Part shown: one piece after another, positions 1 to 64,000 of the stretch
Layout of the letters: each line of letters begins with the position of its first letter
Position numbering within the stretch: position 1 is the first letter of the stretch
Source: a virus
Virus record (IMG/VR): IMGVR_UViG_3300037071_003688
Length of the DNA: 64,000 bases
Direction: 5' to 3' (one strand)
Program-made: the position numbers and the translations under genes
Notes under the pieces: model-generated
Databases searched by the model: none
What the model saw: only the letters and a program-made list of their open reading frames with translations
What the model was told of the DNA's origin: nothing

Positions 1-1
1 C

Positions 2-397
2 GGCAGCAACGAAGCCGCCAACAAGGCACCGGCCTGCGCCGACTGCAACCAGGAGAAGGGACCGTTGACGGCCCGCGAGTACCTGTCAGCGCGTGGCAAC
101 AAAGGCGAACTCAAGGCGATGATCCGGCAGGCCAGCCGCGAGTTGATCTCCACGATGGACTTCGCCCTGGCGACCGTCGCCGCCAAGAAACGCCCCAAGA
201 TGCTGTCGAGCGCGGACGCTCTGCGGTTGCGCGCCGAAGCCGCCCGCCGCTTCGAGGAACACCGCGAGCACGAGAAGGTCAGATGGGCCGTCGAGCAGCG
301 AGCACGGGAACGTAGCCGCGTGTTCCAAGAACTGGCGGAGGCCGCTGAACAGGCACGCGCGCGAGCCAGGGCCGAAGGCCGGGCGGCAGGCACGTGA
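2..397 (+). CDS. HNH endonuclease, 5'-truncated by the window edge
   Basis: Frame open from nt 2: GSNEAANKAPACADCNQEKG matches the HNH C-terminal half (N..ACxxCNxxKG). Confidence 0.7.
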   Translation, partial: GSNEAANKAPACADCNQEKGPLTAREYLSARGNKGELKAMIRQASRELISTMDFALATVAAKKRPKMLSSADALRLRAEAARRFEEHREHEKVRWAVEQRARERSRVFQELAEAAEQARARARAEGRAAGT

Positions 398-1117
398 TGA
401 AGATCACCGATAGCCCGCATCGGCCCGGCACCCCCGAGCACGACCAGTGGGTGCGTCGCGTGTTCATCCCGACCGTCGCGCCCGAGCGGATGATCACGGA
501 CGGAGCGAAGTACGGGGCCGAGTCGCTCGGCGTTAAGCGAATCAACGGCTACAACGCCGACCTGTACGACCGGCTGGTCGCCCAGGCGAAAGCGATCGGC
601 TCCGCGTTCCGCGCTCTCGGCGACGCCGCCCACGACGCGGCCCAATCGTTCCACGCGACCGTGACGGTCCACTTCCCGGACTGGCTGCGCGACTACCTCG
701 GCGACGACGAACTGCAACGGATCTGCCGCGAGGACCATCTCGAAGACGCCCACGCCTGGTCCTACTATCAACTGACGAAGACACCGAGCCGGGCCGTGCG
801 ACGCGACCGCCAGCTTGATCACAAGCCACTCTTGACGCCGCAACCCGAGTGCCCGCGCCACGGAGGCCCGGCCTACAAGTGCCGCCCGTGTCTGAGGAGC
901 AGCCATGCCCGGCGATGACGGCCCTCCGAACTGGGACGACCCGAACTTCTGCGCCTACCACATGGCGGTCGAGGAGCCTGGCACCATCCGTTGCGGCGAA
1001 TGCTGGCACCAGTGGCCCGACGAAGCCGCCGTCGAACGCGACGTGCTCGAACTCTGGGGCGACACCATGACGTGGGATCAGATCTTCTCGTGCCCGTGGT
1101 GTTCTCACGACTTCTAG
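394..1117 (+). CDS. Two hypothetical proteins (394-918; 905-1117, Zn-ribbon)
   Basis: Overlapping start/stop coupling; CxxC pairs (CGEC, CPWC) in the second. Confidence 0.65.
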
Positions 1118-1130
1118 TCTGCGAACTATG

Positions 1131-1160
1131 TTGACAACCCTGGACGGACGGTCGTAGAAT
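1131..1160 (+). promoter_or_regulatory. Class I phage promoter TTGACA-N18-TAGAAT
   Basis: Canonical -35/-10; member of the repeated family listed at 1493. Confidence 0.75.
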
Positions 1161-1247
1161 CCTCTTGTAACCACCACACAAGAGGAGACCACCATCGACG
1201 GGCTATTCGATGCCCTGCTCCCGGTACCGCCGCTCCCGAGGCGACAC

Positions 1248-1496
1248 ATGCCGTTGGGGCCGCTACTGCGCAGGTTCGGCGACAACACCGACGCGCTCGC
1301 CAAGGCCGCAGGCGTCTCGCAACGCACCGTGCAACGCTGGTGCCGCGAGGGTCTGCCGTACATCAAAGCCGACCGTGTCTGTTGCAAGGTGAACGAGATC
1401 CCACCCCACGTCTGGCTCGACTGGGACCTCAATGACGCTGAGATCGCCGCCGCCGCGGCGTTCGTCATCCGCCTCCTCGTCGTGCAACTCTCTTGA
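1248..1496 (+). CDS. Cro/XRE-like HTH DNA-binding protein (may start at ATC 1194)
   Basis: LAKAAGVSQRTVQRW HTH signature. Confidence 0.75.
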   Translation: MPLGPLLRRFGDNTDALAKAAGVSQRTVQRWCREGLPYIKADRVCCKVNEIPPHVWLDWDLNDAEIAAAAAFVIRLLVVQLS

Positions 1497-1522
1497 CAAA
1501 CCGTGGACCATGTGCGCATAAT
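1493..1522 (+). promoter_or_regulatory. Class I promoter TTGACA-N18-CATAAT (representative of ~20 copies)
   Basis: Related -35 boxes at 1131, 1493, 9685, 11465, 12580, 14273, 17414, 18035, 21141, 22071, 23407, 25869, 26931, 28199, 30012, 38019, 58867, 60025, 60460, 61557, 63160. Spacers are 17-18 nt, and many have ATG/GTG 6-7 nt after the -10 (leaderless). Confidence 0.8.
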
Positions 1523-1549
1523 GATGGTGGACATGGAGACCACCGGACT

Positions 1550-2540
1550 GTGAAGCTCAAGCGGATGTCGACCTCGACGTACGAGACCGCCGAGTACGAG
1601 GGCTTCTACGAGGGGCGTCGAGTGCGGATCACCCGGCTCACCGACCCCAACGATGACGGCGGCTCCCCCGAGACCCGCTGGGACGGCTTCGTGTGGGACG
1701 AGGCAGGCAGAGGCCACTGGTCGCTCGTCGCCGAGTGCTATCGCACGATGACCGAAGCGGTGTACGAGACGCAACGCTGGATCAAGAAAGCGGTCGGGCT
1801 GACATGATGCTCGGCGAACGCGAGCGGCTCGTCCGCAAGGCCCGCACCGCCCACGTCTGCGACTTGGGCCACGAGTGCGTGATCGCCCCCGGCGACTCGT
1901 ACTTCATCGGCGTCACCCTGCCCGGCTCGGCGAGCTACGCCGAGGGCGACGGGAACTACGAGATCATCGACTGGCCGTTCACCGTGATGAAAGCCTGCGT
2001 CGAGCACTACAACATGGCAATGGCAGGACAACTGTGACCCACGATCTCGGATCTATGACACCCTCCGAGGCGAAGGCCACCGGCCTGCTGGTCGACTGGA
2101 AGGCGCTCAACGCCAAGCCACCCCCGCCCGGCCCGATGCACGACGAGGAAGGAAACCCATTGGAAACCACCACCCCCTGGCGCGAGATCGACGGCAAGCT
2201 GCTTGCCGCCGGACTCCACGAAGCGTTCGGCACGACCGGCGAGGTCGAGACCACCGACATCAACCCGGAGTTCGTAGAGACCCTCGCCGAGTACCTCGAT
2301 GAGGCCGATCTCATGTGCGACCATTCGGTCGGGATCTGTTGCTGCTCGGCGCGCTACACCCTCGAAGCACTCAACCTGTGGCTCGCCGGTCGTGTGTTCT
2401 GCTCGGCCTGCGGCGGCGAGGGGATCGGCGACATGCGCGAGGAACACATCGTGGATGAGGCGCTCGGGATCGACTTCACCGATCACATCGTGCTGCCGTG
2501 CTCCACGTGCGAGGGCAAGGGCACGGTGCCGTCACCATGA
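1550..2540 (+). CDS. Three small proteins (1550-1807, 1804-2037, 2034-2540); the last has a DnaJ-type Zn finger
   Basis: ATGA/GTGA coupling; CSACGGEG and CSTCEGKG repeats. Confidence 0.65.
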
Positions 2541-3517
2541 GCCGCTTGCCGATCACGGCGCTCGACACTCAACTCGATCTGTTGCGCCACTACACGAAGA
2601 ACGAGTACGGCCGTCTCTACGCCGACTCGGTGGTCGACGCCGCCCTGTACGGCGGCGGCTCCCCCGGCCAGTTCACCGAACGGGCGGGGGTCATCCATCG
2701 CGAGGAGATCGGCTACTACGTTCACCGGGCGATCCTGACCGGCGACACGTACGCGATCACGAGCGACATTGTCGACGTGCTCGAACAGATGTCACCATCG
2801 CTGCCGCGGTTCATCCTCCACGAGGACGACCTGCCGACCCCCCACGGGTTCGTGTGGCTCGAACAGTCAATCGTCGTCCCTGACGTCAAGGGCAGGAACC
2901 TCGTCGTGCGAGCGTTCGGGTGGAACACCGCTGACGTCACCTTCACCGACCCGACGTCACCCGACGAAGGCGAACGTGACCGCGCGGCGCTGATGCTCGC
3001 CTGGACCGATCCCCGCGATCCCCGCGACCACGCCTACACCGACTGGAAGGGCACCGCCGACGACCCGGACCGGTCGATCCTCGAAGCACCATCGGGTCTG
3101 CTGTCGATGTTGTGCGGGGTGTGGCCGCTGAACAAGGAATGGGATCGTGACGCAAACGCCGCCGGGATCGGCCCGTTCTGGCTGACGTTCCTGCGGTTCC
3201 TCGCGACGCCGTGGATCGCGACGGATCCGTACACACCGGAACGCCACCAGGGCAAGCGGGCGCTGCGCCAACTCGAACACGTCCCGAAGATCAACGTCGT
3301 CCAACTCCGCCGCCGCCGCGAGACCCCGGCGTCGTCGGAGCCGGGCACGATCGGCAACGTCGACTGGTCACACCGCTGGATCGTCAGCCCGCACTGGCGT
3401 GACCAGTGGTACCCGTCGCTGAACTGCCACAAGCCGATCCTCATCGCCGAGTACATCAAGGGTCCCGAGCATCTGCCGCTGGTCGTCAACGACCGGGTGT
3501 TCTCGGTCGAACGATGA
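2537..3517 (+). CDS. Conserved phage hypothetical protein
   Basis: ATGA-coupled start; C-terminal HRWIVSPHWRDQWYP...YIKGP motif seen in actinophage proteins. Confidence 0.7.
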   Translation: MSRLPITALDTQLDLLRHYTKNEYGRLYADSVVDAALYGGGSPGQFTERAGVIHREEIGYYVHRAILTGDTYAITSDIVDVLEQMSPSLPRFILHEDDLPTPHGFVWLEQSIVVPDVKGRNLVVRAFGWNTADVTFTDPTSPDEGERDRAALMLAWTDPRDPRDHAYTDWKGTADDPDRSILEAPSGLLSMLCGVWPLNKEWDRDANAAGIGPFWLTFLRFLATPWIATDPYTPERHQGKRALRQLEHVPKINVVQLRRRRETPASSEPGTIGNVDWSHRWIVSPHWRDQWYPSLNCHKPILIAEYIKGPEHLPLVVNDRVFSVER

Positions 3518-3732
3518 CGCAGATCGAGCGACCGGGACAAGACAAACCCAAACGGAAACGGCTGGTCGAGGAACCCGTCGACGTGCCATTCGGTCTCCTC
3601 GCGTTCATGGTCGGCGGCTCGGTCGGCGGCTTCCTGCAATGGGCCGGGTTCGGTCTCATCGGGTCGCTGGTGCGCATCGCCGGGTTCGCATCGCTCGCCT
3701 GGTACGTCTACATCAAAGTTCAGAAAGATTAG
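3514..3732 (+). CDS. Small membrane protein
   Basis: Two hydrophobic segments; coupled start. Confidence 0.6.
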   Translation: MTQIERPGQDKPKRKRLVEEPVDVPFGLLAFMVGGSVGGFLQWAGFGLIGSLVRIAGFASLAWYVYIKVQKD

Positions 3733-3767
3733 GGTTGCGTTTCGCCGCGAGGAGGAGTAGCTTCACA

Positions 3768-3869
3768 ACTCCCAAGCGGACACCAGGTCCCGAGTCAGAC
3801 CCCTTCGGGGGCGAGACAGAGGAACGAGGACTGTGCGGGAGATCGGACCCGGCTTCGGCCGGGTCCTTT
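3768..3869 (+). ncRNA. Putative structured sRNA with its own promoter and terminator
   Basis: TTGCGT-N17-TAGCTT (3735-3763); nested stems CTCCC/GGGAG, GTCC/GGAC, CCCC-TTCG-GGGG; ends in a terminator. Confidence 0.55.
3845..3869 (+). terminator. Intrinsic terminator
   Basis: GGACCCGGC-TTCG-GCCGGGTCC-TTT. Confidence 0.75.
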
Positions 3870-3913
3870 CGCGTTCCGGCTTGAATGTCGCCGCCTCGGA
3901 CTACGGTTACGCC

Positions 3914-5367
3914 ATGACTGTGAGCGTCACTGTCCGCATGTCCACACCGCCGACCCCGAGCCGTCTCTGCCAAGCACAGACGTTCATGACGGGCGTGAAC
4001 GCGTGGGGTGATCGCCCCGCCATCGAGGCGCACCACGCGCCGTGTCGGGCCGGGGCGAGCGCCTGGGTCACCGAGGTCGACTACTGCTGGGGTCACATGC
4101 CTGCCGAATGGCGGATCGTCGCCGAGCGACGCCACGAACTGTGGGCCGAGCACGCCCCCCAACTGTGGGCCGAGATCTGCATCGAGATCCCCGGGCCATG
4201 AACGAACTCGTCAACGACCGCCTGGAAACGGTCCGCCGCTACGAGGTGCGCACGACCTGCGACCGCTGCAAGGCGGTGATCCAGCCCCCGAGATCGGGCG
4301 ACTTCGACACGACCACCATCGTCAACGAGTCCGGCTCCTCGTACGAGGACTTCTACGACTCCCAGTTGGAGGGCGTCGACTGCTGCGTCGACTGCTGGGA
4401 GTTGGTCCGCGCCGCGCTCGTGGAACTCGGCTTCACCATCCGCGCTTGGGAGCACGATCGCGAGACCCGCGCCACGTACAGCGTCGACGGTCGACCGCAC
4501 ACGTTCGAGGCTGTCGAGTGATCGACATCGAGGCGCTCGCCGCCGAGCCGCCGTTGCTCGATGAGATCGAGTTCACGAAGCTCTGCGAGGAAGCCCTCAC
4601 CGCATTCCGCTCCGACCGCTCCTGGCCGACCGACGTCCCGTACCCGGGCTGCCACACCATAATCCTCGGCCCCGCCGGTGTGTACGGCTTCCCAGTGTGG
4701 TCTGAGGGCCGCTACAGCGACCTGTCGTTACGCGAGGCCCGGATGATGGCCCGCATCCTCCACGAGCGCCTGGGACTCATCTACGACCCACAGAGCCGTG
4801 ATCCCGGGTGGGCAGAGGTCGCCACCGGCCGCTTCCTGGTCAACTCGGTCAACGCCGAGGTCGTCCCCTGCCCGTACCCACGATGACTGAGTCGAAGTGG
4901 ATCACCATCGAGCACCGAGGAACCTCGGCGTCCGGCAAGACCGACGTGTGGACCGTGCGCCCCAACGAGGCCGACGAAGTGATCGGCGTGATCTCGTGGT
5001 TCGGCCGCTGGCGCCGCTACGCGTTCTTCCCGGCCAACAACACCGTGTTCGAGCAGGACTGCCTGCGCGACATCGCCAACTTCTGCGAGCACGCAACCAA
5101 GGCCAGAATGTCACCCCCTCCTGTCAAGATGACCACATGATCGAGTTCGACGCCGACCCCGTGATGCTGTCCACCATCGTCATCGGCGAGATCGGGCAAC
5201 GCCTCGACCACGCCGACACCCCGTCGCTCTGGGTGCTCGTGCCATCAGGATCCGCCGTGGCGCACGTGCTCCTGATCCGCGAGTTGCTCCCCAAGCTGGG
5301 CTTCAAGGTGAACGTCGGCTACCACGACGACGGAGTGCCGAAGGTCTACGTGGTAGCCGATGGGTGA
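3914..5367 (+). CDS. Five coupled hypothetical proteins (3914-4201, 4198-4521, 4518-4886, 4883-5140, 5137-5367)
   Basis: Chain of 4-nt start/stop overlaps; GC-rich third positions. Confidence 0.65.
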
Positions 5368-6115
5368 CAAGACGAAGATCGAATGGAGCGACGCGACTTG
5401 GAACCCGACGAGTGGCTGCGACCGGGTGTCGGAGGGCTGCGACCATTGCTACGCGATGACCCAAGCCGTCCGCTTGAAAGCGATGGGATCCGCCAACTAC
5501 CAGAACGACGGCGACCCACGCACCTCGGGTCCCGGCTTCCGCCTCACCGAACACCCGCACATGCTCGGCCTGCCGCTGCACTGGAAACGGCCACGCCGGA
5601 TCTTCGTCAACTCGATGTCGGACCTGTTCCACCCGGACGTCTCCAACCAGTTCATCGGCGAGGTGTGGCGCACCATGTCGACCGCGCAGCAACACATCTT
5701 CCAGATCCTCACGAAACGCCCGCGGCGGATGGCGCGCTGGGTCAACGCTTGGTACGACGGCCACCCGCCATTGCCGAACGTGTGGTTGGGCACGTCGATC
5801 GAACTCGACAAGTACAGCTTCCGCACGACGTGGCTGCGCGCCGCCCCGGCGGCAGTCCGCTTCATCTCCGCCGAGCCGCTGCTCGGCCCACTCCCATCGC
5901 TCGACCTGACCGGCATCGACTGGCTGATCGTCGGCGCCGAGAGCGGCCACGGTGCCCGACGCATGTCCGACGAATGGGCGCGCGACCTGCGCGGCATGTG
6001 CGAGCGGGCGGGGACGGCGTTCTTCGTGAAGCAACTGTCCGGGGTCGCCCCACACGCCGTCAAGGACATCGACCTGTTCCCCGGCGACCTGCGCGTCCGC
6101 GAGTACCCGTCGTGA
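5360..6115 (+). CDS. Phage Gp37/Gp68 family protein (DUF5131)
   Basis: TKIEWSDATWNPTSGC..VSEGCDHCYA, IFVNSMSDLFH, QILTKRP, FISAEPLL, DWLIVGAESG. Confidence 0.92.
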   Translation: MGDKTKIEWSDATWNPTSGCDRVSEGCDHCYAMTQAVRLKAMGSANYQNDGDPRTSGPGFRLTEHPHMLGLPLHWKRPRRIFVNSMSDLFHPDVSNQFIGEVWRTMSTAQQHIFQILTKRPRRMARWVNAWYDGHPPLPNVWLGTSIELDKYSFRTTWLRAAPAAVRFISAEPLLGPLPSLDLTGIDWLIVGAESGHGARRMSDEWARDLRGMCERAGTAFFVKQLSGVAPHAVKDIDLFPGDLRVREYPS

Positions 6116-6278
6116 CGTTCCGGGCCGGGATGCTCGTGCTCGTCTGCGCCATCGTGCTCGTGCTCGTCGCCGTGCGCTCGGCGTGGGAGGGCTACCTCGT
6201 GACTGCTGTCGTGCTGGTCGGCATCGCGCTCGCCGCCGCGGTATCCGTCGCCGTGACCGTGCTGAAAGGGAGAGATTG

Positions 6279-6707
6279 GTGAACGCACCCGTACACATCC
6301 GATGGACCGGCCGCATCGCGGGATACCTCTGCGACTTCAACCATCCGATCGAACACGGCGACCGCGTGATCACGTGGCCGCACACACACGACGACTACGC
6401 GACGTTCCGCCACGAAGCTCGTGGCCGAATCTCGATCGGCGCCCACCCGTCGCTCAGGCTCCCCTGGAACGAAGCGGTCGTCCACTACGACCGCCTGCCG
6501 ACCCTGGCCCGCCACATCCAGATCGGCGAGGACCAGTTCGGCATCTGGATCGCCGGGCGCGTCAACCTGTGGAACTGGATGTGGCACTACCACTTCAAGC
6601 AACCCGACCTGTCCCCCGACTGGCGACAACTCGGAGGCCACCTCGATCTCGTCGCGATCCTCGCCATCGCCAAACCCAAGCCCGTGTTCGCAGGGAGCCA
6701 CCGATGA
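6279..6707 (+). CDS. Short homolog of the actinophage capsid maturation (prohead) protease
   Basis: DYATF, GRISIGAH, HYD, GEDQFGIWIAG, LSPDWR..GGHLDLVAILAI recall the GEDxHGIWVAG/LSGDWR..G.LELVA motifs of that family. Confidence 0.55.
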   Translation: MNAPVHIRWTGRIAGYLCDFNHPIEHGDRVITWPHTHDDYATFRHEARGRISIGAHPSLRLPWNEAVVHYDRLPTLARHIQIGEDQFGIWIAGRVNLWNWMWHYHFKQPDLSPDWRQLGGHLDLVAILAIAKPKPVFAGSHR

Positions 6708-8206
6708 ACCTTGTCGATGTCCGGTGGCGTCTGTGGCGCCCGTTCTGCTGGCATCCGCTGCGGCGGCAGATCTCGATCAACTTCGAGGGCGCGCGCTCGA
6801 CCGGCTGCCAACGATGCGGCCTGTGGCTACGCCGCGACGGCACATGGGCAGAGACTGACCGATGAACATGCTCGTGATCCGCGACGCCGATGGGATCGAC
6901 CATCGACGCGACCCGCACAGTGTCAGCGGCTACAACTCGTGGCGGTTCCCCGAGATCATCAACGAGTTGGACAAGCTCTACGGCCGCAAGATCATGTCGG
7001 CGCGCATGGACGGCCAGGACCCGTTCTGGACCCGGCCCGAGAACATGGACGCCAAGATCGAGGCGATGCTGCGCTACCAGTTCGAGAAGGAACGCCTCGA
7101 CCGGGTGGTCGCCGCCCTGCCCGAGCTACAGGCCCGCTGCGCCCTGTGGCGCACCGACAAGGACAAGGCGTCATGGGTGCCGCCCACCTCGATCAACGTC
7201 GCCTACAAAGCCTGGGAGGAGAGCGGCGAGTTCGGGCGCGCCGTGCTCGCCATCGAAGAACACCGCGAGGGCCGCGGCGACCCGTTCCAAGAGGCCGCGC
7301 AAACCGTGCTTGTGCTGCTCACCTGGTTCGGGATCCACCATCCCGACCGCGACCTGTTGACCGAAGTCCTCAACGAGATGGAAAGGTGCGGAGCATGAGC
7401 AGCCGGTCCGACCGACAATCGTTACTGCGCGACGGCGAGCGGCTGATGCGCTGGAAGATGGAAGCGATGGAGGTACTCGGCCGCTGGGAGCTAGTCGCCG
7501 CCAAAGTCCCCAAGGACTACATCCGGCTCGGCGAGAACAAGTCCGAAGGAACCGGCCGATACATCGAGCACCTCGAAGCCCGCATCGCCGAGTTGGAAGC
7601 GATCCCGCCGCACCCCGCGTTCCTGGCGTACGTGATCACCGACCCGTCCAAGGGTGGAGGAGTCATCGTCAAGACCGAGACCGGCTGGGTTCACGTCGGC
7701 CCCGAACCGCCCGTCCCGATCGACGCCAAGTGGGGCGACAAAGCATGGGAGCACTTCCGTGACATCGGCCCCCTCGGTCAGAGCGAGACACCATGAGTGC
7801 ACGCGACGACTACCCGCTGCTCGCCGCCCGCGAGACCGTCATCCGGTTCGGCATGGAGCAGACCGCCGAACAGTTGACCAGGGCGCTCGATGAGATCGAC
7901 CGGCTCCGCGCCGAGTGCGCTGCGTGGATGAACGGTGTCGCCGACGCCGTCGAACCGATCGGCTACAACCGCGAAGCCGCGTGCGGTCCCTCCGACCTAC
8001 TCCCCGGGCTGCAAGATCTGACTAGGTCCCCGTACCACGAACGCAAGACGTTCGACCGGTTCAAGTACGCCGAGGAACTCGTCCACTACACCCTCGACCA
8101 ACAGGATGTCACCGAGTGGCGGATCTCCCGCGACCCGGACGAGACCTACGAGGAGGACGGCGAAACCTACACCCGTCCGGTGTACGTCGTGGAGTGGACT
8201 CGGTAG
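6704..8206 (+). CDS. Four coupled hypothetical proteins (6704-6865, 6862-7398, 7395-7796, 7793-8206)
   Basis: ATGA overlaps, codon bias. Confidence 0.6.
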
Positions 8207-8833
8207 ATGATCTGGTTCACCTCCGACTGGCATCTCGGCCACGGTCGTATCTGCGAACTCGCCAACCGGCCGTTCGATGACACGCGCACCATGAACCACT
8301 GGCTGATCGAATCAGCGAACCGCGACACACACCCGCTGGACACGCTCATCTTCCTCGGTGACGCGGCGATGGGCACGATGGCCGAGACCCTCCCGTTGTT
8401 CAAGCAGGTCCACTGCCGCCTGGTGTTGAAGCCCGGCAACCATGACCGCTGCTCACCGCTGTACGAGGGCTACACCGGCAAACCCCCGGAGAAGGTCGCC
8501 GCGCTCGTCGCCGAGTGGACCGCCCGCTACGAGGAAGTCGGCTTCGAGGTCACCGACCACAACTCGTTCTCGAACAACGACTACGACGTGTGGATGTCAC
8601 ACTTCCCGTACGAAGGCGACAGGACTGCGGAGGATCGGTTCGTCGCGGCGCGCCCGAAGGACAAGGGCGAGTGGTTGCTGCACGGCCACACTCACGGCCT
8701 GTGGCGCCAACGCGGCAAGCAGATCGACGTCGGTGTCGACGCCTGGGCCGGACGGCTCGTCTCACAGAACATGATCGCCGGAATGATCCACGCCGGTCCC
8801 GGCCTCCTCGACGCGCTCCCGTGGGCAGCATGA
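8207..8833 (+). CDS. Calcineurin-like metallophosphoesterase
   Basis: SDWHLGH, LGD, GNHD, SHFP, LHGHTH, DVGVD. Confidence 0.9.
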   Translation: MIWFTSDWHLGHGRICELANRPFDDTRTMNHWLIESANRDTHPLDTLIFLGDAAMGTMAETLPLFKQVHCRLVLKPGNHDRCSPLYEGYTGKPPEKVAALVAEWTARYEEVGFEVTDHNSFSNNDYDVWMSHFPYEGDRTAEDRFVAARPKDKGEWLLHGHTHGLWRQRGKQIDVGVDAWAGRLVSQNMIAGMIHAGPGLLDALPWAA

Positions 8834-11800
8834 ACCGCGGCCAAGTCGTGCTGCGCGTCGACGTGGGCGGTCCCCCGATCGAATACTTCGCCGACCAGGT
8901 CACTCGGGTCGTCGCCTACAACCCGTCGAGTCTCGACGCGTTCGAGTTCGTCAAGGACCCGGACGAGTACGTCTGGACGTTCGAGTCGGATGGTCGCGAC
9001 ATCTTCGTGGAGGAAGTCCTCGTCTACATCGACGGCACCGACCTGTTCACCCGCCACCCGGTGAACACCGAGTTCAACGCCCGGCTCACCATCGACCTGC
9101 GCACCCAAGGCGTCCACAAGGGCACGTCGCCCCGAGTCGATCGGATCAAGGGATGATCGAACGCATCAAGGTCGACGCCCTGCGCACAGTCCACCCGGGC
9201 GGACGCATCGAGATCACCCCGATCATCTTCGACGCGGACGGCGCAGCCGAGTGCTACGAACCGGCCACCGGCGGACCGCCATACGACCTCGGATACCTGG
9301 ACTACCTCATCAAGCTCAACCGCGACTGGGCCGACGCCCCGCCGTACACCGCCGACACCATCGCCTGGATGGAAGCATTGAGAGCGATGGTCGTGGATCA
9401 CCAAGCTGGTCGACTGTGAAGATCCGACTGACGTGGCCCGCCGAGCCACACACCCGCTACGCCCAGTCCGCATTCGACGCGCAGGTCGGCAAACTCATCA
9501 AGCTCAACGTCGAAGGCATCGACACACCGTTCCCCGCCATACTGCGAGCGGCGACTGTCGGCGAGAACGGCCACGCCGCCGAGTTCGAGTTCGAGATCGA
9601 AGACCCGGCCGCGTGCGTCGTGCTGTCCGCCTACGTCGCCACCGGCGCAGTCAACAACCTCTCCATCGTGAACGATCAAGATAGTTGACAAACCGTAGAC
9701 CAGATGAGACAATCAAGGCATGGAAACCACCACGTACGAAACCTGGACGAAGGAAGGTCGTAGCTTCGTCCTCGTCCCTGTCGACATGGCTGCGCGAGAG
9801 GCCGCGTTTCTCGCTGAACTGAGCGACGAAGACGCCGCCATGTGGGAGCCGTGGTACCCGGACTTCCCGGGTGAGCGTGCCCCTGTCGCCTACGAACTCC
9901 ACGACGAGGCCGGTGAGGTCGCCTGGGAGCGCACCATCCGCCCGCTCGATCCGTGGTCGGCGTACGACGCAGTGTCGGACGTCCTGCTCCGCGAGGGCTT
10001 CACCCCGCCGCCCGGCCCCGACCGCGGCTTCTGCGAACACGGCATGTCAGCCGATCTGTGCGAAGGCCCGAACCACTACGGCTACGACGACGAGGATCGG
10101 TTCTAGATGACCGGCGATCTCATCACACTCCCCGTCGCCCCGGCGTACGAGGCGATCATGAACGCCCTCACCGAGGAGGAACTGTTCGCGCTGGTCGAAG
10201 CACTCTCGCTCGTCTCAACCGCGTCGGCTGAGAACGATCGGATGCGCACCGCCATCATCCGCGAACTCTCGATCCGAGAGGCATACATCCGCGGCGCCAA
10301 GCGCCGCCATCCGAGCGGAGGCTCCACCTGATGCAAGAGAAGATCGCCAAGATCACCGGCACGTTCCTCGGGTGGGAGGACCACGGGATCCTGACCGCCA
10401 TGCTCGACCTCGACTACGGCGGCGGAGGCTGCCAGTCGACGCCCGGTCATTTCCTCGACCGCTCAACGGGCCACGACGGCGACTACCTGTTCAGCCGTGA
10501 GGGCACCGCCTACGGGATGACGTTCGTCGCCCGACTGATCAAGGCGTGCGGCGTGCGACGGTGGGAGGACATCAAGGGCCGCACCATCATCGCTCTCATC
10601 GAGGATGACCGTGTCGTCGGGATCAAGCCGCTCCCAACCGAACGCGGCGAGCCGTTCATGTTCGCCGACCTGCGCGCCAGGTTCGAGGCGGAGGCCCGAT
10701 GACCCACGGCATCTGGGGCATGGCGTGCTTCAACGGCCTGTCGGCCGATCAGCAACGATTCGTGGTCGAGGAGGGCTACCTGCCGTTCGGCTACAAGCCC
10801 GAAGGCACCTGCAAGCGCGGCGCCGAGATCGGCATCGAAACCTGGGACGACACCAAGCCCGGCCCCCGCTTCTACTGCCGACCATGCGCGATCGCGTTCC
10901 TCGAAGCCGGACGCTGCGACTGCCACGTCGGCTCAGGCGAAGGCGCCTGGCGCGAGACCCACGACTACGACTGCGCGACGCTGCGCACACTGAGGAGCTT
11001 CGCATGATCACACTCACCACCTCGAAGCCGACATACCGATCGAAGGTCGTCGCCGAAGTCGACTTCCCCGTGCTCGCCTACCTTGAGCACGAGACCGCCG
11101 ACCGACGCCGCTTGCGCCGCCACAAGGGCGACATAGCGGTGCGGCTCCCGGCCCCGATCATGACCGACTACGGCCGAGGCCCGAAGCGTCCCGGTGTCTC
11201 CGAGATCGGCAAGTACCGGATGATCGGCGCGCTGCTCACCGTCACCATCGGCGAGGACTCGATGACCGGCACCGGCGTCCTCTACAAGACGCTCCCCGAG
11301 GTCGTCCACTTCTGGCCCGCCATCGACCTCGACCGGACCACGGTCAAGGGCTACAAGAACGGCCGCTCCGACATCCTCGACTGGACGCTCGTCGCGGTCA
11401 CGCTGCACGACTACCCCCCGGCCTGGCCCGACATCCCACGCGCCCGCATCACCCGGCAAATGAGTTGACAGACCGGCGACGGGCGGTGTAAAGTTAAGAC
11501 GTGAGGGGGAGGACCCCTCGGAAAGGAAACCACCATGACAGATGCCGAAATGGCCGAGATGGATGCCTTCGTGGCCGATCTCGGATACCGCAACGAGGTG
11601 CGAGCAGCGATGCTCGCCCACATCGGCCGGATCAACATCCTGTCGATCTCCGGTGGCCGCATCGAGTGGCTCGATGACTTCACCGTCAAGCTGCCGATCA
11701 GTAACGGCTACGCAGTCGAGGTCGAGTACGACCGAGGCTGGGACCTGTACACCGTGCGCCGGACCTTCACCCGCCGCCCGAAGTGGACGGTCGACAACCC

Positions 11801-14800
11801 GAACCCGGAGCCGGTCCGCAAGGTCAAGGGCGAAGTCACGATGGTGTACGCCGAGGATCTCGGCGAGACCGCCTGGCGGGCACACGCCTTCCGCAGCTAC
11901 GAGTTCGGCGAGTGATCGTGGGCCAGTTCTTCGTTGCCGTCATCGAGGATTACACCGAGGAACTGGTCGACCGCCACGGGCCGTTCAAGACCCGGTACGA
12001 GGCCGAACGCCGCGCTGACGCACTCCTCGAACACTACGTCGAGAAGCTGACACGCTCCGTCGCTGTCGAGGTCCAGGATGAGACCGGGAACCCGGTCGAG
12101 AGCGAATGGCCACCGCAGTAGTGGCGCGCGTCCGCAACTTCGGCTGGTGGTGCCACCAGGAAGTCTCCGCCGTCATCGACGCTTGGACCGTCAAAGGCCC
12201 GAAGCCGAAGATCCACGACGACGCTGTCGCCCGGCTCCGCAAGGACTGGCCGCGGCTCGCCGACACACTCGACGCGCTCGACGCCGCCGAGGCGAGGGGC
12301 TGCCCGCAATGCCCGGCCGAGTTCCCGCAATGCCCGGCCGAGTTCCTCGAATGCCACCTGCCGTTCGGACACGACGGGCCGCACCGTCACGAATACGACG
12401 ACCGCGGCACGCTCGAATGGGAGCGCCAGCGGTGAACGACTGGCCCGACGAACTCGAAGCCGCGGCCACCGCGCATTGCGCAGTGATCCGTGAACGGCTG
12501 ATCGCCGTGCATCGCTCGATGGACGATTGGGCGGTCGACTTCCTCGCCGCTCTCGACGCCCACACCCTTGGAAAGAGTGTTGACAAACCGTAGACAATCT
12601 GCGCATACTGTAGATGGACATGGAAACCACCACCGCGACCCTCGGATTCGTACTGGATGCCTTCGCCAGCCGTCACCTGCGTGACTGGTTCTGGCTCGGG
12701 ATGTGCCCCAACGACTGGGATTACGAGGATCTCGAAGCCTTCGAGGCGTGGGTCGCCGAGAACGCCGACGATCTCTACGACGACATGGGCTGGACCGCTC
12801 TGGTCCGGCTCTACGAGGCGACACGATGAGCTACTACCGGGAGACCCGCAACCGGATGACCGGCACGACCATCGTCACCGGCCGCGGCGACGACTACCGG
12901 ATCGACCTGTCGGTCGACGGCGACGGCCCCTGGTTCAACATCTGCGCCGACCACGGCGCCATCATCTCGCACACGACGCTCGCCCTCGCCCGCTACTTCG
13001 CTCCCGCACCCGACAACTGGTGCGACGACTGCCGCGACCTACTGGAAGGAAAGCCATGACCGCCCCTCTCGACACCTGGTGCTTCACCGCACTCACGCCG
13101 CTCTGCGACAACTGCGGCGAACGCCACCTCGACGCCCGCGTCGATCTCAACGACCCGGACGATTGCGACCCGGGCTGCGATTGGGACATGCTCGCCGGGA
13201 CCGCCCCGATGCGCTGCCCCTCCTGCTCGAACCTCAACCCGCACTGCGGCGACGAGTTCCACGAGCCACGCCATCCGGCCGACAACCCCCGCTTTCTCAC
13301 GTCCGACCGGATCGGATTCTCCGTTCCCGCCTGAAAGGAAACCACCATGCCCGCCTACCGGATCTCCACCAACACGGTCCGCCCGCTCGAAGACGCCCCC
13401 CGGGGCAGCTACGAATGGCTCCCGTTCGAGGACGACAAGAACGTCCTGACCGTCACCATCACCTCGGCCGCTGACCTGCGCGCGAAGATCGCCGCCGCCG
13501 TCCTCGTCCACTTCGACCTGTTCCCCGACGCCACCGCCTGCAAGCCGTTCGCCGACAAGCTGCGCGGCGAGCGTCACGTGTCGGGCGGCAAGGCTGCCTG
13601 CAACGCCTCGATGGTCCTGCGGGAGACTGTCTCTGCATGATCCCCGATGACGTGCTGGCGTGCGAGTCGATCGTCCAGAGCCTCCGGAACGGCGACCTGC
13701 GCGCGGCACGTCGCGGGATGTTGGTGACCTCCCGCTTCGGGACACGCTCCCGGGTCGAGGTCGCCCACCTCGCGCTCGAAGTCGCCGCCGCCATGATCCG
13801 ATCCGGCAGCGACCCGTACATCAGCCTGAGAACGGTCCAGGCCGCGCTCAAGCCCGAGGAACCGGACCCGGCATGATCGACCATCCCGACTCGACCGGCG
13901 TCGCCGTCCGGGACCAACTCCTGTTCGACGTGTTCTGCGCCGCTGTGCCGGAAGGGATCAGCCTGTGGGCGCACGGCTACCGCCGCGCCGTCGACAAGTA
14001 CCACTTCGGCGCCCACATCGTGGACCTCGACCTGCGTCACCATCGCATCACCCGCACCACGATGGTCCACGGCATGAACGCCGCCGCCTACACGTGGCGC
14101 ACCAAGATCCCGTGGTCGACCGAGTACCCGCCGACCCTGTTCCAGAGCGAAGCAGGCTGGGAGTTCGACGCCGCCGACGCCGACCTCGTCGTCCAACTCG
14201 GCCTGTTCCACGACCTGCCCTACTCGACCGATAACCTGCTCCGCCGCGGCGTCATCCGACGTGGCAAGATACTTGACAGACTCCCGACAGGATGAGATAA
14301 TCAAGGTATGGAGACCACCACTCTCACGTGTAAGTGCTTCGTAGAACGCAACGGCTACTGGACCGGTCGTCGCTGCAAGTTCAAGGCGAAGTTCATCGTC
14401 ACCACCAGCGACGGCCCCAAGCCGATGTGCGGCATCCACAAGAACCGGATGGTCCGCCGCGGCTGGCACAACAGCGTCGTCGTCGTCCCGCTCGATGAGG
14501 CCAAGCCATGACCGTCGAGTGGATGGCAACCAATCCCCGCGAGGCGTTCGACACGCGTCTCGCCATGCGACGCAACGTCGACCACCTCGTCCGTCAACGG
14601 GTGCGCGGCTACAAGGGCCGCATCGCCTGCAAGATCGACGGCCGCTGGGGCGCGATCGAAGACGCCTGCATCGGCCACGTCCACAACAAGCGCAGCGCCG
14701 CCCACGCCTGCGCCGCCCGCGAAGCCCGGGCACGCAACCGGATGGTCGGCTGATGGCCGGGAACGGGACGGGCTACCCCAACCACTTCGAGTGCTCGAAG

Positions 14801-15655
14801 GCCCGGCTGATCTACTACGGCGACCGGTCGAGCACCGGCGAACCAGTCGCTCGCACTAGCCGTGAACGCGCCGCCCACGTGATCACGTTGACCGGCCGCA
14901 CCAAGCCGACACCACGCAACGGCAAGGGCCATCCGCGCAAGTCGTGGACGACGCGCGAGTACCGGTGCTCGTGCGGTCACGTCGGCTGGTCGACGCACAT
15001 CGACCTCGAACGGCTCGAAGCGGCCCGTGAACGCTGACCGCCTGATCGTGCTGGCCGAGACGCTCGAACGCGACGCCGAACTGCTCGACCATGACCCCGC
15101 CGCGCTTTACATCGTGCCGACCGAGCATTTGCCCGTGGAGATCATCCGTCTGACTCGCAGCCGCTTCAAGGCGCGACTCGGGATCCACGCCTCGATCCGT
15201 ATGCGCGAGGTCGCCGCCGAGCTACGCGCGATGGCAGCCGTGACGGATCGGTAGGTGAGTGGGTGAGTTCAGATGTGAAACTCGAACGCCTCATCCCACT
15301 CGTCGTCCCGTTGAAAGGCGACGGCGAACAGACCTGCATCATCTGCGGCCATCTGCTGCGCCAGTCGCGCCTGATCCACATCATCGACGGCGGCGCCGCG
15401 GTCGCCCATCCCGACTACCGAGGCATACCATCGCCTGCGATGACCTGCTGCGTGTGCGGAGGCCCACACCATCCCGACGACTGCGCGCGCGCCCAGGAGT
15501 ACGTCCGCCAGTGCCTCGAAGCCCGGACCAGCCCCCCGCCGCCGAGGCCGGTGCCGTGGTGGAATCCCGACACCGGGATCTTCGAGGTCGAGATCACCAC
15601 GGCGACCCGGTGGGACAGTTGGCGGTTCGGTCGACGCGTGCAACAGCACGGCTAG
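8830..15655 (+). other. Block of ~23 small hypothetical early genes
   Basis: Coupled ORFs: 8830-9156, 9153-9419, 9416-9688, 9720-10106, 10107-10331, 10331-10702, 10699-11007, 11004-11468, 11535-11915, 11912-12121, 12106-12435, 12432-12593, 12620-12829, 12826-13059, 13056-13334, 13347-13640, 13637-13876, 13873-14295, 14308-14511, 14508-14753, 14753-15037, 15027-15254, 15263-15655. Many have CxxC motifs; several begin METTT. Confidence 0.65.
12303..12344 (+). repeat. In-frame 21-nt tandem duplication
   Basis: CCCGCAATGCCCGGCCGAGTT x2, encoding PQCPAEF twice. Confidence 0.9.
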
Positions 15656-15685
15656 CGGAATGTCGCCGCTGTCGCGTATGCTGAC

Positions 15686-15790
15686 GGTTGGATCCCGGTC
15701 GGCCCCCAACGCTGGTTGTGATCCTTCGGGTGAGGGTTGTCAGGCGTGTTTCCGTGGTGGTTTCCCGCCGACGACCCTCACCCGCTTCGC
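15686..15790 (+). ncRNA. Putative antisense sRNA
   Basis: 15-bp stem 15727-15741/15770-15784 plus GGCG/CGCC; the 19-nt loop contains GTGGTGGTTTCC; -10 TATGCT at 15677. Confidence 0.6.
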
Positions 15791-15909
15791 GTTCAGCCCG
15801 CCGCCTTGCGTGGCGCACTTCACATGGTGCTAACATCCCGCCACTCACGCGGCAACGGCCCGGACCTCGCCCCGCCGCACAAACCGCCCGGACGGAAGGG
15901 TCAAAACGG

Positions 15910-16602
15910 ATGCAAGCAGCGGTCCTCGAACGTGTCCTCGACTGGCGACCATTCCACGACGAACGGTCACTCGATCATCCAGTCCGGGACCGGCTCCCGG
16001 ACCACTGTCGCCGCCGCCTGCGAATGTGGCAGGCCGGACGCCAACTCGACCAAGGGTTCCACAGTGGCAGCGTCGGCTACGGCTGGACGACAGAGTTGCA
16101 AGCGGAACCATCGACGTTCAACAGCACCCTCCCCGCCGAGCACTTCGCGACGCACCTGTACCGCCAGGCGCAACAGGTCGATGACTTCCCCGGCGAGTCG
16201 TACCTCGGCACGAGCGTGCTCGCCGCCGCCAAGGCGCTGCACTCGGGCGGGTACATCGCGTCGTACTCGTGGGCGTTCACCATTGACGACGTGATCGACG
16301 CCGTGGTCGAGATCGGCCCGGTCGTGATCGGCATCCCGTGGTTCGAGTCGATGTCGACCACCTCCACATCGGGCATGGTCGAGGTCAACGGCCGCATCGT
16401 CGGCGGGCACTGCGTCACCATCACCGGCTACGACCCGCAGCTACAACTCCCCGACCGGATAATGCCCGACGAGGCGCTCCGCTGGCGGAACTCGTGGGGC
16501 GACAGCTACGGCGACCAAGGCGACGGCTACATCCGCGCCGAAGACCTCGAACACCTCCTGTGGGGCCGCTACGGCAGCGAGGCGTGCGTACCGATCGGTT
16601 GA
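15910..16602 (+). CDS. Papain-like (C1) peptidase homolog with Ser at the catalytic Cys position
   Basis: LDQG..SGSVGYG, GPVVIGIPW, GGHCV, RNSWG. Confidence 0.75.
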   Translation: MQAAVLERVLDWRPFHDERSLDHPVRDRLPDHCRRRLRMWQAGRQLDQGFHSGSVGYGWTTELQAEPSTFNSTLPAEHFATHLYRQAQQVDDFPGESYLGTSVLAAAKALHSGGYIASYSWAFTIDDVIDAVVEIGPVVIGIPWFESMSTTSTSGMVEVNGRIVGGHCVTITGYDPQLQLPDRIMPDEALRWRNSWGDSYGDQGDGYIRAEDLEHLLWGRYGSEACVPIG

Positions 16603-16639
16603 CTTGCTAACACTGGTCTAGGCGACTAGGGTTACTGGT

Positions 16640-17406
16640 ATGGAAACCACCACGATCACCAGAACGCATCACCTGGCGTTCCGCCTGTCCCTCGCTCTCC
16701 CCGTCTGCGGGTCGAATGACGGGGGCGGACTCCTCCTCGACCCCGACCGGGTGACCTGTGAAGACTGCCGCCGGATCTGCGGCCTCGGCCCGAAGCCGCT
16801 GAGTTGGGACGAGGCGTACGACCTGGTTCGATGAGACTCGTGAAGTCCACTGAGGACGACGGCCAACGCGCCGAACTCGGCGTCGTGTACCGACTCGAAC
16901 ACCCCGCCATGCCGTTCGCGGTGTGGAACGGCGAGAAGTTCGTCGGCCCCCGCGAACGCTTCCACCTCCGCCTGCTCGAACTCGCCGACCGCGCAGCGGG
17001 CGGATGGATCGAACGCGTCGCCGGTCCAATCACCGGCGTGCTGCTCGTACCCGAGATCGAAAGCGCCTACTGCACGACCTGCGACTGGGACGTGACACCG
17101 GGCTGCAAGCCCCGCTCGCACCGGATCACCGACGAGATGGCTCCCAACCGCGAACTGCTCGCAGCGATCGACTCAGTGACCGCTCCGTGGCTCGAAGCCG
17201 AAGCCGAAGCGCGCGCCGCGGCCGAGGTCGCCGAGATCCTCGTGCGCGCGTTCAGGTGGGAGGCCAACGAGGGCTACCCGTACGTGCCGTCCGCGATCGA
17301 GACGGTGGCACTCTGCCGCCGACTCAACCAACTCGACGCCGACGACTCGGAACGGGCGACCATCGAGGCACGGTTCCCGGATCTGGTCTGCAAACTACAG
17401 GCGTGA
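16640..17406 (+). CDS. Two hypothetical proteins (16640-16834; 16831-17406)
   Basis: Leaderless METTT start; coupled second ORF. Confidence 0.6.
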
Positions 17407-17487
17407 AACTAAGTTGACGAACTCTGGACAGGGGCGGTATACTCCCGATGTGATTACGATGATTGCATTCGGGTATCGGAGATCGGC

Positions 17488-17862
17488 ATGACCGACGTGA
17501 CGACGTGGCAGGAGGTCGAGCCGCGACTCAAGAGGCTGACGTACCGTCAGATCGACTACTGGATCCGCACGAACGCCATCGACCTCGAAGGCCCGGCGCA
17601 AGGCTCCGGGTCGAAGCGCACGTTCTCCGACGAGGACGTGTGGCGCTTGGAGATCATCGAGCGGCTGGTCGACCTGCCATCGCTGCCATCGGGCATCCCG
17701 GGCGAACTGATCCGACTGATCTGGAACTACCTCGAAGGACGCCACCGTTCGCGTGCCACCGACACGCACATCTTCATCACCGGCAACCCGCGCGAGGGCT
17801 GGAAGGTGAGCACCAAGTTCGACCCGGCGCTCGACTCGGCCGTCGTGCTGCGCATCCGGTGA
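17488..17862 (+). CDS. MerR-like HTH protein
   Basis: LTYRQIDYWIR...GSGSKRTFSDEDV resembles actinobacterial MerR regulators. Confidence 0.75.
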   Translation: MTDVTTWQEVEPRLKRLTYRQIDYWIRTNAIDLEGPAQGSGSKRTFSDEDVWRLEIIERLVDLPSLPSGIPGELIRLIWNYLEGRHRSRATDTHIFITGNPREGWKVSTKFDPALDSAVVLRIR

Positions 17863-18140
17863 CCTCGCATCTCGTCATCCGCGCGGTCGAGATGCGAAGC
17901 GGCGACGCCCAGCTATGGCTCGACACCGACCATCAGCGCATCGTGGACGTGTTCTTCGACCGCAGCCAACACCACAAACCGGACCCTGGCTTCGGGCATC
18001 TGTTCGTGGTGATCGAGATCCTCGCGAAACCTACTTGACTCCCGATCGGTCCAAGGTTTACGGTGTCCCCTCGTCCGGTCAGGCAGGTGACCTCCGCGGG
18101 GATCTGAGTCTGGCCGGACAACTTGACAACTTAAGATCTC

Positions 18141-18221
18141 GTGTGCCCGGTGCGTAGGTGACGGTTACTTCTCCCTTTACATGGAAACCAAGCTCCGTTG
18201 CCGTCTGGTTCTCGGGCACAC
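18141..18221 (+). ncRNA. Y RNA-like unit 1
   Basis: Terminal stem GTGTGCCCG/CGGGCACAC; shared GGTGCG.....TACTTC...GGTTCTC scaffold. Confidence 0.7.
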
Positions 18222-18232
18222 TGCACCATCGT

Positions 18233-18387
18233 TTCCGGCTGGTGCGCAGATGAGGGTTCCTTCGCATATGGAGCGGGTAGTCACAGGTTCGAGTCCTGTT
18301 CACGCCACCAGGCCCGCAAGGGTCGGTGTGATAGCTCAGTTGGCAGAGCGCCAAACAGTCCCCTTGTTGATCGGTTCTCAGCCGGAA
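18233..18387 (+). ncRNA. yrlA: YrlA-type Y RNA, unit 2 (circularly permuted tRNA mimic)
   Basis: T arm ACAGG-TTCGAGT-CCTGT, acceptor TCACGCC(ACCA)/GGTGTGA, D arm TAGCTCAGTTGGCAGAGC, in T-acceptor-D order; next to the Ro gene. Confidence 0.85.
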
Positions 18388-18394
18388 CACACCC

Positions 18395-18512
18395 TTTCCG
18401 GGTGGTGCGCTGATGATGGCTACTTCGCAAGTTCGATTCTTGTCATCCCCACCACATGGGGATGTGGGCATGGCGCCCGCACTGCCTTCGCCGCCTGGTT
18501 CTCACCCGGAAA
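18395..18512 (+). ncRNA. YrlA-type Y RNA, unit 3
   Basis: T arm GCAAG-TTCGATT-CTTGT, CATCCCC(ACCA)/GGGGATG, reduced D arm; stem TTTCCGGGTG/CACCCGGAAA. Confidence 0.8.
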
Positions 18513-18519
18513 CGATCTC

Positions 18520-18619
18520 TCTGGTCGGTGCGCAGATGGGAGTTACTTCAACGGATGAAACGGCTTCGGCCGTCGTGGCTCGAAACCACAAGCCTCCCGC
18601 CGCCAGGTTCTCGACCAGA
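18520..18619 (+). ncRNA. Y RNA-like unit 4
   Basis: Stem TCTGGTCG/CGACCAGA, same scaffold, non-tRNA insert. Confidence 0.75.
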
Positions 18620-18628
18620 AAACTCGAC

Positions 18629-18749
18629 CCTGCCCGGTGCGCAGATGACGGATACTTCCTTCACACATGCAGAAGGTCCCCGGAGCGGCGGTAACCAATC
18701 CGTGCCAGCTTGGGAACCAGTCCCCGTTGTCGCTCGGTTCTCGGGCAGG
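18629..18749 (+). ncRNA. Y RNA-like unit 5
   Basis: Stem CCTGCCCG/CGGGCAGG; insert carries 16S-like motifs. Confidence 0.75.
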
Positions 18750-18760
18750 ACTTCCGCATC

Positions 18761-18853
18761 TGCGGTGCGATGACAGAGGTTCCTTCTCACCAGGGCGCAA
18801 GCCCACGAATGCCGGAACGAGAGACCGGCGCCCTCCGTCGCCTGGTTCTCGCA
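18761..18853 (+). ncRNA. Y RNA-like unit 6
   Basis: Stem TGCG/CGCA; insert has GCAA and GAGA tetraloop hairpins. Confidence 0.7.
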
Positions 18854-18907
18854 ACCAACCAATGACCCCAACGACCCAATGACCCAACCCTGAAAGGGGC
18901 AACGACC

Positions 18908-20521
18908 ATGAGCAAGTTCGCTCAAACCGCCACGACCGCCCGCCCGCAGGGGCCGCTGCACACCCTCCCCGGTGTTCAGACGCGCACCCACGAGGGCGGT
19001 CTCGGCTTCGTCAAGGACGCCCGCACCGAACTGTTCTCGCTCGGCGTCGCGAACTTCGTCGCCGAAGACACGTACTACGAGAAGGCCGGTGTCCGCGACA
19101 AGCGGTTCACGGATCTCGTGCGCGAGGTCACGGCACTCGACCCGGACTGGGTCGCGCACTTCATTCCGTGGCTCCGCCAGGAAGCGAACATGCGCACCGC
19201 TTCGGTGGTCGCCGCCATCGAGTACGCCCGCGCCGCTCCCGGCACGAACGGCCGCGCAGTGATCGCGCAGACGCTCACGCGCGCCGACGAACCAGCCGAG
19301 GCGCTCGCCTACTGGATGTCGCTCTACGGCCGCAAGATCCCCAAGGCCGTCAAGCGCGGCATCGCCGACGCCGTCGTCAAGCTGTACACGCAGAACGCCG
19401 CCATGAAGTACGACTCGCGCGACGCCAAGATGCGGATGGGTGACGTGATCGACCTCGTCCACCCCAACCCGCACGACGCGCTCCGCTACTGGGAGCAGGA
19501 CGACATGGGCATGTCGGACAGCGACGTGGAACTCCTCAAGGACCGCGTCGTGGAGCGCAAGCGCGCCCTGTTCCAGTACCTCCTCGACAAGCGCCACGGC
19601 CGCGACAACCCGCGCGGCCTCGACCGGCTCGGCAAGATCTCGGCCCGCAAGGACGCGATCAAGGCCGCGGCCGAGGGCGGCGAGTTGGACGTGACGACGG
19701 GCATGACGTGGGAGACCGCGTTGTCGCTCGGCGGCTCGAACGCGGAGACGTGGCAGAAGGTCATCCCGCAGATGGGCTACATGGCTCTGCTGCGCAACCT
19801 GCGCAACTTCGAGGACGCCAAGCTGCCCGCCAACGTCCTCATGCAGGTCGCGTCGACGCTGGCCGACCCCGAGCAGGTCGCCAAGTCGCGCCAGTTCCCG
19901 TTCCGGTTCCTGTCGGCGTGGTCGGCGTCCGGCTCGATGATGTGGGGTCAGGCGCTCGAACTCGCGCTCGAAGCGTCGTGCGCCAACATCCCCGAGTTCC
20001 CGGGCAAGACGCTGATCATGGTCGACGTGTCGGGTTCGATGGACGGCAAGATGTCGGCCAAGTCGACGGTGTCGCGCAAGGTCGCCGGTGCCGTATTCGG
20101 CGCGGCCGTGATGAAGCGGTCGGCTCCCGGCTCGAAGCTCGGCGTGTACGCCACGCTGTGCGCCGTGCAGGACAAGCCACGCTCGGTCCTGCGCACCGCC
20201 GAGGAGATCGGCAAGCTGTCGGGCGTCGGCGGTCACGGCACGAACACGTGGCCATCGACGTGGATGCTGTGGCAGGAGTACGGCCCATTCGACCGGATCC
20301 TCATCTTCACCGACGAGCAGCACCACCCATCGCACATCACGGCCGGTTCGTTCCCCAAGGACGTCCCGATCTACGTGTGGTGCCTGGGCGGCTACCGTCC
20401 GGCGTCGCTCGACCTCGGCACGGGCCGCTACCTGCTCGCCGGTCTCAACGACCAGTGCTTCAAGCTGATCAAGATCCTCGAAGCCGGGTCCGAGGGACGC
20501 TGGCCGTGGGAGGTCGACTGA
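18908..20521 (+). CDS. rsr: Ro60/Rsr TROVE-domain RNA-binding protein
   Basis: THEGG, EDTYYE, WLRQEANMRT, RADEPAE, TWET, MALLRNLRN, QFPFRF; vWA MIDAS DVSGSM and FTDEQ. Confidence 0.95.
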   Translation: MSKFAQTATTARPQGPLHTLPGVQTRTHEGGLGFVKDARTELFSLGVANFVAEDTYYEKAGVRDKRFTDLVREVTALDPDWVAHFIPWLRQEANMRTASVVAAIEYARAAPGTNGRAVIAQTLTRADEPAEALAYWMSLYGRKIPKAVKRGIADAVVKLYTQNAAMKYDSRDAKMRMGDVIDLVHPNPHDALRYWEQDDMGMSDSDVELLKDRVVERKRALFQYLLDKRHGRDNPRGLDRLGKISARKDAIKAAAEGGELDVTTGMTWETALSLGGSNAETWQKVIPQMGYMALLRNLRNFEDAKLPANVLMQVASTLADPEQVAKSRQFPFRFLSAWSASGSMMWGQALELALEASCANIPEFPGKTLIMVDVSGSMDGKMSAKSTVSRKVAGAVFGAAVMKRSAPGSKLGVYATLCAVQDKPRSVLRTAEEIGKLSGVGGHGTNTWPSTWMLWQEYGPFDRILIFTDEQHHPSHITAGSFPKDVPIYVWCLGGYRPASLDLGTGRYLLAGLNDQCFKLIKILEAGSEGRWPWEVD

Positions 20522-20524
20522 GCC

Positions 20525-20851
20525 GTGGCTCAGTTCGCGATTCCGAGTCGGGACCGCGAGACCATCTACATCGAAGGTGAACTCCTCGGCGAAGCCTCAT
20601 CGAGGGAACCAGGCAAACCTCGATGGGGCGAGTACCGGCTATTCCGGCTGACTCTCGGCGGGGGCTACGTCCTCGCCGGGGTCGGCCGCTCCTCGATCGC
20701 GGGCGAGGTCGACCGACCGTGGTTCAAGCCCTGCGAGACAGAGGATGCTGTCGTGCGCGCGTTGCTGTACGAGAGACGCCCGGGTGTGTGGGTGCTGCCA
20801 CCATCCGGGCGTCTGCTATTGGAACGGGCCGGGCTGTCAGCGCCCGACTAG
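20525..20851 (+). CDS. Hypothetical protein
   Basis: Follows rsr; GGAGG RBS. Confidence 0.6.
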   Translation: MAQFAIPSRDRETIYIEGELLGEASSREPGKPRWGEYRLFRLTLGGGYVLAGVGRSSIAGEVDRPWFKPCETEDAVVRALLYERRPGVWVLPPSGRLLLERAGLSAPD

Positions 20852-20852
20852 G

Positions 20853-21071
20853 TCACGGCACGGTCACCGTGAAGCGTGTGCCATCGGCCGACTCGGTGAT
20901 CTCGCCGGGCGAGCACCAGCCGAAGTCGTAGCCGAACCCGGCCATCTCGACGGCGCGAGCCGCCGCAACCTTCGACGCCTTCTCGGCGTCGGCGAGGTTG
21001 TCGTAGGTGTACCAGCCGACCTTGCAGCCGGACCGACGCTCGATCGGCGTCGGGTACTTGGGCATCTCCAT
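20853..21071 (-). CDS. Hypothetical protein
   Basis: Minus-strand leader hairpin plus GGAAGGAAACCGCCACG-ATG. Confidence 0.65.
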   Translation of the reverse strand: MEMPKYPTPIERRSGCKVGWYTYDNLADAEKASKVAAARAVEMAGFGYDFGWCSPGEITESADGTRFTVTVP

Positions 21072-21634
21072 CGTGGCGGTTTCCTTCCCGTGGGAGGCGT
21101 CTCCTCCCACATCAACATCGTAACACGGGTGTCAAGTCTGTTGACAAACCGTGGACGATCTGCGCATAATGATGGTGGACATGGAAACCACCACCAACTA
21201 CATCACCGTCTTCCCGGCGACGAACAATCGGCGGGGCTGGATGGTCGCCACCCGCGACGGCGCGAACATCCGCCACGTCCGTTTGGAGACGGCTTCGATC
21301 CACGACCCCGAGGCCGCACGAGCCGAGGCAGCCAAGCTGTTCCCCGGCAAGGCGATCTACATGGCCGGTGACACGGTCAAGCCGTGGGAGGCGGCTGCTT
21401 GATGCCACGAACCCTCACCGCCCGCTACACCGGGACCTGCCGCCGCTGCGACGGCCCGATCACCCCGGGCGACACCATCCTGTTCCTCGGCAAGCGCAAC
21501 ACCGTCCACGAGAACTGCGCCGAGCGGGCCGAGTCGGGCGTGATCGAGATCTACTTCCCCTCGACCGGCAACCGGATCACCCGCAACCGGCGGGGCACCT
21601 GCGAAGACGCCCCGGCGTGTGGATGCTGCACCTT

Positions 21635-22033
21635 CTAACGAGCGAGGTACGCCGCAGCCCGAGCAACGATCTCCGGATCATCGTGCCAGATCCCGATCGC
21701 TCGATTGCACAGTCGACAGAGCAGCCCGCGCACCCTCCCCGTCGCGTGGTTGTGGTCAACGCCGAGGCGGAACCGGCTCGACGGATCGAGGTCGCCCGGT
21801 GCCAGGCAGATCGCGCAGCACCCGCCCTGAGCGGCAACCATCGCGTCGTAGTCGGCCTGTGTCAGCCCGTAGCGCCGCAGCTTGATGTCGCGCCGGACGC
21901 GCTGTGCCTGCTCGGGATGCGCACGGCTGTGTTCCCGGCGTTTCTCGTGCTCGCACGCCTTGCACTGCTTCGAGCGCCTGCTGGCGTAGAACTCCGTCGA
22001 TGGCTTGTCGGCGCCGCATTCCGAGCAGATCAT
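21635..22033 (-). CDS. Endonuclease VII-family (homing-type) nuclease
   Basis: RYGLT, QGGCCAIC, VDHNHATGRVRGLLCRLCN. Confidence 0.9.
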   Translation of the reverse strand: MICSECGADKPSTEFYASRRSKQCKACEHEKRREHSRAHPEQAQRVRRDIKLRRYGLTQADYDAMVAAQGGCCAICLAPGDLDPSSRFRLGVDHNHATGRVRGLLCRLCNRAIGIWHDDPEIVARAAAYLAR

Positions 22034-23446
22034 GCGACCATGCTACAGCCGTAGGTGCTGGTCAACTCTGTTGACAAACCGTGGACATTCTGCGCATAAT
22101 AATGGTGTGAGGGAAGGTCCCTCCGCTGAAAGGATCCGGATGTTGAGCAACTGGGGCGCCTACCCCGTCGAGCGGTTGAGACCGGACAGCGAGACCTGGG
22201 AGAGGGGCACGTGCTACCTCGGCTCGTGGGCCGACACCCTCCTACGAGCCGCCTACGAGCGTGGCGAGGACGAAGCGGTCACCGCCGATGGCTGGCGGTA
22301 CAGGTACGCCTACGACAGATGAAAGGAACCACATGACAGACTTCGACCGAATCGCCGAGGCTTTCGCTGATGAGTTCGGCCGCACTCCACCGATGCATTG
22401 GGAGGTCTGCGGCGCCTGTAGCGGCCGGGGCATCATGACGTTGAAGCGGCTGGCGATCTCGTCCGAGGACTTCGACGCCGACCCGGACTTCCGGGAGGAT
22501 TACTTCAACGGGGTGTACGACGAGCCGTGCGACGAGTGCCGGGGCCGCACCACCGTCTCGGTGATAGACGAGAGCCGCCTGACGACCGCGGAGGTCGCCT
22601 GGGTCGAGGAGTGGTGGGCCGACGAGCGGGACTACGCAGCGTTGGTCGCGATGGAACGCCGGATGGGTTGCTGATGACCACCATCGGCTACACGAACTAC
22701 ACGAACCTCGATGCCTACTTCGGGCGGGGCTACCGACGCGGCGACCGGCTCGTCAAGGGCTACAGCGGCGAGATCGAGATCAGCGACTTGGAGTACGACC
22801 TGGAAGCGATCTTCGCTCGCCACAACCGTGACGACCGCCCAGACGGCAGGCTTTGCCCGTCGATGTCGGTCGGCGATGTAATCATCCTCGGCGAGGGTGC
22901 CTTCACCGTCGAGAGCGAGGGGTTCAGCCCGATCAACCTCGACCTGCGAGATCTGATCACCGACCGCACATGGAGCGAGGTCGACCGATGAGCGCCGCCT
23001 GGATCGTTATCGGCTGGCCCGACGCCCACGACCGGCGCACCATCAGGAACCGGCGCACCGGCGAACTGATCGGCTACATCCGCTCGACACCGGACCCGGT
23101 CCGTTACTTCGCCGAAGATCGCAACGGCTTCCCGATCGAGGGGACGTTCTACACCCGCCACAACGCGCTCGACGCGCTGATCGAATCGACACGGCGATGA
23201 TCTTCGAGGTCGACCATGAGCGCGACGGCTACTCCGTCGAGATCTACACCGAGCCGGACGCCAACGGCATGATGGACTTCCTCGGTCGGATCGACCTGTT
23301 CTCGGGCTGGCTGTACTTGGAGGATGGCCGCGAGTTCGAGATCCCGCACGCCCTCGTCGGGCGAGACGCCATCCGGGCGTGGGCCACCGCCAAACTGTGA
23401 AATGTGTTGACAAACCCGGGACGACCTGGGCATAATGTAGTTGGAC

Positions 23447-24718
23447 ATGGAAACCACCACGATGACCACCAACCTGAGCTTCACTCCCATCGAGTCGACG
23501 CTCACCGGCGTGAGCATCCACCTCGCCGACTACCTGAACGTCAAGCTCGCCAAGATCAACAAGCGGCTCGCCAAGATCGGCGCTCCCGCCGCCACGTTGA
23601 CGTTCGGCCCGGAAGTCGAGCGCACCGAGACCGACGAGTTCACCGGTTTCAAGCGCACCTTCCGCGAGTTCGAGTTCGTCACGGTCACCGGCTTCGAGGC
23701 CAAGTTCGCCGGTTGGACCGGCGTCGCCGTCCTCGACTGGCGGCTCGACCCGCACGAGGCATTGGTCGCCAAGTTCCCCGGCGAGGAAGACACCGCCGTT
23801 AGCGAGGTGTTCGTCCGGGAGGGCGCCTGGTGCGACCACTGCAACAAGATCCGCTCCCGCAACACCACGGTCCTGTTCCGCCACGAGGACGGCACCGAGA
23901 TGCGGGTCGGCACTTCCTGCATCCTCGACTTCATCGGAGTCGACCCCTCCAACGTCACGTGGCTCGCCACCCCGATGTTCGGCGGCGCCGACGACGAGGA
24001 GGAGTTCCGGACCGGCGGTGGCCGCTTCGAGGTCTCGCCCGCCGAGTTCCTCGCCGCAGCCGCCGAGGCGACTCGCCTGTTCGGGTTCGTCAAGTCCCGC
24101 CCCGACACCGCATACGACACGCCGACCCGGTCGCACGCCGCGACGCTCTGCTACCGCCGCCTCAACGACTACGAGAAGAAACTGTACGCCGAGGTTGACC
24201 ACGGCCGGGGCGCCGCCGAGGCCGACAAGATCCTCGCCTGGGTCGATGAGGTCAACGACTTCTCCGACTTCATGCGCTCCGCCAAGCTCGCCTGCCGGGC
24301 CGATCGGGTCATCGACCGCACCGAGGGTCTGCTGGCGGCGCTGCCCTTCTCCTACATGAAGGCGATGGGCAAGCTCGCCGAGCGCAAGGCAGCCGCCGCC
24401 GCCAAGCCCACCGACTTCCTCGGAACGGTCGGCGAGAAGCTGACGGTCGAGGGCACCGTGACCTTCAAGATGGCGATGGAGCCTTACGCCTACAACGGGC
24501 CGACGCCCTATCGACTGACCATCGTCACCGACGACGGCTACACGCTCACGACGAAGGGTTCCGGCAACACCCTCTGGGAGGCCGAGGTTGGCGACCGGAT
24601 CACCTGGACCGGCAAGGTCATCGAGCTTGAGGATCACGAGAAGTGGGGCAAGCGGACCGAGTGCCGGATGGTCAAGATCAAGATCCTCGTCCCCGCCGCC
24701 GAGGCCACCGACGAATGA
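23447..24718 (+). CDS. Zn-finger and probable C-terminal OB-fold protein
   Basis: CDHC..R.R...VGTSC; FLGTVGEKL..EGTV beta-rich C-terminus. Confidence 0.65.
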   Translation: METTTMTTNLSFTPIESTLTGVSIHLADYLNVKLAKINKRLAKIGAPAATLTFGPEVERTETDEFTGFKRTFREFEFVTVTGFEAKFAGWTGVAVLDWRLDPHEALVAKFPGEEDTAVSEVFVREGAWCDHCNKIRSRNTTVLFRHEDGTEMRVGTSCILDFIGVDPSNVTWLATPMFGGADDEEEFRTGGGRFEVSPAEFLAAAAEATRLFGFVKSRPDTAYDTPTRSHAATLCYRRLNDYEKKLYAEVDHGRGAAEADKILAWVDEVNDFSDFMRSAKLACRADRVIDRTEGLLAALPFSYMKAMGKLAERKAAAAAKPTDFLGTVGEKLTVEGTVTFKMAMEPYAYNGPTPYRLTIVTDDGYTLTTKGSGNTLWEAEVGDRITWTGKVIELEDHEKWGKRTECRMVKIKILVPAAEATDE

Positions 24719-27700
24719 GAAAGGAAACCACCATGACGACCGACGCCTGGACCGAAGCCCACCGCTTCCCGTTCAACACCGACGAGAACTGGTCCGAAAC
24801 CGAGGAAGGTCTGCTCACCATCCACGACATGAACCCGGGTCTGATCGCCCCCGGGATCGCCGCCCGAGTGATCTACGAACTGCGCCTCGACGTCGCCCGC
24901 CTCAACAGCGAGGCCATCGAGGTCACCGCCAAGTACCGGAGGGAACTCGCCCTCCGCCTGGCAGCCGAAACCGAACTGGCGCTGATCAAGACCGCCCTGC
25001 GAGACCTCACCGCATGAGAAAGGAAACCACCACGATGACCTGGAACTACCGCAAGTACGGCGGGCTGGTCACCTACACCACCGACATCAACACCTTCGCT
25101 TGTGTTGTCGAAGGCTGGGATGACGGACCGTGGAAGTGGTACGTCTACGAAGATCCGATGACCCACCACTACGGCGGGACGCCCGAGTCGGCCGGTGAGG
25201 AAGCCACCATCAAGGAAGCGATGGCCGCGGCCGAGAGCTACGCCACGGCGGTGACACGATGAGCGGCGAGATCACGATCACGATCGTGCCCGACTCCCCG
25301 TGCCCCGACTGCGGCGCCGCCTGGGGTCACCCGGACAAGGCGCTTGACTTCCCGAACCGCCCGAAGGTCGGCGACGCCGATGGGACCTGGTGGTGGAAGT
25401 GCTACAACCCCGCCTGCGCCCGGGACTACTACCTGCCGCTGCTCTAACCGAAAGGAAACCACCATGACCACCCACCGACTCGTGATCCTGAGCTACGAGG
25501 ATCCCACCTACCGCCACGTGATCGCCGAACGCGAGACCGAGGCGAGCCTGGCCCGCATCTCGGCCGGGGTCAACATCAACCTCAACCACGACGAGTTCTT
25601 CACCGAGATCGAGGAGGTCGACGGCGATGAGTGACACCCGCTGCCTGGAAGCCGGGCCGGACTGCCGGGGCCGGGTCGAGATGTGGACGACGGACGGCCT
25701 GCGCTACTGGCCGCGCTGCGACTTCCACGGCGAACGCCGCTTGGAGCGGTACGAGAACTCGCTCGAACGCTACGCCGATAGCCCGCTGGCGCCCGACTGG
25801 TTCGATCCGACCATCGCCGGTGAACGCTGGGACGACGACTACTGATGCTCAAGACTCCGTCAACAGAGTTGCCAACCTCGGACCATCGAGGTAAGGTTAA
25901 GTGCAAGAGAGGAGAGGAATGACCACGACATACACCCGCCGCTACTTCCTCGAAATACGCGGCTCCCCCGAGGTGGAAGTCACCGAGGCCGAGTTCGTCG
26001 CGGCTGAACGAGCGAACGGCATCAACCCCAGCTACGGCGAGGATCCGGACCGGCCCGTCACCGGCGGCTTCGGCAATGCTCGCATCCGTGCCCGCACGGA
26101 GACCATCTACAACTAGGAAAGGAAACCACCACATGGACACACTCGGATTCGGACTGCGCAACGCAGTCCCCAACACCGCCGAAGCGGCATGGGGCGCACG
26201 CTTCATCATCTACGCCGATGGCGGAGTCGACTTCGTTCCCAACCGGACCGACGTCGTCGGCACCACTGAGAGCAAGGCGGCACTGCTCGCACTGCTCAAC
26301 GAGAAGCTGCCGAAGCGGGCACTGATCGACATCATCAGCGCCAAGATCAAGGCGTACGAGATCTCGACACGAGAACCCAACGAGGTCGTCCTGTTCGACG
26401 CTGACGGACTCAAGGTCGTCGGCAACTCGAACGGCTCGCACGGCTACTTCTACGTCGCCGCCTTCCCCACCGCGAGCGTCGCATGAGCGCACTCCCTGTC
26501 GCACTTGACGACGGCCGATCGACCGTGGCACTGCGGATCCTGTCACACCGTGCCCGCAGGAACCTGACCCGGCTCGTGCCCGACCTGGACAACTGGTGCT
26601 CGATGCGCGACGGCCACGTGTTCCTCATGGCCAGCGACGATCTCGACGCCGCGCTGGACGCCATGCCGCGCTACTGCCGGGGTTCGATCCGGCCGCTCAA
26701 GCGCCTCCCATCCGGTGACGGTTGGGGCCGGGCATGGCGATCGGTGACGACATGAGGCTCAAGCCGTTCGCGGTGACGCTGACCTACTTCGTCGGCAACA
26801 TGGGCACGTCGTCCACCATCGACGTGTGGACGGCGACGGCGAAGGCGGCGCGCGAGTGCGGCGAGTCGTACGCCCGCGAGGAAGGCATCCCCGACGCCAC
26901 GATCACGGTCACCCCGCACCGTGAATACTCTTGACAACCCTAGTCCGGATGGGAGATAATACAGACGTGACAGAAACCACCACCATCTACCGGATCGCGG
27001 AGGGCACCGAGACCGCGGACGGCGTCAAGCCCGTCTGCGTGATGTTCGCACTCTGCGACAACGACGCCACCTTGCTGATCCCCCACCCGGTCCTCGACTG
27101 GGTGTTCTCGTGCGAACGCTGCGCCCGCAAGCTGGGCTACGACGTCAACGACAACCTGCTCACCGCCGACGTCAGCTTCGACTGAAAGGAAGCCACCATG
27201 ACCACCTCCACCCCCGCCGACATCAACCGGCTCGCCACCCTGCTCGAACGAATCGAGATCCTCGCCAACAAGATCGACATGCCATTCGAGACCGACGTCG
27301 GAGCGAAGTACATCCGAGTGGTCGACACGAGCTACAGCCGCTCGGTCCACGCCTTCGTTGATCGCGAGACCGGCGACCTGTTGAAGGCTGGCGGCTGGAA
27401 AGCCCCCGCCAAGCGTAAGGGCGGCCCGGCGACTGTCGGCAGCCTGCTCAACGACGACGACTTCGCCACCATCCTCGCCCGCGCCGACCGCTACGGCGGC
27501 TACCTCTACAAGCGTCCCTGACCGAAAGGAAACCACCACATGACCACCGACGATGACATGGTGTTCGACAGCCGATACGCGCTCTACGGGTACGCCAGGG
27601 CCGAGGCCGCTGACGCCCTCATTGACGAGTTCATCGCCACCCTCACCACCGAGGATCTCGACGGGATCCACAACGCTGTGAGCGATGAAGCCTGGGCGCT

Positions 27701-28805
27701 GGTCGACCGCTGCTCGACGTGGTGCGTCGCCCGCGGGATCGACATCAACGCCCTCGGGTTCTCCGACACGGCGTCGCGCGAGTGCTTCCTCGACGCCGCC
27801 TTCGAGCGCAACGCCGAGGCGCCGCTCACCGCGATCGAGGTGGCCGAGACGCTGATCAACGGCAACATCTCGACGGCGCGCGAAGCGATCGTGCTGAACC
27901 ACACCCCGCACGAGGTCGCCGTGTTCACCATCGACGTCGTGCTCGCCCTCGCCGAACTGAGCGGCGAGGCGGACGACGGAGGCGCCTTCGCCGAGGCGCT
28001 CGGGCGGGTCCGCAGGTGCGTGAACCGTGGCTGAGATCTGCGAGGCCACCGGCGGCGAGGCTTCCATCAGACGATGGCGATGCTGTTCGCGATGGGCGCG
28101 AGGCGCTCGGTCTCGTCAAGTGCCTGCTGCCCCGCGACATGTGGGACGCGCTCCCGGGCGGGGTCCCGTACTACGTCATCCTCGACAAGTCAACTCTCTT
28201 GACGAACCCGGGACGAGGCGAGTAGTGTTTCAAGAAATGAAAGGGAAACCACCATGAAACTGATCCTCAAGATCCCTGACGGCGTCGACCCGGTGCTGGC
28301 GATGGAAATGACCATCGACCGGATGGAGGCGCTCTCCGATGTCGGTCACTCGCCTGCGCCCGGCCCATCCCGATTCGATCTCGACTTCGGCATCGACCAC
28401 GGCCTCGGCTGGTGGAAGATCGAACCATGAGCGGCGTCGAACGCTTCGAGTACCCGCAGTCGCCCGGCGACTGCTACATCGAACTCGGCGAAGTGATCGG
28501 CGCCGGACTCGCCGACGACGACCGGCTGATCCTCGACGCTGACGGCGCCTCGAACTACATCGCCAACCTCATCAGCGGCTTCACCGGCGACGAGGTCGAC
28601 GGCGACGGCGACCCCTGGTCGATCGTCTGCGAACACCTCCACGGCCTGCTCCACAACCTGAGCGAGGCTCTGCACTACACGAACCCGGACGCGCCCTACA
28701 GCGATCTGGGCGACGCTGGTGTTCTCGTCCGCGAGTACCTCCGCGACGAGTACGGCCTCGAAGTCAACCCACCCGCCAAGCCCACCCCGCAACAGGAGTA
28801 ACCCA

Positions 28806-29012
28806 ATGCCAACCACGCACCCACCGGTCACCATCAAGGATCCGGTCAATAGCTCGATGATCTGTGAACGACTCAAGATCGACGCGTCCGCGCTTTCGCA
28901 GTGGCAGACCCGCTACGAGACCTTCCCGGTACCGAAGCTCCACCTCGGCACGAACACGAAGATCTGGGAGTGGTCCGAGGTCAAGGACTGGCACAAGCAG
29001 AACCGCGGCTGA
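28806..29012 (+). CDS. AlpA/excisionase-like HTH protein
   Basis: ICERL....LSQW....FPVP....IWEWSEVKDW. Confidence 0.7.
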   Translation: MPTTHPPVTIKDPVNSSMICERLKIDASALSQWQTRYETFPVPKLHLGTNTKIWEWSEVKDWHKQNRG

Positions 29013-29374
29013 ACATCTGTTGTAGCGTCGCGGGCAGGCAACGACAACAGGAGGATGATCGTGGATGATGCGTGGGTAGTGCTGACGTGTCGTGACGGCG
29101 TGGCGGAGTATTGGGCGTGGTGTCGACCAAGACGCGACAGCCCCGGCTTCGATGAGATCTTCTACACACAGCGCGACGGGATCACCGCGTTCAGCCCGGA
29201 CGGCGACCAACTCCCGCAGTTGATGGGGCATGTGTTCACGCTCATGTTCCCGAGCGAGGGGGTTGCCTCGACGGGCGCCCGATTTCCCGAGCGGGTCGAC
29301 CTCCGGAGCAACGCCGAGTGGCGACCGGCCCCCCCGACGCTGGCGGTTGAGACGGATGCTGGGAGTCCCGGCTG

Positions 29375-30010
29375 ATGGGCGCGACGACGACGATGCGGGA
29401 ACTGGCAGCACTGTGGCCGGAACTGACGAGTGAGGAACGACTCAACTATCGGGTGAGGTTCGGCGACGACGTGTTGGAGATCATCTCGATAGAAGCTGGG
29501 GGTGAAGACGCGACAGTCCGCGGATACCAGTTGAACGGGCCGATGGCCGAGGAGCAGCGCGACGACAGATCCCGCGCGGCCCGGGTGAGAGTGTTCCCGA
29601 TCCGGATGGGGATCGAGATCCTCGACCGCGACGAACCCGTCGACAACGACGACCCCGGCCCGCCGCCGACGCTGCGCCTGGCCGACTCCGGTGACATCGA
29701 ACCGATCGAGCCACCCCCAGCGGCCTCCGTCGACGGCAGCACCATCGTGCCCTCGAACACCACGGCGGCGCCGCCTGAGAACTGGGCCGGTGACCCGGCC
29801 TACGCCCCCACGCCCGAGCCGCCTCGTTCGAGCGCGCTCGACATGCCCGTCGACACGTGGGCGAGCACCGCAGTTCGCCTCCCACACGAGATCCTGGATA
29901 GAGCCTCAAAGGAAGCCCGGCGGCGTGGCATTAGCCGCAATATCTTGATGGCTCATTTGCTTGACCAGGGGCTTTCCGGCCTCGAAGGCCGACCCCTCAT
30001 CGGTAACTGA
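29375..30010 (+). CDS. Protein with a C-terminal ribbon-helix-helix
   Basis: TAVRLPHEILDRASKEARRRGISRN. Confidence 0.65.
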   Translation: MGATTTMRELAALWPELTSEERLNYRVRFGDDVLEIISIEAGGEDATVRGYQLNGPMAEEQRDDRSRAARVRVFPIRMGIEILDRDEPVDNDDPGPPPTLRLADSGDIEPIEPPPAASVDGSTIVPSNTTAAPPENWAGDPAYAPTPEPPRSSALDMPVDTWASTAVRLPHEILDRASKEARRRGISRNILMAHLLDQGLSGLEGRPLIGN

Positions 30011-30047
30011 TTTGACAACCGTTCCCATTTCGTGTAAAGTTAAATAT

Positions 30048-31949
30048 ATGGGAACCACCACTGCTAGGTCAGCCCGATCAACCAACAACCATCCGAAGCC
30101 GATCACGGGCCGGGTCACCGAGTTCCGGATCGGCCCCTACCGAGTGCTCGAAGCGGGCGATGAGGCCGACGTCCACTTCCCCGAGAAGCGCAAGTCCTAC
30201 CGTCGAGCGAAGTTCGTCTACGCCGTGGGCAACACGCTGGTGTTCGTCAAGCCTGACACCGGCGGACTGGTCGGCGTGCTGCCCGACAAGGTCGGCACCA
30301 TCCACCGTCTGAATCGTTTGAGAGGCTCCGAATGACCACCATCCGATTGAAGATCACCTACGAGTGGTCCGGTCTCGAAGAACTCTGCCTCCCCCAAGCC
30401 GACAAGGTGATGGCCGCTCTGATGGCGACCGATGACCGCGAGCCACGAGCGTTGAACCGACCGAAGGTGTCGATGGACGTGAAGCTGATGTCGCACCGCT
30501 ACGAAGGCCCGGACCGCCCGTACGAACAACCGGTCGAGCACGAATGAACCTCACCCTGACCGCCGAGCAGAACGCCGACCGGGAACGGCCGACTTGTGCG
30601 ATCAAACTTCCGTCGCACGTCGGCACGCCCGCCACATGGGCAGACGCCAATCACCCGCAGTGGTACGTATGCGACCGCCACCGCCGCCAGTACGAGGAAC
30701 GAGCGGACGAGTTCGGCCCGTTCGCCTGGGAACCAATCTGATGCAACTCCAACTCAGCGACTCGCAGAACGCCGACCGGGAACGGCTAGGAGCATGCGTC
30801 GTGGTCGGCCAACTGTGCGGCTATCACGCTGACGGCCGTCCGAAGCCGCCCATTGATGCCGCCTGTGCGTGCTACCAGTTCCCGCCCCGCCAGTTCGCCG
30901 ACGCCGCAGCACCATGCCCGTGTGGGAAGTTGACCGGCAAACCCGGCTGGACCCTGGCTCCCGGCTTCAAGCAGATGAAGCCCTGCCCGGATTGTCGTGA
31001 CGGCAAGCCGATCATCGAGATACGGGTGCCGTGTCCGAACAACTGCACGCGCTTCGATGGCAAGGTACCCGGTCACATTTACGGGTCGAACTGGCCGTGG
31101 GTGCCGTGCCAGACGTGCATGGGCACGATGTTCGTCGTGGTGGCTCGGGCCACCGTCACGCTGCTGCCGGTCCTCGACGCCACAGACACCAACGACCACG
31201 TCAACGTGCGACACGTCTGCATCGCTCAAGGCAGCGACCCGGCCCCGCAGGCGTTCTTGGACGGCGGCTCGGCCGGTATGCGGCGGCTCGCATTCGATCC
31301 GTTGCCTGTGGCTGGCAGGGATTGGATCGCCGTGTTCGAGGATGTCGCGTGATCGTGGTCGGTCAGCACTGGCAGTCAGGCCCGTGGCGCGAGACGCCCC
31401 GCGAGATCGTGATCGAGGCCGTGCTTCCCATCGGGGCCGAGATCCCCGAGGATGTCGCGTTCCGGTTCCTCGACGGAGAGCAGACCTCGACGTGCTCGCT
31501 CAACGCCTTCCGCCGGACCTACGTCGAGGTGCCATCGTGAGAGTTCGTCGCTTCCCGCGCAAACCGATCGACCGGTCCCGGCCACCGCTCGGCCCGGGCG
31601 GGGCGAGGGTCATCCTGCTGTATCCGAACGGTGCCAGCACCGGGATCACGTACACGTCGGTCCAAGCACTGGCGAAGGACCAGACCTCATGATGCCGCCG
31701 GACTGCGTCCTGTGCGAGGAGCCGATCGGGTCGCTCGACGTGGTGCGGATCCACCCGGGCTACGCCCACCGCGAGTGCGCGATGCGGTCGGCGCTGGGCG
31801 GGATCGGCCACTTCGAGGATCACGACTTCTGGTGCGAGAACATGGGCGACCCGGACGGCGGACGGACGTACCATCAGTCGGCGCTCGAAGTCGCCGCGTT
31901 GTGGGACGCCGGGAAGATCTCGTCTTCCGAGTCGGGTGTGGGAGACTGA
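30048..31949 (+). other. Small hypothetical genes
   Basis: 30048-30335, 30332-30547, 30544-30741, 30741-31352, 31349-31540, 31537-31692, 31689-31949, all coupled. Confidence 0.6.
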
Positions 31950-31954
31950 CGACC

Positions 31955-32638
31955 ATGCGACTGTTGTTCCGCCCGCTCGGTGTGTGGCCCCGACAACTGA
32001 CAACCCATCCCGATCGGTCCCCGTTCACAACCGGATGGTCGAGCACCGTCGATCTCCTCGAACGTGAGATCAACCATCTGATCCTGCGGTCGAAGCCCGA
32101 GGTGCTGATCCAGATCGACGCTCCCGAGGGAGCGATGCGGATGGACGGCGGTCTGCGCGCTGACGCCCGCGCCAAGTTCCACGGCGTGATGATCTCGTTC
32201 GAGTCGAAGTACGGCCCCAAGAGCTTCACGTGCGACCGGTACAGCGCGCCGAACTGGGCGAACCGCGGCGAGCAACCGTGGAAGGACAACGCCCGCGCAA
32301 TCGCGCTCGGCCTCGAAGCTCTCCGCAAGCTCGACCGCTACGGGATCACCGACTCGGGCCAACAGTACGAGGGCTGGAAGGCGCTCGGCTCCGGGATCCC
32401 GATGCCCGCCGCCCAGATGACCGTCGAGGACGCCGCCCGGTTCATCGCCGTCCACTCGTCCGCCATCGACATCAAGACCGACGCCTGGCGGATCCTGCTC
32501 GGCGACCCGGATCTCGTGAAGGCCCGCTACAAGGACGCCGCCTGGAAGCTGCACCCCGACAGTGACACGGGCGACGCCGCATTGTTCAAGCAACTCGGCG
32601 AAGCCCGAGATCTACTACTGAGAGAGGTTCGAGTATGA
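31955..32638 (+). CDS. Phage DnaJ-domain protein
   Basis: N..AIALGLEALRKLDRYG; C-terminal J-domain KLHPD. Confidence 0.85.
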   Translation: MRLLFRPLGVWPRQLTTHPDRSPFTTGWSSTVDLLEREINHLILRSKPEVLIQIDAPEGAMRMDGGLRADARAKFHGVMISFESKYGPKSFTCDRYSAPNWANRGEQPWKDNARAIALGLEALRKLDRYGITDSGQQYEGWKALGSGIPMPAAQMTVEDAARFIAVHSSAIDIKTDAWRILLGDPDLVKARYKDAAWKLHPDSDTGDAALFKQLGEARDLLLREVRV

Positions 32639-33481
32639 GCACCGACCCGAACGACCAGGGCGCCATCGGCGCACGCCGCAACGAGGTCGTGCGCAGCGAG
32701 CCTGTCAACGAGCAGTTCGCGCAGTACGTCCAGTCGACGGCGTTCTCGCTGTCGCTCGGCCGGACCCACATGCGGGCGCTGATCCGGTTGGCGACCCGCG
32801 ATCCGTTGTGGATGTCGAGCAACGGCAGCAGTAGCCCGACCGCGCTGCACGGCCTCGAACGGCGCGGCCTGGTCACGCACCATCCGCACGTTGGCGAGCC
32901 GCCGCCGTTCGGCGACGACGCCCAGGACTGGGAGTTGACGACGGCAGGCAAGCTCGTCGTGATGTTGCTCGCCGAAGCCGGTCTCGTGCAGGCCGGGCTG
33001 ATGTCGGAGTTCCCGCCGCCGCCGCCGGGCTGGACTGACCCGCGCCCGAAGATGGTGCCGCGCCGCGGCGCTGATGGGATGCCGATCGGCGACTGGGATC
33101 TCATGCCATCGGATCGGGAACTCGCAGGGTCCGCCACAACCAGTGACGCGAGGTCTTAGGATGCCGGTCATGTCGGACCCAGTAGGCATCAAAGAACTCG
33201 CCGCGCGCCTCGGCTCGAACCGACGCACCATCTGGGTGTGGCGCGACGAGAAGCTGATGCCCGCACCCGACTACGCGTTCGTCAACAACTACCCGGCGTG
33301 GGAGTGGTCGAAGGTGTTGAAGTGGGCGGGCGACTCGGGACGCCTCCACCATGAACCGGCCCGGCAGGCGTACCGCGAGATGTTCAAGAAAGAACCGCGC
33401 GCCTACCGTGGGGGCGGGCCAACTCCGAAGGACATTCGCAAGGTGACCGAGAAGGTGCGCAAGCAAACGGCCAAGGCGTGA
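32635..33481 (+). CDS. Winged-helix-like protein (32635-33159) and HTH protein (33161-33481)
   Basis: LHGLERRGLV..WELTTAG; VGIKELAARLG..MPAPD..PAWEW. Confidence 0.6.
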
Positions 33482-33674
33482 AACCCGTCGAGTGCTCTCG
33501 CTACGCAGCGGAGGGGTACGGCCGGAAGGTCACCGACTGCCCGACGCTCTGCAAGTCGTCATGCCTGACGGAGCAGGAACTCGCTGAACTCGCATACCCG
33601 CTCCATCACCCCGCGACCGCTCTGGCGAACTACAGGTCGGGCCGTGAAGTGTGGGACACCAACGGAGACATGTG

Positions 33675-34106
33675 GTGATCAAGCCGTTCACGCTCCTCGT
33701 CGCCGGTCTCGCCGGGCAGCGGGCGGCGCAGGCGATCTCGGCTGACAAGGTGACCCAACCGGTCCGCGATCGGGTCCTGTTGTGGTCGATGGACGACAAG
33801 CAGACATCGACGCAGTACGAGCGCCGAGCGAAGATCGCGCAGTTCATCCACTGCCCGCACTGCACCGGGTTCTGGTTGTCGGCGGTGACGCTCGCTATGT
33901 ACTCGGTCGTCCGGCGGTACCCGCGCAATCGCACCGCGCGTGGGATGTCGCTCGTGGTCGAGTGGTGGGCGGTGGCGTCGATCCAAACGATGCTGACGGC
34001 GGCGTGGGCGATGTTCTCCGACGTCGCGCATCATGCCGAGGTCGAGACGAAGCTCGCCGAAGCCGAACTCCTCAAGCAACGCCAGGCTCATATCCCACCG
34101 TCGTAA
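33675..34106 (+). CDS. DUF1360-like membrane protein
   Basis: D.VT.PVR...CPHCTGFW plus hydrophobic helices; upstream of the portal. Confidence 0.7.
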   Translation: MIKPFTLLVAGLAGQRAAQAISADKVTQPVRDRVLLWSMDDKQTSTQYERRAKIAQFIHCPHCTGFWLSAVTLAMYSVVRRYPRNRTARGMSLVVEWWAVASIQTMLTAAWAMFSDVAHHAEVETKLAEAELLKQRQAHIPPS

Positions 34107-34165
34107 CCACGTCCGTGTAATCCCCGGGGGCTACCATGCTGCGACATGGCCGTGGGAGGATGAAC

Positions 34166-36250
34166 GTGGCTGCTCGACAGAAGGCCGACACCCGCAAGCT
34201 GCGACTGTTCGCCCGGGAAACGAAGCGCCACGGCGACTTCGCGATGGTGATGCCCCGTGCCACGGCCGGGTTGAAGCAGATCAAGGAAGGCTTCGAGCCA
34301 CGCAACCTGCGTGACGGCTGGGCACGCGACGCCTACGTATTCGCCGACGAGATCGGCGAGGTCGGGTTCGTGATGAACCTGCAAGCCAACACCGGCGCCC
34401 AATGCGCGCTGCAACCCCAGAAGTACGACGTCGAGACTCGCCAGTGGTTGGAGACCGACGACGAGCGGGTGCTGCGAGTCCACGCCGCGTTCGTCGGCCC
34501 GCAGGGCGGCTCGGCCGAGTTGATGCGCCGCGGCTTCCTGCATCTCGGCATCGCCGGGGAAACCTTGCTGCTCGGCTCACCGGTCGATGAGGTCGACCTG
34601 AGCTACGGGCTGCACTGGGAGTTCCTGTCGTCGGAGGAGTTGGTGCTGCAACGCGGCGGCAAGGCCGTCCGCAAGTTCGACGGGAACAGCGGCGAAGCGT
34701 TGGGCGACGAGTATTACCTGGCCCGCATCTTCCGGTCGCACCCGATGTTCTCGGCGCTCGCCGACTCCCCGATGCGCCGCGTCCTGGCGATCTGCCAGGA
34801 GATCATCAACCTGACGCAGATGGTGTCGGGCATCGTCCGCTCACGGCTCGCCGCCGGGATCCTGTACGTCCCCGAGGAGATCACCTTCGCGACGGACGCC
34901 GACCCCGACGACCCGGACTCGGATCTCGATGAGGGCGACCTGCGCGACATGGTCGAGGTGTTCCTCAAGCAGTTGGCCGAACACCTCCGCGCCCCAGTCG
35001 AGGATCGCGCTTCGGCGGCTGCGCTCGTCCCCTTGTTGATGCGCGGCCCGGCCGAACTGTTCGACAAGATCGGTCTGATCGAAGTCGCGCGCGGCCTCGA
35101 TACGTACGCCCAGGATCTCCGCAAAGAGGCACTCGCCCGGCTCGCCGCCGGACTCGACATCGACCCGGCGTTGATCGAGGGCGCGGCGTCGCTGAACCAT
35201 TGGACGCTGTACCAGGTCGACGCCAACTTCGTCACGAAGCAGGTCCGCCCGACCGGCGACCTGCTGGCCCGGGCGTTGACCGAGGTCTACCTGCGCACCA
35301 TGCTCGAAACGTTCGAGGGGATGGAGCCGACCGAGGTCCGCCTGTACCGGTGGATCTTCGACCCGGCCGCGATCATGGCCCGCACCGACGAAGCCGCGTC
35401 GAGCCGGATCCTGTACGACATGAACGTCCTCTCGGAGGACGCCCTGCTGCGCGCCAACGGCTTCGCCGACGCCGACGCCGTCGAGGACGACGAGTTGAAC
35501 AAGCGGCTCGCGATGCAGATGTTGCTGCGCGACCCGGCCAACATGGGGCCGGTCGTGTCCGATGTCCTCGGCCTCCAAGGCTGGGATTGGTCGAAGCTGC
35601 CATCCGCCGCCGGGGGCAGCCCGTTCGGGACACCGGGGGCGCCGGGCGCCCCGCCCGGTCCGGGATCGTTGGGAGCGCCTGCGCCACGCAAGGGGCTGCC
35701 ACCATTGAACGCGACACCCCCGGCGAACGGTCAGCCGCCGAACCCGAACCAGCAGTTCCCGGACAAGACGACCGGGATGCAGGAACCACCGAACCCGGGC
35801 TTCTCGCTGCTCGTGGACCGCCTCGCGGTCGCCGCCGACGCCGCCGTCGAACGAGCATTGGAGAAGGCCGCAGCGCGGTTCGTCACGAAGGCCCGCCGCG
35901 TCGAGGGGTTGCGTCAACGCGTCGAGCACGTGCAAGGCACCGCGGTGCTGACCGCGGTGTCACCATCGGATCTGCTGTCGGTCGACTGCCCACCGGCGAT
36001 GCTGCTCGCCAAGGCGTGGGACTCGTTCGGCGACAACGCCCGCCGGTGGGTCAAGACCTACGCCATGAACCTCGGCGCCGATCAACTCTCCGCCGATGAC
36101 CTGGCCGCGCTCGCCTCCTCGAAGCTGTGCGAGTCGTTGCAGGAGTTGATGACGCTCAACATGCACGAGCGGCTCCCGGTCACGGGCAACGGCACCAAGG
36201 TCAACTCGGCTCTGATCTCCAACGCATTGCGTGCCGCCGGGGTCTGGTGA
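34166..36250 (+). CDS. Portal protein
   Basis: RIFRSHP..ADSP, SRLAAGILYVPEE, RLAAGLD, NHW motifs of actinophage portals; Pro-rich tail; directly upstream of the MuF region. Confidence 0.8.
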   Translation: MAARQKADTRKLRLFARETKRHGDFAMVMPRATAGLKQIKEGFEPRNLRDGWARDAYVFADEIGEVGFVMNLQANTGAQCALQPQKYDVETRQWLETDDERVLRVHAAFVGPQGGSAELMRRGFLHLGIAGETLLLGSPVDEVDLSYGLHWEFLSSEELVLQRGGKAVRKFDGNSGEALGDEYYLARIFRSHPMFSALADSPMRRVLAICQEIINLTQMVSGIVRSRLAAGILYVPEEITFATDADPDDPDSDLDEGDLRDMVEVFLKQLAEHLRAPVEDRASAAALVPLLMRGPAELFDKIGLIEVARGLDTYAQDLRKEALARLAAGLDIDPALIEGAASLNHWTLYQVDANFVTKQVRPTGDLLARALTEVYLRTMLETFEGMEPTEVRLYRWIFDPAAIMARTDEAASSRILYDMNVLSEDALLRANGFADADAVEDDELNKRLAMQMLLRDPANMGPVVSDVLGLQGWDWSKLPSAAGGSPFGTPGAPGAPPGPGSLGAPAPRKGLPPLNATPPANGQPPNPNQQFPDKTTGMQEPPNPGFSLLVDRLAVAADAAVERALEKAAARFVTKARRVEGLRQRVEHVQGTAVLTAVSPSDLLSVDCPPAMLLAKAWDSFGDNARRWVKTYAMNLGADQLSADDLAALASSKLCESLQELMTLNMHERLPVTGNGTKVNSALISNALRAAGVW

Positions 36251-36256
36251 CCGATC

Positions 36257-39200
36257 GTGGCCACCGCCACGTTCGCCAATCCGTGGCATGACGAAATAGG
36301 TCGCTTCGCGCCCAAGGGAACCGGCACGAAGTTCGGCGCGACGCAGGACGAGATGCGGTCTCTGTTCGAGCCGGTGCGTCCGCTCGTGGACGTCCTCGAA
36401 GGCGCCGGTGCGAAGACCTACCTCGTGGGCGGCTCGGTCCGTGACCGGCTGCTCGGCATCGACGCCAAGGACATTGACATCGAAGTCCACGGGCTGACCC
36501 CCGACGAGACCATCGCACTGTTGAAGGAACGGGGCGCCCGCGTCGATGAGGTCGGCAAGGCGTTCGGCGTGTTGAAGGTGACATTCGACGGCGAGACCCA
36601 CGACTTCTCGTTCCCCCGCACCGAGGTCAAGACCGGCGAAGGCCACACCGGCTTCGATGTCACCGTCGACCCGAACCTCGGCATCGAGCAGGCGCTCGCC
36701 CGCCGCGACTTCACCATGAACGCGCTCGCCGTCGACTCCGACGGCAACATGGTCGACCCGTTCGGCGGGGTCGCTGACCTCAAGGCCGGTGTGCTGCGCC
36801 ACGTCGGCCCGGCGTTCTCAGAGGATCCGCTCCGCATCCTGCGCGGCGTCCAGTTCGCCGCCCGCCTCGGCCTCAAGTTCGACCCGGAGACCGCCAAGCT
36901 CGCCCACGACCTGCTGCCCGAGTTGGAGAACATCTCGACGGAACGCGTGTGGGGCGAGTTCGAGAAGCTCGGCGGTAAGGGCGTCTCGATGGAGGCCGGT
37001 GTCCAGGCACTCAAGGACGTCGGTCTCGACACCCGCTACGGCAACGTCCACTTCGACGGCGAACCGAACCTGACCGGTCTCACCGGCGACCATCGCGCCG
37101 CCGTCGCGCTCACCGCGATCGGCGTCGACCCCCGCCAGATCGGAGCGCCGAACACCGTCTCCCGCACCATGCGCGACGTCAGCCAGGCGCTCGCGTTCAC
37201 CGGCGACCAGGCCGCATCCCGGACCGCGGCCCGCGAGTTGAAGTACGGCACGTTCGAGGACGCCGCCCGGATCGCAGGCCCAAACGACAACGTCGACCCA
37301 CGTGTCCTCACCGGCCCACTCCCCGGACTCGTGACCGGCAACGACGTGATGGCCCGCGGTGTGCGCGGCTCAGCGATCGGCGAGGTCCTGCGCGCCGTGC
37401 AACAGGCCCAGGACAACGAGACCATCGTGACCCGCGAGGACGCGCTCGCCTGGCTCGACAAGCACGCCACCGCCGCTATCCGCCGCTCCGCCGCGTTCGT
37501 GAATCCGTGGCACGACGAGGTCGGACGGTTCGCCCCGAAGGGAACGGGACGCCGGTTCGAGCCGCGCGGCGGCGCCGACGCCCAAGCACAGGCGCTCGCA
37601 GAAGCGATGGCGACACGAGCCGAGTTGAACGGCGGGTTCACATTCGACCCGCGCGGCAACCTGTTCATCAAACCCGATCCGTCGCTGCCCCGCGAGGAAC
37701 ATCGCGGCGCTGTCGCCGTGCCCGGCCATTCGGCGATCATCACGATGGAAGCCTTCCAGGACCCGACACGTGGCAAACAGTTCATCCGCGACTACCTCGA
37801 CCAGCACGCCGAAACCATCGCCTCGCAACCGGACATCTTCATCGGCGGCTGGCACGACCGAGCGCACGGCGAGGTCGTGCTCGACCTGTCGCAGGTGCGC
37901 CCCCTCGATGAGGCGATCAAACTCGGGATCGAACGCGGCGAACAAGCGATCTTCGATCTCGACAGCGAGGAAGACGTCCCAACTCACGGGACAGGCGGAC
38001 GCGAGAACGTCAAGATAGTTGACGCATCGGGTCAGGGTTTGGTACGATTCAGTCATGGCAGATACCGCGGACCACCGCCAGCAGGCGCCGGACGTAACGG
38101 TACGTCCGGGCGACCTGGAAGGCTGGGCGGACAAGTCCGAGGAGGAGAAGCAGGCGATCGTGGACGCCATGTACGAGGGTCTGAGTTCGCCAACCCCTGG
38201 CACGACGAGATAGGCCAGTTCGCGCCGAAAGGAACCGGCTCGACCGGGAAGGGCCGCTCCTCGAAGGCGGAGGAGGCCGCAGCGGCGAAGCTCGCCCGGG
38301 CGAAGGCCCGCAAGGTCCCGAAGCCGACCGAGGACGACGTGATCCAAGGCCAGGTCGACGCCCTCCTCGCGCGTGAGGGTTTGGTGCGCGCCGGTGGCGA
38401 TCGGCGTGGCAACAACACGGCCCGGAAGAAGCGCGCCAAGGCGCTCGCCGCCGAGTTCGGCGACGGCACGACCTGCGCCTGCCCGGACTGCGGGCAGCGC
38501 ATCGCGGCCGACGCGGCAACCGCCGAGAAGCTCGGCATCGACGCGCTCACGCAGGACAAGATCCTGGTGGGCACGTTGGGTGGCTCCTACAAGATGGAGA
38601 ACCTGATCCCGACCTGCCCGCCATGCAACCAGTCGCGCGGCGACCGGGAGGGCATCGGTGTCGTCGGCGACGTGCGCCAGACGTGGGGATCAGCGGAACG
38701 GTTCACGCGGACGGTGGTGCGTCAGCACGGCGACGCCATCGCTCAACGCTTCCAGGAGCGCCGGTCGGCGATCATGAAGCGCAAGGGGATCACGTGGGAG
38801 GAGCACATCGCCGAGAACCCGGACGCGCTCCCGCAGGACTTCGATCGGCTACGCCGCCCGGTCGGCGGGAACTTCGCCGTCGACGGCTGGACCCCCGGGG
38901 AGATCGTCACCGACTGGCTCGATCGTGTCGCCGTCAACGGCCACGCCGTCGACCATGAACTTCGTGTAGACGATCCCGTTCGAGTCGACTTCCCAGGTGA
39001 GCAACTCACCCTCGACCCCTGGGTCACCGACGATCGGGTTGTCGAGGTCATCGGGGGTGTCCCACCCGAACCGCTTGGCTCGCACGATCGTGCCGTCCTC
39101 AACCACAGACCGCAGCGTAGCGAGTTCGGCAACCCGTGGCATGACGAGATCGGTCAGTTCGCGCCGAAGGGCACGGGCACCAACTTCGCCAACATCGCCC

Positions 39201-41506
39201 GTCGCGCGGACGAAGCGGAAGCGGCCGGATCGCAGATCTCAGAACTCGACCTTGAGCAGGCCGCACTGCTCGATGACCGGCTGCGCGAGTTCGGGAAGGC
39301 GATGGGCAGCGACTTCCAGAACGACGACGGCGTCAGGCTGACCCATCACGCACTCGACCAGCGGCATGGGCGTGGGACGATGAACGGACTCGCCGCCACC
39401 AACCCGGATGGCGTGGTGCTGGGCGCGATCGCCTACAACAAGAACCCCGGCGACTACCACATCGAGTTCCTCGGCTCGACCGGTCTCGTCAAGGGCGTCG
39501 GTTCGCAGTTGGTGATCCCCGTGATGGAACGGGCCGCAGCCGATGGGGCAAAGGTGACACTCAAGGTCGCCGGGACAAAGAGCGCCGCCTCGTTCTGGGA
39601 GTCGCTCGGCTTCGAGCGGGACTGGGAGAGCGCCACCGGCGCCACCATGCAGCCCGCCGACGTGCAGGCATGGGTGGCGAATCTCAACCGCGAACGCGAG
39701 GGTGTCTTGGTCGGCGCAGGCGCAGCACCAGAAGGATGGGATCCCGACGACGACCGCTGGGCTGCCCACGCGATCGAACTCGGGCTGATGTCCATTGTCG
39801 CCTCCGCGGCGCAGTTCATGAACCCGTGGCACGACGAGGTGGGTCGGTTCGCGCCGAAGGGGACCGGGCGCAAGTTCGGTAAGCACGTCTCGTGGCATGT
39901 CGGCTCAAACGGCTACGAGGTGATGCACAACGGGAAATGGGTCCGGACGCCGGAAGCCATCAAGCACTACGGCGCGCTCGAAGTAGCGCAGCACATGTCG
40001 CCGCTCGAAGCCCGTCAACTCCGTGAGGAGTTGGAAGGCCAGACGATGATCGACCTTCTCAATGACACGGACGTTCAGTACAAGGCAACGGCATCGCTGG
40101 CGGTCCTGACTCACGACCCGAACTTGCACGGCAAGGAAGGTTTCGAGCATCTTCAACGTCAAGTCACCTTCGCCAAAGAGGCCGACCTCGGGCTGGTGAT
40201 GCAGTTGTACGCCGCAGAGCAGTTCGCCTCATGGGAACACTCCGGGGTCGACATCGCCCTGTTGAAGGAAGCCACGCAGGCGCACATGCGCGGTGAGATT
40301 GACGCCGCCTCACTGTCACGGATGATCACCGAGCAGTACGGGATCACGGTCGAATCGGGCGCCGTTGGCTGGTTCAACCGGGCCTGGCAGATCTCCGCCG
40401 TCTCCCACGAATCAACTGCGATGCAGATCCAGATCGCCGAGCAACGCGGTCTAAGCGCAGCCGATGCGGCGATGCGCGACTACGTCGGCGACTCGACGCT
40501 GGACAAAGCCAACGATCTGACGTGGTCGATGGGAGCGACGATCAACGCCGTGACGTCGGCTCACATCCGCAACACTGAGGAGAAGCTGACCCAGGCCCCG
40601 GAACTGGCGTTGCCGACGATCCACCGAGGCTTGAAGGGTGAACAGTTCACCAGCATCCAGGCCGGTGACACGGTCCAGTCGAACCCCTTGTCGTCGTGGT
40701 CGTTCGACCCGAACCAGGCCGAGCACTTCGCCACCAACTTCATCGACACACAAGGGATCGTGATCACCACCGAGTTCAACCCGGCCAACGTGCTCACCAT
40801 CAGCGACATCAGCGGCATGGGATCACTGGACGAGCGAGAAGTGATCATGATCGGCGAACCGGTCAAGGTCACCCGCGCTCGTCTTCCAACGAAGCCCAGC
40901 GGTTGGGCAGTGATCCCGGAGAACGTGTACCTGATTGACACCCCGGAGAACGTCGACTGGATCACCCGCGAACCCGACGAAGCTCTGACGGCATCGGCGG
41001 CCAAGTTCGCGAATCCGTGGCATGACGAGATCGGACGTTTCGCGCCGAAGGGTCAGGGCAGCACGTCCGGCGGGCTGGACAACGAGGAGGCTGACGCCGA
41101 GTTCGAGGAGAAGTACGGCAACGAACGCCGATCCGGCGACGGCGACTGCTTCGAGGTCGGTTTGCACTTCATCCACTCCATCCCTCGCGGCGAGGAGGAC
41201 CGCTACAAGCTGTGTCACGGCGTGCCCGAGGGCCAAGGCCCGATCGAAGGCGTCCGCTTCGATCACTGCTGGATCGAACGAACCGACCCGCTCCCCGAGA
41301 CCATGACCCCCGAGCAGCGGGCGATGTTCGAGCAGTACGAGATGAACATCACCGTGATCGACAAGTCGAACGGCAACGATGTCGAGATGCCCCGACTGCT
41401 GTACTACCAGTTGGGCAGCATCAATCCTCGCGACGTCCGCCGCTACACACCAGACGAAGCCCGCCGCGAGGCCGTCCGAACCGGGGTTTACGGGCCGTGG
41501 ACATAG
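36257..41506 (+). CDS. Modular effector polyprotein A: tRNA nucleotidyltransferase, unknown domain, HNH, GNAT, ADP-ribosyltransferase, Cys-His domain
   Basis: GGSVRD/DIDI/RRDFTMNAL/EDPLR; CPDC..NLIPTCPPCN; KGVGSQL..FWESLGF; HRG/SSWS/EREV; GDCF..HCWIE. Six NPWHD motifs. Confidence 0.85.
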   Translation: MATATFANPWHDEIGRFAPKGTGTKFGATQDEMRSLFEPVRPLVDVLEGAGAKTYLVGGSVRDRLLGIDAKDIDIEVHGLTPDETIALLKERGARVDEVGKAFGVLKVTFDGETHDFSFPRTEVKTGEGHTGFDVTVDPNLGIEQALARRDFTMNALAVDSDGNMVDPFGGVADLKAGVLRHVGPAFSEDPLRILRGVQFAARLGLKFDPETAKLAHDLLPELENISTERVWGEFEKLGGKGVSMEAGVQALKDVGLDTRYGNVHFDGEPNLTGLTGDHRAAVALTAIGVDPRQIGAPNTVSRTMRDVSQALAFTGDQAASRTAARELKYGTFEDAARIAGPNDNVDPRVLTGPLPGLVTGNDVMARGVRGSAIGEVLRAVQQAQDNETIVTREDALAWLDKHATAAIRRSAAFVNPWHDEVGRFAPKGTGRRFEPRGGADAQAQALAEAMATRAELNGGFTFDPRGNLFIKPDPSLPREEHRGAVAVPGHSAIITMEAFQDPTRGKQFIRDYLDQHAETIASQPDIFIGGWHDRAHGEVVLDLSQVRPLDEAIKLGIERGEQAIFDLDSEEDVPTHGTGGRENVKIVDASGQGLVRFSHGRYRGPPPAGAGRNGTSGRPGRLGGQVRGGEAGDRGRHVRGSEFANPWHDEIGQFAPKGTGSTGKGRSSKAEEAAAAKLARAKARKVPKPTEDDVIQGQVDALLAREGLVRAGGDRRGNNTARKKRAKALAAEFGDGTTCACPDCGQRIAADAATAEKLGIDALTQDKILVGTLGGSYKMENLIPTCPPCNQSRGDREGIGVVGDVRQTWGSAERFTRTVVRQHGDAIAQRFQERRSAIMKRKGITWEEHIAENPDALPQDFDRLRRPVGGNFAVDGWTPGEIVTDWLDRVAVNGHAVDHELRVDDPVRVDFPGEQLTLDPWVTDDRVVEVIGGVPPEPLGSHDRAVLNHRPQRSEFGNPWHDEIGQFAPKGTGTNFANIARRADEAEAAGSQISELDLEQAALLDDRLREFGKAMGSDFQNDDGVRLTHHALDQRHGRGTMNGLAATNPDGVVLGAIAYNKNPGDYHIEFLGSTGLVKGVGSQLVIPVMERAAADGAKVTLKVAGTKSAASFWESLGFERDWESATGATMQPADVQAWVANLNREREGVLVGAGAAPEGWDPDDDRWAAHAIELGLMSIVASAAQFMNPWHDEVGRFAPKGTGRKFGKHVSWHVGSNGYEVMHNGKWVRTPEAIKHYGALEVAQHMSPLEARQLREELEGQTMIDLLNDTDVQYKATASLAVLTHDPNLHGKEGFEHLQRQVTFAKEADLGLVMQLYAAEQFASWEHSGVDIALLKEATQAHMRGEIDAASLSRMITEQYGITVESGAVGWFNRAWQISAVSHESTAMQIQIAEQRGLSAADAAMRDYVGDSTLDKANDLTWSMGATINAVTSAHIRNTEEKLTQAPELALPTIHRGLKGEQFTSIQAGDTVQSNPLSSWSFDPNQAEHFATNFIDTQGIVITTEFNPANVLTISDISGMGSLDEREVIMIGEPVKVTRARLPTKPSGWAVIPENVYLIDTPENVDWITREPDEALTASAAKFANPWHDEIGRFAPKGQGSTSGGLDNEEADAEFEEKYGNERRSGDGDCFEVGLHFIHSIPRGEEDRYKLCHGVPEGQGPIEGVRFDHCWIERTDPLPETMTPEQRAMFEQYEMNITVIDKSNGNDVEMPRLLYYQLGSINPRDVRRYTPDEARREAVRTGVYGPWT
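38055..38213 (+). CDS. Overprinted 52-aa acidic protein inside polyprotein A
   Basis: Class I promoter (TTGACG 38019, TACGAT 38043) with ATG 6 nt downstream, in another frame. Confidence 0.55.
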   Translation: MADTADHRQQAPDVTVRPGDLEGWADKSEEEKQAIVDAMYEGLSSPTPGTTR

Positions 41507-44500
41507 CGCCGACCATCCCCGTCCCGACCACAGAGGCAGAGATCGGAACCCTGCGCGTCCCGATCGACCCCGACGATCCGCTGCTCGCCGATCAGACGCT
41601 CGTGGCGTCGGCCGGGATCATCGCCGACTTCGAGGACTCGTACCTCGATGAACTGACCGGCGCCGTCGAACAGTCGTTGCGATCACTCCGCCAGATGGTC
41701 GTGCAACGCCTCCGCGCGCACGCCACCATCGCGAAACCGATCGCTGCGTCGGCCGCACGCAACGGCCAGTTCATGAACCCGTGGCACGACGACCGAGGCC
41801 GCTTCGCTCCGAAGGGGACCGGCCGCGCGAACGCGATCCGGACGTGGGGCACCGACCGCAAGGTCACCATCGAGAAGTGGGTGTCGGGTCACAAGCATTC
41901 GGTGACGACCTCGAACGGCGACGTGATCGTCCTCCACGACCACAACAACGTCCTGTCGCAAAGCCCCGGCGGCGAGCAAGCCATCAGCGACTTGTTGAAC
42001 GGCGCCGCCGACGCACATGACCTGTGCCCGGGGATGAACGTCCCGCAGATCATGGTCAAGAACGTCGACGGGCTGATCGCCGACATGGCCGCGCTGCATG
42101 ACATGCAACGCGTCGAATGGGAACGGCTCCGCAACGTCGGCGCGTTCGTCACCGGCAACAGCCCGGACGGCAATAAGGCGCCGGGCTGGATCTTCGTCAA
42201 CCCGGACCGGCTGCACAGTGAGCAGCTTTACGCCCAGGATGACATGCCCGCCATGATCGCTCTCGGCCCGGCCCGCTACAAGGTGATGCACGAGTACGGG
42301 CATCTGCGCATGACCCAAGGTCTCGACTCGGTGTTCGCGATCAACGATCAGTTCAAGTACACGAGCGACTCGCGTCGCAGCGGCGGGATGTCGAAGTACG
42401 GCAACACGAAACCGATCGAGGCGCACGCCGAGGCGTTCGCCGAATGGGCGGCACGCGGCGGCAACATCGAGCGCGGCCCGAAGGGCCAGTTCCTCACCGA
42501 CATCGACTATGTCGTCACGTCGTACGCCAACGCGTTCGGGTGGGGCAAGGACCTCGAACAGGTCGGCCGTCCGCTCGCCGTCGCTGCCGCCGGTGGGCCG
42601 CAGGACCCGATCCCGTTGATCATCGGTGACAGCCCGGAAGGCCCGATCTACATCTACGCGGACGGAACCATCGAGGAGACGCTCGTCGCCTCCGCCGGGC
42701 AGTTCATGAACCCGTGGCACGACGAGATCGGCCGGTTCGCCCCGAAGGGGACCGGCCGCTACATCAAGGTGCTCGGCGAGTTCCCCGGCGAACCGTCGCA
42801 GGAGATGTTGGCGAACGCCGACTTCCGCTACCAGGCCGACATGGGCAAGCGGTTTACGTGGCTGTGGCAACGCACCTATCAGACGCATCGAGCGGTGAAG
42901 CAGATCGCCCGCAATCTGCTCGCCGGGAACGAGCCGTTCGACGGGGTCGATCTCAACGACCCGCTCTTGGAGCGGTACTCGAAGCCATCCCGCTTCGCGG
43001 GCGGCCCCAAGCACGAGTACAACGAAACCGATCTCCACAACGATCTGCAAGCCGCAGCCGAATGGATCCTGGTCCAGCCCGTCGAGAAGCAGCCCGTGCT
43101 CTACCGCGGGGCGATGACCGACGAATCGAAGATGGGTGTCTTCAAGGTCGGTGCTGACATCCCGCTCGACCTGGTCTCGGCGACACCGGACCGGTTCGAG
43201 GCCGCGCCGTACTCGTCACCATTCGGTTCTCCCACGTCCTACCTCGACCCGGTCCGGCTGTCGTTCCAGTTCACCGGCGCCGAAGGCACGAGCCTGCGTC
43301 CGCATGTGACCGGCAACATGAGCGACTCGAAGGAAGTCGTGATGCGGGGACGCGGCCGGATCACACGGATGGAGAAGAACGAGCACGGGATCTGGCAGAT
43401 CTGGGTCGACGCCTCGAACGCCCAAGAGGAGGCGTTGGCCGCGTCGATCGGCGACGACGCCGTGATCCTGGCGATCCTCGACCAACCGTTCCACCACTAC
43501 GACGAAACCGGCGCGCTCGTCGCCGCCGCCGGGCAGTTCATGAATCCGTGGCACGACGAGATCGGTCGCTTCGCGCCGAAAGGCACCGGCGTCAAGCGGC
43601 TCGGCCCGAAGACCCTCAACGACGACCCGACCGCCTACGACAAGGTCGATCTCGATGACATGGAGGCAACCAAGGCCAGCCTCGAAGCGTACGCCGACCA
43701 TGTGACCGCGGAACTCGCCGACATGTTCCCCGGCGAGGAACTCATCTTCGGCCTTGACGAGTATCACAAGATCGCCAAGAGCACCCGGCCCCCCGAATAC
43801 CATGCTCAGTTTCGGCTGACGAACGCTGACGGCGAAGACGTGGCGAAGATGGCGCGGGTCATCGAGATGGAGGATGACAGCGCATTCGCTGCCGGGATGT
43901 GGGTTGACGACTCGATGCAGGGCAAGGGCATCGGCACCGTGCTGCAAGAGGGCTTCGAGCACTGGGCGGCATCGCAGGATCTCAGTGCGATCAACGTGTT
44001 CGCCACGATGGTCGGCCGGTGGGCGTGGATGCGCGCCGGTTATGACTGGGCGAACACCGAAGCGTTCGGCGACATCGCCAACCTGCTCGGCGACGCCGAC
44101 CCAGTCGGTCGCTCATTCAGGCGGGCGTGGCAGGACGTCACCATCCCTGACGATCTACCAACGCCGTACGAGTTGTCGAACATTCTCGGTCGCAAAGCGA
44201 TCCTCCATCCGCAGTTCCCGAACTGGTCGGGCACCAAGCCGCTGCGCACCCGGGCACTGGCACTCGCCGCCACCGCCATAGCGCCCCGTGAGGAGCGTCT
44301 CGCCAAGGTGCGCGAGGCGTACGCCCAGTGGTGGCCGCAGTACCCGGCCGCGGCCGAGGGCTACATCGTTGACCCGGAGGCCGAGGCCGCATGGGAAGCG
44401 TTGATGCAGGGCGGGCTGGTCGCGGCGGGGCCGTTCGATCTGGACGACTTCAACGTGATGACCGCCGAGGAGTGGGCGCTGGCGTTCGATGTCGAGGCAG

Positions 44501-46290
44501 CGGACATCGTCGGCGATGTCGTCGTGGACGCCGCCACCGGTCAGGCGCTCCGCCCCGGCCTGAACGTGTCGGACAAGATCATCACCGATCTCGTGGACCG
44601 CCACATCGGACGGCTCCAAGATCTCGGCCCGCTCGTGCAAGCCTCACTGCGCGACGCGCTGCACCTCGCCGTCTCCAACCAGTTGACGCTCGATGAGGTC
44701 ATCCGCGAGATCCAAGCCACCGGACCATTGGGAGCAACCGCGGCACGCGCGATCGCACGCACCGAACTCACCGCCGCCACGAACGGCGGGATGTTGACCG
44801 GATGGAAACGCGACGGGTTCCCGTTCAAGCAATGGATCAGTCTTCACGACGAACGTGTCCGCCATGCGCACCTCGAAGCCGACAAGCAGATCAAACCGAC
44901 CGAGCAGGAGTTCGAGGTCGGCGGCTGGCCCGCCCAATACCCCGGCGACCCACGCCTCCCGGTGCATCTGCGCATCAACTGCCGCTGCTACATGGACCGC
45001 ATCGGTGAAGATGGCACGACCATCGGCACACGGCTGGTCGACTCGACCCGCGCCACGCTGTACCGCCTCGCCCAAGAGTTGAACATTCCGGGCCGCTCGA
45101 AGATGCTGAAAGAGGACCTGTTCCAGGCGATCGACCGGTACCGCAACGGGTTCGGGTTCCAACCATTGGAGGAGATGTCCCGGGCGCAACTGCTGATCCG
45201 TGCCCGCGCGGCGGGGATCGTCGGCCGCTCGAAGATGTCGCGCCCCGAGTTGATGATCCGCTTGCGCGACCTGTCGACCGGTCGGACCCGTGACCGCTGG
45301 CTGATCGACGCCGGGCACGGCACCCGCGAACAGATCGCCGCCGTCCAAACCCAACTCGCCGCCGACATCGCCGCGCTGCACCAAGGTCCGATCGTCGGCG
45401 CCGGACCGCCACCATCAGTCGAGAAGGTCGACACGATGCGCCGCAAGGTGTTCCGCCGCTACGGCGGCGCCGACACCGGCACCGCGATGTGCGTCGGCTG
45501 CGCGGCCCGGATGCACTGGTCGAACACGACACGCTGGGAACAGGTGACGCTGATCCGGATCGACCCGAAGATCTCGTGGTCCGCCCGCAACGCGTTCCCG
45601 GCGTGCCTCGCCTGCGCCCCGAAGCTCGCCAAGCTCGGCACGGAGAAGCTCTCGGCGACGTTCACCATCGACAACTCATGGACGGCGATCGCCGCCACGT
45701 TCACCGGCTGGGGACCGATCCTGGCCCAGTTCGCGAACCCGTGGCACGACGAGCAAGGCAAGTTCGCGCCGAAAGGCACCGGCAAGAAATACGACTCGGC
45801 GGCGATCAAGGCCAAGGTGAAAGCGTCGATGGAGGCCGGGGTCAACGTCGACCGCGTCGGCGACCCGCAGGCGACGCTCTCCAAGCTCGACGCCTGGGCC
45901 AAGCAGATGGGATCCGACTTCGACGCCGACGAAGGGGTCGGCATGATCCGCGAAGCGTTGAATGACGTCGGGGCTGGCTCGAAGTCGTTGATCGCCAACC
46001 ACAAGAACGGGATCGCCGGGATCATCTCGTACGACTACGACCCGGACAGCAAGATGTACATGATCCATCACCTCGGCTCGACCGGGATCGCCCCCGGGAC
46101 CGGCACTCGGCTGGCGACTCAGGTCATGATCCAAGCCGCGTCGAACGGTGCTGGGGTCGAGTTCGAGGCAGCCCAGAACGACACCGCTCCCGAGTTCTGG
46201 TCGTCGCTCGGCTTCGATGTTTCCGACCCCAAGCACGTCGTGATGAGTCCATCCGATGTCGGCGCCTGGATGCGAGACTTCACGGGATGA
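41497..46290 (+). CDS. MuF (head morphogenesis) polyprotein B: zincin, ADP-ribosyltransferase, GNAT, MuF, Rho-N repeats, degenerate HNH, GNAT
   Basis: HEYGH..EAHAEAFA; YRG/SAT/KEV; QGKGIGT; IARTE..KQW..DERVRHAH..YPGDP..INCRC; two GRSKM repeats. Four NPWHD motifs. GTG start overlaps the stop of A. Confidence 0.85.
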   Translation: MDIAPTIPVPTTEAEIGTLRVPIDPDDPLLADQTLVASAGIIADFEDSYLDELTGAVEQSLRSLRQMVVQRLRAHATIAKPIAASAARNGQFMNPWHDDRGRFAPKGTGRANAIRTWGTDRKVTIEKWVSGHKHSVTTSNGDVIVLHDHNNVLSQSPGGEQAISDLLNGAADAHDLCPGMNVPQIMVKNVDGLIADMAALHDMQRVEWERLRNVGAFVTGNSPDGNKAPGWIFVNPDRLHSEQLYAQDDMPAMIALGPARYKVMHEYGHLRMTQGLDSVFAINDQFKYTSDSRRSGGMSKYGNTKPIEAHAEAFAEWAARGGNIERGPKGQFLTDIDYVVTSYANAFGWGKDLEQVGRPLAVAAAGGPQDPIPLIIGDSPEGPIYIYADGTIEETLVASAGQFMNPWHDEIGRFAPKGTGRYIKVLGEFPGEPSQEMLANADFRYQADMGKRFTWLWQRTYQTHRAVKQIARNLLAGNEPFDGVDLNDPLLERYSKPSRFAGGPKHEYNETDLHNDLQAAAEWILVQPVEKQPVLYRGAMTDESKMGVFKVGADIPLDLVSATPDRFEAAPYSSPFGSPTSYLDPVRLSFQFTGAEGTSLRPHVTGNMSDSKEVVMRGRGRITRMEKNEHGIWQIWVDASNAQEEALAASIGDDAVILAILDQPFHHYDETGALVAAAGQFMNPWHDEIGRFAPKGTGVKRLGPKTLNDDPTAYDKVDLDDMEATKASLEAYADHVTAELADMFPGEELIFGLDEYHKIAKSTRPPEYHAQFRLTNADGEDVAKMARVIEMEDDSAFAAGMWVDDSMQGKGIGTVLQEGFEHWAASQDLSAINVFATMVGRWAWMRAGYDWANTEAFGDIANLLGDADPVGRSFRRAWQDVTIPDDLPTPYELSNILGRKAILHPQFPNWSGTKPLRTRALALAATAIAPREERLAKVREAYAQWWPQYPAAAEGYIVDPEAEAAWEALMQGGLVAAGPFDLDDFNVMTAEEWALAFDVEAADIVGDVVVDAATGQALRPGLNVSDKIITDLVDRHIGRLQDLGPLVQASLRDALHLAVSNQLTLDEVIREIQATGPLGATAARAIARTELTAATNGGMLTGWKRDGFPFKQWISLHDERVRHAHLEADKQIKPTEQEFEVGGWPAQYPGDPRLPVHLRINCRCYMDRIGEDGTTIGTRLVDSTRATLYRLAQELNIPGRSKMLKEDLFQAIDRYRNGFGFQPLEEMSRAQLLIRARAAGIVGRSKMSRPELMIRLRDLSTGRTRDRWLIDAGHGTREQIAAVQTQLAADIAALHQGPIVGAGPPPSVEKVDTMRRKVFRRYGGADTGTAMCVGCAARMHWSNTTRWEQVTLIRIDPKISWSARNAFPACLACAPKLAKLGTEKLSATFTIDNSWTAIAATFTGWGPILAQFANPWHDEQGKFAPKGTGKKYDSAAIKAKVKASMEAGVNVDRVGDPQATLSKLDAWAKQMGSDFDADEGVGMIREALNDVGAGSKSLIANHKNGIAGIISYDYDPDSKMYMIHHLGSTGIAPGTGTRLATQVMIQAASNGAGVEFEAAQNDTAPEFWSSLGFDVSDPKHVVMSPSDVGAWMRDFTG

Positions 46291-49200
46291 GCTTCGACCC
46301 GGACGACGACCGCTGGGCCGAACGCGCAGCCGAGGTGGCAGTGACCACCATGACCCTCGAACCAGGCGGCGAGTTCACCGTCAAGTTCCGGGCCACCGAG
46401 TTCAACAACCCGTGGCATGACGAGATCGGACGGTTCGCGCCGAAGGGTTACGGGCACATGGGCGGCAACAAGTACAGCCGTGAGGTCGCGGTCCCCCGCA
46501 GCGTCGAGGACGCCGCCGCTGTGTACGCGGCGATGACCCTGTACAACGCCGTCAACCGTGGAGACCCGATGCCCGCCATCCACGAAGCCCTCCACGCGCT
46601 GATCAAGACAGCCGAGGCCGCAGACCAGGACCTCATGGAACGCCTGATCAAACCGGCCGCGCGGGCAATCGGCGACAACGACATGGACACGGCGCACGAG
46701 TTGATCGTTGACGCCGACAGCGAGGTGTTCAAGCCGTTCACCGAGGAGTTCGAGGTCCCGCCACCGGAGAAGATCACGGTCACCGGCGGGCAACCCCCGG
46801 AGTCCGGCTTCGGCCCGACGATCTGGCAGACCGTCACCCCCGAAGGGCACACCATCACGTTCAACAGCCGCGGTCACACCGTGACCGACGAACAGGCGTA
46901 CACGATCCTGTCGGCAGCGACGACCGCGGCGCGCGCCGGGAACATGGACCAAGACGTCACCATCCAAGTCCAAGCCTCGTTCAACCGGGACACGATGTCG
47001 CGCGAGCCACTGGTGATGGGGTTCGTCGTCGCCAACCCGGACATCGGCACCGACCCGCATCGAACCGTCAACATCACACCCGAGTTGATCAACGGTAACT
47101 TCGACCCGGGCGGGAGCACCGAGCGCATCCCGTCGACGTTGACGGCATCAGCGGCGCTCGTGGAACCGTTGCGGATCACCGTGCTGCACGAGATGGGCCA
47201 CGTCTCGTTGTTCGAGGAGGCGTTCCACCGGCAAGGCGATCTCACGCAGGGCAAGGAATGGTTCAACGAGCAGATGATTCAGACGGCGAACACGACGCCG
47301 ATCACCGACAAGCCGTTCATGTCGCTGTACGCCCAGGAGAACACGACCGAGATGCACGCCGAAGCGTTCGCTGAGTGGACCAACACCGGCGGCAACACGA
47401 ACAACCCGTGGGTGCTACGCATGGCCGACCAGTACGGCTGGTCGACGGGCCGCGCCGCCGAAGACCTGCCATTGGCCGCGGCAGGGGCGCCACCGATCGA
47501 GCCGTGGGTGCCGATCTGGTACTTCCCGGAGGAGCCGGTCATCCTCATCGACAGCCGCGACGGCGCCAGCTACGTGTACGGCGACGCGGCGCTCGCCGCC
47601 ACCGAACCCGTTGTCGCCTCCGCCGGGCAGTTCATGAATCCTTGGCATGACGAGATCGGACGGTTCGCCCCGAAGGGGACCGGCTCCAAGTTCGACGCAG
47701 TGAGCGCGATGCAGGACGTGCAGAACGGCAAGCCGGTGTCGGTCACCGGCGTCGAGGCCGTCGACCTCGCGTTGGAGATGGCCCGGCTTTACCATCCGAT
47801 CGACATGACCCTCGTCACGGTCGACGGGTCGCACATGTTCAGTGAGATGCGAGCGAACGGGCGGTCACGGGTCGAGATGCCGCAGATCCCCGGCAAGTTC
47901 CACCCCGCCTTCGAGGAGCACCTGCGCGAGTTGGGTGTGACCATGACTCCGGAGACGATCGACCCCCGCGAGTTGCACGGCACCCAATCCGAGTTGGACG
48001 GTCAGGCAGTCGGCAACATGATCCAGTCCTACCGGGACGGCGGCTTCAACTTCACGTCGAAGCCGTTGGTCGTCTCCTCCGACAACCGGATCCTGGACGG
48101 TCACCATCGTTGGGCCGCGGCGGCGATCGAGTCCGCGGCGTGCGGCGGCTGCATCGAGATGCCGATCATGCGTGTCGACCTGCCGATGAGCGAACTGCTC
48201 CACGTCGCCGACGACTTCGTGGACAGTCTCGGCATCGTCCGTCAGGGCCACGGCGAGCACGGAAAGCACAGCCCGCAGCCGCCGCCCCTGCACGAGAAGA
48301 TCGCCGCGGCTGTCATCCCACCATCGCAGAATGAGCAGGTGGAGTTCGAGTACGCGACCGACACCGATGACGGGATCACCGACGAGCAACTCGCCGACCT
48401 GCCACACGGCGACGGCTCCGCGTTCGAGGAGGGGGAGGGCGTGGTCGCTTCCCCCGCCTCGTTCGCCAACCCTTGGCACGACGAGATCGGACGCTTCGCG
48501 CCCAAGGGCACCGGCACGAAGATCGGCTTCGACGCCGACGCCGCCTCCAACCAGTTCGCCGACGATCTCGCCACACTCAACGCCAACGCCGACGCGATGG
48601 CCGAGCCATACCGCATCCACTACGAACGCGGCGGCGAGAAACAGTCGACGTTCGCTCAGGCCCGCGACGAGTACCTCGCCTACGGCTCATCGGAGATGGA
48701 CCGCCAACTCCGCACCAACGGCGACAGCACAGTCAAGGATCCGGCGCACCGGCGGGCGCTGATGAACGCCGTCGTGCTCGATGAAGCCATCGAACGGTCC
48801 GGTGTCGTGTTCGCCGAGGACACCGTCCTGCTGCGCGGCGTGCGCAACACGCAGGCCGGGAACCTGACGGTCGGCACCGAGTTCACCGATCCCGCGTTCG
48901 TGTCCGTGACAGCGTCACCCGGCGAAGCCGCGCAGGCGTCCGGGCAGCAACAACGCCCGGCCGGTTTCCCACCCTCGGCGAACCCGGGCACCATCGTCGC
49001 GTTGAAGGTCCCGAAGGGAACCAAGGCGATGCCGGGCGCCGAGAACGAGAAGGAATGGGTGCTGCCACGTGGCGGCACGTACACCGTGACGAACGTGATC
49101 GAGGGCGACGGGGTCCGCATCGCCGAGGTCGAGGTGACATTCCCCGAGTCGCCGCCGGTGACGAAGGGGATCCCAACCATCAACGACTTGCTCGAACGGA

Positions 49201-49817
49201 CCGCGGGGCAACAAGAACGCCGCGGCCTCGCCGCCTCCGCCGGTGGCCTCATCGTTCACGAGCGCCTCTCATGGGATCCCGCCGACATCGACGTGATGAC
49301 GAACCGCCGCCAGTTCCGGCTGATCTGGGATGCGGGTGTCCTCGCCGACGCCACCATCACGCGTGCCGCGTTCGGCAACCCGTGGCATGACGAGGTCGGG
49401 CGCTTCGCGCCGAAGGGCACCGGCAAGCAGGTCGCCGCCGAGGGCCGGGCACGTGAACTGTTGGCCGGGGAACGAATCGCGCTCGCCGATGTCGACGTGC
49501 CAATGGGAACCCCCGAACAGATCAAGTTGACGACCGACACCCGCGACGACGACGCCCTGTGGGAAACCGCCACACCGATCAAGGTCTCGGCGCAGGACAA
49601 GTTCGTCGCATCCGAGGAATCCGTCAAGACACGACCGGTGCGCGACGTCGTGCTCGACGGCGAAGCATTCCGACCCGGCTACCCGCCCCGCCTGTACCAG
49701 TTGCCGGACGGCAGCTACCTCGTCGCTGACGGCCACCATCGAATCGTGATGCACAAGCTGCTCGGCACCCCGAGCTTCGACGCAATCGTGCTGCCCTATC
49801 CGGAGGAGAAGCAATGA
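46287..49817 (+). CDS. Polyprotein C: zincin, ParB/Srx-like, VIP2-like ADP-ribosyltransferase, ParB/Srx-like
   Basis: HEMGH..EMHAEAFA; ILDGHHRW; LLRG/FVSVT/EKEWVLPRG; ADGHHR. Four NPWHD motifs. Confidence 0.85.
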   Translation: MSFDPDDDRWAERAAEVAVTTMTLEPGGEFTVKFRATEFNNPWHDEIGRFAPKGYGHMGGNKYSREVAVPRSVEDAAAVYAAMTLYNAVNRGDPMPAIHEALHALIKTAEAADQDLMERLIKPAARAIGDNDMDTAHELIVDADSEVFKPFTEEFEVPPPEKITVTGGQPPESGFGPTIWQTVTPEGHTITFNSRGHTVTDEQAYTILSAATTAARAGNMDQDVTIQVQASFNRDTMSREPLVMGFVVANPDIGTDPHRTVNITPELINGNFDPGGSTERIPSTLTASAALVEPLRITVLHEMGHVSLFEEAFHRQGDLTQGKEWFNEQMIQTANTTPITDKPFMSLYAQENTTEMHAEAFAEWTNTGGNTNNPWVLRMADQYGWSTGRAAEDLPLAAAGAPPIEPWVPIWYFPEEPVILIDSRDGASYVYGDAALAATEPVVASAGQFMNPWHDEIGRFAPKGTGSKFDAVSAMQDVQNGKPVSVTGVEAVDLALEMARLYHPIDMTLVTVDGSHMFSEMRANGRSRVEMPQIPGKFHPAFEEHLRELGVTMTPETIDPRELHGTQSELDGQAVGNMIQSYRDGGFNFTSKPLVVSSDNRILDGHHRWAAAAIESAACGGCIEMPIMRVDLPMSELLHVADDFVDSLGIVRQGHGEHGKHSPQPPPLHEKIAAAVIPPSQNEQVEFEYATDTDDGITDEQLADLPHGDGSAFEEGEGVVASPASFANPWHDEIGRFAPKGTGTKIGFDADAASNQFADDLATLNANADAMAEPYRIHYERGGEKQSTFAQARDEYLAYGSSEMDRQLRTNGDSTVKDPAHRRALMNAVVLDEAIERSGVVFAEDTVLLRGVRNTQAGNLTVGTEFTDPAFVSVTASPGEAAQASGQQQRPAGFPPSANPGTIVALKVPKGTKAMPGAENEKEWVLPRGGTYTVTNVIEGDGVRIAEVEVTFPESPPVTKGIPTINDLLERTAGQQERRGLAASAGGLIVHERLSWDPADIDVMTNRRQFRLIWDAGVLADATITRAAFGNPWHDEVGRFAPKGTGKQVAAEGRARELLAGERIALADVDVPMGTPEQIKLTTDTRDDDALWETATPIKVSAQDKFVASEESVKTRPVRDVVLDGEAFRPGYPPRLYQLPDGSYLVADGHHRIVMHKLLGTPSFDAIVLPYPEEKQ

Positions 49818-52093
49818 CCGCCACCTTCGCCAACCCGTGGCACGACGAAATCGGCCGCTTCGCGCCGAAAGGCACCGGCACCAAGGGCGACATTGACGAC
49901 AGCGGCGGGATGACCCGACCAGGATGGCTGGGACTGCACGCCCCCAAGAGCGCGAAGACGCTGACGCGGGTCGCACGGATCCTGGACTCCATGCCCGAGA
50001 CCCGCGAAGTAGCCGACCTCGTGAAGGGCGCGGCCGAGGCCGAAGACCCGGACGAGTTCGATGCGTGGATGGAGGACGCCTTGAACGCCATCGCACGCGC
50101 TGGCGGCACGAGCGGCGAGATGCTCGACATCGAACGCCAGTTGGACGAGATCCGCCGCGCCGGGTTCACCATGCCGCCTGTCCTCACGTGGGGGATCAAC
50201 GAGTTCGCCAACCCGTGGCACGACGAGGAAGGCAAGTTCGCGCCGAAGGGCGCAGGCACGAAGTCGTCCGGCGTCGCCGCTCCCGAGGGGACCGATCAGC
50301 CGACCCAGGGCAACGAGGGCGACATCGTCTCGAAGCTCGAAGTGAAGCCGGGCGGTAACCGCTCGACCGGAGTCGACCATGAGGCGCTCGCTCAGGAGGT
50401 GATCAACGGCGGCGACATCGTCGTCAACCCGATCGACGCCGACGACGTGATCCGCAACTTCGCCGACGCACCCCAGGACGTCGTTGACTTGACCGGGGTC
50501 ACGGTCGAGGGCGCCCCCAACATGTTCTCGAAGATGCGCGAGTCAGGGCGCGCCCGTACCGAGATGCCGCAGATCACCCCCGACGTGCAACCCGAGTGGT
50601 TCGACACGCTCCGCCAGGAAGGCATCAACTTCGTCGCAAACGAAGTCGACCCGGCGTCACTGTCGGCAACACAGTCGGAACTGAACGGCAAGAAAGTCGG
50701 CGGCATGATCAGGGCGATGGAGGGCGGCACGATGTCGCTCGAAGGCGACGCCCTGCTCGTCTCGTCGGACGGCCACATCCTCGACGGCCACCATCGTTGG
50801 GCGGCTGCGGCGGCGATGTCAGCGGACTGTGGCGGCTGCATCAAGATCCCGGTGATCGTGATCGACCTGCCAATCACGGAACTGGTCTCGTACGGCCTCA
50901 ACTGGACTGACGCACGAGGGATCCCCCGCGCCGGGGTCGGAACGCCGAGTAAGAAGCAGGCGGCTGGAATGTCGCCGTGGATCTTTACTATGAAGGGCGT
51001 GACCTTCGCGGCCAAGAACTTCATGGAGGGCGGAACCCCCGTCCCCGAGGGCGAGTACCCGAAGTTCGCGACCGACGCCGAGGACGGCCTCACCGACGCC
51101 GACTTCGTTGGTCTGCCGCAGGGCGACGGTTCGTTGTCCGCCGCCAACGCCAACACGGCTGTCGCCGAGAAGCCAGCCGAAGGCGACGCTGTGACGGCGT
51201 CGGGCGCCCGCCGCCAGTTCGGCCTGGCCGAGTTCATGAACCCATGGCACGACGAGATCGGGCGCTTCGCGCCGAAGGGAACCGGCACGCAGTCCGGCGG
51301 ATCCCACCCGCCGGTGACGAGCGGTGACGTCACCATCGAGTTCGATGACAAGGGCGAGATCGTCGTGTCCGACGAGGCGATGGCGCTCGCCAAGCCGGTC
51401 TACGAGGAGGCCCAACGCCGTGAACGGGCGATCTCCGACCGGCTGATCGAGATCGTCGGCGACCGCTCCCCGGAGCAGTACGAGGAACCACCACCGCCGC
51501 AGTTGTACGGCTTCGAGTTCCGCCGCAAGGAACAAGACAAGATCGCCGAGAAGATCGAACGGGAAGTCCTCGAAGCCCACGAGGAAGGCATCGTGATGAC
51601 CCGCGAGCAAGCCGCCGCCAAGATCAAGGACGCGGTGCGCTACACCGTTCACTACACGCAAGACGAGTTCGGCGAGAAAGCGCAAGCCGTGATCGACCAA
51701 CTCGCGCAGGACAACCCGGGCGGCAAGGTCAAGAACACGTGGCCCCCCGGCTCGAACAACGTGTACAAGGGCGTCAACGTCAACGTCACCACCGACGATG
51801 GCTACACGTACGAGATCCAGTTCCACACCCCCGAGTCGCAAGCCATCAAGGACGCCCAACACGACCTGTACAAGCAGGCCCGTGTGCTCCCCAAAGGCGA
51901 CCCGCGTCGAGTCCAACTCGAAGCGCAGATGGACCAGTTGAGCAAGGGCGTCGAACCGCCGACCGGCGCGATCGAGGTTTCGACGCCAGAGCGGTGGCGC
52001 GAACGGCTGGCAGCGAGCGCCGCCCGCCTCCGCCACTTCCTCACCCAACGACACATCCTCTCCCAGACCCGACATTGGAGCGTCCATGAGTAA
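49814..52093 (+). CDS. Polyprotein D: small helical domain, ParB/Srx-like, RelA/SpoT synthetase
   Basis: ILDGHHRW; RRK..KI, DAVRY, YKGVN, YEIQFHT. Three NPWHD motifs. Confidence 0.85.
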   Translation: MTATFANPWHDEIGRFAPKGTGTKGDIDDSGGMTRPGWLGLHAPKSAKTLTRVARILDSMPETREVADLVKGAAEAEDPDEFDAWMEDALNAIARAGGTSGEMLDIERQLDEIRRAGFTMPPVLTWGINEFANPWHDEEGKFAPKGAGTKSSGVAAPEGTDQPTQGNEGDIVSKLEVKPGGNRSTGVDHEALAQEVINGGDIVVNPIDADDVIRNFADAPQDVVDLTGVTVEGAPNMFSKMRESGRARTEMPQITPDVQPEWFDTLRQEGINFVANEVDPASLSATQSELNGKKVGGMIRAMEGGTMSLEGDALLVSSDGHILDGHHRWAAAAAMSADCGGCIKIPVIVIDLPITELVSYGLNWTDARGIPRAGVGTPSKKQAAGMSPWIFTMKGVTFAAKNFMEGGTPVPEGEYPKFATDAEDGLTDADFVGLPQGDGSLSAANANTAVAEKPAEGDAVTASGARRQFGLAEFMNPWHDEIGRFAPKGTGTQSGGSHPPVTSGDVTIEFDDKGEIVVSDEAMALAKPVYEEAQRRERAISDRLIEIVGDRSPEQYEEPPPPQLYGFEFRRKEQDKIAEKIEREVLEAHEEGIVMTREQAAAKIKDAVRYTVHYTQDEFGEKAQAVIDQLAQDNPGGKVKNTWPPGSNNVYKGVNVNVTTDDGYTYEIQFHTPESQAIKDAQHDLYKQARVLPKGDPRRVQLEAQMDQLSKGVEPPTGAIEVSTPERWRERLAASAARLRHFLTQRHILSQTRHWSVHE

Positions 52094-52361
52094 CACCGAG
52101 ACCACCCTGTCGCCGACCGGCTGGTTCCTGCGGTCCGACGACGAGGGCGGCTACATGGCGGCGGCTCGCTTCTACGCGCCGTCGTCCATCGACGTCGACG
52201 TGTACAACGCCCAAACCGGCGACTGGACACCGTTCTCGGGTAGCACCAACCTGTTCGAGCGGCTCCAAACCGAACCGGACTGGGAGCAAGTCTCCGAGCA
52301 GGACGCCGAGGCGTGGATCGCGTCTAAGCGAGGCGGAGTGGCACCAGGTTCGATCGGGTGA
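52086..52361 (+). CDS. Candidate immunity protein of the RelA/SpoT module
   Basis: Small acidic ORF overlapping the stop of D; C-terminal WEQVSEQDAEAWI. Confidence 0.55.
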   Translation: MSNTETTLSPTGWFLRSDDEGGYMAAARFYAPSSIDVDVYNAQTGDWTPFSGSTNLFERLQTEPDWEQVSEQDAEAWIASKRGGVAPGSIG

Positions 52362-53031
52362 TCGGCACCGGGTTCAAGTCGAGGATCGTGTCGACGTTGA
52401 TCGGCATCACCTCGGACAGTTGACCCAACCAGTGTTCGGCAGCGAAGCGCGATTCGCGCCCGGGCCGACAGTTCTGGCGGACCAGTTCGAGCCGCGTCCA
52501 CCAGAAGTTCCCGCCGAACATCCCGCCGACACCATCGAGGCCGGGCGGGTTCAACTCGCGGTTGCGCCACGCCTCGGCGAGCCGCTCGATGTCCGGGTCA
52601 CCCTTGATCCAATGGCAGCCGACGATCGACTTGCCGTCGCACTCCAAGGCGGCGACAGCGACACGCCAGTCGACCACGCATAGCTGCTCCATCGACTGGC
52701 GCCACGGATTGTCGATCGACTCGACGCGACTCGACCCCTTGGTGTGCGTGTACAGCACGGCACCATCGTGGTCCTGCGAGAAGTCGTACAGCTTGTCGAG
52801 CGTCTCCTGCTCGAAACCCTGGGTGACCGACGCGACCGGCGTGTAGTTGACCCCGTACACGGCGAGAGCGTCGCACACCCGCTCGATGTTGTCGTCGGAG
52901 CCGACGAACCCGATCTGGAACGACGCCAACTGGTCGTAGAGACCACCGAAGCGCAGCGCGCCGATGTGCTCGTGGACGGGGATCTCCCAAGCACCATCGG
53001 CATAGCAATGGAAAAAGTGGTGTAAATCCAT
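52324..53031 (-). CDS. Glycosyltransferase-like protein
   Basis: E..TL..L, LYTHTKG, FGGNFWW, AEHWLG, as in phage glyco-cluster proteins. Confidence 0.55.
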   Translation of the reverse strand: MDLHHFFHCYADGAWEIPVHEHIGALRFGGLYDQLASFQIGFVGSDDNIERVCDALAVYGVNYTPVASVTQGFEQETLDKLYDFSQDHDGAVLYTHTKGSSRVESIDNPWRQSMEQLCVVDWRVAVAALECDGKSIVGCHWIKGDPDIERLAEAWRNRELNPPGLDGVGGMFGGNFWWTRLELVRQNCRPGRESRFAAEHWLGQLSEVMPINVDTILDLNPVPITRSNLVPLRLA

Positions 53032-54044
53032 CAGACTTGGCCGCCCTTGAAATAGTCGCTTGGTCGGGTCATACCGCGGATGTCGGCGGCGAAAGAGTCC
53101 TCCTCGTGGCTGAGTCGATTCAACATCTCCTCGAAATGTTCTGGTTCGGCCTTGATCTTGGCGGCTCCGCTACTGGTTGCTTTCTGACCAACCTGCATCG
53201 CGAAGCGGAACGTCTCGATCGGCTCGCCGGTTCGCTCCACGTAGGCGCGTAGCGTCTTTAGATTCGGGAAGACGCCATGCTCGTCAGGCAGACCGCTGAT
53301 GCGCTGCTCCGCGATCCTGTGATAGTTGGCGTTCAACTCGGCGCCGAGGAACGTGCGGCTGAGATCCCTGGCCACGACGGCGACCGTTCCGGTCCCCATG
53401 TACGGGTCGAGAACGACGGCGCCCTCGTTCGTCGTTGACAGGACGATCCGAGCGATCATGTCTTCGGGAAACTGGCATGGGTGGACCGTCTGTTCCTCGT
53501 GATTGTGTTTCACGTTTCGGAACACCCAGATGTCACCCGGGTTCTTCCCATCCGGGTGGCACGTCAACTCGCCTTTGCGATCACCCGTCCACGCTCTCTT
53601 GTTCCGGTATTTCTGCGGGACTCTGATGGGGTCGAGGTTGAACGTGTAGTCGTCACCCTTGGTGAACCACAGCACCGTCTCATGTCGCGCGCTGAACTTC
53701 CTTCGTCCGTGAAGCCCATGCTGACGAACCCAAATGATGCGGTTGCGGGGCCGAAGGCCAAGGTCTTCGAGAATCGGAAAGAAACGGACATCGAGTGGGA
53801 TGAGCGTTCCGTCATCGGAGTGTGCTCCCACCTGCCAGAAGATCGAGGCTCCGTCATCCATGACCCGCACACACTCACGAAGTACCTCCGATTGTCGGGC
53901 GAGGTAGTCCGAAAGTGTCAACTTCGACTCGTACGACTTGCCGATGTTGTAAGGCGGCGATGAAACGACAAGATCAACGGACCCGTCGTCCAACGCCGCT
54001 AGGAGTTCCATACAGTCGCCTTGGTGGATCCGATTATGGAGCAT
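53031..54044 (-). CDS. Beta-class amino DNA methyltransferase (N4-cytosine, M.BglII-like)
   Basis: SPPY precedes DPYMGTGT; WQVG..IPLDVRFFP, HNHEE, FPNLKTLR recall M.BglII. Likely start MLHNRIHQGD. Confidence 0.85.
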   Translation of the reverse strand: MLHNRIHQGDCMELLAALDDGSVDLVVSSPPYNIGKSYESKLTLSDYLARQSEVLRECVRVMDDGASIFWQVGAHSDDGTLIPLDVRFFPILEDLGLRPRNRIIWVRQHGLHGRRKFSARHETVLWFTKGDDYTFNLDPIRVPQKYRNKRAWTGDRKGELTCHPDGKNPGDIWVFRNVKHNHEEQTVHPCQFPEDMIARIVLSTTNEGAVVLDPYMGTGTVAVVARDLSRTFLGAELNANYHRIAEQRISGLPDEHGVFPNLKTLRAYVERTGEPIETFRFAMQVGQKATSSGAAKIKAEPEHFEEMLNRLSHEEDSFAADIRGMTRPSDYFKGGQV

Positions 54045-54054
54045 CGGACTATGG

Positions 54055-54510
54055 TTGCAGACCGTGACCACCGAGGCGTACCCGACGACTCCCTGCATCG
54101 AGATCCCGGAGGCAGTCCGCATCAAGAGTGGGCGGGCCAAGGGCTACGGCTGGATGTGGTACACCGATGGCAGCGGTCGCCGCCGGAACCAGTACGTCCA
54201 TCGCCGGATCGCTGAACGCATGGTCGGTCGAACCCTTGAACGGCACGAGGAGGTCATGCACCTGTGCGACAACCCACCCTGCTTCCGGGGCGACCATCTC
54301 GTTGTCGGCAGCCACGCCGAGAACCTTCGGATGGCGGCGAGCCGGGGAATGAATCAAGGCGAGCGCAACGGCCAAGCGAAGCTGACAACCGCCGAGGTCG
54401 CTGCCATCCGCTCGCGAAGCGAGAGCGCCCGCGTCCTGGCAGCCGAATACGGGGTCAATGCGAGTCACATCTACAAGATCCGATCCGGGCGTCGGAGGGC
54501 TGGGGCGTGA
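54055..54510 (+). CDS. HNH homing endonuclease
   Basis: GYG, YVHR, VMHLCDNPPC..HL..GSHAEN, GERNGQAKLT plus HTH. Confidence 0.9.
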   Translation: MQTVTTEAYPTTPCIEIPEAVRIKSGRAKGYGWMWYTDGSGRRRNQYVHRRIAERMVGRTLERHEEVMHLCDNPPCFRGDHLVVGSHAENLRMAASRGMNQGERNGQAKLTTAEVAAIRSRSESARVLAAEYGVNASHIYKIRSGRRRAGA

Positions 54511-55253
54511 GAACCGAGTGTTACGTCACGATTCATGACCAAGATCTGGTGCTTGAAGCCGAGCGGACAGGGCAGTTCGACTTGCTCTCACATACGTACC
54601 TGTTCGTGGGTCATCGCCCGGTGGATCGAATCCCGGCAGACGTCAAGGTCGTCGTCGCGCGTGACTACAGCCCCAATGTTGAGCATCTGCCAATGTTCTA
54701 CGACTTCACCGGCTGGCATGTGCTCGCGAGCCACGAGTTGATCACGGCCGACCATGCGATCATGTTGCAGTACGACATGTGGATCATCGACTCCGAGATC
54801 GAGACCAAGGTCGACGCGCTGCTCGACGCGGCGCCGGGGATGGTGGCGTTCAACGCCGGGTACTGGGGGCCGAACTGGATGCTGCACATCCCGGGCTTCG
54901 AGGAGGCGTACCGGGCCGGGCTGGCAACGGTCGGTGTCAACCCCGACGACTTCGGGCCGTTCAACGAGTGGCCATGCACACAGGGCACCGCCTGGCGCAC
55001 GAAGACGTTGACGGAGTTCATGATCTGGTTCGCGCCGATGTTCGAGGTGTTCAAGGATCACGTCTTCGCCGGGCATCTCGCCGAACGGACCGTGAAGGCG
55101 TACCTCGCGGCGAACGGGATCCCCGAGCAATACCTGCTCGGAGCGATCGCCCACGAAGCCGCCGACATGCACGGCACCGGCGCTTTGATGCGCGGCGACC
55201 GGGCGCTCTACGAAGCGCGCAACGCCGAGTTCATGCGCGGCGTGCCGTCGTGA
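54507..55253 (+). CDS. Hypothetical protein, possibly glycosyltransferase-like
   Basis: Coupled start; LQYD and GHLAER motifs. Confidence 0.5.
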   Translation: MRTECYVTIHDQDLVLEAERTGQFDLLSHTYLFVGHRPVDRIPADVKVVVARDYSPNVEHLPMFYDFTGWHVLASHELITADHAIMLQYDMWIIDSEIETKVDALLDAAPGMVAFNAGYWGPNWMLHIPGFEEAYRAGLATVGVNPDDFGPFNEWPCTQGTAWRTKTLTEFMIWFAPMFEVFKDHVFAGHLAERTVKAYLAANGIPEQYLLGAIAHEAADMHGTGALMRGDRALYEARNAEFMRGVPS

Positions 55254-56041
55254 CCCCGGCGGCGCTCCGATACCCCGGATCGAAGTGGACGCTCGCAGCG
55301 ACGATCGTCAACCAGTTTGAGCCGCACCGTCACTACATCGAACCGTTCTTCGGATCCGGCGCCGTGTTCTTCACCAAACCCCCAGTCCCGCACGAGGTGA
55401 TCAACGACCGGAACGGCTCGGTCACCAACCTGTTCCGGGTGCTTCGCGACCGAACCGACGATCTGCGCTGGGCGCTTGAAGCGACACCGTGGAGCCGCGA
55501 CGAATACGACCAGTGCGACACCGCGACCGTGGACGAACTCGAAGCGGCCCGCCGATTCGTCGTCCGATGCTGGCAGGCGCACGCCAGCGATCTCGCCAAG
55601 AAGACCGGATGGAAGAACCGGGGACCGAGCCAACGGGCGGCAGGCATGTCGCACCGTTGGAACAAGGTCCCCGCACAACTGCGACAGATCGCGTGGCGAT
55701 TGAAGGACGCCGAGATCGAGAACCGCGACGCACTCGAAGTCATCGAACGCCACGCCGGTCCTGACTGTCTCATCTACGCCGACCCGCCGTATCCGCACGA
55801 TGTGCGCACGCAGCCGATGTACGGCGACGAGATGTCCGACGCTGAACATCTCAAGCTGATCGCCGCGCTCCTCAATCATCCCGGCCCGGTCGTGGTGAGC
55901 GGCTACGCCAACCCGATGTACGACGAAGCGTTCGCTGACTGGCGGCGCCTGATCATCACCGCCCCCAAAGCCGAGAAGGCCGCCGTGCGCGCGGAGGTTC
56001 TTTGGGTCAAGCCGGGGATGAGCCAGGGGACGCTCTGCTGA
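55250..56041 (+). CDS. Dam-like (D12 class) adenine methyltransferase
   Basis: RYPGSK, EPFFGSGAV, EVIND, YADPPY. Confidence 0.92.
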   Translation: MTPAALRYPGSKWTLAATIVNQFEPHRHYIEPFFGSGAVFFTKPPVPHEVINDRNGSVTNLFRVLRDRTDDLRWALEATPWSRDEYDQCDTATVDELEAARRFVVRCWQAHASDLAKKTGWKNRGPSQRAAGMSHRWNKVPAQLRQIAWRLKDAEIENRDALEVIERHAGPDCLIYADPPYPHDVRTQPMYGDEMSDAEHLKLIAALLNHPGPVVVSGYANPMYDEAFADWRRLIITAPKAEKAAVRAEVLWVKPGMSQGTLC

Positions 56042-56639
56042 CGAGGTAGTCGGCGTTCATGTACCAGTCTTCATAGGGCTGCTTGTAGTACAGCGGGTTC
56101 GGGTCCATGCAGAGAGCGTTGTCGACGACCCGCTCGAAGCCGTGACCGGTGAGGAAGTCGTAGATGGCGTCTTTGTGGGCTGGGCCGTCGGCGTAGAGGT
56201 TGTGTTCGACGGTCATCAGGATCACGGTGTACCTGTCGAAGTCCAAGCCTTGGAGGGCGATCAGTTCGCCGCCTTCGATGTCGAGCGACATGTAGTCGAT
56301 CGTGTCGGGCGCGCGCACGGACCGCAGGATCTCCGTGAGCGTCGCCGATGGCACCTGTACGCCCCCGTGACCGACGATCCGGTCCCCGAGCATCCACACC
56401 TGCCCCTCGCGCTCTGCGACCGCCTTAGCGACCGTGTGGCACTTCCTGTTCGACGCGCAGGCGGCGGCGATCGACGGCGACGCCTCGATGCAGACACCAT
56501 CCCAACCCATCTTCTCCAACGCGAACGTGTTGGATGTCTGCACCCCGTCGTAGGCGCCGACATCCACGAAGTAGCCGGGCCGGTCACCGAGGGTGTCGAC
56601 CACCCACTGGTCCTGACCGGCCTGCGAGTACCAGTTCAT
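56007..56639 (-). CDS. FkbM-family methyltransferase
   Basis: YSQAGQD, FVDVGAYDG..SNT, SLDIEGGE. Confidence 0.9.
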   Translation of the reverse strand: MNWYSQAGQDQWVVDTLGDRPGYFVDVGAYDGVQTSNTFALEKMGWDGVCIEASPSIAAACASNRKCHTVAKAVAEREGQVWMLGDRIVGHGGVQVPSATLTEILRSVRAPDTIDYMSLDIEGGELIALQGLDFDRYTVILMTVEHNLYADGPAHKDAIYDFLTGHGFERVVDNALCMDPNPLYYKQPYEDWYMNADYLVSRASPGSSPA

Positions 56640-57595
56640 GCGATGCGTCGAAGATGAGCGGCGGTCTGCTCGGTGATCGCCGCCGACGATTCCTTGTAGA
56701 CGGCGTCGACCTGCTGGGACCAGAACCGGTGATCGGCGAGCACCTCACTCAGTCGGACCTCGGGGAAATGCGCGCAGGCGCGATCGAAGTGGGCGAACAT
56801 CGTGCAGTCGGTCACCATGATCGGACGACGGGCGGCGACGAGGTAGTCGAGCGCCGACGACAGCCCGGCGTTGTGCTGACCGGGAACGTAGAACAGACAG
56901 TTGACGGTGTTCTCGGCGAGCCGGGCGACGACGTCGTCCGCTTCGAGATGGTCGCTCGTGCGGTGCAGACGCAGCCCGGGATGACCATCGAAGATCTCCT
57001 CGATCTGGCGCACGATCCCCGGACCGTACAGTTCGCGGCCCCCAGCGCCGTTGAAGTACGCCTCGGGCATGTGGAGATCGAAGATGGCGACCTGCAACGT
57101 CGCCGCGATCTCGGTGGCGACGGCCGGGAAGTTCTTGTGCGGGAACGCGAACCCGAACGATCCGATCCGCGGCGGTGACGGCAACGGTCCGAGCGTGACG
57201 GTGTCGGGTAGCGGCCGGTCGGTGACGAGCACCCACGGGTTCGTGGCGATCAACGTCGGGTCGAGCGCGAGCATGAAGTCGAACAGGCGGTGATGGTCGG
57301 CGGCGACCTGGTCGATTGTGTCGTGCTGGTAGTTGTGGATCACCGCGATTCGTGTCGCCCGATGTCGCTTGATGTCCTCGGTCACCCACGGCATGATCCC
57401 CGGCATGAAGTTGATGATCACCGCGTCGAACTTGTCGGACTCCATCACCCGGTGATACGCCTCGATGTCGTTGACCTCGATGTAGTCGAGCGCGATGTCC
57501 TCCCCGAGCGCGACCAGTCGGGCGTGTCGCCGCCCAAGATCGTGTACGCCGCACACCTCGCTGTGAGCGTGGTTGACGTACAAGACGTTGATCAT
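56636..57595 (-). CDS. GT-B glycosyltransferase-like protein
   Basis: CGV, IGSFGFAFPHKNF, GLSSALD..RPI. Confidence 0.65.
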   Translation of the reverse strand: MINVLYVNHAHSEVCGVHDLGRRHARLVALGEDIALDYIEVNDIEAYHRVMESDKFDAVIINFMPGIMPWVTEDIKRHRATRIAVIHNYQHDTIDQVAADHHRLFDFMLALDPTLIATNPWVLVTDRPLPDTVTLGPLPSPPRIGSFGFAFPHKNFPAVATEIAATLQVAIFDLHMPEAYFNGAGGRELYGPGIVRQIEEIFDGHPGLRLHRTSDHLEADDVVARLAENTVNCLFYVPGQHNAGLSSALDYLVAARRPIMVTDCTMFAHFDRACAHFPEVRLSEVLADHRFWSQQVDAVYKESSAAITEQTAAHLRRIA

Positions 57596-58812
57596 GCGCC
57601 GATCACCCGGAACTCCGGACAGGGCACGATGAACTGACCGCCACCTTCGAGGTAGGCGCGCTCGCGCTTCACGAACTCGGAGATGAAGTGCCACGGCAGC
57701 ACGAGCAGGTAGTCGGGGTTGGCGGCGCGCATCTCGTCCTCCGAGACGATCGGGATGTTCGTGCCGACCGTGCGCAGCCCGAACTTGTACTGCGACCGTT
57801 CGGCGATGCCGTCGATCATCGTGTGGTCGAGACCGAAGTATTGGAGCAACGTGTTGCCCTTGGTCGACGCCCCGTACGCCCACACCGACTTGCCGCGGGC
57901 GCGCTCCTGCGCAATGAAGCTGACGACGGTCGCCTTGAGCGACTCGATCTTGTCGCGGAACGCGAACCACACCTCGGGCGAGTTGAGATCGTGTACGAAC
58001 TCCATCGCTTCGAGCGCCGCGATCCGCATGTGGCACACGTCGCGGTGCGGCTGCGTCGCGAACATCGTCGGGTCGCCGCCGTGCTTCATCGCGTACACCC
58101 GGAACGAGCCACCATTGACGTCGTTCAACTGGACATCCACGATCCGCAGCCCAGCGGACCGGAACAAGGCGTCGATCGTCGCCAACGTGTAGTAGTGGAT
58201 GTGCTCGTGGCAGATGTTGTCGAACGCGACCTGGCGCAGCATCAACGGTGTGTACGACATCTGGACGACGAACAGACCATCGTCACGCATGAGATCCACG
58301 ACGTCGCGCAGGAACGGCATCGGATCTTCGAGGTCGTAGAACATGGCGATGCACGTCACGACCTTGGCGCGCAGGTTCCCGAGTTCGGAGTTCTTCCACC
58401 CGCTGTAGCTGAACGGCTCCTGCAAGATCAGATCGGCGTGGCGGCGCGACTCGACCGCGAACGTGTCATCGGCCGGGTCGATCCCGGCGCGCACCATCGA
58501 CTCGGGCACGTGGGCGAGCAGCGTCCCGTCGTTGCAGGCGATGTCGACCCACAGATCACCGCGCTCGATCGGCATCGCGTCGGTGATCGACGTGACGATC
58601 CCAGCCAACTCGTTGGTCATCGTCGCGTTCGTACCGGACCGGTACCAGTAGCGGCCGTACATGAACTCGGCGTCCGCCGACTCGGAGAGATGGACGCGCC
58701 GCGTCGACTCATCGAACACGAGCTTCAACTCGACCGGCTCGGCCCGCGGTTCCTCGTCCGGGCGAAGGAAGTCCGACACGTACAACCGACCGAGCGAGAA
58801 CAGATCCGTCAT
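57592..58812 (-). CDS. NDP-hexose C-methyltransferase family
   Basis: Y.YRSG, DIACNDG, FDNICHEH, NGGS, YGASTKG, PDYLLVLPWHF. Confidence 0.88.
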   Translation of the reverse strand: MTDLFSLGRLYVSDFLRPDEEPRAEPVELKLVFDESTRRVHLSESADAEFMYGRYWYRSGTNATMTNELAGIVTSITDAMPIERGDLWVDIACNDGTLLAHVPESMVRAGIDPADDTFAVESRRHADLILQEPFSYSGWKNSELGNLRAKVVTCIAMFYDLEDPMPFLRDVVDLMRDDGLFVVQMSYTPLMLRQVAFDNICHEHIHYYTLATIDALFRSAGLRIVDVQLNDVNGGSFRVYAMKHGGDPTMFATQPHRDVCHMRIAALEAMEFVHDLNSPEVWFAFRDKIESLKATVVSFIAQERARGKSVWAYGASTKGNTLLQYFGLDHTMIDGIAERSQYKFGLRTVGTNIPIVSEDEMRAANPDYLLVLPWHFISEFVKRERAYLEGGGQFIVPCPEFRVIGA

Positions 58813-58939
58813 GACATCAACGTAGTTCTGGCCTGCTCCACCATCGAGGAATACCTGTGAAATGTGTTGACAAACCCTGGACGTTCTGCGCATAATACTG
58901 GTGGAAGGAGAAGGGAGTTGGGGTTCTTCTCCTCCGAGA

Positions 58940-59101
58940 GTTCCTGTGCTGTCAGCGTCGTCTCAACCCGGCGCCGAGCAGACTCACGGTCCGTGCACGG
59001 AGCGTGAGAGAAGGTCCGTGGCCCACGGCACCTGGTGGCCACCAGGGTGGGTACGACCGGTTAGCGGTTCGAGTCCGCTACGGCGCTGAGAGCACAGGAA
59101 C
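58940..59101 (+). ncRNA. Large tRNA-like ncRNA
   Basis: T arm AGCGG-TTCGAGT-CCGCT; ~21-bp closing helix; two long arms capped by palindromes; no 7-nt anticodon loop. Confidence 0.65.
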
Positions 59102-59109
59102 CGCCCAAT

Positions 59110-59182
59110 GATGCTGTAGCTCAGTGGAAAGAGCACCGGCTTGCGAAGCCGGTTGTCGCAGGTTCGAGTCCTGCCAGCGTCA
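59110..59182 (+). tRNA. tRNA-Arg(GCG)
   Basis: Full cloverleaf, loop TTGCGAA; no encoded CCA. Confidence 0.9.
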
Positions 59183-59185
59183 CTA

Positions 59186-59322
59186 CTCCACCGCAAAGGT
59201 TGGCTTAGAAGCAGCCATCCTCTAAGGAGTGACACCCGAGTCCGGACGGTCCGGTGGGAGCCAGGGAACTGGTGAGGAACCTATAGAGCCTCGTCTTAGG
59301 CGTAACAGCACATGCGGTGGGG
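59186..59322 (+). ncRNA. rRNA-mimic ncRNA (23S H43/H44 plus L1-stalk-like motif)
   Basis: Closed by CTCCACCGCA/TGCGGTGGGG; contains GTTGGCTTAGAAGCAGCCATC and GCGTAACAGC. Confidence 0.8.
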
Positions 59323-59325
59323 CGA

Positions 59326-59398
59326 CCGAATGTGGCGCAGTTGGTAGCGCACCTGGTTTGGGACCAGGGGGTCGGGAGTTCGAGCCTCTCCATTCGGA
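59326..59398 (+). tRNA. tRNA-Pro(TGG)
   Basis: Cloverleaf, loop TTTGGGA; no CCA. Confidence 0.92.
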
Positions 59399-59475
59399 CG
59401 AGCAGTTCGGCGAGACTTGAATGACCCGCTGAAAACCCGGGGTGCGGCCCGGGCGTCGAACTGCCAGAATGAACT

Positions 59476-59548
59476 GATGGTGTAGCTCAGTGGATAGAGC
59501 ACCAGCTTCCGAAGCTGGGTGTCGCAGGTTCGAGTCCTGTCACCGTCG
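59476..59548 (+). tRNA. tRNA-Arg(CCG)
   Basis: Cloverleaf, loop TTCCGAA. Confidence 0.92.
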
Positions 59549-59616
59549 CCCAAGGCCCAGGCCCGAGTCACCAGCCTGGGACCGTCGCCGGAACGCGTGG
59601 CGGCGGGACAGAAAAT

Positions 59617-59689
59617 GGGGATGAAGCTCAGAGGGTAGAGCAACTGCTTCGCACGCAGAAGGTTGCGGGTTCGACTCCCGTCCTCTCCA
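59617..59689 (+). tRNA. tRNA-Ala(CGC)
   Basis: G3:U70, A73, loop TTCGCAC; A8 and a 6:67 mismatch. Confidence 0.85.
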
Positions 59690-59690
59690 C

Positions 59691-59762
59691 GCCGCCGTAA
59701 CTCAACGGCAGAGTACCGGCCCGTCAAGCCGGAAGTCGCGGGGTCAGCACCCGCCGGTGGCG
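59691..59762 (+). tRNA. Atypical tRNA-Asp(GTC)
   Basis: Stems intact, G73; C33 and T-loop GTCAGCA. Confidence 0.75.
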
Positions 59763-59771
59763 CTCAACATA

Positions 59772-59842
59772 GGGAACGTCGTCCAGTGGTAGGGCGCCTG
59801 ATTCCAGTCCAGGCTACGAGGGTTCGATTCCTTCCGGTCCCG
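59772..59842 (+). tRNA. Atypical tRNA-Trp(CCA)
   Basis: Loop TTCCAGT, G73; A31:C39 and A5:G68 mismatches. Confidence 0.65.
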
Positions 59843-59872
59843 CTCAAACCGCCACGAGAGGAGGAAACCACC

Positions 59873-62800
59873 ATGCTGCGTCCGCGTTACGACCTGGACC
59901 CCGACGCGATGACGGACAACGAGCGGCGCGCCAAGCGGCGCTTCGACGCCTACTTCGTCTTCGAGACGATGCCGTGGCCACCGGCGGACCTCCCCGCAGA
60001 TCCGGACTAGGGACGTCAACAGTCTTGACAAACCCTAGTCCGTCTGCGCATAATGAAGACGTGAGAGAGGGTCCCACCACCTGCGGCAAGATCAAGAATG
60101 TCCGGGTCAGCCGGGGCGTCCTCGGCAAGGGCAAAGAGTCGTTCACGACCCGCCCTGTCATCTGCGGCGCCAACGTCGCGCCCGGATCGGACCTGTGCCC
60201 GATGCACCTGGCGAACGCCAAGCGTTGGGAGGCCAAGCTGGCCGCGAAGAAAGCGTGGCTGGCCGCGAACCCCACCGCCACGAAAGCGAGGAACAAGTGA
60301 TCGCCACCGCCAACCACCCACCCATCAGCCTCGACGCCTCGAACATCACGATCCGTCTGGGCGATCGGCGCCTGCCGCCGTTCAGCGAGTTCCCGGCCTG
60401 GGCGGCGCTGACCGAGTACCTGGCAATGATCCTCGGACCCATCGAACCTGGCAAGTGACTTGACAACCCTAGTCACGATGACCTAAGATTCTCTTGTGAG
60501 GGAAGGACCCTCACGGAAAGGAAACCACCACTCATGGCCTACGCCGACAGGAACTTCAAGACGAAGAAAGCCTTGAAAGAGGCCGTAGCCGCGGGCGAGA
60601 AGGTCGGGATCTTCAACCCCGGCCTGGGAGTCGCCCCCGAGAACGGGACGGCCAGCCTCGAAGGTCCCCACTTCCCGGCCGCTCACACCTGGTACGCCAG
60701 GGTGGCCGTCGTCAACGGGGTGATCACGAAGGTCATCAGCTAGCCGGAACGTTTCACGTGAAACGTCCGAGAGAGGAGAAACCACCACGACAGAACCCAT
60801 GAGCCAGCTTCCCGGCCGGGTACCACAACCCGACAACTACGTCGCCGGGAGGCTGCCCGGGGAGTCGTGAGCCGCCCACCCACTGGCTCCGACTCCCCGT
60901 TCAGCCAGACGAAAGGAAACCACCACCGATGACCCGATGGACACGAGTGACCGACCCCGGTGGTCGGGTGATCGGCTACAAGAGCGAGGTAGGAGCCGTG
61001 GACAAGAACCCGCACGGCGACGGCCTTTGGTTCCTGTCGCCCGCCGGTGACCACGGACGAACCGCCCACCTCACGCTCACCGCCGCCAAGGCCCGCGCCG
61101 AGGCGCTCGCCCGAATGAGAAAGGAAACCACCCCATGACCGACTTCGAGAAGTTCCTCAAGGAACACGTGATGGTCATCCCGGTCGGCTTCACCCGGAAG
61201 TGTCGCGAGTGCGGCCGGGTGTTCGACCTGTGCGACCCGACCGACGCCGACGAGTTCACCAACGGCCACGACTGCGAGGCCAACTGATGAGCCGCTACAA
61301 GGTCCACGGCGACTGGACAGTCGACGGCGAACTCGGCCCACGCGACATGTTCTTCGTGATGTTCGCTGATGCGCTCGACACGAAGACCGGCGACGTGTTC
61401 CGAGCCGGTGCCTACCGAGTTGTCGACGCCTACGGCAAGCCCGCCGTCAAGGGCAAGGGCGGCACCGTCCCGTTCTACGGCGAGTCGGCCTGGTCAAACG
61501 CCGCACGGCTGGCCGAGGATCTCACCTTCGCCGCCCGCCGAGCGTCGTGAATACTCTTGACAACCTTAGTCCGGATGGGAGATAATCAAGACGTGAGAAA
61601 GGAAACCACCACCACCATGACCCACACTTACGAAGTCAGCCACCCGAACCTGTCGCATCCGCTGGTGATGGACTCCGAGGTCGAACGGACCCCGCGAGCA
61701 CTCGCCGCCTGGGCGTCGATGTACATCCTGCGGGAGTTCGATGAGATGCTCCCCCTTGACGAGTTCACGGTCACGGAGGTGACGTGATGTCAGATCCCAC
61801 CGAAGCCGCACGACGGGAGTTGATCCCGACCATGCCCGCCGAGGCGCTCGCCGCGGCCGAGCGCGGTGAGCCGGTCTGGACGACCGACGAGATGACCGCC
61901 GAGTTCGAGGCGATCGGATTCCTCGCCCCGTTCGTGATGGTCCGGCGCCGGTCCGATGGCGTCAAGGGCACGCTGATGTTCAGCGGTCGCCCCCGCTTCT
62001 ACTTCGGATTCGCCGAGGCATGAGCATGAACGCCACCGTCACGGTCACCTACGACGGAGAGTCGGTCACCTTCGAGTTGGAGGGGGCCGAACTGTCCGAG
62101 ATCCATCTGAGCGACACGCTCACCAACCGCTACCTCAACAACGCCAGCCGCAGCGTCATCGCCGACGAGGTCGAGAAGGCGCTGCTTCACCTCGCCCACG
62201 GAAAGGCACTCTCGTGACCGGCACCTTCAACACGCCGCTCGGCAAGATCCGCGTCGCCTCGATGCGACGCTTCATCCTGCTGCGCCGCTACACCGACAAG
62301 CCGGTCATCGTCAAGCGGTCCGACAGCATGGAGACTCTGCTGCGGCTGCGCCGCACCGGCGACTTCATCCTCGACACGGCGTGCCTGTGCGACCGTCGCC
62401 CCGGCGACTTCATCGTCAACCCCAGGTGCGCCAAGCACGGCGCCCACGAGTACCACGGAGCACCAACATGAAACTGACCAACGGGGCGACCGTTCTGCGC
62501 GCTGCCATCAACTACGAGGGCGAGACGGCCACAGCGGTCGTGCTCGCGACGTGGAACGCTCACGAGTTCGTCACCTGGGACGCCTACCTGCGTCCAGGCG
62601 AGACCGAGTGGGACGCCGAGGTCGGCCACTACTTCAACGCCCACGAGCCGTTCAGCGAGGCCACCATCGCCGCCGCCAAGGACGCCGCGATCGGCGACTT
62701 CCGCGCAAGGATCGGAGCACGATGAACACGAAGCACACAGGCGACCACCGCCACCGCACTGAGGTCCACTTTGAGCGGATGCCCGGCCTGGCGTTCGCCA

Positions 62801-63725
62801 AGACCACCGCCTACTTCGCGACCTGCGACTGCGGCTGGGTCGGACGCGAGATGGTCTCGCGCCGCGACGCCGAGAGCGACGCCAACGAGCACGCCTGCGC
62901 GATGGCGGGCGAATGATGTTCGTCTGGGACGAGTACGCCGGGTGGATCGAGATGTCGTGCCCCGAGCACAACCTCGATTGGGCGTGGTCCGCGGGCACGC
63001 CGTTCTGCCCCGTCTGCCGGTACGTCCCCGAGGGCGCCCGACCCGCCACGAGCGAGCCGAGCATCACCTGCCCGGTGTGCGCCATGACCTCGTACAACCC
63101 GAACGATATTCGGGAGGGCTACTGCGGCAACTGCCACGAGTTCACCGGCGTAAAGACTCTTGACAACCCTGGTCCGGATGGGAGATAATCAAGGTATGGA
63201 AACCACCACCGCAACGCCCACCACTCACGACATCGTCGTCGGCGACATCTTCGAGTATTCGTGGGGCTACGACCAAACGAACGTCGACTACTTCGAGGTC
63301 GTCGCCACCACCGCGAAGACCGTGAAGATCCGCAAGATCGGCGCCCACTCGGTGCCCGGCTCGGAAGGCTTCATGAGCGACAAGTGCGTGCCGGTCCCCG
63401 GCAAGTTCGTGTCCGAGACAATCCTCACGAAGCGCCCGTACCTGTCGACCTGGCGCGGCGAGAACATCTGGATGCTCTCGTTCGACTTCGGCTGCGGCGA
63501 GCGCATCGCCCCGACCGAGGCGACACGCCGGTCGTGGTACGCATGAAGGTTCGGGTCGCGTTCACGGTCGACGTCGATGACGAGATCCGCGCCTCGATCA
63601 GCGAGTGGTACGGCCGCACCGGGCTGGCCACTCGCGACGAGGTGCGGCGTTGGTACGAGTCGAACGGTTCCTCGATGGACGCCGACCTGAGCGAGATGGC
63701 GGGACGCCGTGAAGATCGGGATTGA
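59873..63725 (+). other. Block of small early genes
   Basis: 59873-60010, 60061-60300, 60297-60458, 60534-60743, 60929-, 61135-, 61287-61550, 61617-61787, 61784-62023, 62020-62217, 62214-62471, 62468-62725, 62722-62916, 62913-63188, 63196-63546, 63543-63725, with class I promoters and GGAAACCACC starts. Confidence 0.62.
60749..60766. promoter_or_regulatory. parS: parS-like palindrome
   Basis: ACGTTTCACGTGAAACGT, intergenic; the core equals the actinobacterial parS consensus. Confidence 0.8.
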
Positions 63726-64000
63726 CGACTCGACGCCGTGTGCGCACTGCGGGACATCGGCTCTCGAATGCGGCCGTCGCTTCCGGGAAACCACTCCGAA
63801 CGAATGGTGCTGCGCGACGTGCCGGGAACAGGGCGCTCTGTGGGCGCACAGCGAAACCGTCGACGCGGCTGTCACACCCGAGTGATACCATCGGTGTCGT
63901 GACCCGATTGCTACGACTCCGAGAGCGACTCGAACGCTGACCGCGAGGTCGACGCGTTCGTCCCTAGCGACGTAGCCCAATCCACGGCAGAGGCACCGGT

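What the first reader, a model, noticed from the sequence alone, without database searches (positions are those of the whole stretch)
15658..15790. Hairpin sRNA whose loop is antisense to the start element of ~19 phage genes
Seen: a ~19-bp hairpin presenting the loop TGTTTCCGTGGTGGTTTCC. GTGGTGGTTTCC (15754-15765) is the exact reverse complement of GGAAACCACCAC, and this is the only copy I saw in that orientation. The stem has a U-G pair that would be A-C on the other strand, favouring a + strand RNA. It sits behind a different promoter class (GAATGTCGCCG-N8-TATGCT). Inference: one sRNA silences the whole early regulon by pairing at the ribosome-binding region, acting as an early-to-late switch or superinfection block.
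Basis: partly seen in the sequence, partly recalled or inferred. Interest (0 to 1): 0.88.

Follow-up and report, generated by a model that had tools for sequence, protein, structure and literature searches.

The report
Phage RNA hairpin mirroring its start motif
An uncultured actinobacterial phage carries a conserved small structured RNA whose open loop is the exact complement of a 12-base tag at the start of at least 25 of its genes, so one RNA could control their translation together; a similar layout in well-studied Cluster K mycobacteriophages makes this testable.

Summary
GGAAACCACCAC marks about 26 gene starts in the window, always in the gene's orientation. In some genes it is the first codons of leaderless or near-leaderless mRNAs; in others it is the Shine-Dalgarno-plus-spacer just before ATG. 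The one copy not at a gene start is reversed (15754-15765), in the 19-nt loop of a 19-bp hairpin (15727-15784) inside a 254-bp non-coding gap.

Seven further related phages (neighbouring peptidase 54-72% identical) keep the same element: a -10 box, hairpin 1, then hairpin 2. Its 20-nt loop is invariant while its stem arms co-vary. The stems hold 13 G.U and no A.C pairs, which points to a + strand RNA.

Loop and motif never vary, so their covariation cannot be tested within this group.

Independently, in mycobacteriophage Adephagia the single reversed start-associated sequence (SAS) also sits in the apical loop of a conserved two-hairpin element. Published RNA-seq places late-transcription initiation in that same gap.

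Best reading (about 0.5): an anti-start-motif RNA pairs with, and probably masks, the motif-bearing translation starts. Expression and direction of effect are untested.

Earlier notes of this scan report similar hairpins in other phage genomes; I did not check those.

The parts
15263..15655 (+). Upstream gene (130 aa, unknown function), last gene of the preceding operon
   Evidence: GC3 0.82 in this frame. No Pfam or PHROG family. Homologous C-terminus in relatives.
15661..15667 (+). Conserved box TGTCGCC upstream of the -10 element (role unknown; wrong distance for a -35)
   Evidence: Conserved in relatives. The pattern TGTCGCC-N8-11-TAnGnT occurs only twice in 64 kb.
15677..15682 (+). P1: -10-like hexamer TATGCT (TAnnnT), putative promoter of the RNA
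   Evidence: TATGAT, TATGCT, TAAGAT or TAAGGT at the same place in all 8 phages. Hairpin 1 begins 6-10 nt downstream. Promoter activity is inferred, not shown.
15690..15724 (+). Hairpin 1 (loop CCCCAAC)
   Evidence: Folds in all 8 homologues. Loop CCCCAAC or CCCAAC in 7 of 8. Many G.U pairs on the + strand.
15727..15784 (+). Hairpin 2: 19-bp stem with bulged A15742
   Evidence: The stem co-varies among 7 distinct sequences: native arms -36.0 vs swapped arms -27.6 kcal/mol. 13 G.U and 0 A.C pairs. The covariance model finds one copy per phage.
15747..15765 (+). Apical 19-nt loop; GTTTCCGTGGTGGTTTCC plus the following CG (15748-15767) is invariant in 8 phages
   Evidence: Alignments A2 and A3.
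15754..15765 (+). Anti-motif GTGGTGGTTTCC, exact complement of GGAAACCACCAC
   Evidence: 12-bp duplex -20.8 kcal/mol; loop opening cost 4.5 kcal/mol.
15785..15792 (+). Conserved 3' tail (C/G)TT(C/T)GCGT after hairpin 2; no U-tract
15828..15836 (+). P2: extended -10-like TGcTAACAT upstream of the peptidase gene
   Evidence: TGnTAnnnT at the equivalent place in the relatives. Inferred promoter.
15910..16602 (+). Papain-like (C1) peptidase gene; used as the synteny anchor
   Evidence: PF00112 on the longer ORF 15688-16602. phrog_16701 peptidase. Homologues P0004-P0014.
9722..9733 (+). Motif, leaderless type (ATG begins 2 nt upstream, directly after a TTGACA/-10 promoter). Same type at 2162 (TTG), 12622, 14310, 16642, 21183, 23449, 30050 and 63198. 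At 26972 a GTG lies 5 nt upstream.
   Evidence: Each opens an ORF with GC3 of 0.80-0.94.
12622..12633 (+). Motif, leaderless type
14310..14321 (+). Motif variant GGAGACCACCAC, leaderless type (A4G keeps a G.U pair with the loop)
16642..16653 (+). Motif, leaderless type (gene just after the peptidase)
21183..21194 (+). Motif, leaderless type
23449..23460 (+). Motif, leaderless type
30050..30061 (+). Motif variant GGGAACCACCAC, leaderless type
63198..63209 (+). Motif, leaderless type
11525..11536 (+). Motif, RBS type ((G)AAA + motif, then ATG within 0-4 nt). Same type at 13337, 24723, 25022, 25454, 26121, 27188 (GGAAGCCACCAT), 27528, 28244, 59863, 60520, 60915, 61123 and 61601. Site 60777 is uncertain.
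26121..26132 (+). Motif, RBS type (aggaaaGGAAACCACCACatg)
27528..27539 (+). Motif, RBS type
60520..60531 (+). Motif, RBS type, preceded by a small hairpin at 60496-60514
21073..21084 (-). Motif variant GGAAACCGCCAC, RBS type, for a real - strand gene. Shows that the motif follows gene orientation.

Best explanation
The 254-bp gap encodes a conserved + strand structured RNA of about 100 nt. It may be a discrete sRNA transcribed from its own -10-only promoter, or the 5' leader of the peptidase operon. It consists of two hairpins. Hairpin 2 is a long, stable stem that displays a 19-nt loop. Twelve bases of that loop are exactly complementary to the phage's private start-associated motif, GGAAACCACCAC.

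The motif sits at +3 to +14 of leaderless or near-leaderless early mRNAs. Elsewhere it forms the Shine-Dalgarno-plus-spacer just before ATG inside operons.

Proposed mechanism (inferred): the loop base-pairs with the motif on many mRNAs at once. This occludes the 5'-AUG or the ribosome-binding site, so one RNA changes translation, and perhaps stability, of the whole motif-bearing gene class. Down-regulation is the most likely direction.

Because one loop must match more than 25 sites, both sequences are evolutionarily frozen. That would explain their complete invariance.

What is shown: the sequence complementarity, the conservation, the stem covariation, the strand bias, and the energetic plausibility. 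What is inferred: transcription, pairing in vivo, the sign of the effect and its timing.
For: 1. Enrichment and orientation. 27 motif copies against 0.30 expected. All follow gene orientation except the loop copy.
2. Conservation. Eight phages, whose flanking peptidase is 54-72% identical to the window's, keep -10 box, hairpin 1 and hairpin 2 at the same place. Twenty loop-region bases are invariant, against 71% mean column identity for the whole element.
3. Stem covariation. Native arm pairs fold at -36.0 kcal/mol on average; swapped arms at -27.6. The native pair is best or tied in every case.
4. Strand. 13 G.U and 0 A.C pairs in the stems. The + strand MFE is lower than the - strand MFE in all 8.
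5. Not coding. Hairpin lengths of 58, 60, 61 and 63 nt break any reading frame, and GC3 is flat.
6. In every relative, the only motif copy that does not follow gene orientation is the loop.
7. Complementarity ends exactly at the motif borders. Net predicted binding is -10 to -15 kcal/mol. Target sites are unusually open: 2.6 vs 7.5 kcal/mol opening cost for random windows.
8. Internal variants at true starts are mostly A-to-G (A3G, A4G, A5G, A8G several times). These keep G.U pairs with loop U's.
9. Independent analogue. In Adephagia the single reversed SAS lies in the apical loop of hairpin 2 of a two-hairpin element (z = -6.67). The surrounding ~180-nt region matches 142 Cluster K phage records (138 over at least 80% of its length), and in the relatives I folded the stems differ while staying paired. 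That gap is where late transcription initiates (PMC11373665).
10. The reversed SAS was recorded in 2011 as unexplained (PMC3203893).
Against: - P1 is only a -10-like hexamer.
- Loop and motif are both invariant in all 8 relatives. There is therefore no direct loop-motif covariation within the group.
- Stoichiometry: one RNA would face at least 25 mRNA species.
- A 12-bp helix inside a 19-nt loop is topologically strained for internal (non-5'-end) sites. The loop can also form weak internal pairs, costing 4.5 kcal/mol to open.
- In Cluster K the complement is imperfect in Ekdilam (1-nt deletion with the SAS unchanged) and degenerate in Shandong1. ShedlockHolmes (K3) has none.
- Microbacterium phage AnnaSerena has a SAS but no reversed copy in the 7-56.7 kb that I searched.
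- So start motifs work without such an RNA; at most it is an added regulator.
- The A-to-G bias of the variants could simply be mutational.
Confidence: 0.5

Rival explanations
1. Same RNA, different job. The two hairpins are a cis-acting 5' leader, or an inter-operon stabiliser or processing element. The loop-motif pairing would then have a positive or neutral role: protecting the 5' ends of leaderless mRNAs, guiding a nuclease or ligase, or being titrated by the motif-bearing mRNAs. It would not silence them.
For: There is no U-tract or canonical terminator after hairpin 2, so transcripts from P1 or from the upstream operon may read on into the peptidase operon. In Adephagia the analogous element lies at the start of the late operon. 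Nothing in the sequence fixes the sign of the effect.
Against: A conserved second promoter (P2) lies between hairpin 2 and the peptidase gene. Hairpin 1 starts 6-10 nt after the -10, as expected for a discrete and stable RNA. Covering a 5'-AUG or a Shine-Dalgarno sequence normally represses (general knowledge).
Confidence: 0.22
2. The motif is a DNA site. An asymmetric operator for a phage DNA-binding protein would act at promoters and as an orientation-dependent roadblock inside operons, like Cluster A stoperators. The reversed copy would be one more binding site that happens to lie between inverted repeats.
For: The motif is 12 bp, asymmetric, present in more than 25 copies, oriented with transcription, and sits immediately after promoters in 9-10 cases. 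Pope et al. contrast SAS with L5 stoperators.
Against: In the RBS-type sites the distance to ATG is fixed at 0-4 nt. The reversed copy is always in the unpaired loop of a stem that co-varies and tolerates G.U only on the + strand; that pattern is an RNA signature. The complementary stretch ends exactly at the motif borders.
Confidence: 0.13
3. The loop imitates a host RNA, for example a 16S rRNA segment, with which the mRNA motif normally pairs as a translation enhancer. The hairpin would then be a decoy or competitor.
For: Mycobacterial-type 16S rRNA contains GTGTGGGTTTCC, a 10 of 12 match to the anti-motif. First-stage notes on this genome suggest other rRNA-like RNAs, but these are unchecked.
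Against: No exact GTGGTGGTTTCC was found in that 16S context in 401 Actinomycetota genomes sampled. That rRNA segment is base-paired in the ribosome (general knowledge). The motif is not enriched in the one Actinomycetota genome checked: 3 exact copies in 6.9 Mb.
Confidence: 0.05
4. An ordinary terminator or stabiliser hairpin whose loop matches the motif by chance or by a past inversion, with no function for the loop sequence.
For: It lies at the end of an operon. Actinobacterial terminators often lack U-tracts (general knowledge).
Against: An exact 12-mer on a given strand is expected about 0.004 times in 64 kb. Twenty loop-region bases are invariant across 8 phages while the stems and the flanking genes diverge. 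A 19-nt loop is atypical for terminators. The arrangement recurs independently in Cluster K.
Confidence: 0.04

Closest known systems
Start-associated sequences (SAS) of Cluster K mycobacteriophages, including their single reverse-oriented copy (Pope et al. 2011, PMC3203893; Adephagia RNA-seq, PMC11373665)
   Same: A short asymmetric motif in many copies, within a few nt of start codons. It includes a Shine-Dalgarno-like core plus conserved extra bases, occurs in one orientation, and is restricted to non-structural genes. Some copies sit directly behind SigA-like promoters (the ESAS). One reversed copy is not at a gene start. I show here that in Adephagia this reversed copy sits in the apical loop of a conserved two-hairpin element.
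   Different: The sequences are unrelated (GGGATAGGAGCCC vs GGAAACCACCAC), and so are the phages. Here the motif also serves as the first codons of leaderless genes. Here the complement is exact and invariant, whereas in Cluster K it has 1 mismatch in K1 and decays in other subclusters. The papers I read do not connect the reversed SAS with an RNA hairpin.
P1/P7 c4 antisense RNA and P4 CI RNA (phage immunity RNAs; from my own knowledge)
   Same: Small, stable stem-loop RNAs of phages. Their exposed bases pair in trans with repeated short target sites on phage mRNAs. They block a ribosome-binding site (c4) or cause premature termination (CI).
   Different: Those RNAs have 2 target sites in one operon and are processed from the transcript they control. 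This one would have at least 25 targets spread over the genome, all defined by a shared start tag. There is no sequence or Rfam similarity.
T4 RegB endoribonuclease (from my own knowledge)
   Same: A functional analogue: a phage shuts down a whole class of early mRNAs by attacking a short sequence in their ribosome-binding sites.
   Different: RegB is a protein nuclease that cuts GGAG. Here the agent would be an RNA, and the proposed act is base-pairing.
Cluster A mycobacteriophage stoperators (L5 gp71 sites; mentioned in PMC3203893)
   Same: Many copies of a 13-bp asymmetric site oriented with transcription.
   Different: Stoperators are DNA sites for the repressor and have no fixed distance to start codons. 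No RNA hairpin carries their complement, as far as I know.
C-rich-loop sRNAs that pair with Shine-Dalgarno sequences (RsaE/RoxS, RNAIII hairpins; from my own knowledge)
   Same: A hairpin loop rich in C and U pairs with G-rich ribosome-binding sites of several mRNAs, without needing Hfq.
   Different: Those use short degenerate seeds on host SD sequences. Here a 12-nt exact complement matches a phage-private tag.

Membership tests
Start-associated sequence (SAS)-type motif (the motif GGAAACCACCAC) | Short asymmetric sequence, many copies, far above chance | tested here: met
   27 copies with at most 1 mismatch vs 0.30 expected.
Start-associated sequence (SAS)-type motif (the motif GGAAACCACCAC) | Within a few nt of predicted start codons and in the gene's orientation | tested here: met
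   ATG lies 0-4 nt after the motif, or begins 2 nt before it. All copies except the loop copy follow gene orientation.
Start-associated sequence (SAS)-type motif (the motif GGAAACCACCAC) | Confined to non-structural genes | tested here: met
   Sites lie at 2-30 kb and 59.8-63.2 kb. None is at a start in the portal and giant-ORF block at 30.6-59 kb.
Start-associated sequence (SAS)-type motif (the motif GGAAACCACCAC) | Conservation beyond what 16S anti-SD pairing explains; rare in the host | tested here: inconclusive
   Only GAAAGGA can pair with the anti-SD (knowledge of the 16S 3' end). Leaderless sites lack even that. The host is unknown. One Actinomycetota MAG shows no enrichment.
Trans-acting antisense sRNA (c4 / CI-like) | Own promoter and a defined 3' end giving a discrete small RNA | not testable with these tools
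   A conserved -10 lies 6-10 nt before hairpin 1. No canonical terminator. No RNA data.
Trans-acting antisense sRNA (c4 / CI-like) | Conserved secondary structure supported by covariation, on one strand | tested here: met
Trans-acting antisense sRNA (c4 / CI-like) | Exposed bases complementary to target sites at translation starts | tested here: met
   12 of 12 complement in the loop. Net -10 to -15 kcal/mol.
Trans-acting antisense sRNA (c4 / CI-like) | Pairing demonstrated by compensatory change (natural or engineered) | tested here: inconclusive
   Loop and motif are invariant in 8 phages. Across families, the loop matches each family's own motif (here and in Adephagia). In Ekdilam and in K3/K6 phages it does not track perfectly.
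Intrinsic (Rho-independent) terminator | GC-rich stem, 3-8 nt loop, U-tract | tested here: not met
   19-nt loop, no U-tract. The scan found no terminator in 13-19 kb.
Any Rfam family (including C4 and YrlA/Y RNA) | Covariance-model match | tested here: not met
   No hit at 15650-15900 even at E up to 10.
Stoperator-like DNA operator | Bound by a phage repressor as double-stranded DNA | not testable with these tools
   No candidate protein was tested. The RNA-type stem covariation around the reversed copy argues against this.

The most novel reading that the evidence does not exclude
Anti-start-tag RNAs are a general, convergently evolved control device of actinobacteriophages. A phage tags a gene class with a private sequence at the translation start. 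It also carries one structured RNA that displays the complement of that tag. When that RNA is made (in Adephagia, with late transcription), the whole class is switched at the level of translation. This would explain both the function of SAS motifs and the lone reversed SAS, which has been unexplained since 2011. It would also amount to a natural, orthogonal, one-to-many translational switch.
Probability: 0.35. Interest if true: 0.9.

Novelty: new variant of a known kind. Interest (0 to 1): 0.8.

Why it matters
Start-associated sequences have been known in actinobacteriophages since 2011. The 2024 and 2025 papers I read still describe their role as ill-defined or in need of experimental verification. 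The original authors left open whether an RNA or a protein partner recognises them.

A conserved RNA that displays the exact complement of the tag is a concrete candidate partner. It appears here in eight uncultured phages and, independently, in the genetically tractable Adephagia / M. smegmatis system. The question therefore becomes directly testable with loop mutants and compensatory reporters.

If true, this would be a one-RNA, many-gene translational switch acting on leaderless as well as Shine-Dalgarno-led mRNAs. That is of interest for phage developmental timing, for leaderless translation in Actinobacteria, and as an orthogonal control part.

Tried and rejected
- DNA similarity to cultured phages: none, in near or distant mode.
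- IMG/VR: no relatives by peptidase, portal, loop or motif patterns; only chance single hits.
- JGI metagenome scan with a loop-independent stem pattern: 4 unrelated bacterial repeat elements.
- GTDB genomes: one 22-nt loop identity in an Actinomycetota MAG (L073 1683-1704). It has no hairpin and no motif enrichment, and about 1 hit was expected for the 20-mer searched. I treat it as probable chance.
- Loop-motif covariation within the group: impossible, because both are invariant.
- Eighty distant peptidase loci from IMG/VR: none shows the same motif or hairpin. The enriched 10-mers there were DnaA boxes, collagen-like repeats and tRNA arms.
- Third family: Microbacterium phage AnnaSerena has SAS GGGAAAGGACCCC but no reversed copy in 7000-56707. 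The first 7 kb was not checked.
- rRNA mimicry: only a 10 of 12 match in mycobacterial-type 16S rRNA.
- Hairpin 1 loop complement GTTGGGGC: not enriched.
- Second copies or paralogues of hairpin 2: none.
- Minus-strand gene start at the loop copy: no start codon follows it.
- Small ORF 15660-15833: GC3 is flat, and indels in relatives are not multiples of 3.
- P0004, the closest relative at 83%: no DNA available.
- The ZoeJ paper: not held.

Full report
**What the window is.** The window is 64 kb at 65% GC. It encodes a portal protein (phrog_776, E 6e-84), a DNA methyltransferase, a Ro60/TROVE protein, a 1749-aa ORF with a CCA-adding/polyA-polymerase head domain, and six tRNAs. It has no DNA match among 50,697 cultured-phage records and none in IMG/VR. 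A protein-cluster table shows its peptidase on a contig of at least 147 kb. It is therefore a large uncultured phage. Protein relatives are phages of Streptomyces, Gordonia and Arthrobacter, which suggests an actinobacterial host.

**The motif.** GGAAACCACCAC occurs 27 times with at most 1 mismatch, against 0.30 expected. With 2 mismatches allowed, and requiring a start codon that opens a high-GC3 ORF, about 26 copies are gene starts. There are two contexts.
- *(a) Leaderless type.* Directly after a consensus TTGACA-N17/18-TAnAAT promoter, ATG (once TTG, once GTG) overlaps or abuts the motif, so the gene begins ATG GAA ACC ACC AC. The -10-to-ATG spacing of 6-10 nt implies leaderless or nearly leaderless mRNAs. 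This is an inference from spacing.
- *(b) RBS type.* Inside operons, often right after the upstream stop codon, (G)AAA + motif is followed by ATG within 0-4 nt. Here GAAAGGA can act as the Shine-Dalgarno sequence (from knowledge of the 16S 3' end) and AACCACCAC is a fixed spacer.

The 12-mer shared by both contexts is more than a ribosome-binding site. The one variant copy on the - strand (21073) precedes a true - strand gene, so the motif follows gene orientation.

**The finding.** The one exception is 15754-15765, where the reverse complement lies on the + strand. It occupies the 3' two-thirds of a 19-nt loop closed by a 19-bp stem (15727-15784; bulged A15742; U15738.G15773). The element lies in a 254-bp gap. 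On one side is a 130-aa gene of unknown function (15263-15655). On the other is a papain-like peptidase gene (15910-16602; start and frame from GC3 and translation). On the - strand no start codon follows the motif. The ORFs that overlap the gap have flat GC3.

**Relatives.** Peptidase homologues led to syntenic contigs from other metagenomes. Seven further distinct phages (L057, L058, L059, L061, L063, L070, L072; peptidase 54-72% identical) carry the same element at the same place. Its order is:
- a conserved TGTCGCC box;
- a TAnnnT hexamer, mostly TATGAT;
- hairpin 1, starting 6-10 nt later, with loop CCCCAAC in 7 of 8;
- hairpin 2;
- a short conserved tail, (C/G)TT(C/T)GCGT;
- an extended -10-like TGnTAnnnT before the peptidase gene.

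In hairpin 2, the 20 nt GTTTCCGTGGTGGTTTCCCG are invariant. The inner stem differs in almost every phage yet always gives 19-21 pairs.

I ran an alignment-free test by swapping the 3' arms between phages. Native arm pairs average -36.0 kcal/mol and swapped pairs -27.6. The native pair is best or tied every time.

The stems contain 13 G.U pairs and no A.C. The + strand folds better than the - strand in all eight phages. Hairpin lengths differ by non-multiples of three.

This is the signature of a functional + strand RNA whose loop sequence, not only its shape, is under selection. A covariance model of hairpin 2 finds exactly one copy per phage. Rfam has nothing there.

**Loop and motif.** All relatives use the same start motif. 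In each, the only motif copy that does not follow gene orientation is the loop. A natural loop-motif covariation test is therefore impossible in this group. The invariance itself is expected if one loop has to match more than 25 sites.

Three further points support pairing.
- Complementarity stops exactly at the motif borders.
- The 12-bp duplex is -20.8 kcal/mol and opening the loop costs 4.5 kcal/mol. Motif sites are much more open than random 12-mers (2.6 vs 7.5 kcal/mol), giving a net -10 to -15 kcal/mol.
- Internal variants at real starts are mostly A-to-G, which keep G.U pairs with the loop. This last point is only suggestive.

**An independent analogue.** Pope et al. [quoted passage not shown] They left open whether an RNA or a protein recognises SAS.

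I fetched Adephagia. It has 16 SAS copies on the + strand and one reversed copy with 1 mismatch. That reversed copy lies in the apical loop (CCUCCUAUCC) of hairpin 2 of a two-hairpin element in the gp92-gp93 gap. The fold has z = -6.67, and hairpin 1 carries G.U pairs on the + strand.

The ~180-nt region holding this element matches 142 Cluster K phage records, 138 of them over at least 80% of its length.
- Adephagia, Anaya, Peanam, Amelie and Curiosium keep the anti-SAS loop; their stem sequences differ but still pair (by eye on the alignment and folds, no formal test).
- Ekdilam has a 1-nt deletion in the loop although its SAS is unchanged.
- Shandong1 is degenerate and ShedlockHolmes (K3) has no complement.

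[quoted passage not shown] It also states that SAS genes are the early right-arm genes, and that the role of SAS is ill-defined (PMC11373665). A 2025 survey of 188 Cluster K genomes does not mention a hairpin or an antisense copy.

So two unrelated phage lineages with unrelated start tags each place the lone reversed tag in a conserved hairpin loop. In the one with expression data, that locus is where late transcription starts. A third SAS-bearing family, Microbacterium phage AnnaSerena, shows no reversed copy in the 88% of the genome searched. The device is therefore not universal.

**Mechanism and rivals.**
- *Best reading (about 0.5).* An anti-start-motif RNA pairs with the 5'-AUG region or ribosome-binding region of the tagged mRNAs and modulates their translation as a class. 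Repression is the likeliest direction.
- *Rival 1 (about 0.2).* The same RNA acts as a cis leader or has a positive or neutral role. There is no canonical terminator after hairpin 2.
- *Rival 2 (about 0.13).* A DNA-operator model like the Cluster A stoperators. It fits copy number and orientation. It does not fit the RNA-type covariation and G.U asymmetry around the reversed copy, nor the fixed spacing to ATG.
- *Rival 3 (about 0.05).* rRNA mimicry. It found only a 10 of 12 match in mycobacterial-type 16S rRNA among 401 sampled Actinomycetota genomes.
- *Rival 4 (about 0.04).* Chance, or a plain terminator. Conservation and recurrence effectively exclude it.

**Limits.** There are no expression data for this phage. 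The ends of the RNA, the activity of P1, in vivo pairing, the sign and timing of the effect, and the host are all unknown.

**Relation to earlier notes of this scan.** The scan's notes list the same stretch read in another window (e1-5789122). They also list similar "antisense of the start motif in a hairpin loop" reports in other phage genomes (e1-5742738, e1-5344691, e1-5324340, e1-3270912). A sequence look-up found no look-alike of this RNA among them. I did not test those reports. I reached the Cluster K analogue from the literature before seeing them.

Noticed in passing
window 18040-18870 and 18908-20521: A Ro60/TROVE gene (PF05731, E 4e-19) is preceded by an ~850-bp non-coding stretch with repeated GGTTCTC ... 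GGTGCGCAGATG units. It also has a sub-threshold YrlA (Y RNA-like) hit at 18276-18352 (32 bits, E 4e-4). The same gene plus a long upstream gap recurs in relatives L058 and L059.
   Followed up: partly
window 36257-41506: A 1749-aa ORF directly after the portal gene. It has a polyA-polymerase/CCA-adding head domain (PF01743, E 5e-22) and a weak HNH hit. Further giant ORFs follow (41212-46290, 46287-49817, 49814-52093).
   Followed up: no
window 11503-11519, 60496-60514 and 21086-21110 (- strand): Small GC-rich hairpins (for example GTGAGGG-AAGGA-CCCTCAC) lie immediately upstream of RBS-type motif copies. Their stems resemble the basal stem of hairpin 2 (GGGTGAGGG / CCCTCACCC). Hairpin 2 may have arisen from such an intercistronic hairpin.
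   Followed up: partly
L073 1683-1704 (Actinomycetota MAG contig CAWGXI010000012.1): A 22-nt identity to the hairpin-2 loop and its closing bases, in a bacterial intergenic region upstream of a 432-aa ORF. It has no long stem and no motif enrichment in that genome. About one chance hit was expected for the 20-mer searched.
   Followed up: partly
L074 38600-38617 and the same place in L075-L081 (Cluster K phages): An almost invariant box, CACA(A/G)CTGT(G/A)CCCAAAAC, lies immediately upstream of hairpin 1 of the Cluster K element. It is a candidate late-promoter or transcription-start region.
   Followed up: no
window 59110-59842: Six tRNA genes in a cluster (Rfam 47-72 bits). A run of RBS-type motif genes follows directly (59863-61612).
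   Followed up: no
L142 330, 4500, 7514 (IMG/VR contig with a distant peptidase homologue): Several genes begin ATG CCTGAGGCAAC. This may be another private start tag in an unrelated phage. No reversed copy occurs in the 13 kb held.
   Followed up: no
window 17414-17443 and 17488-17862: A TTGACG-N18-TATACT promoter precedes a 124-aa gene. Its homologues in relatives L061 and L071 carry weak MerR_1 hits. It could be a regulator near the RNA locus.
   Followed up: no

Follow-up and report, generated by a model that had tools for sequence, protein, structure and literature searches.

What do six tandem repeats directly upstream of a phage Ro60 gene encode? They lie in a 64-kb stretch (hereinafter the window) of a 147-kb soil-metagenome contig, and a first-pass annotation had described them as Y RNA-like units (U1 to U6) carrying swappable payloads on a common scaffold, with tRNA mimics in U2 and U3 and segments of 16S and 23S rRNA in U4–U6, the whole being read as a Ro-tethered library of decoys against ribotoxins. 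The reading that we favor, at a probability of about 85%, is that the repeats encode six small RNAs of the Y RNA type, arranged as a polycistronic array and serving the phage's own Ro60 protein (Rsr). The units and their shared words are as follows, the bit scores being those of R1, a covariance model built on the scaffold:

18141–18221, + strand: U1, scaffold with a short-loop, YrlB-like head (UUACAUGGAAACC); 77.9 bits
18233–18387, + strand: U2, scaffold with a permuted tRNA-like head; 94.4 bits
18283–18310, + strand: first part of the U2 head, with the T arm (18283–18299) and the 7-nt acceptor 3′ strand followed by ACCA (18300–18310)
18311–18350, + strand: remainder of the U2 head, with a GCAA hairpin (18311–18324), the acceptor 5′ strand (18325–18331) and the D arm (18332–18350)
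18396–18511, + strand: U3, scaffold with a reduced tRNA-like head; 87.8 bits
18427–18478, + strand: U3 head, with the T arm (18427–18443), an acceptor-like stem with encoded ACCA (18444–18464) and a hairpin at the D position (18466–18478)
18519–18620, + strand: U4, with a UUCG-tetraloop hairpin (18560–18573) and a T-loop-like hairpin (18575–18589); 73.1 bits
18628–18750, + strand: U5, with a hairpin at 18658–18676 (loop ACACAUGCA) and another at 18685–18705; 86 bits
18756–18856, + strand: U6, with a GCAA hairpin (18793–18804) and a C-GAGA-G hairpin (18812–18828); 59.1 bits
18149, 18241, 18404, 18527, 18636 and 18764, + strand: GGTGCG, one per unit
18166 to 18781, + strand: T(A/C)CTTC, one per unit
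18207, 18373, 18497, 18606, 18736 and 18844, + strand: GGTTCTC, one per unit

The array thus spans 18141–18856 of the plus strand, its units being arranged head-to-tail with spacers of 6–11 nt. All six show the order GGTGCG, T(A/C)CTTC and GGTTCTC, the array holding six of the eight copies of GGTTCTC in the entire window, and in every one of the six folds the ends of the unit pair with each other. An alignment of these units with twelve from two related contigs, L001 and L002, yields a consensus of 20 base pairs made up of a closing stem, an asymmetric element and a second stem; the asymmetric element is invariant and consists of G-C, G-C with a bulged U, G-U and C-G. The scaffold helices are paired in 95.6% of the alignment cells, as against 40–52% once the 3′ strand is slid out of register; compensatory changes are seen in 12 of the 20 pairs. 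Likewise, the covariation score is 0.497 versus at most 0.11 after sliding, and double changes are found in 65 cells against 21.5 in shuffles, with the closing stems varying in sequence yet remaining complementary. This covariation of the closing stems indicates that the repeats are RNA structures rather than DNA repeats. When run on the 64-kb window, R1 recovers exactly six matches, all on the plus strand and scoring 59–94 bits. The claim of six tandem units on one scaffold is therefore borne out by the fixed order of the words, the R1 matches and the covariation. A blastn search of 50,697 phage records with the array gave no match, and in the contigs of four soil DNA runs the array was represented only by identical fragments of low depth, without any variant.

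The heads mounted on this scaffold comprise tRNA pieces and a few fast-evolving hairpin sets. U1 has a short loop that is kept in both L001 and L002. The head of U2 displays the design of YrlA, with a T arm, a closed acceptor-like stem and a D arm in permuted order, and aligns through its T and D arms with positions 24–84 of the Rfam YrlA model (RF02553; 32.3 bits, E 6.9e-5), a score below the gathering score of 69 bits; at the gathering threshold no part of the array matches. U3 is a reduced form in which the T arm is accompanied by an acceptor-like stem of 7 perfect base pairs, its head being conserved in L001 and L002. The description of U2 and U3 as permuted tRNA mimics accordingly holds. 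In both units ACCA (discriminator plus CCA) is encoded after the 3′ strand of the acceptor-like stem (18300–18310 in U2 and 18444–18454 in U3); the corresponding position of the U2 orthologues reads GCCA in L002 and lacks the element in L001.

U4 belongs to a two-hairpin type that recurs, with a unit length of about 103 nt, in three other loci (L015, L020 and L047); units of this length are also present in other actinobacterial loci, the likeness there being one of length. In L002 the position of U4 is taken by a different head with a canonical GGGUUCAAGUCCC T arm. The heads of U5 and U6 are lineage-specific: among about 120 loci, BLAST detects a partial relative of U5 in L002 only and none of U6. 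The U6 units of L001 and L002 combine a GCAA hairpin and a purine-loop hairpin in the reverse of the order seen in the window, where the closing stem of U6 is weak, with just 3 bp. A rough sorting of 172 units assigns 69 to a YrlA-like class with T and D arms, 41 to a class with the T arm only, 43 to a short-loop, YrlB-like class and 19 to other types. Hence, of the notion of swappable payloads, the part that stands is the diversity of the heads and their turnover from one relative to the next; the part that concerns rRNA, taken up below, does not.

The surroundings of the array include the following elements:

18034–18065, + strand: candidate promoter (TTGACT, 18 nt, TACGGT), in a block conserved in L001 and L002
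18073–18119, + strand: leader hairpin (GTCCGGTCAG ... CTGGCCGGAC) between the candidate promoter and U1
18852–18907, + strand: rsr 5′ leader, with CA-rich repeats (CCAATGACCC / CAACGACCC) and then GAAAGGGG (18892–18899) before the ATG
18908–20521, + strand: rsr, coding for a Ro60/TROVE protein of 537 aa (Pfam TROVE, 4.1e-19; weak vWA_Ro60 match)

The promoter is given as a candidate because 18034–18065 is not a consensus sigma-70 match; a scan for consensus promoters and terminators at the array found none, and the block has no second copy elsewhere in the window. The leader hairpin is present in L001, while L002 has a shorter hairpin instead. The rsr ORF begins 52 nt 3′ of the array on the same strand. 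The CA-rich repeats in the interval occupy 18852–18889, with a similar block in L001 and L002, and may constitute an unstructured spacer that enhances translation or serves in processing. At E <= 1e-30 Rsr has 3617 homologues, and PF05731 is present in 120 of 120 among the matches listed. The other ORFs around the array match no informative Pfam or PHROG family, except for a peptidase and proteins of unknown function. A peptide scan of IMG/VR with Rsr recovered no relative, and the relatives considered here were obtained from the protein database and with the scaffold pattern.

Among these relatives, more than 100 further loci show the same-strand linkage of the scaffold to rsr. L001 and L002, whose Rsr proteins are 81–82% identical to that of the window, have six R1 units each, the first three unit types being in identical order in all three. 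Across 52 actinobacterial rsr loci we find 1–4 units directly upstream of rsr, with every match on the rsr strand: one unit in 6 loci, two in 27, three in 10 and four in 9. Cultured actinophages have 2–4 units beside rsr on the same strand, none of which is annotated, and other metagenomic or IMG/VR contigs have up to 7. In the 126 bacterial units GGUGCG is found in 117, the elements GGUGCG, UACUUC and a 3′ CUC being almost invariant, and the scaffold positions C34, U36, C37, U235 and C236 are invariant. Taken literally, the published motif GNCGAAN0-1G has a single occurrence among the 126 actinobacterial units and is absent from the six of the window. Its place is held by an invariant GGUGCG(C/A)AG, and 28 of the 126 units have UGCGAA. 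The site on the 5′ strand is thus homologous by position to GNCGAAN0-1G, not identical to it. Given the single literal occurrence, we infer the Rsr docking site from position and invariance rather than identity: it would be formed jointly by the closing stem, the GGUGCG/GGUUCUC element, the second stem and UMCUUC.

Several of the individual loci merit separate mention. In Gordonia phage Neville (L096), scaffold matches at 2005–2139, 2231–2374 and 2386–2476 overlap gp88–gp90, tiny genes annotated as 'hypothetical protein' directly upstream of the gene for the Ro-like protein, and these CDS calls are probably Y RNA genes. Two low-GC contigs (L098, 284–2017; L099, 1625–2971) carry seven scaffold units each beside rsr; these units are 33–43% GC, so the scaffold covers very different base compositions, and unexplained gaps between them may conceal more. 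In pSt2308 (L092), Atuin (L093) and BRock (L095), rsr and the Y RNA units are situated within long tRNA gene arrays; the tRNA block of the window (59110–59843) lies 40 kb from rsr.

The Y RNAs of metazoans and Deinococcus combine an effector module with a bulged helix that binds Ro60 and arises from the pairing of the RNA's ends. They resemble the units of the window in this modularity and in a 5′-strand GGUCCGA comparable to GGUGCG, and differ in being separate genes rather than a tandem polycistronic array and in having heads that are not permuted tRNAs. The closest parallel is offered by YrlA and YrlB of Mycobacterium smegmatis and Salmonella Typhimurium (Chen et al. 2014, PMC4201824), which share with the window the adjacency to rsr and the co-orientation with it, a closing stem with a conserved 5′-strand element and a variable head. 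The head types are also shared, i.e., a permuted tRNA (T arm, acceptor-like stem and D arm), an RNA with the T arm alone and a short-loop type. In M. smegmatis both RNAs are bound by Rsr; their genes precede rsr and a single precursor gives rise to the two, YrlA being cut by RNase P and receiving CCA (PMC4201824). A 7-bp acceptor-like stem that makes an RNase P substrate, and several units per precursor, would by analogy apply to the window too. The window differs in having six units instead of two, heads in U5 and U6 of no described type, GGUGCG(M)AG in place of GNCGAAN0-1G and an encoded ACCA in U2 and U3.

Among phages, the Ro60 of Thermus phage phiLo binds two Yrl RNAs encoded upstream of it (Yrl1 and Yrl2) and forms with them ternary assemblies with the host PNPase in gel-shift assays (PMC12135203). 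As in the window, a phage Ro60 has Y RNA-like genes directly upstream; in contrast, phiLo has two units against six, and the Rsr proteins are only about 28% identical. The Rsr-bound RNAs in print number two per species, in M. smegmatis (PMC4201824) and in phiLo (PMC12135203). The cultured actinophages BRock, Quantum, Atuin, Neville, VanLee and pSt2308 possess the same scaffold in tandem units beside rsr on the same strand. The window differs from them by its larger number of units (six versus 2–4) and by the distance of its tRNA block, their loci being embedded in tRNA gene arrays; its Rsr shares 35–38% identity with the 'Ro-like RNA binding protein' found in phages of Streptomyces, Arthrobacter and Gordonia.

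By analogy with YrlA and YrlB of M. smegmatis, the six units are probably transcribed as one precursor, which would then be cut into single RNAs; RNase P is a likely agent at U2 and U3 because their 7-bp acceptor-like stems are followed by an encoded ACCA, and after an RNase P-type cleavage the heads of these two units would have a tRNA-like 3′ end without CCA addition. The individual RNAs would load on Rsr rings through the common stem, leaving the variable head as an effector-binding module, such that Rsr might, depending on the head, be tethered to one partner or another or be gated in a different way. U2, U3 and U4 would display tRNA pieces, U1 the short pyrimidine- or A-rich loop typical of YrlB-type RNAs, and U5 and U6 sets of fast-evolving hairpins.

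The alternative that survives best is that the array acts mainly in cis as the 5′ leader of the rsr mRNA, through which Rsr would autoregulate translation or stability, the units not being released. The co-orientation of the units with rsr, their end so close to its start codon, the lack of a terminator between the two and the single candidate promoter upstream all accord with such a leader; however, in M. smegmatis the corresponding units upstream of rsr are set free and build up as separate RNAs bound to Rsr (PMC4201824), phage Atuin has units downstream of rsr as well, and autoregulation alone hardly accounts for six distinct conserved heads, of which two are RNase P-type substrates. We therefore regard a purely cis-acting role as unlikely and prefer released small RNAs that serve Rsr.

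Whether the heads of U4–U6 do more than this was the central issue of the first-pass annotation, which held that they display conserved segments of the rRNAs (the 530 loop and positions 51–59 of 16S, positions 2424–2435 and 1965–1972 of 23S and the sarcin-ricin loop) as Ro60-tethered ribotoxin decoys beside the tRNA decoys of U2 and U3. Each of the words quoted does occur, letter for letter, both in the window and at the rRNA position given for it. Their frequency was assessed against the 16S and 23S rRNAs of E. coli K-12 and four actinobacterial genomes (ten rRNAs), using exact k-mers of k=7–11, three head sets (all six, U1 plus U4–U6, and U4–U6) and two kinds of target (words found in at least one of the ten rRNAs, and words that all five species share), with 1000 dinucleotide shuffles as the null and reversed rRNA as a further control. 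The k-mers shared with rRNA are at the level expected from the shuffles, all P values being at least 0.07, and reversed rRNA matches the heads as well as true rRNA or better; the annotation itself had named matches no higher than shuffled expectation as the result that would refute it. Similarly, 12-mers within one substitution or indel form 6 clusters in U4–U6 against 5.1 expected. None of the six heads contains a universally conserved rRNA 10-mer or 11-mer, the longest exact match within a head extending over 11 nt when one rRNA suffices and over 9 nt when all five rRNAs must share it. The longest match in the array, a 12-mer common to all five 23S rRNAs, falls in the scaffold stem of U5 and not in its head. 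The Rfam rRNA models find nothing in the array region at E <= 10.

The words also fail to persist in the orthologous six-unit arrays of L001 and L002. In U4, CAACGGATGAAA becomes GCAGGATGAAA in L001, and L002 has exchanged the head for a different one; the U5 head is replaced by a 15-nt loop in L001, while in L002 GCGGCGGTAA becomes GCGGCGGCGAAAG and CGTGCCAGC becomes CGTGCGGCTGC. The loop of the sarcin-ricin-like hairpin of U6 is changed to CAGAGAAU in L001 and to UAGAAG in L002. The structures differ as well. The AGUA/GAA bulged-G motif is the defining feature of the sarcin-ricin loop, and the topology of the 530 loop is equally well established. The C-GAGA-G tetraloop hairpin of U6 does recall the former, but its sequence (CCGG-AA-C-GAGA-G-A-CCGG) is devoid of the bulged-G motif, and the two purported halves of the 530 loop in U5 are the mutually paired strands of a single hairpin whose loop differs between relatives. 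GGGCGCAAGCC, put forward as a word of 16S h15, forms a GCAA-tetraloop hairpin of a generic kind, and its 16S match varies with the species, lying at position 376 in E. coli and at 511 in a Streptomyces. The rRNA-like words are accordingly chance matches and generic tetraloop hairpins.

That the k-mer test has the power to detect rRNA likeness is evident from a second element of the window, which passes it:

59184–59325, + strand: rRNA look-alike of 142 nt between tRNA-Arg and tRNA-Pro

This element shares 15 11-mers with rRNA against 0.7 expected, by the same statistic as used for the heads. Positions 59197–59219 show an exact identity of 21–23 nt to helix 43 of 23S rRNA (E. coli 1059–1079), that with the actinobacterial 23S rRNAs beginning two bases earlier than that with E. 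coli, and the element looks like a genuine rRNA look-alike. Of the proposal that this RNA and the array share an rRNA theme, the half concerning helix 43 is thus upheld, so that rRNA mimicry is not foreign to this genome, but the heads of the array stay at shuffle level.

Extending the comparison to other rsr-adjacent arrays yielded three pooled excesses of rRNA words, two of which have ordinary explanations. The first arises from D-arm words such as GGTAGAGC, repeated through homology, and the second, in the bacterial heads, from UUCG and GNRA hairpins, elements common to structured RNAs in general; outside such hairpins the shared 9-mers number 63 against 57.8 expected. The excess that remains is that of the pooled non-tRNA heads of phages and metagenomes, with 7 rRNA 12-mers against 0.7 expected and on the sense strand only. 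These represent five scattered sites at different places of the rRNAs, some in variable regions, and none comes from the window. Across 85 non-tRNA heads the rRNA matches are likewise scattered, with at most two loci per 25-nt bin, pointing to the absence of a common rRNA target. We consider this excess weak and unexplained, and it does not rescue the rRNA claim for the present locus. The longest rRNA match among about 250 units is a 16-nt exact one (GGCCCGTACCCCAAAC) between an IMG/VR Y RNA unit (L119:1885–2026) and actinobacterial 23S rRNA near 1812, a length that is borderline with respect to chance.

Taken with the literal presence of the words, the helix-43 identity and the pooled sense-strand excess on one side, and the shuffle-level k-mers, the loss of the words in orthologues and the differing structures on the other, a library of decoys against ribotoxins is extremely improbable here. 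As the rRNA words are no commoner than chance, the locus is better understood as an expanded ordinary Y RNA array.

Within that preferred reading, U5 and U6 could be conceived as new effector modules that tether Ro60 outside tRNA metabolism and that, jointly with the helix-43 look-alike, form one strategy directed at the translation apparatus; their partners might then be ribosomal proteins or host RNA-targeting defence nucleases. The sole hint in this direction is the scattered 12-mer excess in phage non-tRNA heads, and we hold this extension to be decidedly unlikely. Finally, short words kept unchanged along a tandem array might, as a matter of principle, be protein-binding or recombination sites acting as DNA, a prospect made practically negligible by the covariation of the closing stems, the restriction of all matches to one strand in more than 100 loci and the presence of T and D arms in the heads.

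These results remove an attractive but unsupported idea of rRNA decoys for these heads, and the controls employed, namely shuffles, reversed rRNA, orthologous arrays and a positive control within the same window, provide a design for evaluating claims of rRNA mimicry. A single scaffold model detects Y RNA arrays that are missed by Rfam and by genome annotation, and sorts their heads into a few recurrent classes and rare lineage-specific ones, such as those of U5 and U6. In actinobacteria and their phages, the Ro60-linked Y RNA genes are usually arrays.

Follow-up and report, generated by a model that had tools for sequence, protein, structure and literature searches.

Two of the elements discussed here are already known: phage genes nested in the +1 frame of another gene, and effector genes paired with a partner gene. 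Rz1 of phage lambda lies within Rz, phiX174 has overlapping genes, and in nested pairs of the Rz1/Rz type the two products are functionally linked. Leaderless promoters of the sigma-A type are familiar from actinobacteria and their phages, with a TTGACN hexamer, a spacer of 17-18 nt, a TANNNT hexamer and the start codon at the 5′ end of the transcript. Among effector-partner pairs, the genes of MuF polymorphic toxins are followed directly by a small ORF for the immunity protein (Jamet et al. 2017, PMC5576092).

The stretch of DNA under study (64,000 nt, the window) is phage-like, with 65% G+C and nearly all genes on the + strand, and belongs to a contig of about 147 kb from soil metagenomes. 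Its genes A-D (Table 1) carry 17 copies of the peptide F-x-NPWHDE-x-G-R/K/Q-FAPKG-x-G, with a different module behind each copy; since the copies vary at synonymous DNA sites, the tag is conserved at the protein level. The Pfam domains found in this region are a poly(A)-polymerase/CCA head domain, HNH, GNAT and MuF, and because of these domains and the tags we class the products of genes A-D with the "polyvalent" virion-cargo proteins as Iyer et al. 2017 (PMC5512222) define them. At the DNA level there was no match in the phage collection, and the protein search of the same collection gave as its sole match a short Fusobacterium phage match to module 2 of gene A.

At the junction of module 2 and module 3 (HNH-like) of gene A we propose, with a probability of roughly 60%, a small protein-coding gene nested in the +1 frame of the polyvalent cargo gene. 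As with Rz1 in Rz, this would be a short gene lying wholly within the +1 frame of a longer gene on the same strand. Unlike in Rz1/Rz and phiX174, however, the embedded frame looks like the older and constrained one, whereas its host reads as a low-complexity linker; a promoter-like site belongs to the small gene itself, and the setting is a cargo polyprotein instead of a lysis cassette. As in the polyvalent (PMC5512222) and MuF (PMC5576092) systems, giant multi-domain virion-associated proteins are encoded in the portal/MuF region, and as in the MuF toxin-immunity pairs (PMC5576092) a small acidic ORF is found behind an effector-like domain. Here, unlike in those pairs, the small ORF is inside the gene, in another frame and between two modules, the big frame reads through it, and the domain preceding it, module 2, has no recognised toxin identity. 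The terms "internal promoter" and "linker" do not occur in Iyer et al. (PMC5512222). What is new is a partner-like gene within a polyvalent cargo gene, in another frame and between modules, with a putative promoter whose letters also encode the conserved end of module 2.

Table 1. Features of the gene A-D region and of the junction between modules 2 and 3
Feature	Position in window	Strand	Description
Gene A	36257-41506	+	Giant polyprotein gene; hosts the nested small ORF
Module 2	37487-38026	+	Tag copy 2 and a domain of ~150 aa, main frame; conserved end ...GTGGRENVKIVDA
Inverted repeat	38009-38023		GTCAA-N5-TTGAC, perfect; overlaps the -35; candidate operator common to other promoters of the phage
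Promoter-like site	38019-38048	+	Sigma-70/sigma-A-type; -35 TTGACG, 18-nt spacer, extended -10 TGgTACGAT
Main-frame linker	38027-38182	+	Gly/Arg/Pro-rich read-through; stays open for the translation of modules 3-6
Nested small gene (P0002)	38055-38213 (including TAG)	+	Putative; +1 frame of gene A; 52 aa, acidic; ATG 6 nt past the -10 (leaderless geometry)
Tag copy 3	38183-38239	+	EFANPWHDEIGQFAPKGTG; heads module 3 (HNH-like, to about 39130)
Gene B	end at 46290		
Gene C	46287-49817		
Gene D	49814-52093		

A promoter-like site in the last codons of module 2

The sequence-only reading had seen within the ORF a near copy of the intergenic promoter head at 9675, and this likeness is borne out: 38009-38024 reads GTCAAGATAGTTGACG and 9675-9690 reads ATCAAGATAGTTGACA, so that 14 of the 16 positions match, and the 14-nt core at 38010-38023 is identical in the two sites. 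The TTGACG at 38019-38024 is followed by TG at 38040-38041, by TACGAT at 38043-38048 and, after a further 6 nt, by the ATG at 38055-38057, before which we found no Shine-Dalgarno sequence. The hexamers, the spacing, the extended -10, the distance from the -10 to the ATG and the lack of a Shine-Dalgarno are all those of the actinobacterial leaderless promoters, from which the site differs in that it lies inside an ORF and that its -35 is at the same time part of the conserved coding sequence of module 2.

Palindromes like the one at 38009 also occur at 21131, 22061, 28189 and 60015. Allowing up to three mismatches, the 14-mer has 15 matches in the window against 1.63 expected, most of them forming one promoter family, and GTTGACAAACCGTGGAC has nine occurrences against 0.28 expected. 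Alignment of the family gives the consensus STTGAC-AAACCGTGGAC-...-CATAAT-...-ATGGAAACCACC, often with the palindrome partner TCAAS five bases 5′ of the -35. The sequence-only reading took the promoter to be an early one; the family is, however, also represented before the capsid-like gene at 23441, and early expression is at most a possible reading. The copy at 38018 has the features by which the family is recognised, namely the STTGAC -35, the upstream TCAAS partner, a spacer of 17-18 nt and a TAnnnT -10. Its upstream half-site is identical to that of the 9676/9684 site and agrees at 12 of 14 positions with that of the 14264/14272 site, and the sites at 9684 and 14272 share its geometry of -10, 6 nt and ATG. 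Comparison of the spacer (38025-38042) and of the ORF start, on the other hand, revealed neither the family spacer AAACCGTGGAC nor the ATGGAAACCACC (METTT-type) start, and it is because these two parts differ that we treat the 38018 copy as an outlier of the family. The coding profile is that of the family: at its sites the 120 nt upstream score as coding in one frame, the promoter stretch as coding in none of the three, and the following 120 nt as coding again, often in a frame other than the upstream one. The 38018 site displays the same coding/non-coding/coding succession as 11 other sites, the sole difference being that its upstream frame has no stop.

The match to the 14-mer is partly forced by the protein, because ENVKIVDA is the conserved protein end of module 2. 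To encode V-K-I-V-D with the exact 14-mer, however, requires ATA (0.7% of Ile codons) and GTT (4.2% of Val codons), and TACGAT is built by the rare codons GTA (1.1% of Val) and CGA (6.7% of Arg). The 14-mer also holds stop codons in two of the three frames, TAG (38015-38017) in the alternative frame and the TGA of TTGACG in the third, which leaves the polyprotein frame as the only one able to pass the motif. Judged from its letters and its family, 38019-38048 is probably a functional promoter.

It may be asked whether the DNA element itself is the functional part. An internal promoter or operator could boost or gate the downstream modules and genes B-D, or a bound repressor could act as a roadblock, the short ORF being then a by-product or a leader peptide whose role has nothing to do with module 2. 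The perfect palindrome over the -35, as at other sites of the family, and the maintenance of the motif by rare codons would be expected of such an element; moreover, we found no terminator on the + strand after the small ORF, so that the transcript would continue into the modules. A leaderless transcript, however, could not translate modules 3-6, for which there is no nearby start codon, and the comparisons below point to purifying selection on the peptide both in a locus devoid of the polyprotein (L009) and in one devoid of the promoter-like site (L010). We therefore hold a purely regulatory role of the junction to be rather unlikely.

Composition and conservation of the nested frame

The acidic 52-aa ORF that the sequence-only reading had announced in another frame is present, +1 relative to gene A, and the main frame over it does turn into a linker, rich in Gly, Arg and Pro, with neither a stop nor a start codon from 38027 to 38182. 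The small gene overlaps the first 31 nt of tag copy 3, from whose rare ATA codon its TAG stop arises. Over 38010-38190 the GC3 of the main frame drops from.8-.97 to.41-.48, the GC1/2/3 of the alternative frame being about.79/.45/.87, and codons ending in A or T make up 59% of the main frame in the nested stretch versus 13% elsewhere. With a codon-usage log-odds model trained on the large genes, the annotated frame was beaten in only 8 of 1,311 sliding windows across seven large genes; all eight lie at 38012-38236 and all favour the alternative frame, which scores +0.3 to +0.46 bits/codon there versus -0.9 for the main frame. The main frame is thus off-frame in composition and the alternative frame has normal codon usage, which agrees with the earlier view that the polyprotein frame reads through the small gene. 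The Gly/Arg/Pro composition of the linker likewise fits a read-through, since it is what the off-frame reading of a G+C-rich gene gives.

Such a switch of frame could also come from two compensating indels introduced by sequencing or assembly, a view for which there is nothing but the switch itself. Contigs from four other soil runs cover 37867-38087, 38027-38190, 38129-38291 and 38163-38383 with zero differences, and no polymorphism was seen among them in the nested stretch. These identical contigs across both frame junctions rule out an assembly error, and a related polyprotein, P0005 (see below), has the same read-through in its main frame.

The gene callers had not predicted the nested ORF, and its sequence is absent from a library of 1.8 billion proteins. 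An exhaustive phmmer search of this library (1.84 billion representatives) nevertheless gave one homolog of the small protein, P0024, a 49-aa protein with 63% identity (E 1.6e-8), encoded on a 921-bp ENA contig (L009). Word-based protein searches with P0002 gave no match at near or longer lengths. On L009 the ORF is free-standing, with stops in all frames upstream and no module 2, and it is followed by a decayed tag remnant with indels. Free-standing homologs beside the module-2 domain had been named as something to look for; a free-standing copy does exist, but on a contig that lacks the domain. Over an ungapped 94-nt block, L009 and the window are 79% identical, and the 20 differences are distributed 4/3/13 over positions 1/2/3 of the alternative codons (binomial p = 0.004). 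Read in the alternative frame, they amount to nine synonymous and eight non-synonymous codon changes; read in the main frame, to 0 synonymous and 17 non-synonymous changes plus a stop. By this pattern of substitutions, the small frame is under purifying selection. Upstream of the L009 ORF, TCAAGCTCATCGAG has the same spacing as the promoter-like site of the window, but the likeness (17 of 46 positions identical, where the background gave 11.5 +/- 3.2 and at most 23) was not significant and we discarded it.

A second relative, the polyprotein P0009 on L010, has a module 2 that is 43-46% identical to that of the window. Directly 3′ of ...TGGTGGRENYDIAGA (GGRENYDIAGA) it also contains a 52-aa ORF in the +1 frame (3630-3785), which starts with GTG five bases past a GGAGG and has a GC3 of.86-.97 versus.28-.48 in the main frame. 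The pairwise comparison of this peptide with that of the window is weak (E 0.05-0.09 in a small database); the small proteins of the window, P0024 and L010 share an equal N-terminal length and the invariant residues M1, V14, R17, P18, W24, D26, E30 and E31. Since there is no promoter-like site upstream of the L010 ORF, conservation of the arrangement does not extend to the promoter.

P0005, a polyprotein of 2,295 aa encoded on a 35,983-bp contig of JGI 3300056388, with its modules in another order, is 67-71% identical to that of the window in the flanks of the junction. The junction itself matches: ENVKIVDA is identical and spacer residues are changed, and both the G-L-V-x-F that encodes the extended -10 and the H-G that encodes the ATG are kept. 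In the linker, identity falls to 55% versus the 67-71% of the flanks, and the indels are multiples of three. As P0005 is represented by its protein, we inferred its alternative frame by reconstructing the DNA with the fewest changes from the window. This gave a potential identity of.90 in the alternative frame versus.55 in the main frame, and the excess of.35 lies above the highest value,.26, among 1,063 control windows taken from that alignment.

We also scanned for codon compatibility with nine conserved residues of the alternative frame. P0001, P0005 and P0009 each have a single place that is compatible with all nine, no other place exceeding six of nine. The module-2 homologs P0005, P0008, P0009, P0010 (from GCA_041443045.1) and P0016 all end in ...TGGTGGREN-x-x-I, and in three of them (P0008, P0010 and P0016) no compatible +1 ORF was found, the scan reaching at most six of nine. 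A small ORF directly after the domain is therefore seen in the window, in L010 and, by reconstruction, in P0005, and is absent from the three others, so that it co-varies with the domain across the relatives.

Other searches for relatives gave nothing. In IMG/VR neither module 2 nor the promoter 17-mer nor the small protein has a close relative, and two metagenome scans as well as a profile search of genome contigs were negative. A degenerate DNA pattern gave 120 matches, and tblastn on the loci retrieved in this way found no homolog of module 2 or of the small protein. We also considered an old out-of-frame duplication: the alternative frame ends in ..AIVDAMYEGL, which is similar to the tail ..KIVDASGQGL of module 2 in the main frame, starting 142 nt upstream (142 = 1 mod 3). 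With a tblastn E of about 4-5 over the window, we make no use of this likeness.

Both frames are open over about 130 nt, and the second frame is conserved as a protein in relatives, as expected of a nested gene. Had the alternative frame not been conserved, the sequence-only reading would have fallen; the comparisons with L009, L010 and P0005 all favour the small frame. We are thus confident that 38055-38213 is a real gene under selection. On the evidence of the aligned sequences, the constraint over the about 130 nt sits on the small frame, and the polyprotein frame is merely kept open as a linker.

Two other explanations bear on how this gene is used. The small gene and its promoter might be a relic, captured between two once-separate genes and now unused, in which case the signal would be that of past selection. 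Composition and the comparison with L009 do record history and not present use, and the indels in the tag remnant of L009 indicate that the region can decay. In the window, however, start, stop, frame and codon usage are all intact, the arrangement persists in lineages 30% and >50% diverged, and P0005 keeps the residues encoding the ATG and the extended -10 while those of the spacer changed. A relic is accordingly an unlikely explanation. Still less likely is a recoding event, in which ribosomes would shift by +1 once past module 2, so that the product acquires an acidic alternative C-terminus and ends there. The alternative frame is indeed the +1 frame and comes directly behind module 2. But the TAG at 38015-38017 closes this frame, leaving less than 40 nt for the shift, and no slippery site is common to the window and L010. 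In addition, the start codons of all three homologs (ATG, ATG, and GTG after GGAGG) are equidistant from the conserved V-x-x-R-P, and L009 has no upstream module from which to shift. The equal N-terminal length of the three homologs and the free-standing copy argue for independent initiation of the small gene and against frameshifting.

Module 2, its possible partner and the use of the nested gene

We propose that the long frame would be the read-through of a former small gene. In the window phage the small gene may be transcribed from its own host-type promoter, within the last codons of module 2, as a leaderless mRNA starting at or beside the ATG at 38055. In L010 the same gene would be translated from the long mRNA by internal initiation at the GTG that follows the GGAGG. 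Modules 3-6, for their part, depend on the read-through, because they have no nearby start codon. The small protein might then bind module 2 inside the cell that produces the phage. As it lacks an NPWHDE tag of its own, we think that it would not be loaded as a cargo by itself.

What the small protein could bind is a domain without a family. The AlphaFold model of module 2 has a confident fold (pLDDT 78.6), for which no counterpart was found in the PDB (Foldseek E > 0.2; best VIA-align Z 3.6, with an rmsd of 3.9 A over 73 residues aligned) and no match to a Pfam family or to a PHROG function. In the Atlas its matches are viral hypothetical proteins only, of 132-141 aa (TM.71 by row). The small protein is modelled with a single helix (residues 29-43) between disordered ends (pLDDT 62), and no family corresponding to it was found in Pfam, PHROGs or the ESM Atlas.

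When module 2 and the small protein were modelled as a complex, the prediction scored 0.54 versus 0.01 for the best of three controls, with a contact agreement between runs of at least 23% and a partner pLDDT of at least 52. In the calibration, 58 of 80 solved complexes and 2 of 110 mismatched pairs came up to the mark. Of these, however, only seven of the 80 solved complexes, but both of the mismatches, did so with scores of 0.60 or less, so that a prediction at the level found here is wrong more often than right unless the prior is good, and it lends weak support to the complex. That the small gene goes with module 2 in three polyproteins also suggests, from gene order, a partnership between the two. 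A separately made partner of module 2, either inhibitor- or immunity-like or a chaperone, is the likeliest function of the small protein, but a tentative reading that we put forward with reserve. The sequence-only reading had spoken of an immunity gene for the preceding module; since module 2 has no known activity, the word "immunity" has no toxin to refer to. An orphan copy such as that of L009 is a pattern often seen for immunity genes.

A wider proposal, which we regard as doubtful at present, is that polyvalent cargo proteins can carry an embedded, out-of-frame and independently expressed antidote gene. The virion would pack the tagged polyprotein alone, so that the effector would be un-neutralised in the next host, and the polyprotein frame would have originated from the read-through of a former pair of effector and partner genes.

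Should the small protein prove to be the partner of module 2, the junction would show how a cassette of effector and partner can become part of a giant virion cargo protein while the partner gene is retained. The small gene would then offer a handle on the function of module 2, a phage domain without a family. The junction also appears to be a clear example from nature of a long "host" frame that came later, with the constraint on the short frame nested within it.

Stop codon and C-terminus of the nested frame

The very rare isoleucine codon ATA is found in only 2 of the 17 copies of the NPWHD tag, the peptide that heads a different module each time in genes A-D. In the copy with NPWHD at 38192, the ATA at 38210-38212 forms the TAG stop of the nested 52-aa ORF, which lies in the +1 frame of gene A; with the usual ATC in its place, this alternative frame would be longer by about 35 codons. 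Further along, at 38849-39142, the codon-usage scan of the + strand raised no signal, and among the + frames the main one remains the best.

The C-terminus encoded in the alternative frame, EKQAIVDAMYEGL, resembles ENVKIVDASGQGL, the main-frame tail of module 2 in gene A. It is offset from this tail by 142 nt downstream (142 = 1 mod 3), and the same likeness is present in P0005, a 2,295-aa polyprotein relative. The likeness may go back to an ancient duplication out of frame, or it may be due to chance (E about 4-5).

On L009, the 921-bp contig that carries the free-standing 49-aa homolog of the small protein, a stretch adjoining the ORF resembles the 3' half of a tRNA, with a T-arm, CTGGGTTCGAATCCCAG, and an acceptor strand. 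ARAGORN called no whole tRNA in this interval, and the stretch may be the remnant of an attachment site.

Coordinates of the features (window positions unless a locus is named)
Feature	Position	Strand
Tag copy, NPWHD start; ATA	38192; 38210-38212	
Tag copy, NPWHD start; ATA	36278; 36296-36298	
Module 2 tail	38003-38047	
Alternative-frame C-terminus	38145-38185	
Promoter family	1492, 9684, 11464, 12579, 14272, 17413, 21140, 22070, 23406, 25868, 58866	+
tRNA-like stretch	L009:190-270	minus
Tandem tag copies	L003:3890-4070	

The promoter family

In the window, the promoter family of the phage has an unusually long conserved core, comprising the palindrome GTCAA-N5-TTGAC, the spacer AAACCGTGGAC and the -10 element CATAAT. 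The ORFs downstream of several members share one start, ATGGAAACCACC (M-E-T-T-T), and the ORF of this type at 1492 has 6 codons only. The conservation of the spacer and of the ORF start hints at a site bound by a regulator or at a cassette that has been copied.

Tag and modules in other phages

The relative IMG/VR contig 3300037307_000344 carries two tandem tag copies, GKQSGNPWHDEVGRFAP followed by GKQSGNPWHDEIGRFAPKGTG. In the same contig (locus L004), module 3 has an HNH-like homolog that is sited after a MuF/Rho_N segment, and modules are therefore shuffled between phages. The viral contigs L006, L007 and L008 (57% G+C) have a tag of a more distant kind, ANPYHD-x-x-GRF-T/A. There it stands at the head of modules in unrelated proteins of lower-G+C phages, and the tag thus extends beyond the phage group of the window.

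Follow-up and report, generated by a model that had tools for sequence, protein, structure and literature searches.

An uncultured actinobacterial phage encodes four very large proteins, A to D, each of which combines several enzymes in a row of tagged modules; several modules end in a short C-terminal extension (tail). Comparison with relatives shows that the tails travel with their own enzyme family, stand-alone and tag-less homologs included, and that their conservation equals or exceeds that of the catalytic core. The catalytic fold does not require them. In structure models, the segments that connect them have low predicted order and bear the hexapeptide (L/I/V/P)(V/T/A)A(S/A)(A/G)(A/G). 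The best overall explanation, to which we give a probability of about 0.5, is that A to D are phage 'polyvalent' cargo polyproteins with enzyme-family tails, that the hexapeptide serves in their processing and that the tails dock as regulatory elements.

Four polyprotein genes follow the portal gene

In the window, that is the whole stretch of 64,000 nucleotides that was analysed, a portal gene (phrog_776) precedes four translationally coupled genes with 17 module tags in total:

36257..41506, + strand: polyprotein gene A, 1749 aa, six tagged modules in the order CCA/polyA-polymerase-like, unknown, HNH, GNAT A4, A5, A6 (basis: ORF, GC3 of 0.83, Pfam PolyA_pol and HNH_5, tags)
41497..46290, + strand: polyprotein gene B, about 1597 aa, GTG start within the end of A; leader B0, zincin B1, B2, B3 with GNAT and MuF, GNAT B4
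46287..49817, + strand: polyprotein gene C, 1176 aa, ATGA overlap with B; leader C0 with a GNAT-type tail, zincin C1, ParB C2, ART-like C3, small ParB-like C4
49814..52093, + strand: polyprotein gene D, 759 aa, ATGA overlap with C; D1, ParB D2, RelA/SpoT-like D3

The start of gene B was set by the length of the database protein P0009. A -1 frameshift joining B to C was set aside: a slippery heptamer is absent and the overlap is a plain ATGA.

Each module consists of a fixed 16-aa tag and an enzyme, to which several families add their specific tail. Pfam matches in A to D comprise PolyA_pol, HNH, GNAT, MuF (E 3.5e-5, under the curated cut-off), ART and RelA_SpoT, and zincin and ParB/Srx folds are present besides. 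The number of unrelated domains per polypeptide lies within the 2-15 of polyvalent proteins. Their location behind the portal gene, together with the MuF domain, suggests that A to D would be carried in the virion and passed into the host. Three pairs of modules are paralogous, at 40% (A4/B4), 33% (B1/C1) and 38% (C2/D2) identity.

Searches for cultured relatives returned none by megablast and no match for the GNAT module; tblastn against cultured phages gave only ParB-domain matches and, at about 30% identity, the portals of Microbacterium, Gordonia and Mycobacterium phages. Single modules gave nothing significant against PDB sequences, and a mini protease-like ORF used as query for longer paralogs found none.

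Tails and sites at the module junctions

The junctions and the modules that they close were mapped as follows:

39707..39811, + strand: junction behind GNAT A4, with site 1 (LVGAGA, 39707-39724), tail (DPDDDRWA, 39737-39763, plus a short helix-like stretch; the same in P0010 and P0011) and site 2 (IVASAA, 39794-39811, nine residues ahead of the next tag)
40985..41002, + strand: site between A5 and A6 (LTASAA); P0011 also has a site, 19 residues from the tag
41599..41757, + strand: leader of B, with sites LVASAG (41599-41616) and IAASAA (41740-41757) ahead of the first tag
41770..42573, + strand: zincin B1 core (HExxH, SxYG, E; FGW end), lethal-factor/PPEP-like
42574..42699, + strand: junction behind zincin B1, with site 1 (LAVAAAG, from 42574), beta-hairpin tail (42613-42666) and site 2 (LVASAG, 42682-42699)
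43435..43533, + strand: B2 junction, with site 1 (LAASIG), a 21-aa acidic tail and site 2 (LVAAAG)
46287..46400, + strand: leader of gene C, with the second copy of the GNAT tail (46293-46319)
46401..47471, + strand: zincin C1 core, the second zincin copy
47472..47627, + strand: junction behind zincin C1, with site 1 (LAAAGA, 47472-47489), tail (47535-47585) and site 2 (VVASAG, 47610-47627)
48348..48419, + strand: ParB C2 tail
48441..48458, + strand: site downstream of the ParB C2 tail (VVASPA)
49227..49370, + strand: ART-like C3 junction, with a site (LAASAG, 49227-49244) followed by a conserved tail; a second site before the tag is absent
51062..51208, + strand: junction behind ParB D2, with tail (51062-51133) and downstream site (VTASGA, 51191-51208, 16 residues ahead of the tag)
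52007..52090, + strand: end of RelA/SpoT-like D3, with a site (LAASAA, 52007-52024) followed by a 22-aa basic C-terminal tail

An earlier note on this DNA had listed six tail peptides, and translation at 39737, 46293, 48348, 51062, 42613 and 47535 matches them exactly; the ten linkers that it quoted are all present in the sequence. Its statement that paralogous enzymes are followed by paralogous tails also holds: the pairs A4/B4, B1/C1 and C2/D2 are 33-40% identical, and the tails are conserved islands in a diverged linker. The bracketing of tails by linkers on both sides is clear for GNAT A4, zincin B1, zincin C1 and B2, whereas the ParB tails have a clear site on the downstream side only. 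Likewise, the description of the tails as acidic applies in part. The 40 aa before the tag carry a charge of -4 to -12 at the tails versus -2.0 +/- 3.1 in random windows, with the C2 ParB tail as the sole clear outlier, and the D3 tail is basic.

In A4, the Pfam GNAT match stops about 40 aa before the tail region. The second GNAT tail is parted from its enzyme (B4, 45730-46287) by the boundary between genes B and C. Between the two sites of the B leader lies a 41-aa helix-like segment, and this leader is conserved in P0006, P0012, P0013 and P0020.

The linker hexapeptide is enriched in the polyproteins

The strict pattern [LIVP][VTA]AS[AG][AG] has 10 copies in the four polyproteins versus 0.06 expected, and the loose pattern [LIV].A[SA][AG] occurs 17 times versus 3.6 expected, with a maximum of 12 in 2,000 shuffles. 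A relaxed hexapeptide pattern had zero matches in 6,461 aa of the other predicted window proteins, portal included; this set excludes the capsid and prohead protease genes, which fall outside the window. In high-GC proteomes, linkers are often rich in Ala, Ser and Gly, which weakens the case for a processing site, although the pattern is unmatched elsewhere in the window.

Five of the 10 strict copies lie 9 residues before a module tag, and one more lies at 12. Because of this fixed spacing, part of the enrichment can be ascribed to shared descent of duplicated junctions. Other strict copies are located away from tags (41599, 47139, 49227 and 52007; also 51191, 16 residues ahead of its tag). 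Orthologs retain the site at a variable distance from the tag, from 12 to 30 residues, and the idea that the pre-tag linker is a mere part of the tag was rejected on this ground. It is also countered by the distant tagged phage contig L002/L003, in which ASA-type motifs are located away from tags and the string ahead of the L002 tag differs. Both zincin and non-zincin junctions carry the motif in tag-less polyvalent proteins that have the same lethal-factor-like zincin: P0017 has 3 copies versus 0.15 expected, and the motif is also present in P0022 and P0032. The hexapeptide is absent from 6 of the 13 internal junctions; therefore, either another rule applies there or some modules remain fused.

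The ends of natural genes fall repeatedly at the same positions. The product of gene B, P0012 and P0013 end directly before the GNAT site, P0006 ends directly before the zincin site, and the ortholog P0007 terminates at the D3 site. Gene C starts with the GNAT tail. From the enrichment, the conserved position at variable tag distance and these gene ends, it is plausible that the hexapeptide is a cleavage site; cleavage is plausible because natural genes end at site 1 and because the motif stands at junctions of tag-less polyvalent proteins. The earlier note pointed to LVAAG-like sites in the precursors of actinophage capsid proteins and proteases; our literature search for such sites gave nothing relevant. 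The form (V/L/I)-x-A↓S presumably resembles the consensus of herpesvirus assemblin, which we take as a lead only.

Alternatively, the hexapeptides could be flexible hinges inherited with the duplicated junctions, the tails being integral functional parts of their enzyme families, such as cofactor, substrate, partner or oligomerisation motifs, and the polyproteins acting uncut. The six junctions without a motif are in line with this, as are the family-wide occurrence and high conservation of the tails, single-domain proteins included, and PMC5512222 describes unprocessed delivery both for the vRNAP of phage N4 and for some polyvalent proteins of plasmids. However, a hinge needs no specific hexapeptide, let alone 10 copies versus 0.06 expected that are kept in orthologs despite drift of their flanks. 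Reuse of the hexapeptide in tag-less proteins, the gene ends at motif positions and the presence within the chains of two apparently intact endopeptidase domains further argue against uncut chains, and we consider this alternative unlikely.

B1 and C1 resemble lethal factor and PPEP

The AF2 model of the zincin module (pLDDT 80) matches lethal factor (1yqy, Z 9.9) and PPEP-3 (Z 9.6). These matches span model residues 35-267 only, at 11-14% identity. The family profile matches lethal factor over HExxH...SYG...E..AEAF (E 0.002), and H174, E175, H178, Y210 and E217 are invariant in 28 zincin sequences. The modules thus have the zincin fold, the HExxH helix and the downstream Tyr and Glu ligand helix of a lethal-factor-like (M34-type) zincin, and B1 and C1 are apparently two intact endopeptidase domains inside the chains. 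Lethal factor and PPEP cut specific short motifs in unstructured chain. B1 and C1 share their fold and active-site layout, whereas the phage zincin clade adds a motif-plus-hairpin unit behind the core. B1 is a candidate processing enzyme, and cutting by an embedded zincin or by the prohead protease is plausible.

Among the refuting results named in the earlier note was a tail lying within the enzyme fold. The zincin tail lies beyond the matched fold, the VIA ranges ending at residue 267-278. It is confidently modelled (model residues 284-303, pLDDT 84-86), and the two sites around it (268-275 and 308-317) have pLDDT below 50. High pLDDT of a short hairpin is in itself insufficient to prove docking.

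The C-terminal boundary of the zincins nearly always carries the motif. The tail is present in every zincin that is followed by another module (about 17) and absent from the C-terminal zincin of P0006. It is also present in tag-less homologs, some of them stand-alone (280-330 aa), and other members of the family lack it and end at FGW, where the core closes. This distribution could mean that the tails are spacer or docking peptides, comparable to the spacers of retroviral Gag, that present the site-1 loop or order the cuts and are then discarded. The position of site 1 in a low-confidence loop between the core and the confidently modelled tail would suit such a role. In contrast, about eight stand-alone zincins have the tail at their C-terminus with nothing downstream, and we regard this reading as improbable.

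The ParB and GNAT modules

The ParB module has a core with pLDDT above 90, followed by a low-confidence linker and the tail, which stands outside the confident core (82-88 for C2; flanks 39-62). All nine chains with Z of at least 2 are members of the ParB/Srx fold (9/9; best Z 5.3, rmsd 3.6, 83 aligned). The predicted fold match is weak, with a low Z, and is backed by an invariant DGHHR-type motif (D156-R160). Some VIA alignments (Srx, pNOB8 ParB-N, SerK) extend to residue 266-269, and the ParB tail may therefore replace the C-terminal element of that fold, a point in favour of integral tails in uncut chains. The ParB tail is found in the stand-alone homologs P0057-P0064 and is absent from the most distant ParB homologs. 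An EF-hand-like reading of this tail was rejected on spacing, by inspection. Assignment of A4 to the GNAT family rests on Pfam Acetyltransf_1 (22.3 bits versus a cut-off of 20.7, E 1.6e-4), and that of B4 on its 40% identity to A4 only.

The tails as extensions of enzyme families

The earlier note held the tails to be enzyme-specific, and tail type indeed follows the preceding enzyme in relatives, whatever module comes next. The zincin tail precedes five different module types in relatives and the GNAT tail three. Because the modules behind them differ in this way, the tails are not leaders of the next module, a possibility that was rejected. Tails of the ParB and zincin type are also found in distant homologs, stand-alone and tag-less ones among them. 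Mean top-residue frequency is 0.65 in the ParB tail versus 0.52 in the core, and 0.47 versus 0.41 for the zincins. In P0005, a 66%-identical ortholog of C, site 2 after the zincin tail and the DPDDDRWA leader peptide are both lost, which counts against the favoured explanation.

The note had proposed that each tail is a built-in inhibitor between two cuts, keeping its enzyme silent until head maturation. In this model, the tail would be a cis-inhibitor lying in the active site, and the prohead protease would cut both linkers and so free an active enzyme for delivery. Precedents are the MMP propeptides among protease zymogens and, among toxin-antitoxin pairs, GNAT toxins with antitoxin C-terminal segments. 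As there, a short peptide is tied to one enzyme and would be removable by proteolysis, and the GNAT copy of B4 is split from its tail into two translationally coupled genes, as in a toxin-antitoxin pair. The tails are enzyme-specific, outside the fold, confidently modelled and set between disordered motif-bearing linkers. Moreover, tails are found on the modules that are likely to damage the cell in which they are made (GNAT, ART-like, ParB-like, peptidase and RelA/SpoT-like), and the CCA enzyme and the MuF block have no tails. Unlike these precedents, the tails follow their enzymes, and the conservation of two of them exceeds what propeptides usually show. The ParB tail is conserved beyond its catalytic core and is C-terminal in stand-alone proteins without a downstream site; a propeptide made to be discarded would not usually show this. 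The ParB tails without a clear upstream site, the basic D3 tail and the loss of the GNAT-type leader peptide in P0005 also speak against the proposal. Cleavable cis-inhibition is possible, though doubtful. The family-wide occurrence of the ParB and zincin tails and their conservation, equal to that of the core or higher, are explained no less well by an integral part with a regulatory or functional role than by an inhibitor that is discarded. A bolder version, in which each toxic family has a co-evolved cleavable cis-antitoxin between two universal cut sites, forming shufflable 'zymogen cassettes' of the injected proteins that do no harm in the producing cell before the zincin or the prohead protease arms them, appears quite unlikely to us.

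We favour docking tails on processed polyproteins. The chains would be cut at the hexapeptide to give separate modules, by the lethal-factor-like zincins embedded in B and C or else by the prohead protease. Each tail would fold back and dock on the enzyme that carries it, so that the site between the two is looped out. Once docked, it would regulate the enzyme from within the same chain; it may be autoinhibitory, or it may serve to present the site.

Discussion

Head proteins of T4, SPN3US and phiKZ are packed in the head, ejected and processed by the prohead protease (PMC10052503, PMC7411985, PMC3012670). Their propeptides are removed at a short phage-specific motif; long ones are cut repeatedly and mostly leave the head (same sources). 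These propeptides are N-terminal, except for the protease's own C-terminal one, and serve in targeting or assembly. In contrast, the candidate released pieces described here are C-terminal to each enzyme and specific to its family.

The closest parallel is with the polyvalent proteins. In passages of their study, Iyer, Burroughs, Anand, de Souza and Aravind (2017, PMC5512222) proposed that metallopeptidases process these proteins autoproteolytically, and predicted conversion of an inactive polyprotein into active products. Both the combination of many unrelated effector domains in one phage polypeptide near portal/MuF genes and the zincin-like (lethal-factor-like) metallopeptidase as a hub domain, as those passages describe them, are found here, the latter in B1 and C1. 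The fixed 16-aa tag on each module, the junction hexapeptide and the enzyme-specific tails between motifs set the present proteins apart from those described there; the passages of PMC5512222 on cleavage, processing and linkers contain neither the site motif nor such tails.

Processing of polyvalent proteins was thus predicted in 2017 (in passages of PMC5512222), and this locus and its relatives now give a candidate site, (L/I/V)(V/T/A)ASA(G/A), together with a conserved zincin-site-hairpin unit, which makes the prediction directly testable. If the tails are removable inhibitors, they would explain how a phage makes many toxic enzymes in its own host and would provide a portable means to cage such enzymes. 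If they are integral, they would be new C-terminal motifs of the ParB-like and lethal-factor-like families.

Layout of the polyprotein locus

The portal gene of this GC-rich window (~65%) has actinophage portals as its closest cultured relatives (~30% identity) and is directly followed by four overlapping polyprotein genes.

34136-36250, portal gene (phrog_776, E 6e-84)
36257-41506, + strand, polyprotein gene A, directly after the portal gene
41497-46290, + strand, polyprotein gene B
46287-49817, + strand, polyprotein gene C
49814-52093, + strand, polyprotein gene D

Genes A and B overlap by 10 nt, B/C and C/D by ATGA. The tag F-x-NPWHDE-x-G-x-FAPKG-x-G, which opens each module, occurs 17 times across A-D and nowhere else in the window. 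The collection of cultured phages searched gave no tag; a dozen metagenomic proteins carry it, as does one IMG/VR contig on which a MuF polyprotein likewise comes after a portal assigned to the PHROG family of the window's portal. When whole A-D proteins were compared with Pfam, PolyA_pol, HNH, GNAT and MuF were matched. As isolated modules (numbered per gene), A4 matched GNAT above the cut-off, and C3 and D3 matched ART and RelA_SpoT, each below it. The layout is that of the phage polyvalent proteins (PMC5512222).

In both AlphaFold2 models described below, tags (for example 41770-41829 and 47631-47690) show one small beta-bridge between tag residues 6 and 12, which looks like a tiny hairpin at low pLDDT. 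Gene B opens with a tag-less leader (41497-41600) bearing a P-T-T...E-I-G-x-L-R-x-P string; the B-type relatives and two single-module ParB proteins, P0063 and P0064, have similar N-termini. This leader may be a second N-terminal signal, separate from the NPWHD tag.

A linker motif is enriched around conserved tails

The earlier note had described small-residue linkers on both sides of short acidic tails that follow paralogous enzymes. The linkers are real: the pattern proposed there was observed 17 times against 3.6 expected, and the motif [LIVP][VTA]AS[AG][AG] 10 times against 0.06 (2,000 shuffles). A relaxed form had no match across the 6,461 aa of the remaining predicted window proteins. 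Five copies lie 9 residues upstream of a tag, one lies 12 and the copy at 51191 lies 16 residues upstream; those at 41599, 47139, 49227 and 52007 are distant from any tag. The possibility that the motif is a mere part of the tag was rejected, because orthologs keep the motif position while the motif-to-tag distance varies from 9 to 30 residues.

In the distant tagged contig L002/L003 (IMGVR_UViG_3300037307_000344), a different string, G-K-Q-S-G, replaces ASA-x-x-F before several tags, and ASA-type motifs stand elsewhere within the same ORFs; one pair of tags there is merely 26 residues apart. In module B3, LVAAG (44416-44433) separates the N-terminal GNAT from MuF with no following tag, and the homolog P0012 has LAAAG in the matching region. 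Motif sites may subdivide modules without a new tag.

The six tail peptides quoted in the earlier note are present at 39737 and 46293 (GNAT), 42613 and 47535 (zincin), and 48348 and 51062 (ParB), and the enzymes bearing them are indeed paralogous pairs (33-40% identity). In pairwise alignments the tails form conserved islands, the remaining sequence up to the next tag having diverged. Their acidic character held in part: they are somewhat more acidic than an already acidic background, but the C2 ParB tail alone is an outlier, and that of D3 is basic. GNAT A4, B2 and the two zincins show the order tag, enzyme, motif (site 1), tail, motif (site 2); ParB, C3, A5 and D3 show it in part.

Tails travel with their enzyme family

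Among the relatives P0005-P0016, a given enzyme keeps a given tail regardless of the next module type. The zincin tail stands before B2-, B3-, C1-, A1- and C2-type modules, the GNAT tail before A5-type, unknown and C1-type modules, and the ART-like C3 has its own conserved tail in relatives too. Zincin B1 as query in a full HMMER search gave 42 proteins, whose alignment has a conserved FGW at the end of the catalytic core. Eight stand-alone zincins terminate at FGW, without a tail. Another set carries the hairpin-like consensus (I/V)-x-(I/V)-x-D-x3-GP-x-Y-x3-DG, usually preceded by L-A-A-(A/S)-(A/G)-G; this set includes tag-less proteins, some of them stand-alone at 280-330 aa. ParB C2 as query gave stand-alone homologs (three without a tag) in which the ATD-xx-DG...HGDGS tail is retained at the C-terminus or close to it; the most distant homologs do not have it. 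Column conservation of ParB is 0.65 in the tail, 0.52 in the catalytic core and 0.43 in the linker, and that of the zincin tail (0.47) equals that of the HExxH region. Judged from these sequences, the tails are thus ancient extensions, specific to each family and under selection, rather than an oddity of this phage's duplications.

In the stand-alone ParB homolog P0058, the ParB tail is followed by an E-E-P-P-F-like C-terminus, which is similar to the tip at the C-terminus of SSB proteins from actinobacteria and may be a partner-binding mimic.

Relation of the tails to the catalytic fold

Natural truncations say that the tails are not part of the enzyme fold. Gene B, P0012 and P0013 stop a few residues short of the GNAT site 1 position, gene C opens with the GNAT tail, P0006 stops just short of zincin site 1, and the terminus of P0007 is the D3 site.

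The AlphaFold2 model of zincin B1 (28-sequence alignment, pLDDT 80) matched anthrax lethal factor 1yqy (Z 9.9, rmsd 3.9, 190 aligned) and PPEP-3 (Z 9.6), both over residues 35-267 only; the family profile aligns to lethal factor across HExxH...SYG...E..AEAF (E 0.002). The tail (residues 284-303) is a predicted hairpin with pLDDT 84-86, and confidence drops under 50 at the motifs (268-275 and 308-317). For ParB C2 (17 sequences, pLDDT 80), confidence exceeds 90 in the core and is 48-62 in the linker, 82-88 in the tail and below 50 at the downstream site. All nine chains with Z ≥ 2 were ParB/Srx folds, sulfiredoxin being the best (Z 5.3), and a few of these alignments extend into the tail. Confidence this high in segments so short, with poorly modelled linkers on either side, suggests packing of the tails against their own domains.

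Candidate cleavage sites and processing enzymes

Cleavage at the linker motifs is plausible, with a probability of roughly 0.5-0.6. The evidence is circumstantial but comes from several concordant lines: strong and specific enrichment, conserved position, predicted disorder in the B1 and C2 models, gene boundaries that coincide with motif positions, as would follow if the chain can be separated there without harm, and tag-less polyvalent proteins. In the latter, whose zincins belong to the same clade, the motif directly follows every zincin and also marks other junctions (three copies in P0017 against 0.15 expected; P0022 and P0032 carry it too), which links it more closely with the zincin clade than with the tag. 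Against universal cutting, 6 of the 13 internal junctions have no motif, and P0005, the 66%-identical ortholog of C, has lost site 2 after the zincin tail. The motif-less junctions are A1|A2, A2|A3, A3|A4, B3|B4, C3|C4 and D1|D2, where the pre-tag strings end in S/A/Q/E-x-F, so that another rule, or fusions that stay uncut, have to be considered.

Beside the zincin, a prohead protease is the other candidate cutting enzyme. Two ORFs of the window have protease-related matches.

6183-6707, + strand, 174-aa ORF of the early region, matching prohead-protease PHROGs (phrog_18402, E 7e-11; phrog_21470, E 8e-18)
15688-16602, + strand, 304-aa ORF with a papain-like signature (phrog_16701, E 6e-40; Pfam Peptidase_C1, 21.5 bits, just over cut-off)

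The 174-aa ORF matched no Pfam family and, used as a query for longer paralogs, retrieved none. The papain-like ORF is a possible third processing enzyme. Phage prohead proteases share the fold of herpesvirus assemblin, whose cleavage consensus is (V/L/I)-x-A|S; the likeness of the linker motif to it is a lead only.

The earlier note had also proposed that the tails inhibit their own enzymes. Such a role is possible at a low probability, and it is not preferred to that of an integral or regulatory docking element: stand-alone proteins retain the tails, and their conservation is like that of active-site segments. Iyer et al. (PMC5512222) had already proposed that polyvalent proteins stay inactive before processing and that metallopeptidases carry out self-processing. 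What is new is a defined motif, a zincin-motif-hairpin unit and enzyme-specific tails, the motif providing a concrete candidate site for the proposed self-processing.

Follow-up and report, generated by a model that had tools for sequence, protein, structure and literature searches.

The closest described counterpart of the RNA reported here is the GTPase-associated centre (GAC) of bacterial 23S rRNA (E. coli positions 1051-1108, the 58-nt uL11/thiostrepton fragment), the part of the rRNA where uL11 binds and translation GTPases make contact; it has the same helices. The two share 21 of 21 nucleotides over positions 1059-1079, the GCGUAAxAGC hairpin and the tertiary partners of the GAC (U1060 with A1088, 1082 with 1086, and G1071 and C1072 with pairs of the H44 stem). 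The phage RNA differs from the rRNA domain in that it is free-standing, ~140 nt long and encoded between tRNAs, that its H44 is opened at U1090/G1091 by a 65-nt insert and a 4-nt linker, that U1101 is changed to A and H42 is replaced by an arbitrary helix, and that it carries A1055-U1104 and A1056. It also outscores real rRNA on a model of the phage sequences.

Leaders of ribosomal protein (r-protein) mRNAs, such as the L10 leader (RF00557) and the L1 site of the L11 operon mRNA, are likewise copies of r-protein sites located off the ribosome, and their working principle is competition with rRNA for the protein. However, they are cis-regulatory mRNA parts in cells, mimic rRNA loosely and lie upstream of the gene they regulate, whereas the phage RNA is a near-exact, stand-alone copy in a tRNA operon with no r-protein gene nearby. 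The Rfam r-protein leader models gave no match to the element. The RNAs of phage tRNA clusters (tRNAs, tmRNA, Y-RNA-like RNAs, and T4 species 1 and 2) are similar in being co-transcribed with tRNAs, presumably released by RNase P and 3' processing, and carried by large phages as translation-related RNA cargo, but the phage GAC mimic has no tRNA-like domain and copies an rRNA domain instead. Finally, 6S RNA, an open-promoter mimic, is also a stable RNA that copies a nucleic-acid ligand of a central host machine and binds the protein concerned; its target, origin and structure all differ, and the analogy is one of principle only.

No such family is present in Rfam 15, which was searched with the window and eight family loci at the gathering threshold and at E values up to 10; only sub-threshold local LSU matches on two family members were returned. 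Full-text literature searches found no published description either, yielding only structural papers on rRNA and uL11 and one paper on the Tre23 toxin. A first-pass annotation, made from the letters of the sequence, had named no described phage RNA of this kind, and as far as we can tell the class is indeed unpublished.

The element and its tRNA operon

The element was found in a 64,000-nt stretch of viral DNA (IMG/VR record IMGVR_UViG_3300037071_003688), the whole of which is referred to here as the window. The window, from an uncultured phage, has a GC content of 65% and contains a portal gene and other phage genes; its portal protein is ~30% identical to the portals of Microbacterium, Gordonia and Mycobacterium phages. 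A portal search in IMG/VR and a metagenome search with a 759-aa head protein revealed no close relative, and a neighbouring C-methyltransferase retrieved 389 unrelated contigs and was useless for synteny. The features of the locus are as follows.

58867-58896, plus strand: promoter-like site (TTGACA, 18 nt, CATAAT), 11 of 12 consensus matches
58940-59103: strongly structured Y-RNA-like region (z = -4.1)
59110-59183, plus strand: tRNA-Arg(GCG), 72 bits, adjoining the element upstream, no CCA encoded
59186-59322, plus strand: non-coding RNA element of 137 nt between two tRNA genes
59186-59195, plus strand: 5' strand of the closing helix, top of H42 (A59195 = 1055)
59197-59221, plus strand: H43 equivalent (E. 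coli 1057-1081) with the A1067 loop; 59199-59219 identical to 1059-1079
59222-59226, plus strand: junction CUAAG (1082-1086), with the tertiary pair C1082:G1086 at C59222 and G59226
59227-59230, plus strand: GAGU (1087-1090), 5' strand of the H44 base; A59228 = A1088, partner of U1060 (59200)
59231-59295, plus strand: variable insert of ~65 nt, located between U1090 and G1091, where the insertion point of the family is fixed
59296-59299, plus strand: linker UUAG, one base off the near-invariant family consensus UUUG
59300-59309, plus strand: H44 hairpin GCGUAACAGC (1091-1100), with A1095 at 59304
59310-59322, plus strand: A1101, C1102 and A1103, then the 3' strand of the closing helix (U59313 = 1104)
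59326-59399, plus strand: tRNA-Pro(UGG), 65 bits, adjoining the element downstream, preceded by the linker CGA (59323-59325)

The spacer between tRNA-Arg(GCG) and tRNA-Pro(UGG) spans 59184-59325 (142 nt) and holds the only copy of the element in the window. The element is closed by a 10-bp helix (59186-59195 with 59313-59322, including one G-U pair), which is separated from each flanking tRNA by 3 nt; on the upstream side, the discriminator of tRNA-Arg at 59182 is followed by CUA and then by the helix. The coordinates and pairing thus hold as first described, namely as a ~137-nt element between tRNAs closed by a 10-bp helix. Within it, GTTGGCTTAGAAGCAGCCATC (59199-59219) is identical at 21 of 21 positions to E. 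coli 23S 1059-1079 (rrlH of MG1655), which is the identity over H43 that had been claimed; by our estimate, the chance expectation of a 21-nt match between a 64-kb window and one 23S rRNA is ~8e-5. The segment GCGTAACAGC (59300-59309) is equivalent to 23S 1091-1100, with U1097 replaced by C. In the window, 1055:1104 is A-U, a covariant of the usual G-C, A1056 is also present, and A59310 (1101) pairs with U59230 (1090). The insert is opened by a base helix, GAC/GUC (59231-59233 with 59293-59295), and the folding ensemble predicts hairpins within it at 59235-59258, 59260-59273 (with a GGAA loop) and 59274-59292.

Downstream of the promoter-like site, the order is the Y-RNA-like region, tRNA-Arg, the GAC mimic, tRNA-Pro and four more tRNAs. 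Four promoter-like sites were counted within 2 kb, compared with 0.2 expected from shuffles. The tRNAs of this operon in the window have no encoded CCA, and the phage encodes a CCA-adding-enzyme domain and a TROVE (Ro60-like) protein. The assignment of the element to a tRNA operon, made in the first-pass annotation, agrees with the tRNAs lying 3 nt off on both sides, and because of this spacing the RNA is probably excised by tRNA-processing enzymes. It would be transcribed together with six tRNAs and the Y-RNA-like RNA from the consensus promoter; its 5' end would be generated by 3' processing of tRNA-Arg and its 3' end by RNase P cleavage at the 5' end of tRNA-Pro. The expected product is an RNA of ~140 nt whose ends are locked in the 10-bp helix. 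The element is not part of the 5' UTR of an r-protein operon, as an autoregulatory leader would be: no r-protein gene was present among the larger window ORFs scanned, and the neighbours of the element are tRNAs and small phage ORFs.

A phage RNA family with the GAC fold

Although initially treated as a one-off, the element belongs to a very large family of phage RNAs, with hundreds of members in IMG/VR and in cultured phages. The family is present in >200 IMG/VR contigs. Among the matches listed, a 17-mer from H43 was found in >117 contigs and a second pattern in >119, and a 3' marker that is absent from rRNA was found in 105 contigs, with about 95 of 100 searched giving full-length matches to the model. 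BLAST searches of GenBank phages located the core in unannotated DNA of Pseudomonas phage pf16, UNO-G1W1, Milchi and Astolliot, and also in Xanthomonas phage XacN1 and Aeromonas phage 4_4572, with weaker scores in GAP32-like jumbo phages; T4-type reference phages gave no BLAST match to the element. Cultured carriers therefore include phages of Pseudomonas, Xanthomonas, Aeromonas and Cronobacter (including GAP32). When the 3' pattern was searched in bacterial genomes, 107 of 120 matches were due to chance, as predicted by the pattern statistics, and the other 13 were real members, mostly on MAG contigs. The architecture of the family stays invariant across phages whose hosts are Proteobacteria, Firmicutes-like, Actinobacteria-like and others.

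The association with tRNAs is also common in the family. A tRNA on the same strand occurs within 3 kb in 70 of 98 members and within 60 nt in 48, and an opposite-strand tRNA in none of the 98; the copy in pf16 lies between tRNA-Asn and tRNA-Pro, and that in UNO-G1W1 between tRNA-Trp and tRNA-Arg. No recurrent neighbour protein family was detected, the largest cluster covering 5 of 98 loci. A tmRNA is located close to some family members.

Members share a closing helix, GGA-N-GU, the H43 hairpin, AUC-N' and UUUAAAGAGU or UCUAAGGAGU in the 5' half, and an insert-opening helix, a variable insert, UUUG, GCGUAAxAGC, ACAC and the closing helix in the 3' half; in other words, they keep the top of H42, H43 and H44 of the GAC. 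The insert is always placed between U1090 and G1091 and varies in length from 0 to about 350 nt. Since one contig (L016) carries a minimal copy with no insert, the GAC shell appears to be the functional core. The UUUG linker before G1091 is nearly invariant, two insert modules are recurrent, and a family-specific mark is the change of rRNA U1101 to A, which pairs with U1090 in 76 of 77 sequences.

Membership of the window element was assessed with a covariance model (R2) built from 34 other members, the window being left out. R2 matched the element over its full length (model positions 1-168) with 91.2 bits and an E value of 1.8e-29. Independent members obtained 91.7 (XacN1), 83.8 (Aeromonas phage), 106 (UNO-G1W1) and 85.3 bits (GAP32), genuine 23S GACs obtained 55.5 (E. 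coli), 53.4 (Actinomadura) and 61.2 bits (Paenibacillus), and no matches were found in 16 unrelated viral loci.

In a 35-sequence alignment, 93% of the cells of the GAC-type structure were paired, compared with 72% in shuffles. The covariation score was 0.53 versus 0.13 in shuffled alignments, none of 500 shuffles reached 0.53, and sliding the partner columns by one to three positions destroyed the signal. All seven tested pairs of the closing helix covary, 1055:1104 is GC in 27 and AU in six sequences, and three pairs of the insert base helix covary across the family. We further examined 77 unique full-length members aligned to the model; this sample was anchored on the 3' side only and is unbiased for 1051-1090. 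All four Watson-Crick types were observed at 1058:1080 (AU 26, UA 25, GC 18 and CG 3), and 1057:1081 was AU in 66 and CG in eight members. The tertiary pair 1082:1086 was UA in 28, CG in 27 and AU in 14 members, with eight non-pairs; the C59222/G59226 of the window is one of the frequent states, in agreement with the first reading of this position as a covariant C-G in place of U1082-A1086. In addition, G1087:C1102 and U1060/A1088 were each kept in 76 of 77 members, G1059, U1060, G1063, C1079, A1085, G1087, A1088 and U1090 were conserved at 99-100%. In the H44 hairpin of the family, G1091-A1095 and A1098-C1100 are invariant and 1096 and 1097 vary freely. These data show that the secondary and tertiary pairings of the GAC are kept by the family.

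The junction CUAAG of the window could also pair with CUUAG further downstream, as had been pointed out from the sequence. A private 6-bp helix (59222-59227 with 59294-59299) is indeed favoured by the minimum free energy of the window (-55.9 versus -44.6 kcal/mol, with tertiary and protein terms left out) and would break the GAC junction. The thermodynamic part of this suggestion stands, but the family gives it no support: for a CUAAGG/UCUUAG helix as a family feature, 65.5% of cells pair compared with 66.2% in shuffles.

The window has G-C at 1058:1080, the state of actinobacterial 23S rRNA. We considered this pair as a tracker of the host. It fits Actinobacteria in the window, but the pairs in pf16, XacN1 and Aeromonas phage 4_4572 (G-C, G-C and A-U, respectively) differ from that of gammaproteobacterial 23S rRNA, which we take to be U-A, E. 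coli being the species checked; the pair was not used as evidence.

An actual LSU rRNA gene or fragment was also considered and rejected. No Rfam LSU match was found in the window even at an E value of 10, the flanks are tRNAs, H44 is interrupted, and the insert has no significant 23S similarity. A chimeric assembly with host rRNA, which the first-pass annotation had named as what would overturn its reading, is contradicted by the absence of flanking rRNA and by the covariation across phages. More generally, the element might be functionless: a piece of rRNA picked up by the phage, a product of chimeric assembly or just a structured spacer that aids tRNA processing. The shortness of the element, its place in a tRNA spacer and the high variability of the inserts would fit such an origin. 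However, the rRNA-matching parts comprise only 21 + 10 nt with no flanking rRNA, the helices and the tertiary pair have undergone compensatory changes in hundreds of unrelated phages, the family is set apart from rRNA by features of its own (A1101, the linker and the insert helix), and for 28 of the 98 members no tRNA lies within 3 kb. We therefore regard a functionless element as highly improbable.

It follows from the 21/21 identity, the R2 score and the covariation that the earlier proposal of an H43/H44 L11/thiostrepton domain was sound, and the homologue and covariation search suggested with it returned homologues that keep the rRNA motifs with strong covariation. We are highly confident in the identity of the element as a member of the GAC-mimic family and in its fold, and the view that it is a free-standing, non-coding RNA reproducing the 23S H43/H44 L11/thiostrepton domain is supported.

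The insert and other rRNA modules

The first-pass annotation had interpreted the element as a fusion of the GAC with an L1-stalk-like motif, located at 59253-59281 in the insert and described as having the same topology as the L1-binding motif. Such a chimera of the GAC and the L1 stalk (H76-78) might also bind uL1 and disturb the autoregulation of the L11 operon. The similarity consists of GGUGGGAG at 59253-59260, which equals E. coli 2120-2127, and of a hairpin and a purine-rich stretch that follow it. Nevertheless, the shared 8-mer (GGTGGGAG) does not rise above chance: 8 nt long matches of the element to 23S rRNA number about a dozen, where ~6 are expected by chance. In local alignments, 124 of 1000 shuffles scored as well as the insert against the L1 stalk, and 76 of 300 against the whole 23S rRNA.

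The structural comparison points in the same direction. In the real stalk of E. coli, GGUGG (2120-2124) pairs with CCACC (2174-2178) to form H77, and for this reason the proposed registration, with GGU pairing to ACC, is wrong. The window cannot form the real pairing; it can form at most GGU/ACC, which has a pairing probability of 1e-4 in the folding ensemble, and the predicted fold instead uses GGUGGG as the 3' strand of the first insert hairpin (59235-59258). The 3' junction of the window reads UGAGGA, compared with GACCUUGAAAUA in the L1 stalk. Moreover, GG.GGGAG occurs in only one of 98 family inserts, that of the window itself, and the motif is in none of ~200 other inserts; no family insert matches 23S 2093-2196, and a scan of the metagenome collection for the insert pattern, with the helix left free in sequence, gave 0 matches. 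The L1-stalk-like motif at 59253-59281 was consequently rejected on statistics, predicted fold, H76-78 registration and conservation, the idea of interference with L1 or r-protein autoregulation has lost its basis with it, and we consider a GAC/L1-stalk chimera very unlikely. The insert is a private, variable, lineage-specific expansion.

The only rRNA module that recurs in the inserts is the sarcin-ricin loop (SRL), found in ~5 of roughly 200, all in long-insert members. The insert of L127 carries CUAGUACGAGAGG, identical to E. coli 2652-2664, and those of L385, L348, L040 and L072 carry similar copies; no SRL or other rRNA module is present in the insert of the window. The idea of an rRNA chimera thus has some truth at the level of the family, but the partner is the SRL and not the L1 stalk.

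Possible ligands and function

Because the family spans many host phyla and has no cis partner, its ligand is probably a universal host component. As the covariation shows, the two ends of the RNA rebuild the compact rRNA tertiary fold, with the middle 65 nt leaving H44 between U1090 and G1091, and the molecule is expected to fold like the 58-nt uL11-binding rRNA fragment. It could then offer a second, off-ribosome binding site to whatever recognises the GAC fold, the most probable ligand being the C-terminal domain (CTD) of host uL11. The phage may in this way titrate uL11, and possibly its stalk partners, away from ribosomes or free pools and alter uL11-dependent processes such as RelA activation.

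Contacts of the uL11-CTD have been published for nucleotides 1058-1060, 1062-1065, 1075-1083 and 1088 (PMC1802607). The window has these nucleotides; across the family they either covary or are conserved at 86-100%, and 1090/1091, where the insert enters, is outside the contact set. By comparison, the bases contacted by thiostrepton, the uL11 N-domain and factors are relaxed (A1067 81%, G1068 83%, A1070 81%, and 1096/1097 free), a contrast that is partly shaped by sampling, since each sample was anchored on a fixed pattern. On account of the conserved or covarying uL11-CTD contacts and the relaxed factor-contact bases, we favour capture of uL11 as the mechanism, at a probability that we would place somewhat below even. 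The best explanation overall, to which we give slightly better than an even chance, is that the element belongs to a family that imitates the GAC, is released by tRNA processing and most probably captures uL11. Two points speak against the uL11 sponge. Its stoichiometry is unfavourable, as uL11 is present on tens of thousands of ribosomes, and the conservation of A1067 and A1095 (81-95%) clearly exceeds the neutral level, so that contacts with factors or drugs may be important for the majority of members. The natural set of hundreds of GAC variants marks the nucleotides that are needed by the fold and the ligand.

The same conserved bases bear on another reading, in which the RNA imitates the whole factor-binding site and, alone or with host uL11, uL10 and bL12, interacts away from the ribosome with translation GTPases, RelA or effectors that depend on the stalk. 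Most members, that of the window included, retain A1067 and A1095, and a few long-insert members, such as L127, carry an SRL copy, which for this subset points to translation GTPases rather than uL11 alone. Munishkin and Wool are also said to have reported in 1997 that EF-G binds isolated GAC and SRL oligonucleotides, which would agree with such an activity. On the other hand, the SRL is restricted to the few inserts given above and is absent from the window, conservation in the loops is lowest at A1067, G1068 and A1070, and the part of H42 required by uL10 is replaced by a plain helix that covaries freely. Imitation of the whole factor site therefore seems to us decidedly improbable.

A further possibility is that the free RNA soaks up enzymes attacking the GAC and so shields translation during infection; phage tRNA clusters are known to substitute for, or protect, host RNAs that defence nucleases attack. 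It would be a decoy substrate or binder for defence or competition toxins acting on H43/H44, such as ADP-ribosyltransferases, nucleases and methyltransferases. A decoy for rRNA-targeting enzymes had been proposed from the sequence, as had a sponge for L11 or Rel, and both ideas are plausible. The near-rRNA sequence of both loops would suit a target that is read at the level of bases, and the absence of a conserved cis protein partner is compatible with this role. Toxins that target the GAC do exist, for example the Rhs toxin Tre23, whose ADP-ribosylation target in 23S rRNA is helix 44 of the GAC (PMC8661411). However, such toxins are sporadic, whereas the RNA spans many host groups with one invariant architecture; a stoichiometric decoy stops catalytic enzymes poorly, positions 1096 and 1097 of the H44 loop, beside the known target region, vary freely, and no link to defence or anti-defence genes was seen among the neighbouring genes. 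We consider a toxin decoy unlikely, but less so than imitation of the whole factor site.

A broader proposal, which we put forward as speculative and on a par with the toxin decoy in probability, is that the RNA is a portable copy of the factor-docking site that assembles with host uL11, joined in some lineages by stalk proteins or, via the added SRL, by translation GTPases. The resulting off-ribosome particle might rewire uL11-dependent signalling (RelA and the stringent response) or trap defence effectors directed at the stalk or the GAC. If this were true, the RNA would represent a new class of viral RNAs that mimic a functional centre of the ribosome.

Capture of uL11 and the other hypotheses are directly testable because the likely partners (uL11, the stalk, translation GTPases and RelA) belong to the best-studied molecules in biology. 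If confirmed, these results would mean that, beyond tRNAs, tmRNA and a few ribosomal proteins, phages copy the RNA of a ribosomal functional centre and express it as a separate stable RNA, which would constitute a new class of host-takeover or counter-defence molecule.

It is also worth mentioning that 'hypothetical protein' calls overlie the RNA in several GenBank phages; these calls are spurious, and the annotation of the genomes concerned is corrected by this analysis.

Linker, inserts and copies of the GAC-mimic family

The UUUG linker that precedes G1091 is nearly invariant across the phage GAC-mimic RNAs (columns 219-222 of the family alignment A1; window 59296-59299). It is also complementary to positions 1083-1086, and 92.5% of the cells in this alignment pair in that register. 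Despite this complementarity, covariation of the 1082:1086 tertiary pair argues for the rRNA-type fold.

The inserts of long-insert members (loci L127 (6457-6857), L040, L072, L348, and L385) contain a copy of the sarcin-ricin loop, which in L127 is identical to E. coli 2652-2664. A tmRNA gene lies near the family element in L127, L072, and L040. In addition, two modules recur among the family inserts, CACCCCGUAAcUGGUAAGGCUGA and GUGCGAAAUGU...UAUGAUGUGC (e.g., L001 1640-1665, L013, and L022; L023, L053, and L011); they have no resemblance to 23S and are absent from the window. An insert-less, minimal GAC copy was found in one contig (L016 3711-3779), and two contigs carry two neighbouring copies each (L050, at 5138 and 5456; L124, 3843-4084 and 4096-4334).

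Leader of the tRNA operon, promoter-like sites and sixth tRNA

58867-58896, 60025-60054, and 60460-60489, +, strong promoter-like sites (TTGACA, 18 nt, CATAAT or TAAGAT)
58940-59103, +, Y-RNA-like leader of the tRNA operon
59691-59762, +, sixth tRNA
18908-20521, +, TROVE-domain (Ro60-like) protein gene

In the predicted fold of the leader (z = -4.1), a T-arm-like hairpin accompanies a long terminal stem; matches of the leader to YrlA are weak. The Y-RNA-like leader and the TROVE-domain protein of this phage represent a candidate phage Y-RNA/Ro pair. The same strong promoter-like site occurs in three copies within 1.6 kb, probably forming an early-promoter series of the phage. The sixth tRNA was detected by Rfam (52 bits) and was not called by ARAGORN; its T-loop is unusual, and by our own reading its anticodon is GUC (Asp).

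Other protein genes and database annotations

36257-41506, +, 1749-aa ORF immediately downstream of the portal gene
57592-58893, -, C-methyltransferase gene (Methyltransf_14/23)

The 1749-aa ORF has a CCA-adding/poly(A)-polymerase head domain at its N-terminus as well as an HNH domain. CCA is not encoded in the tRNAs of the operon. The C-methyltransferase shares 55-63% identity with genes of 389 IMG/VR contigs, including giant-virus bins; for this phage, which is otherwise an orphan, a gene conserved to such a degree is unusual.

Among the GenBank phage records, 'hypothetical protein' calls cover the RNA on the opposite strand in UNO-G1W1 (CDS0126, L396 1270-1377) and Milchi (CDS0161, L397 1226-1357), and both are probably spurious. 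In the record of Paenibacillus phage Pd_22F (L004, MZ092003.1, about 83.4-84.7 kb), a stretch reads as uninterrupted, genuine 23S rRNA; it may come from the host or have arisen as an artefact of assembly.
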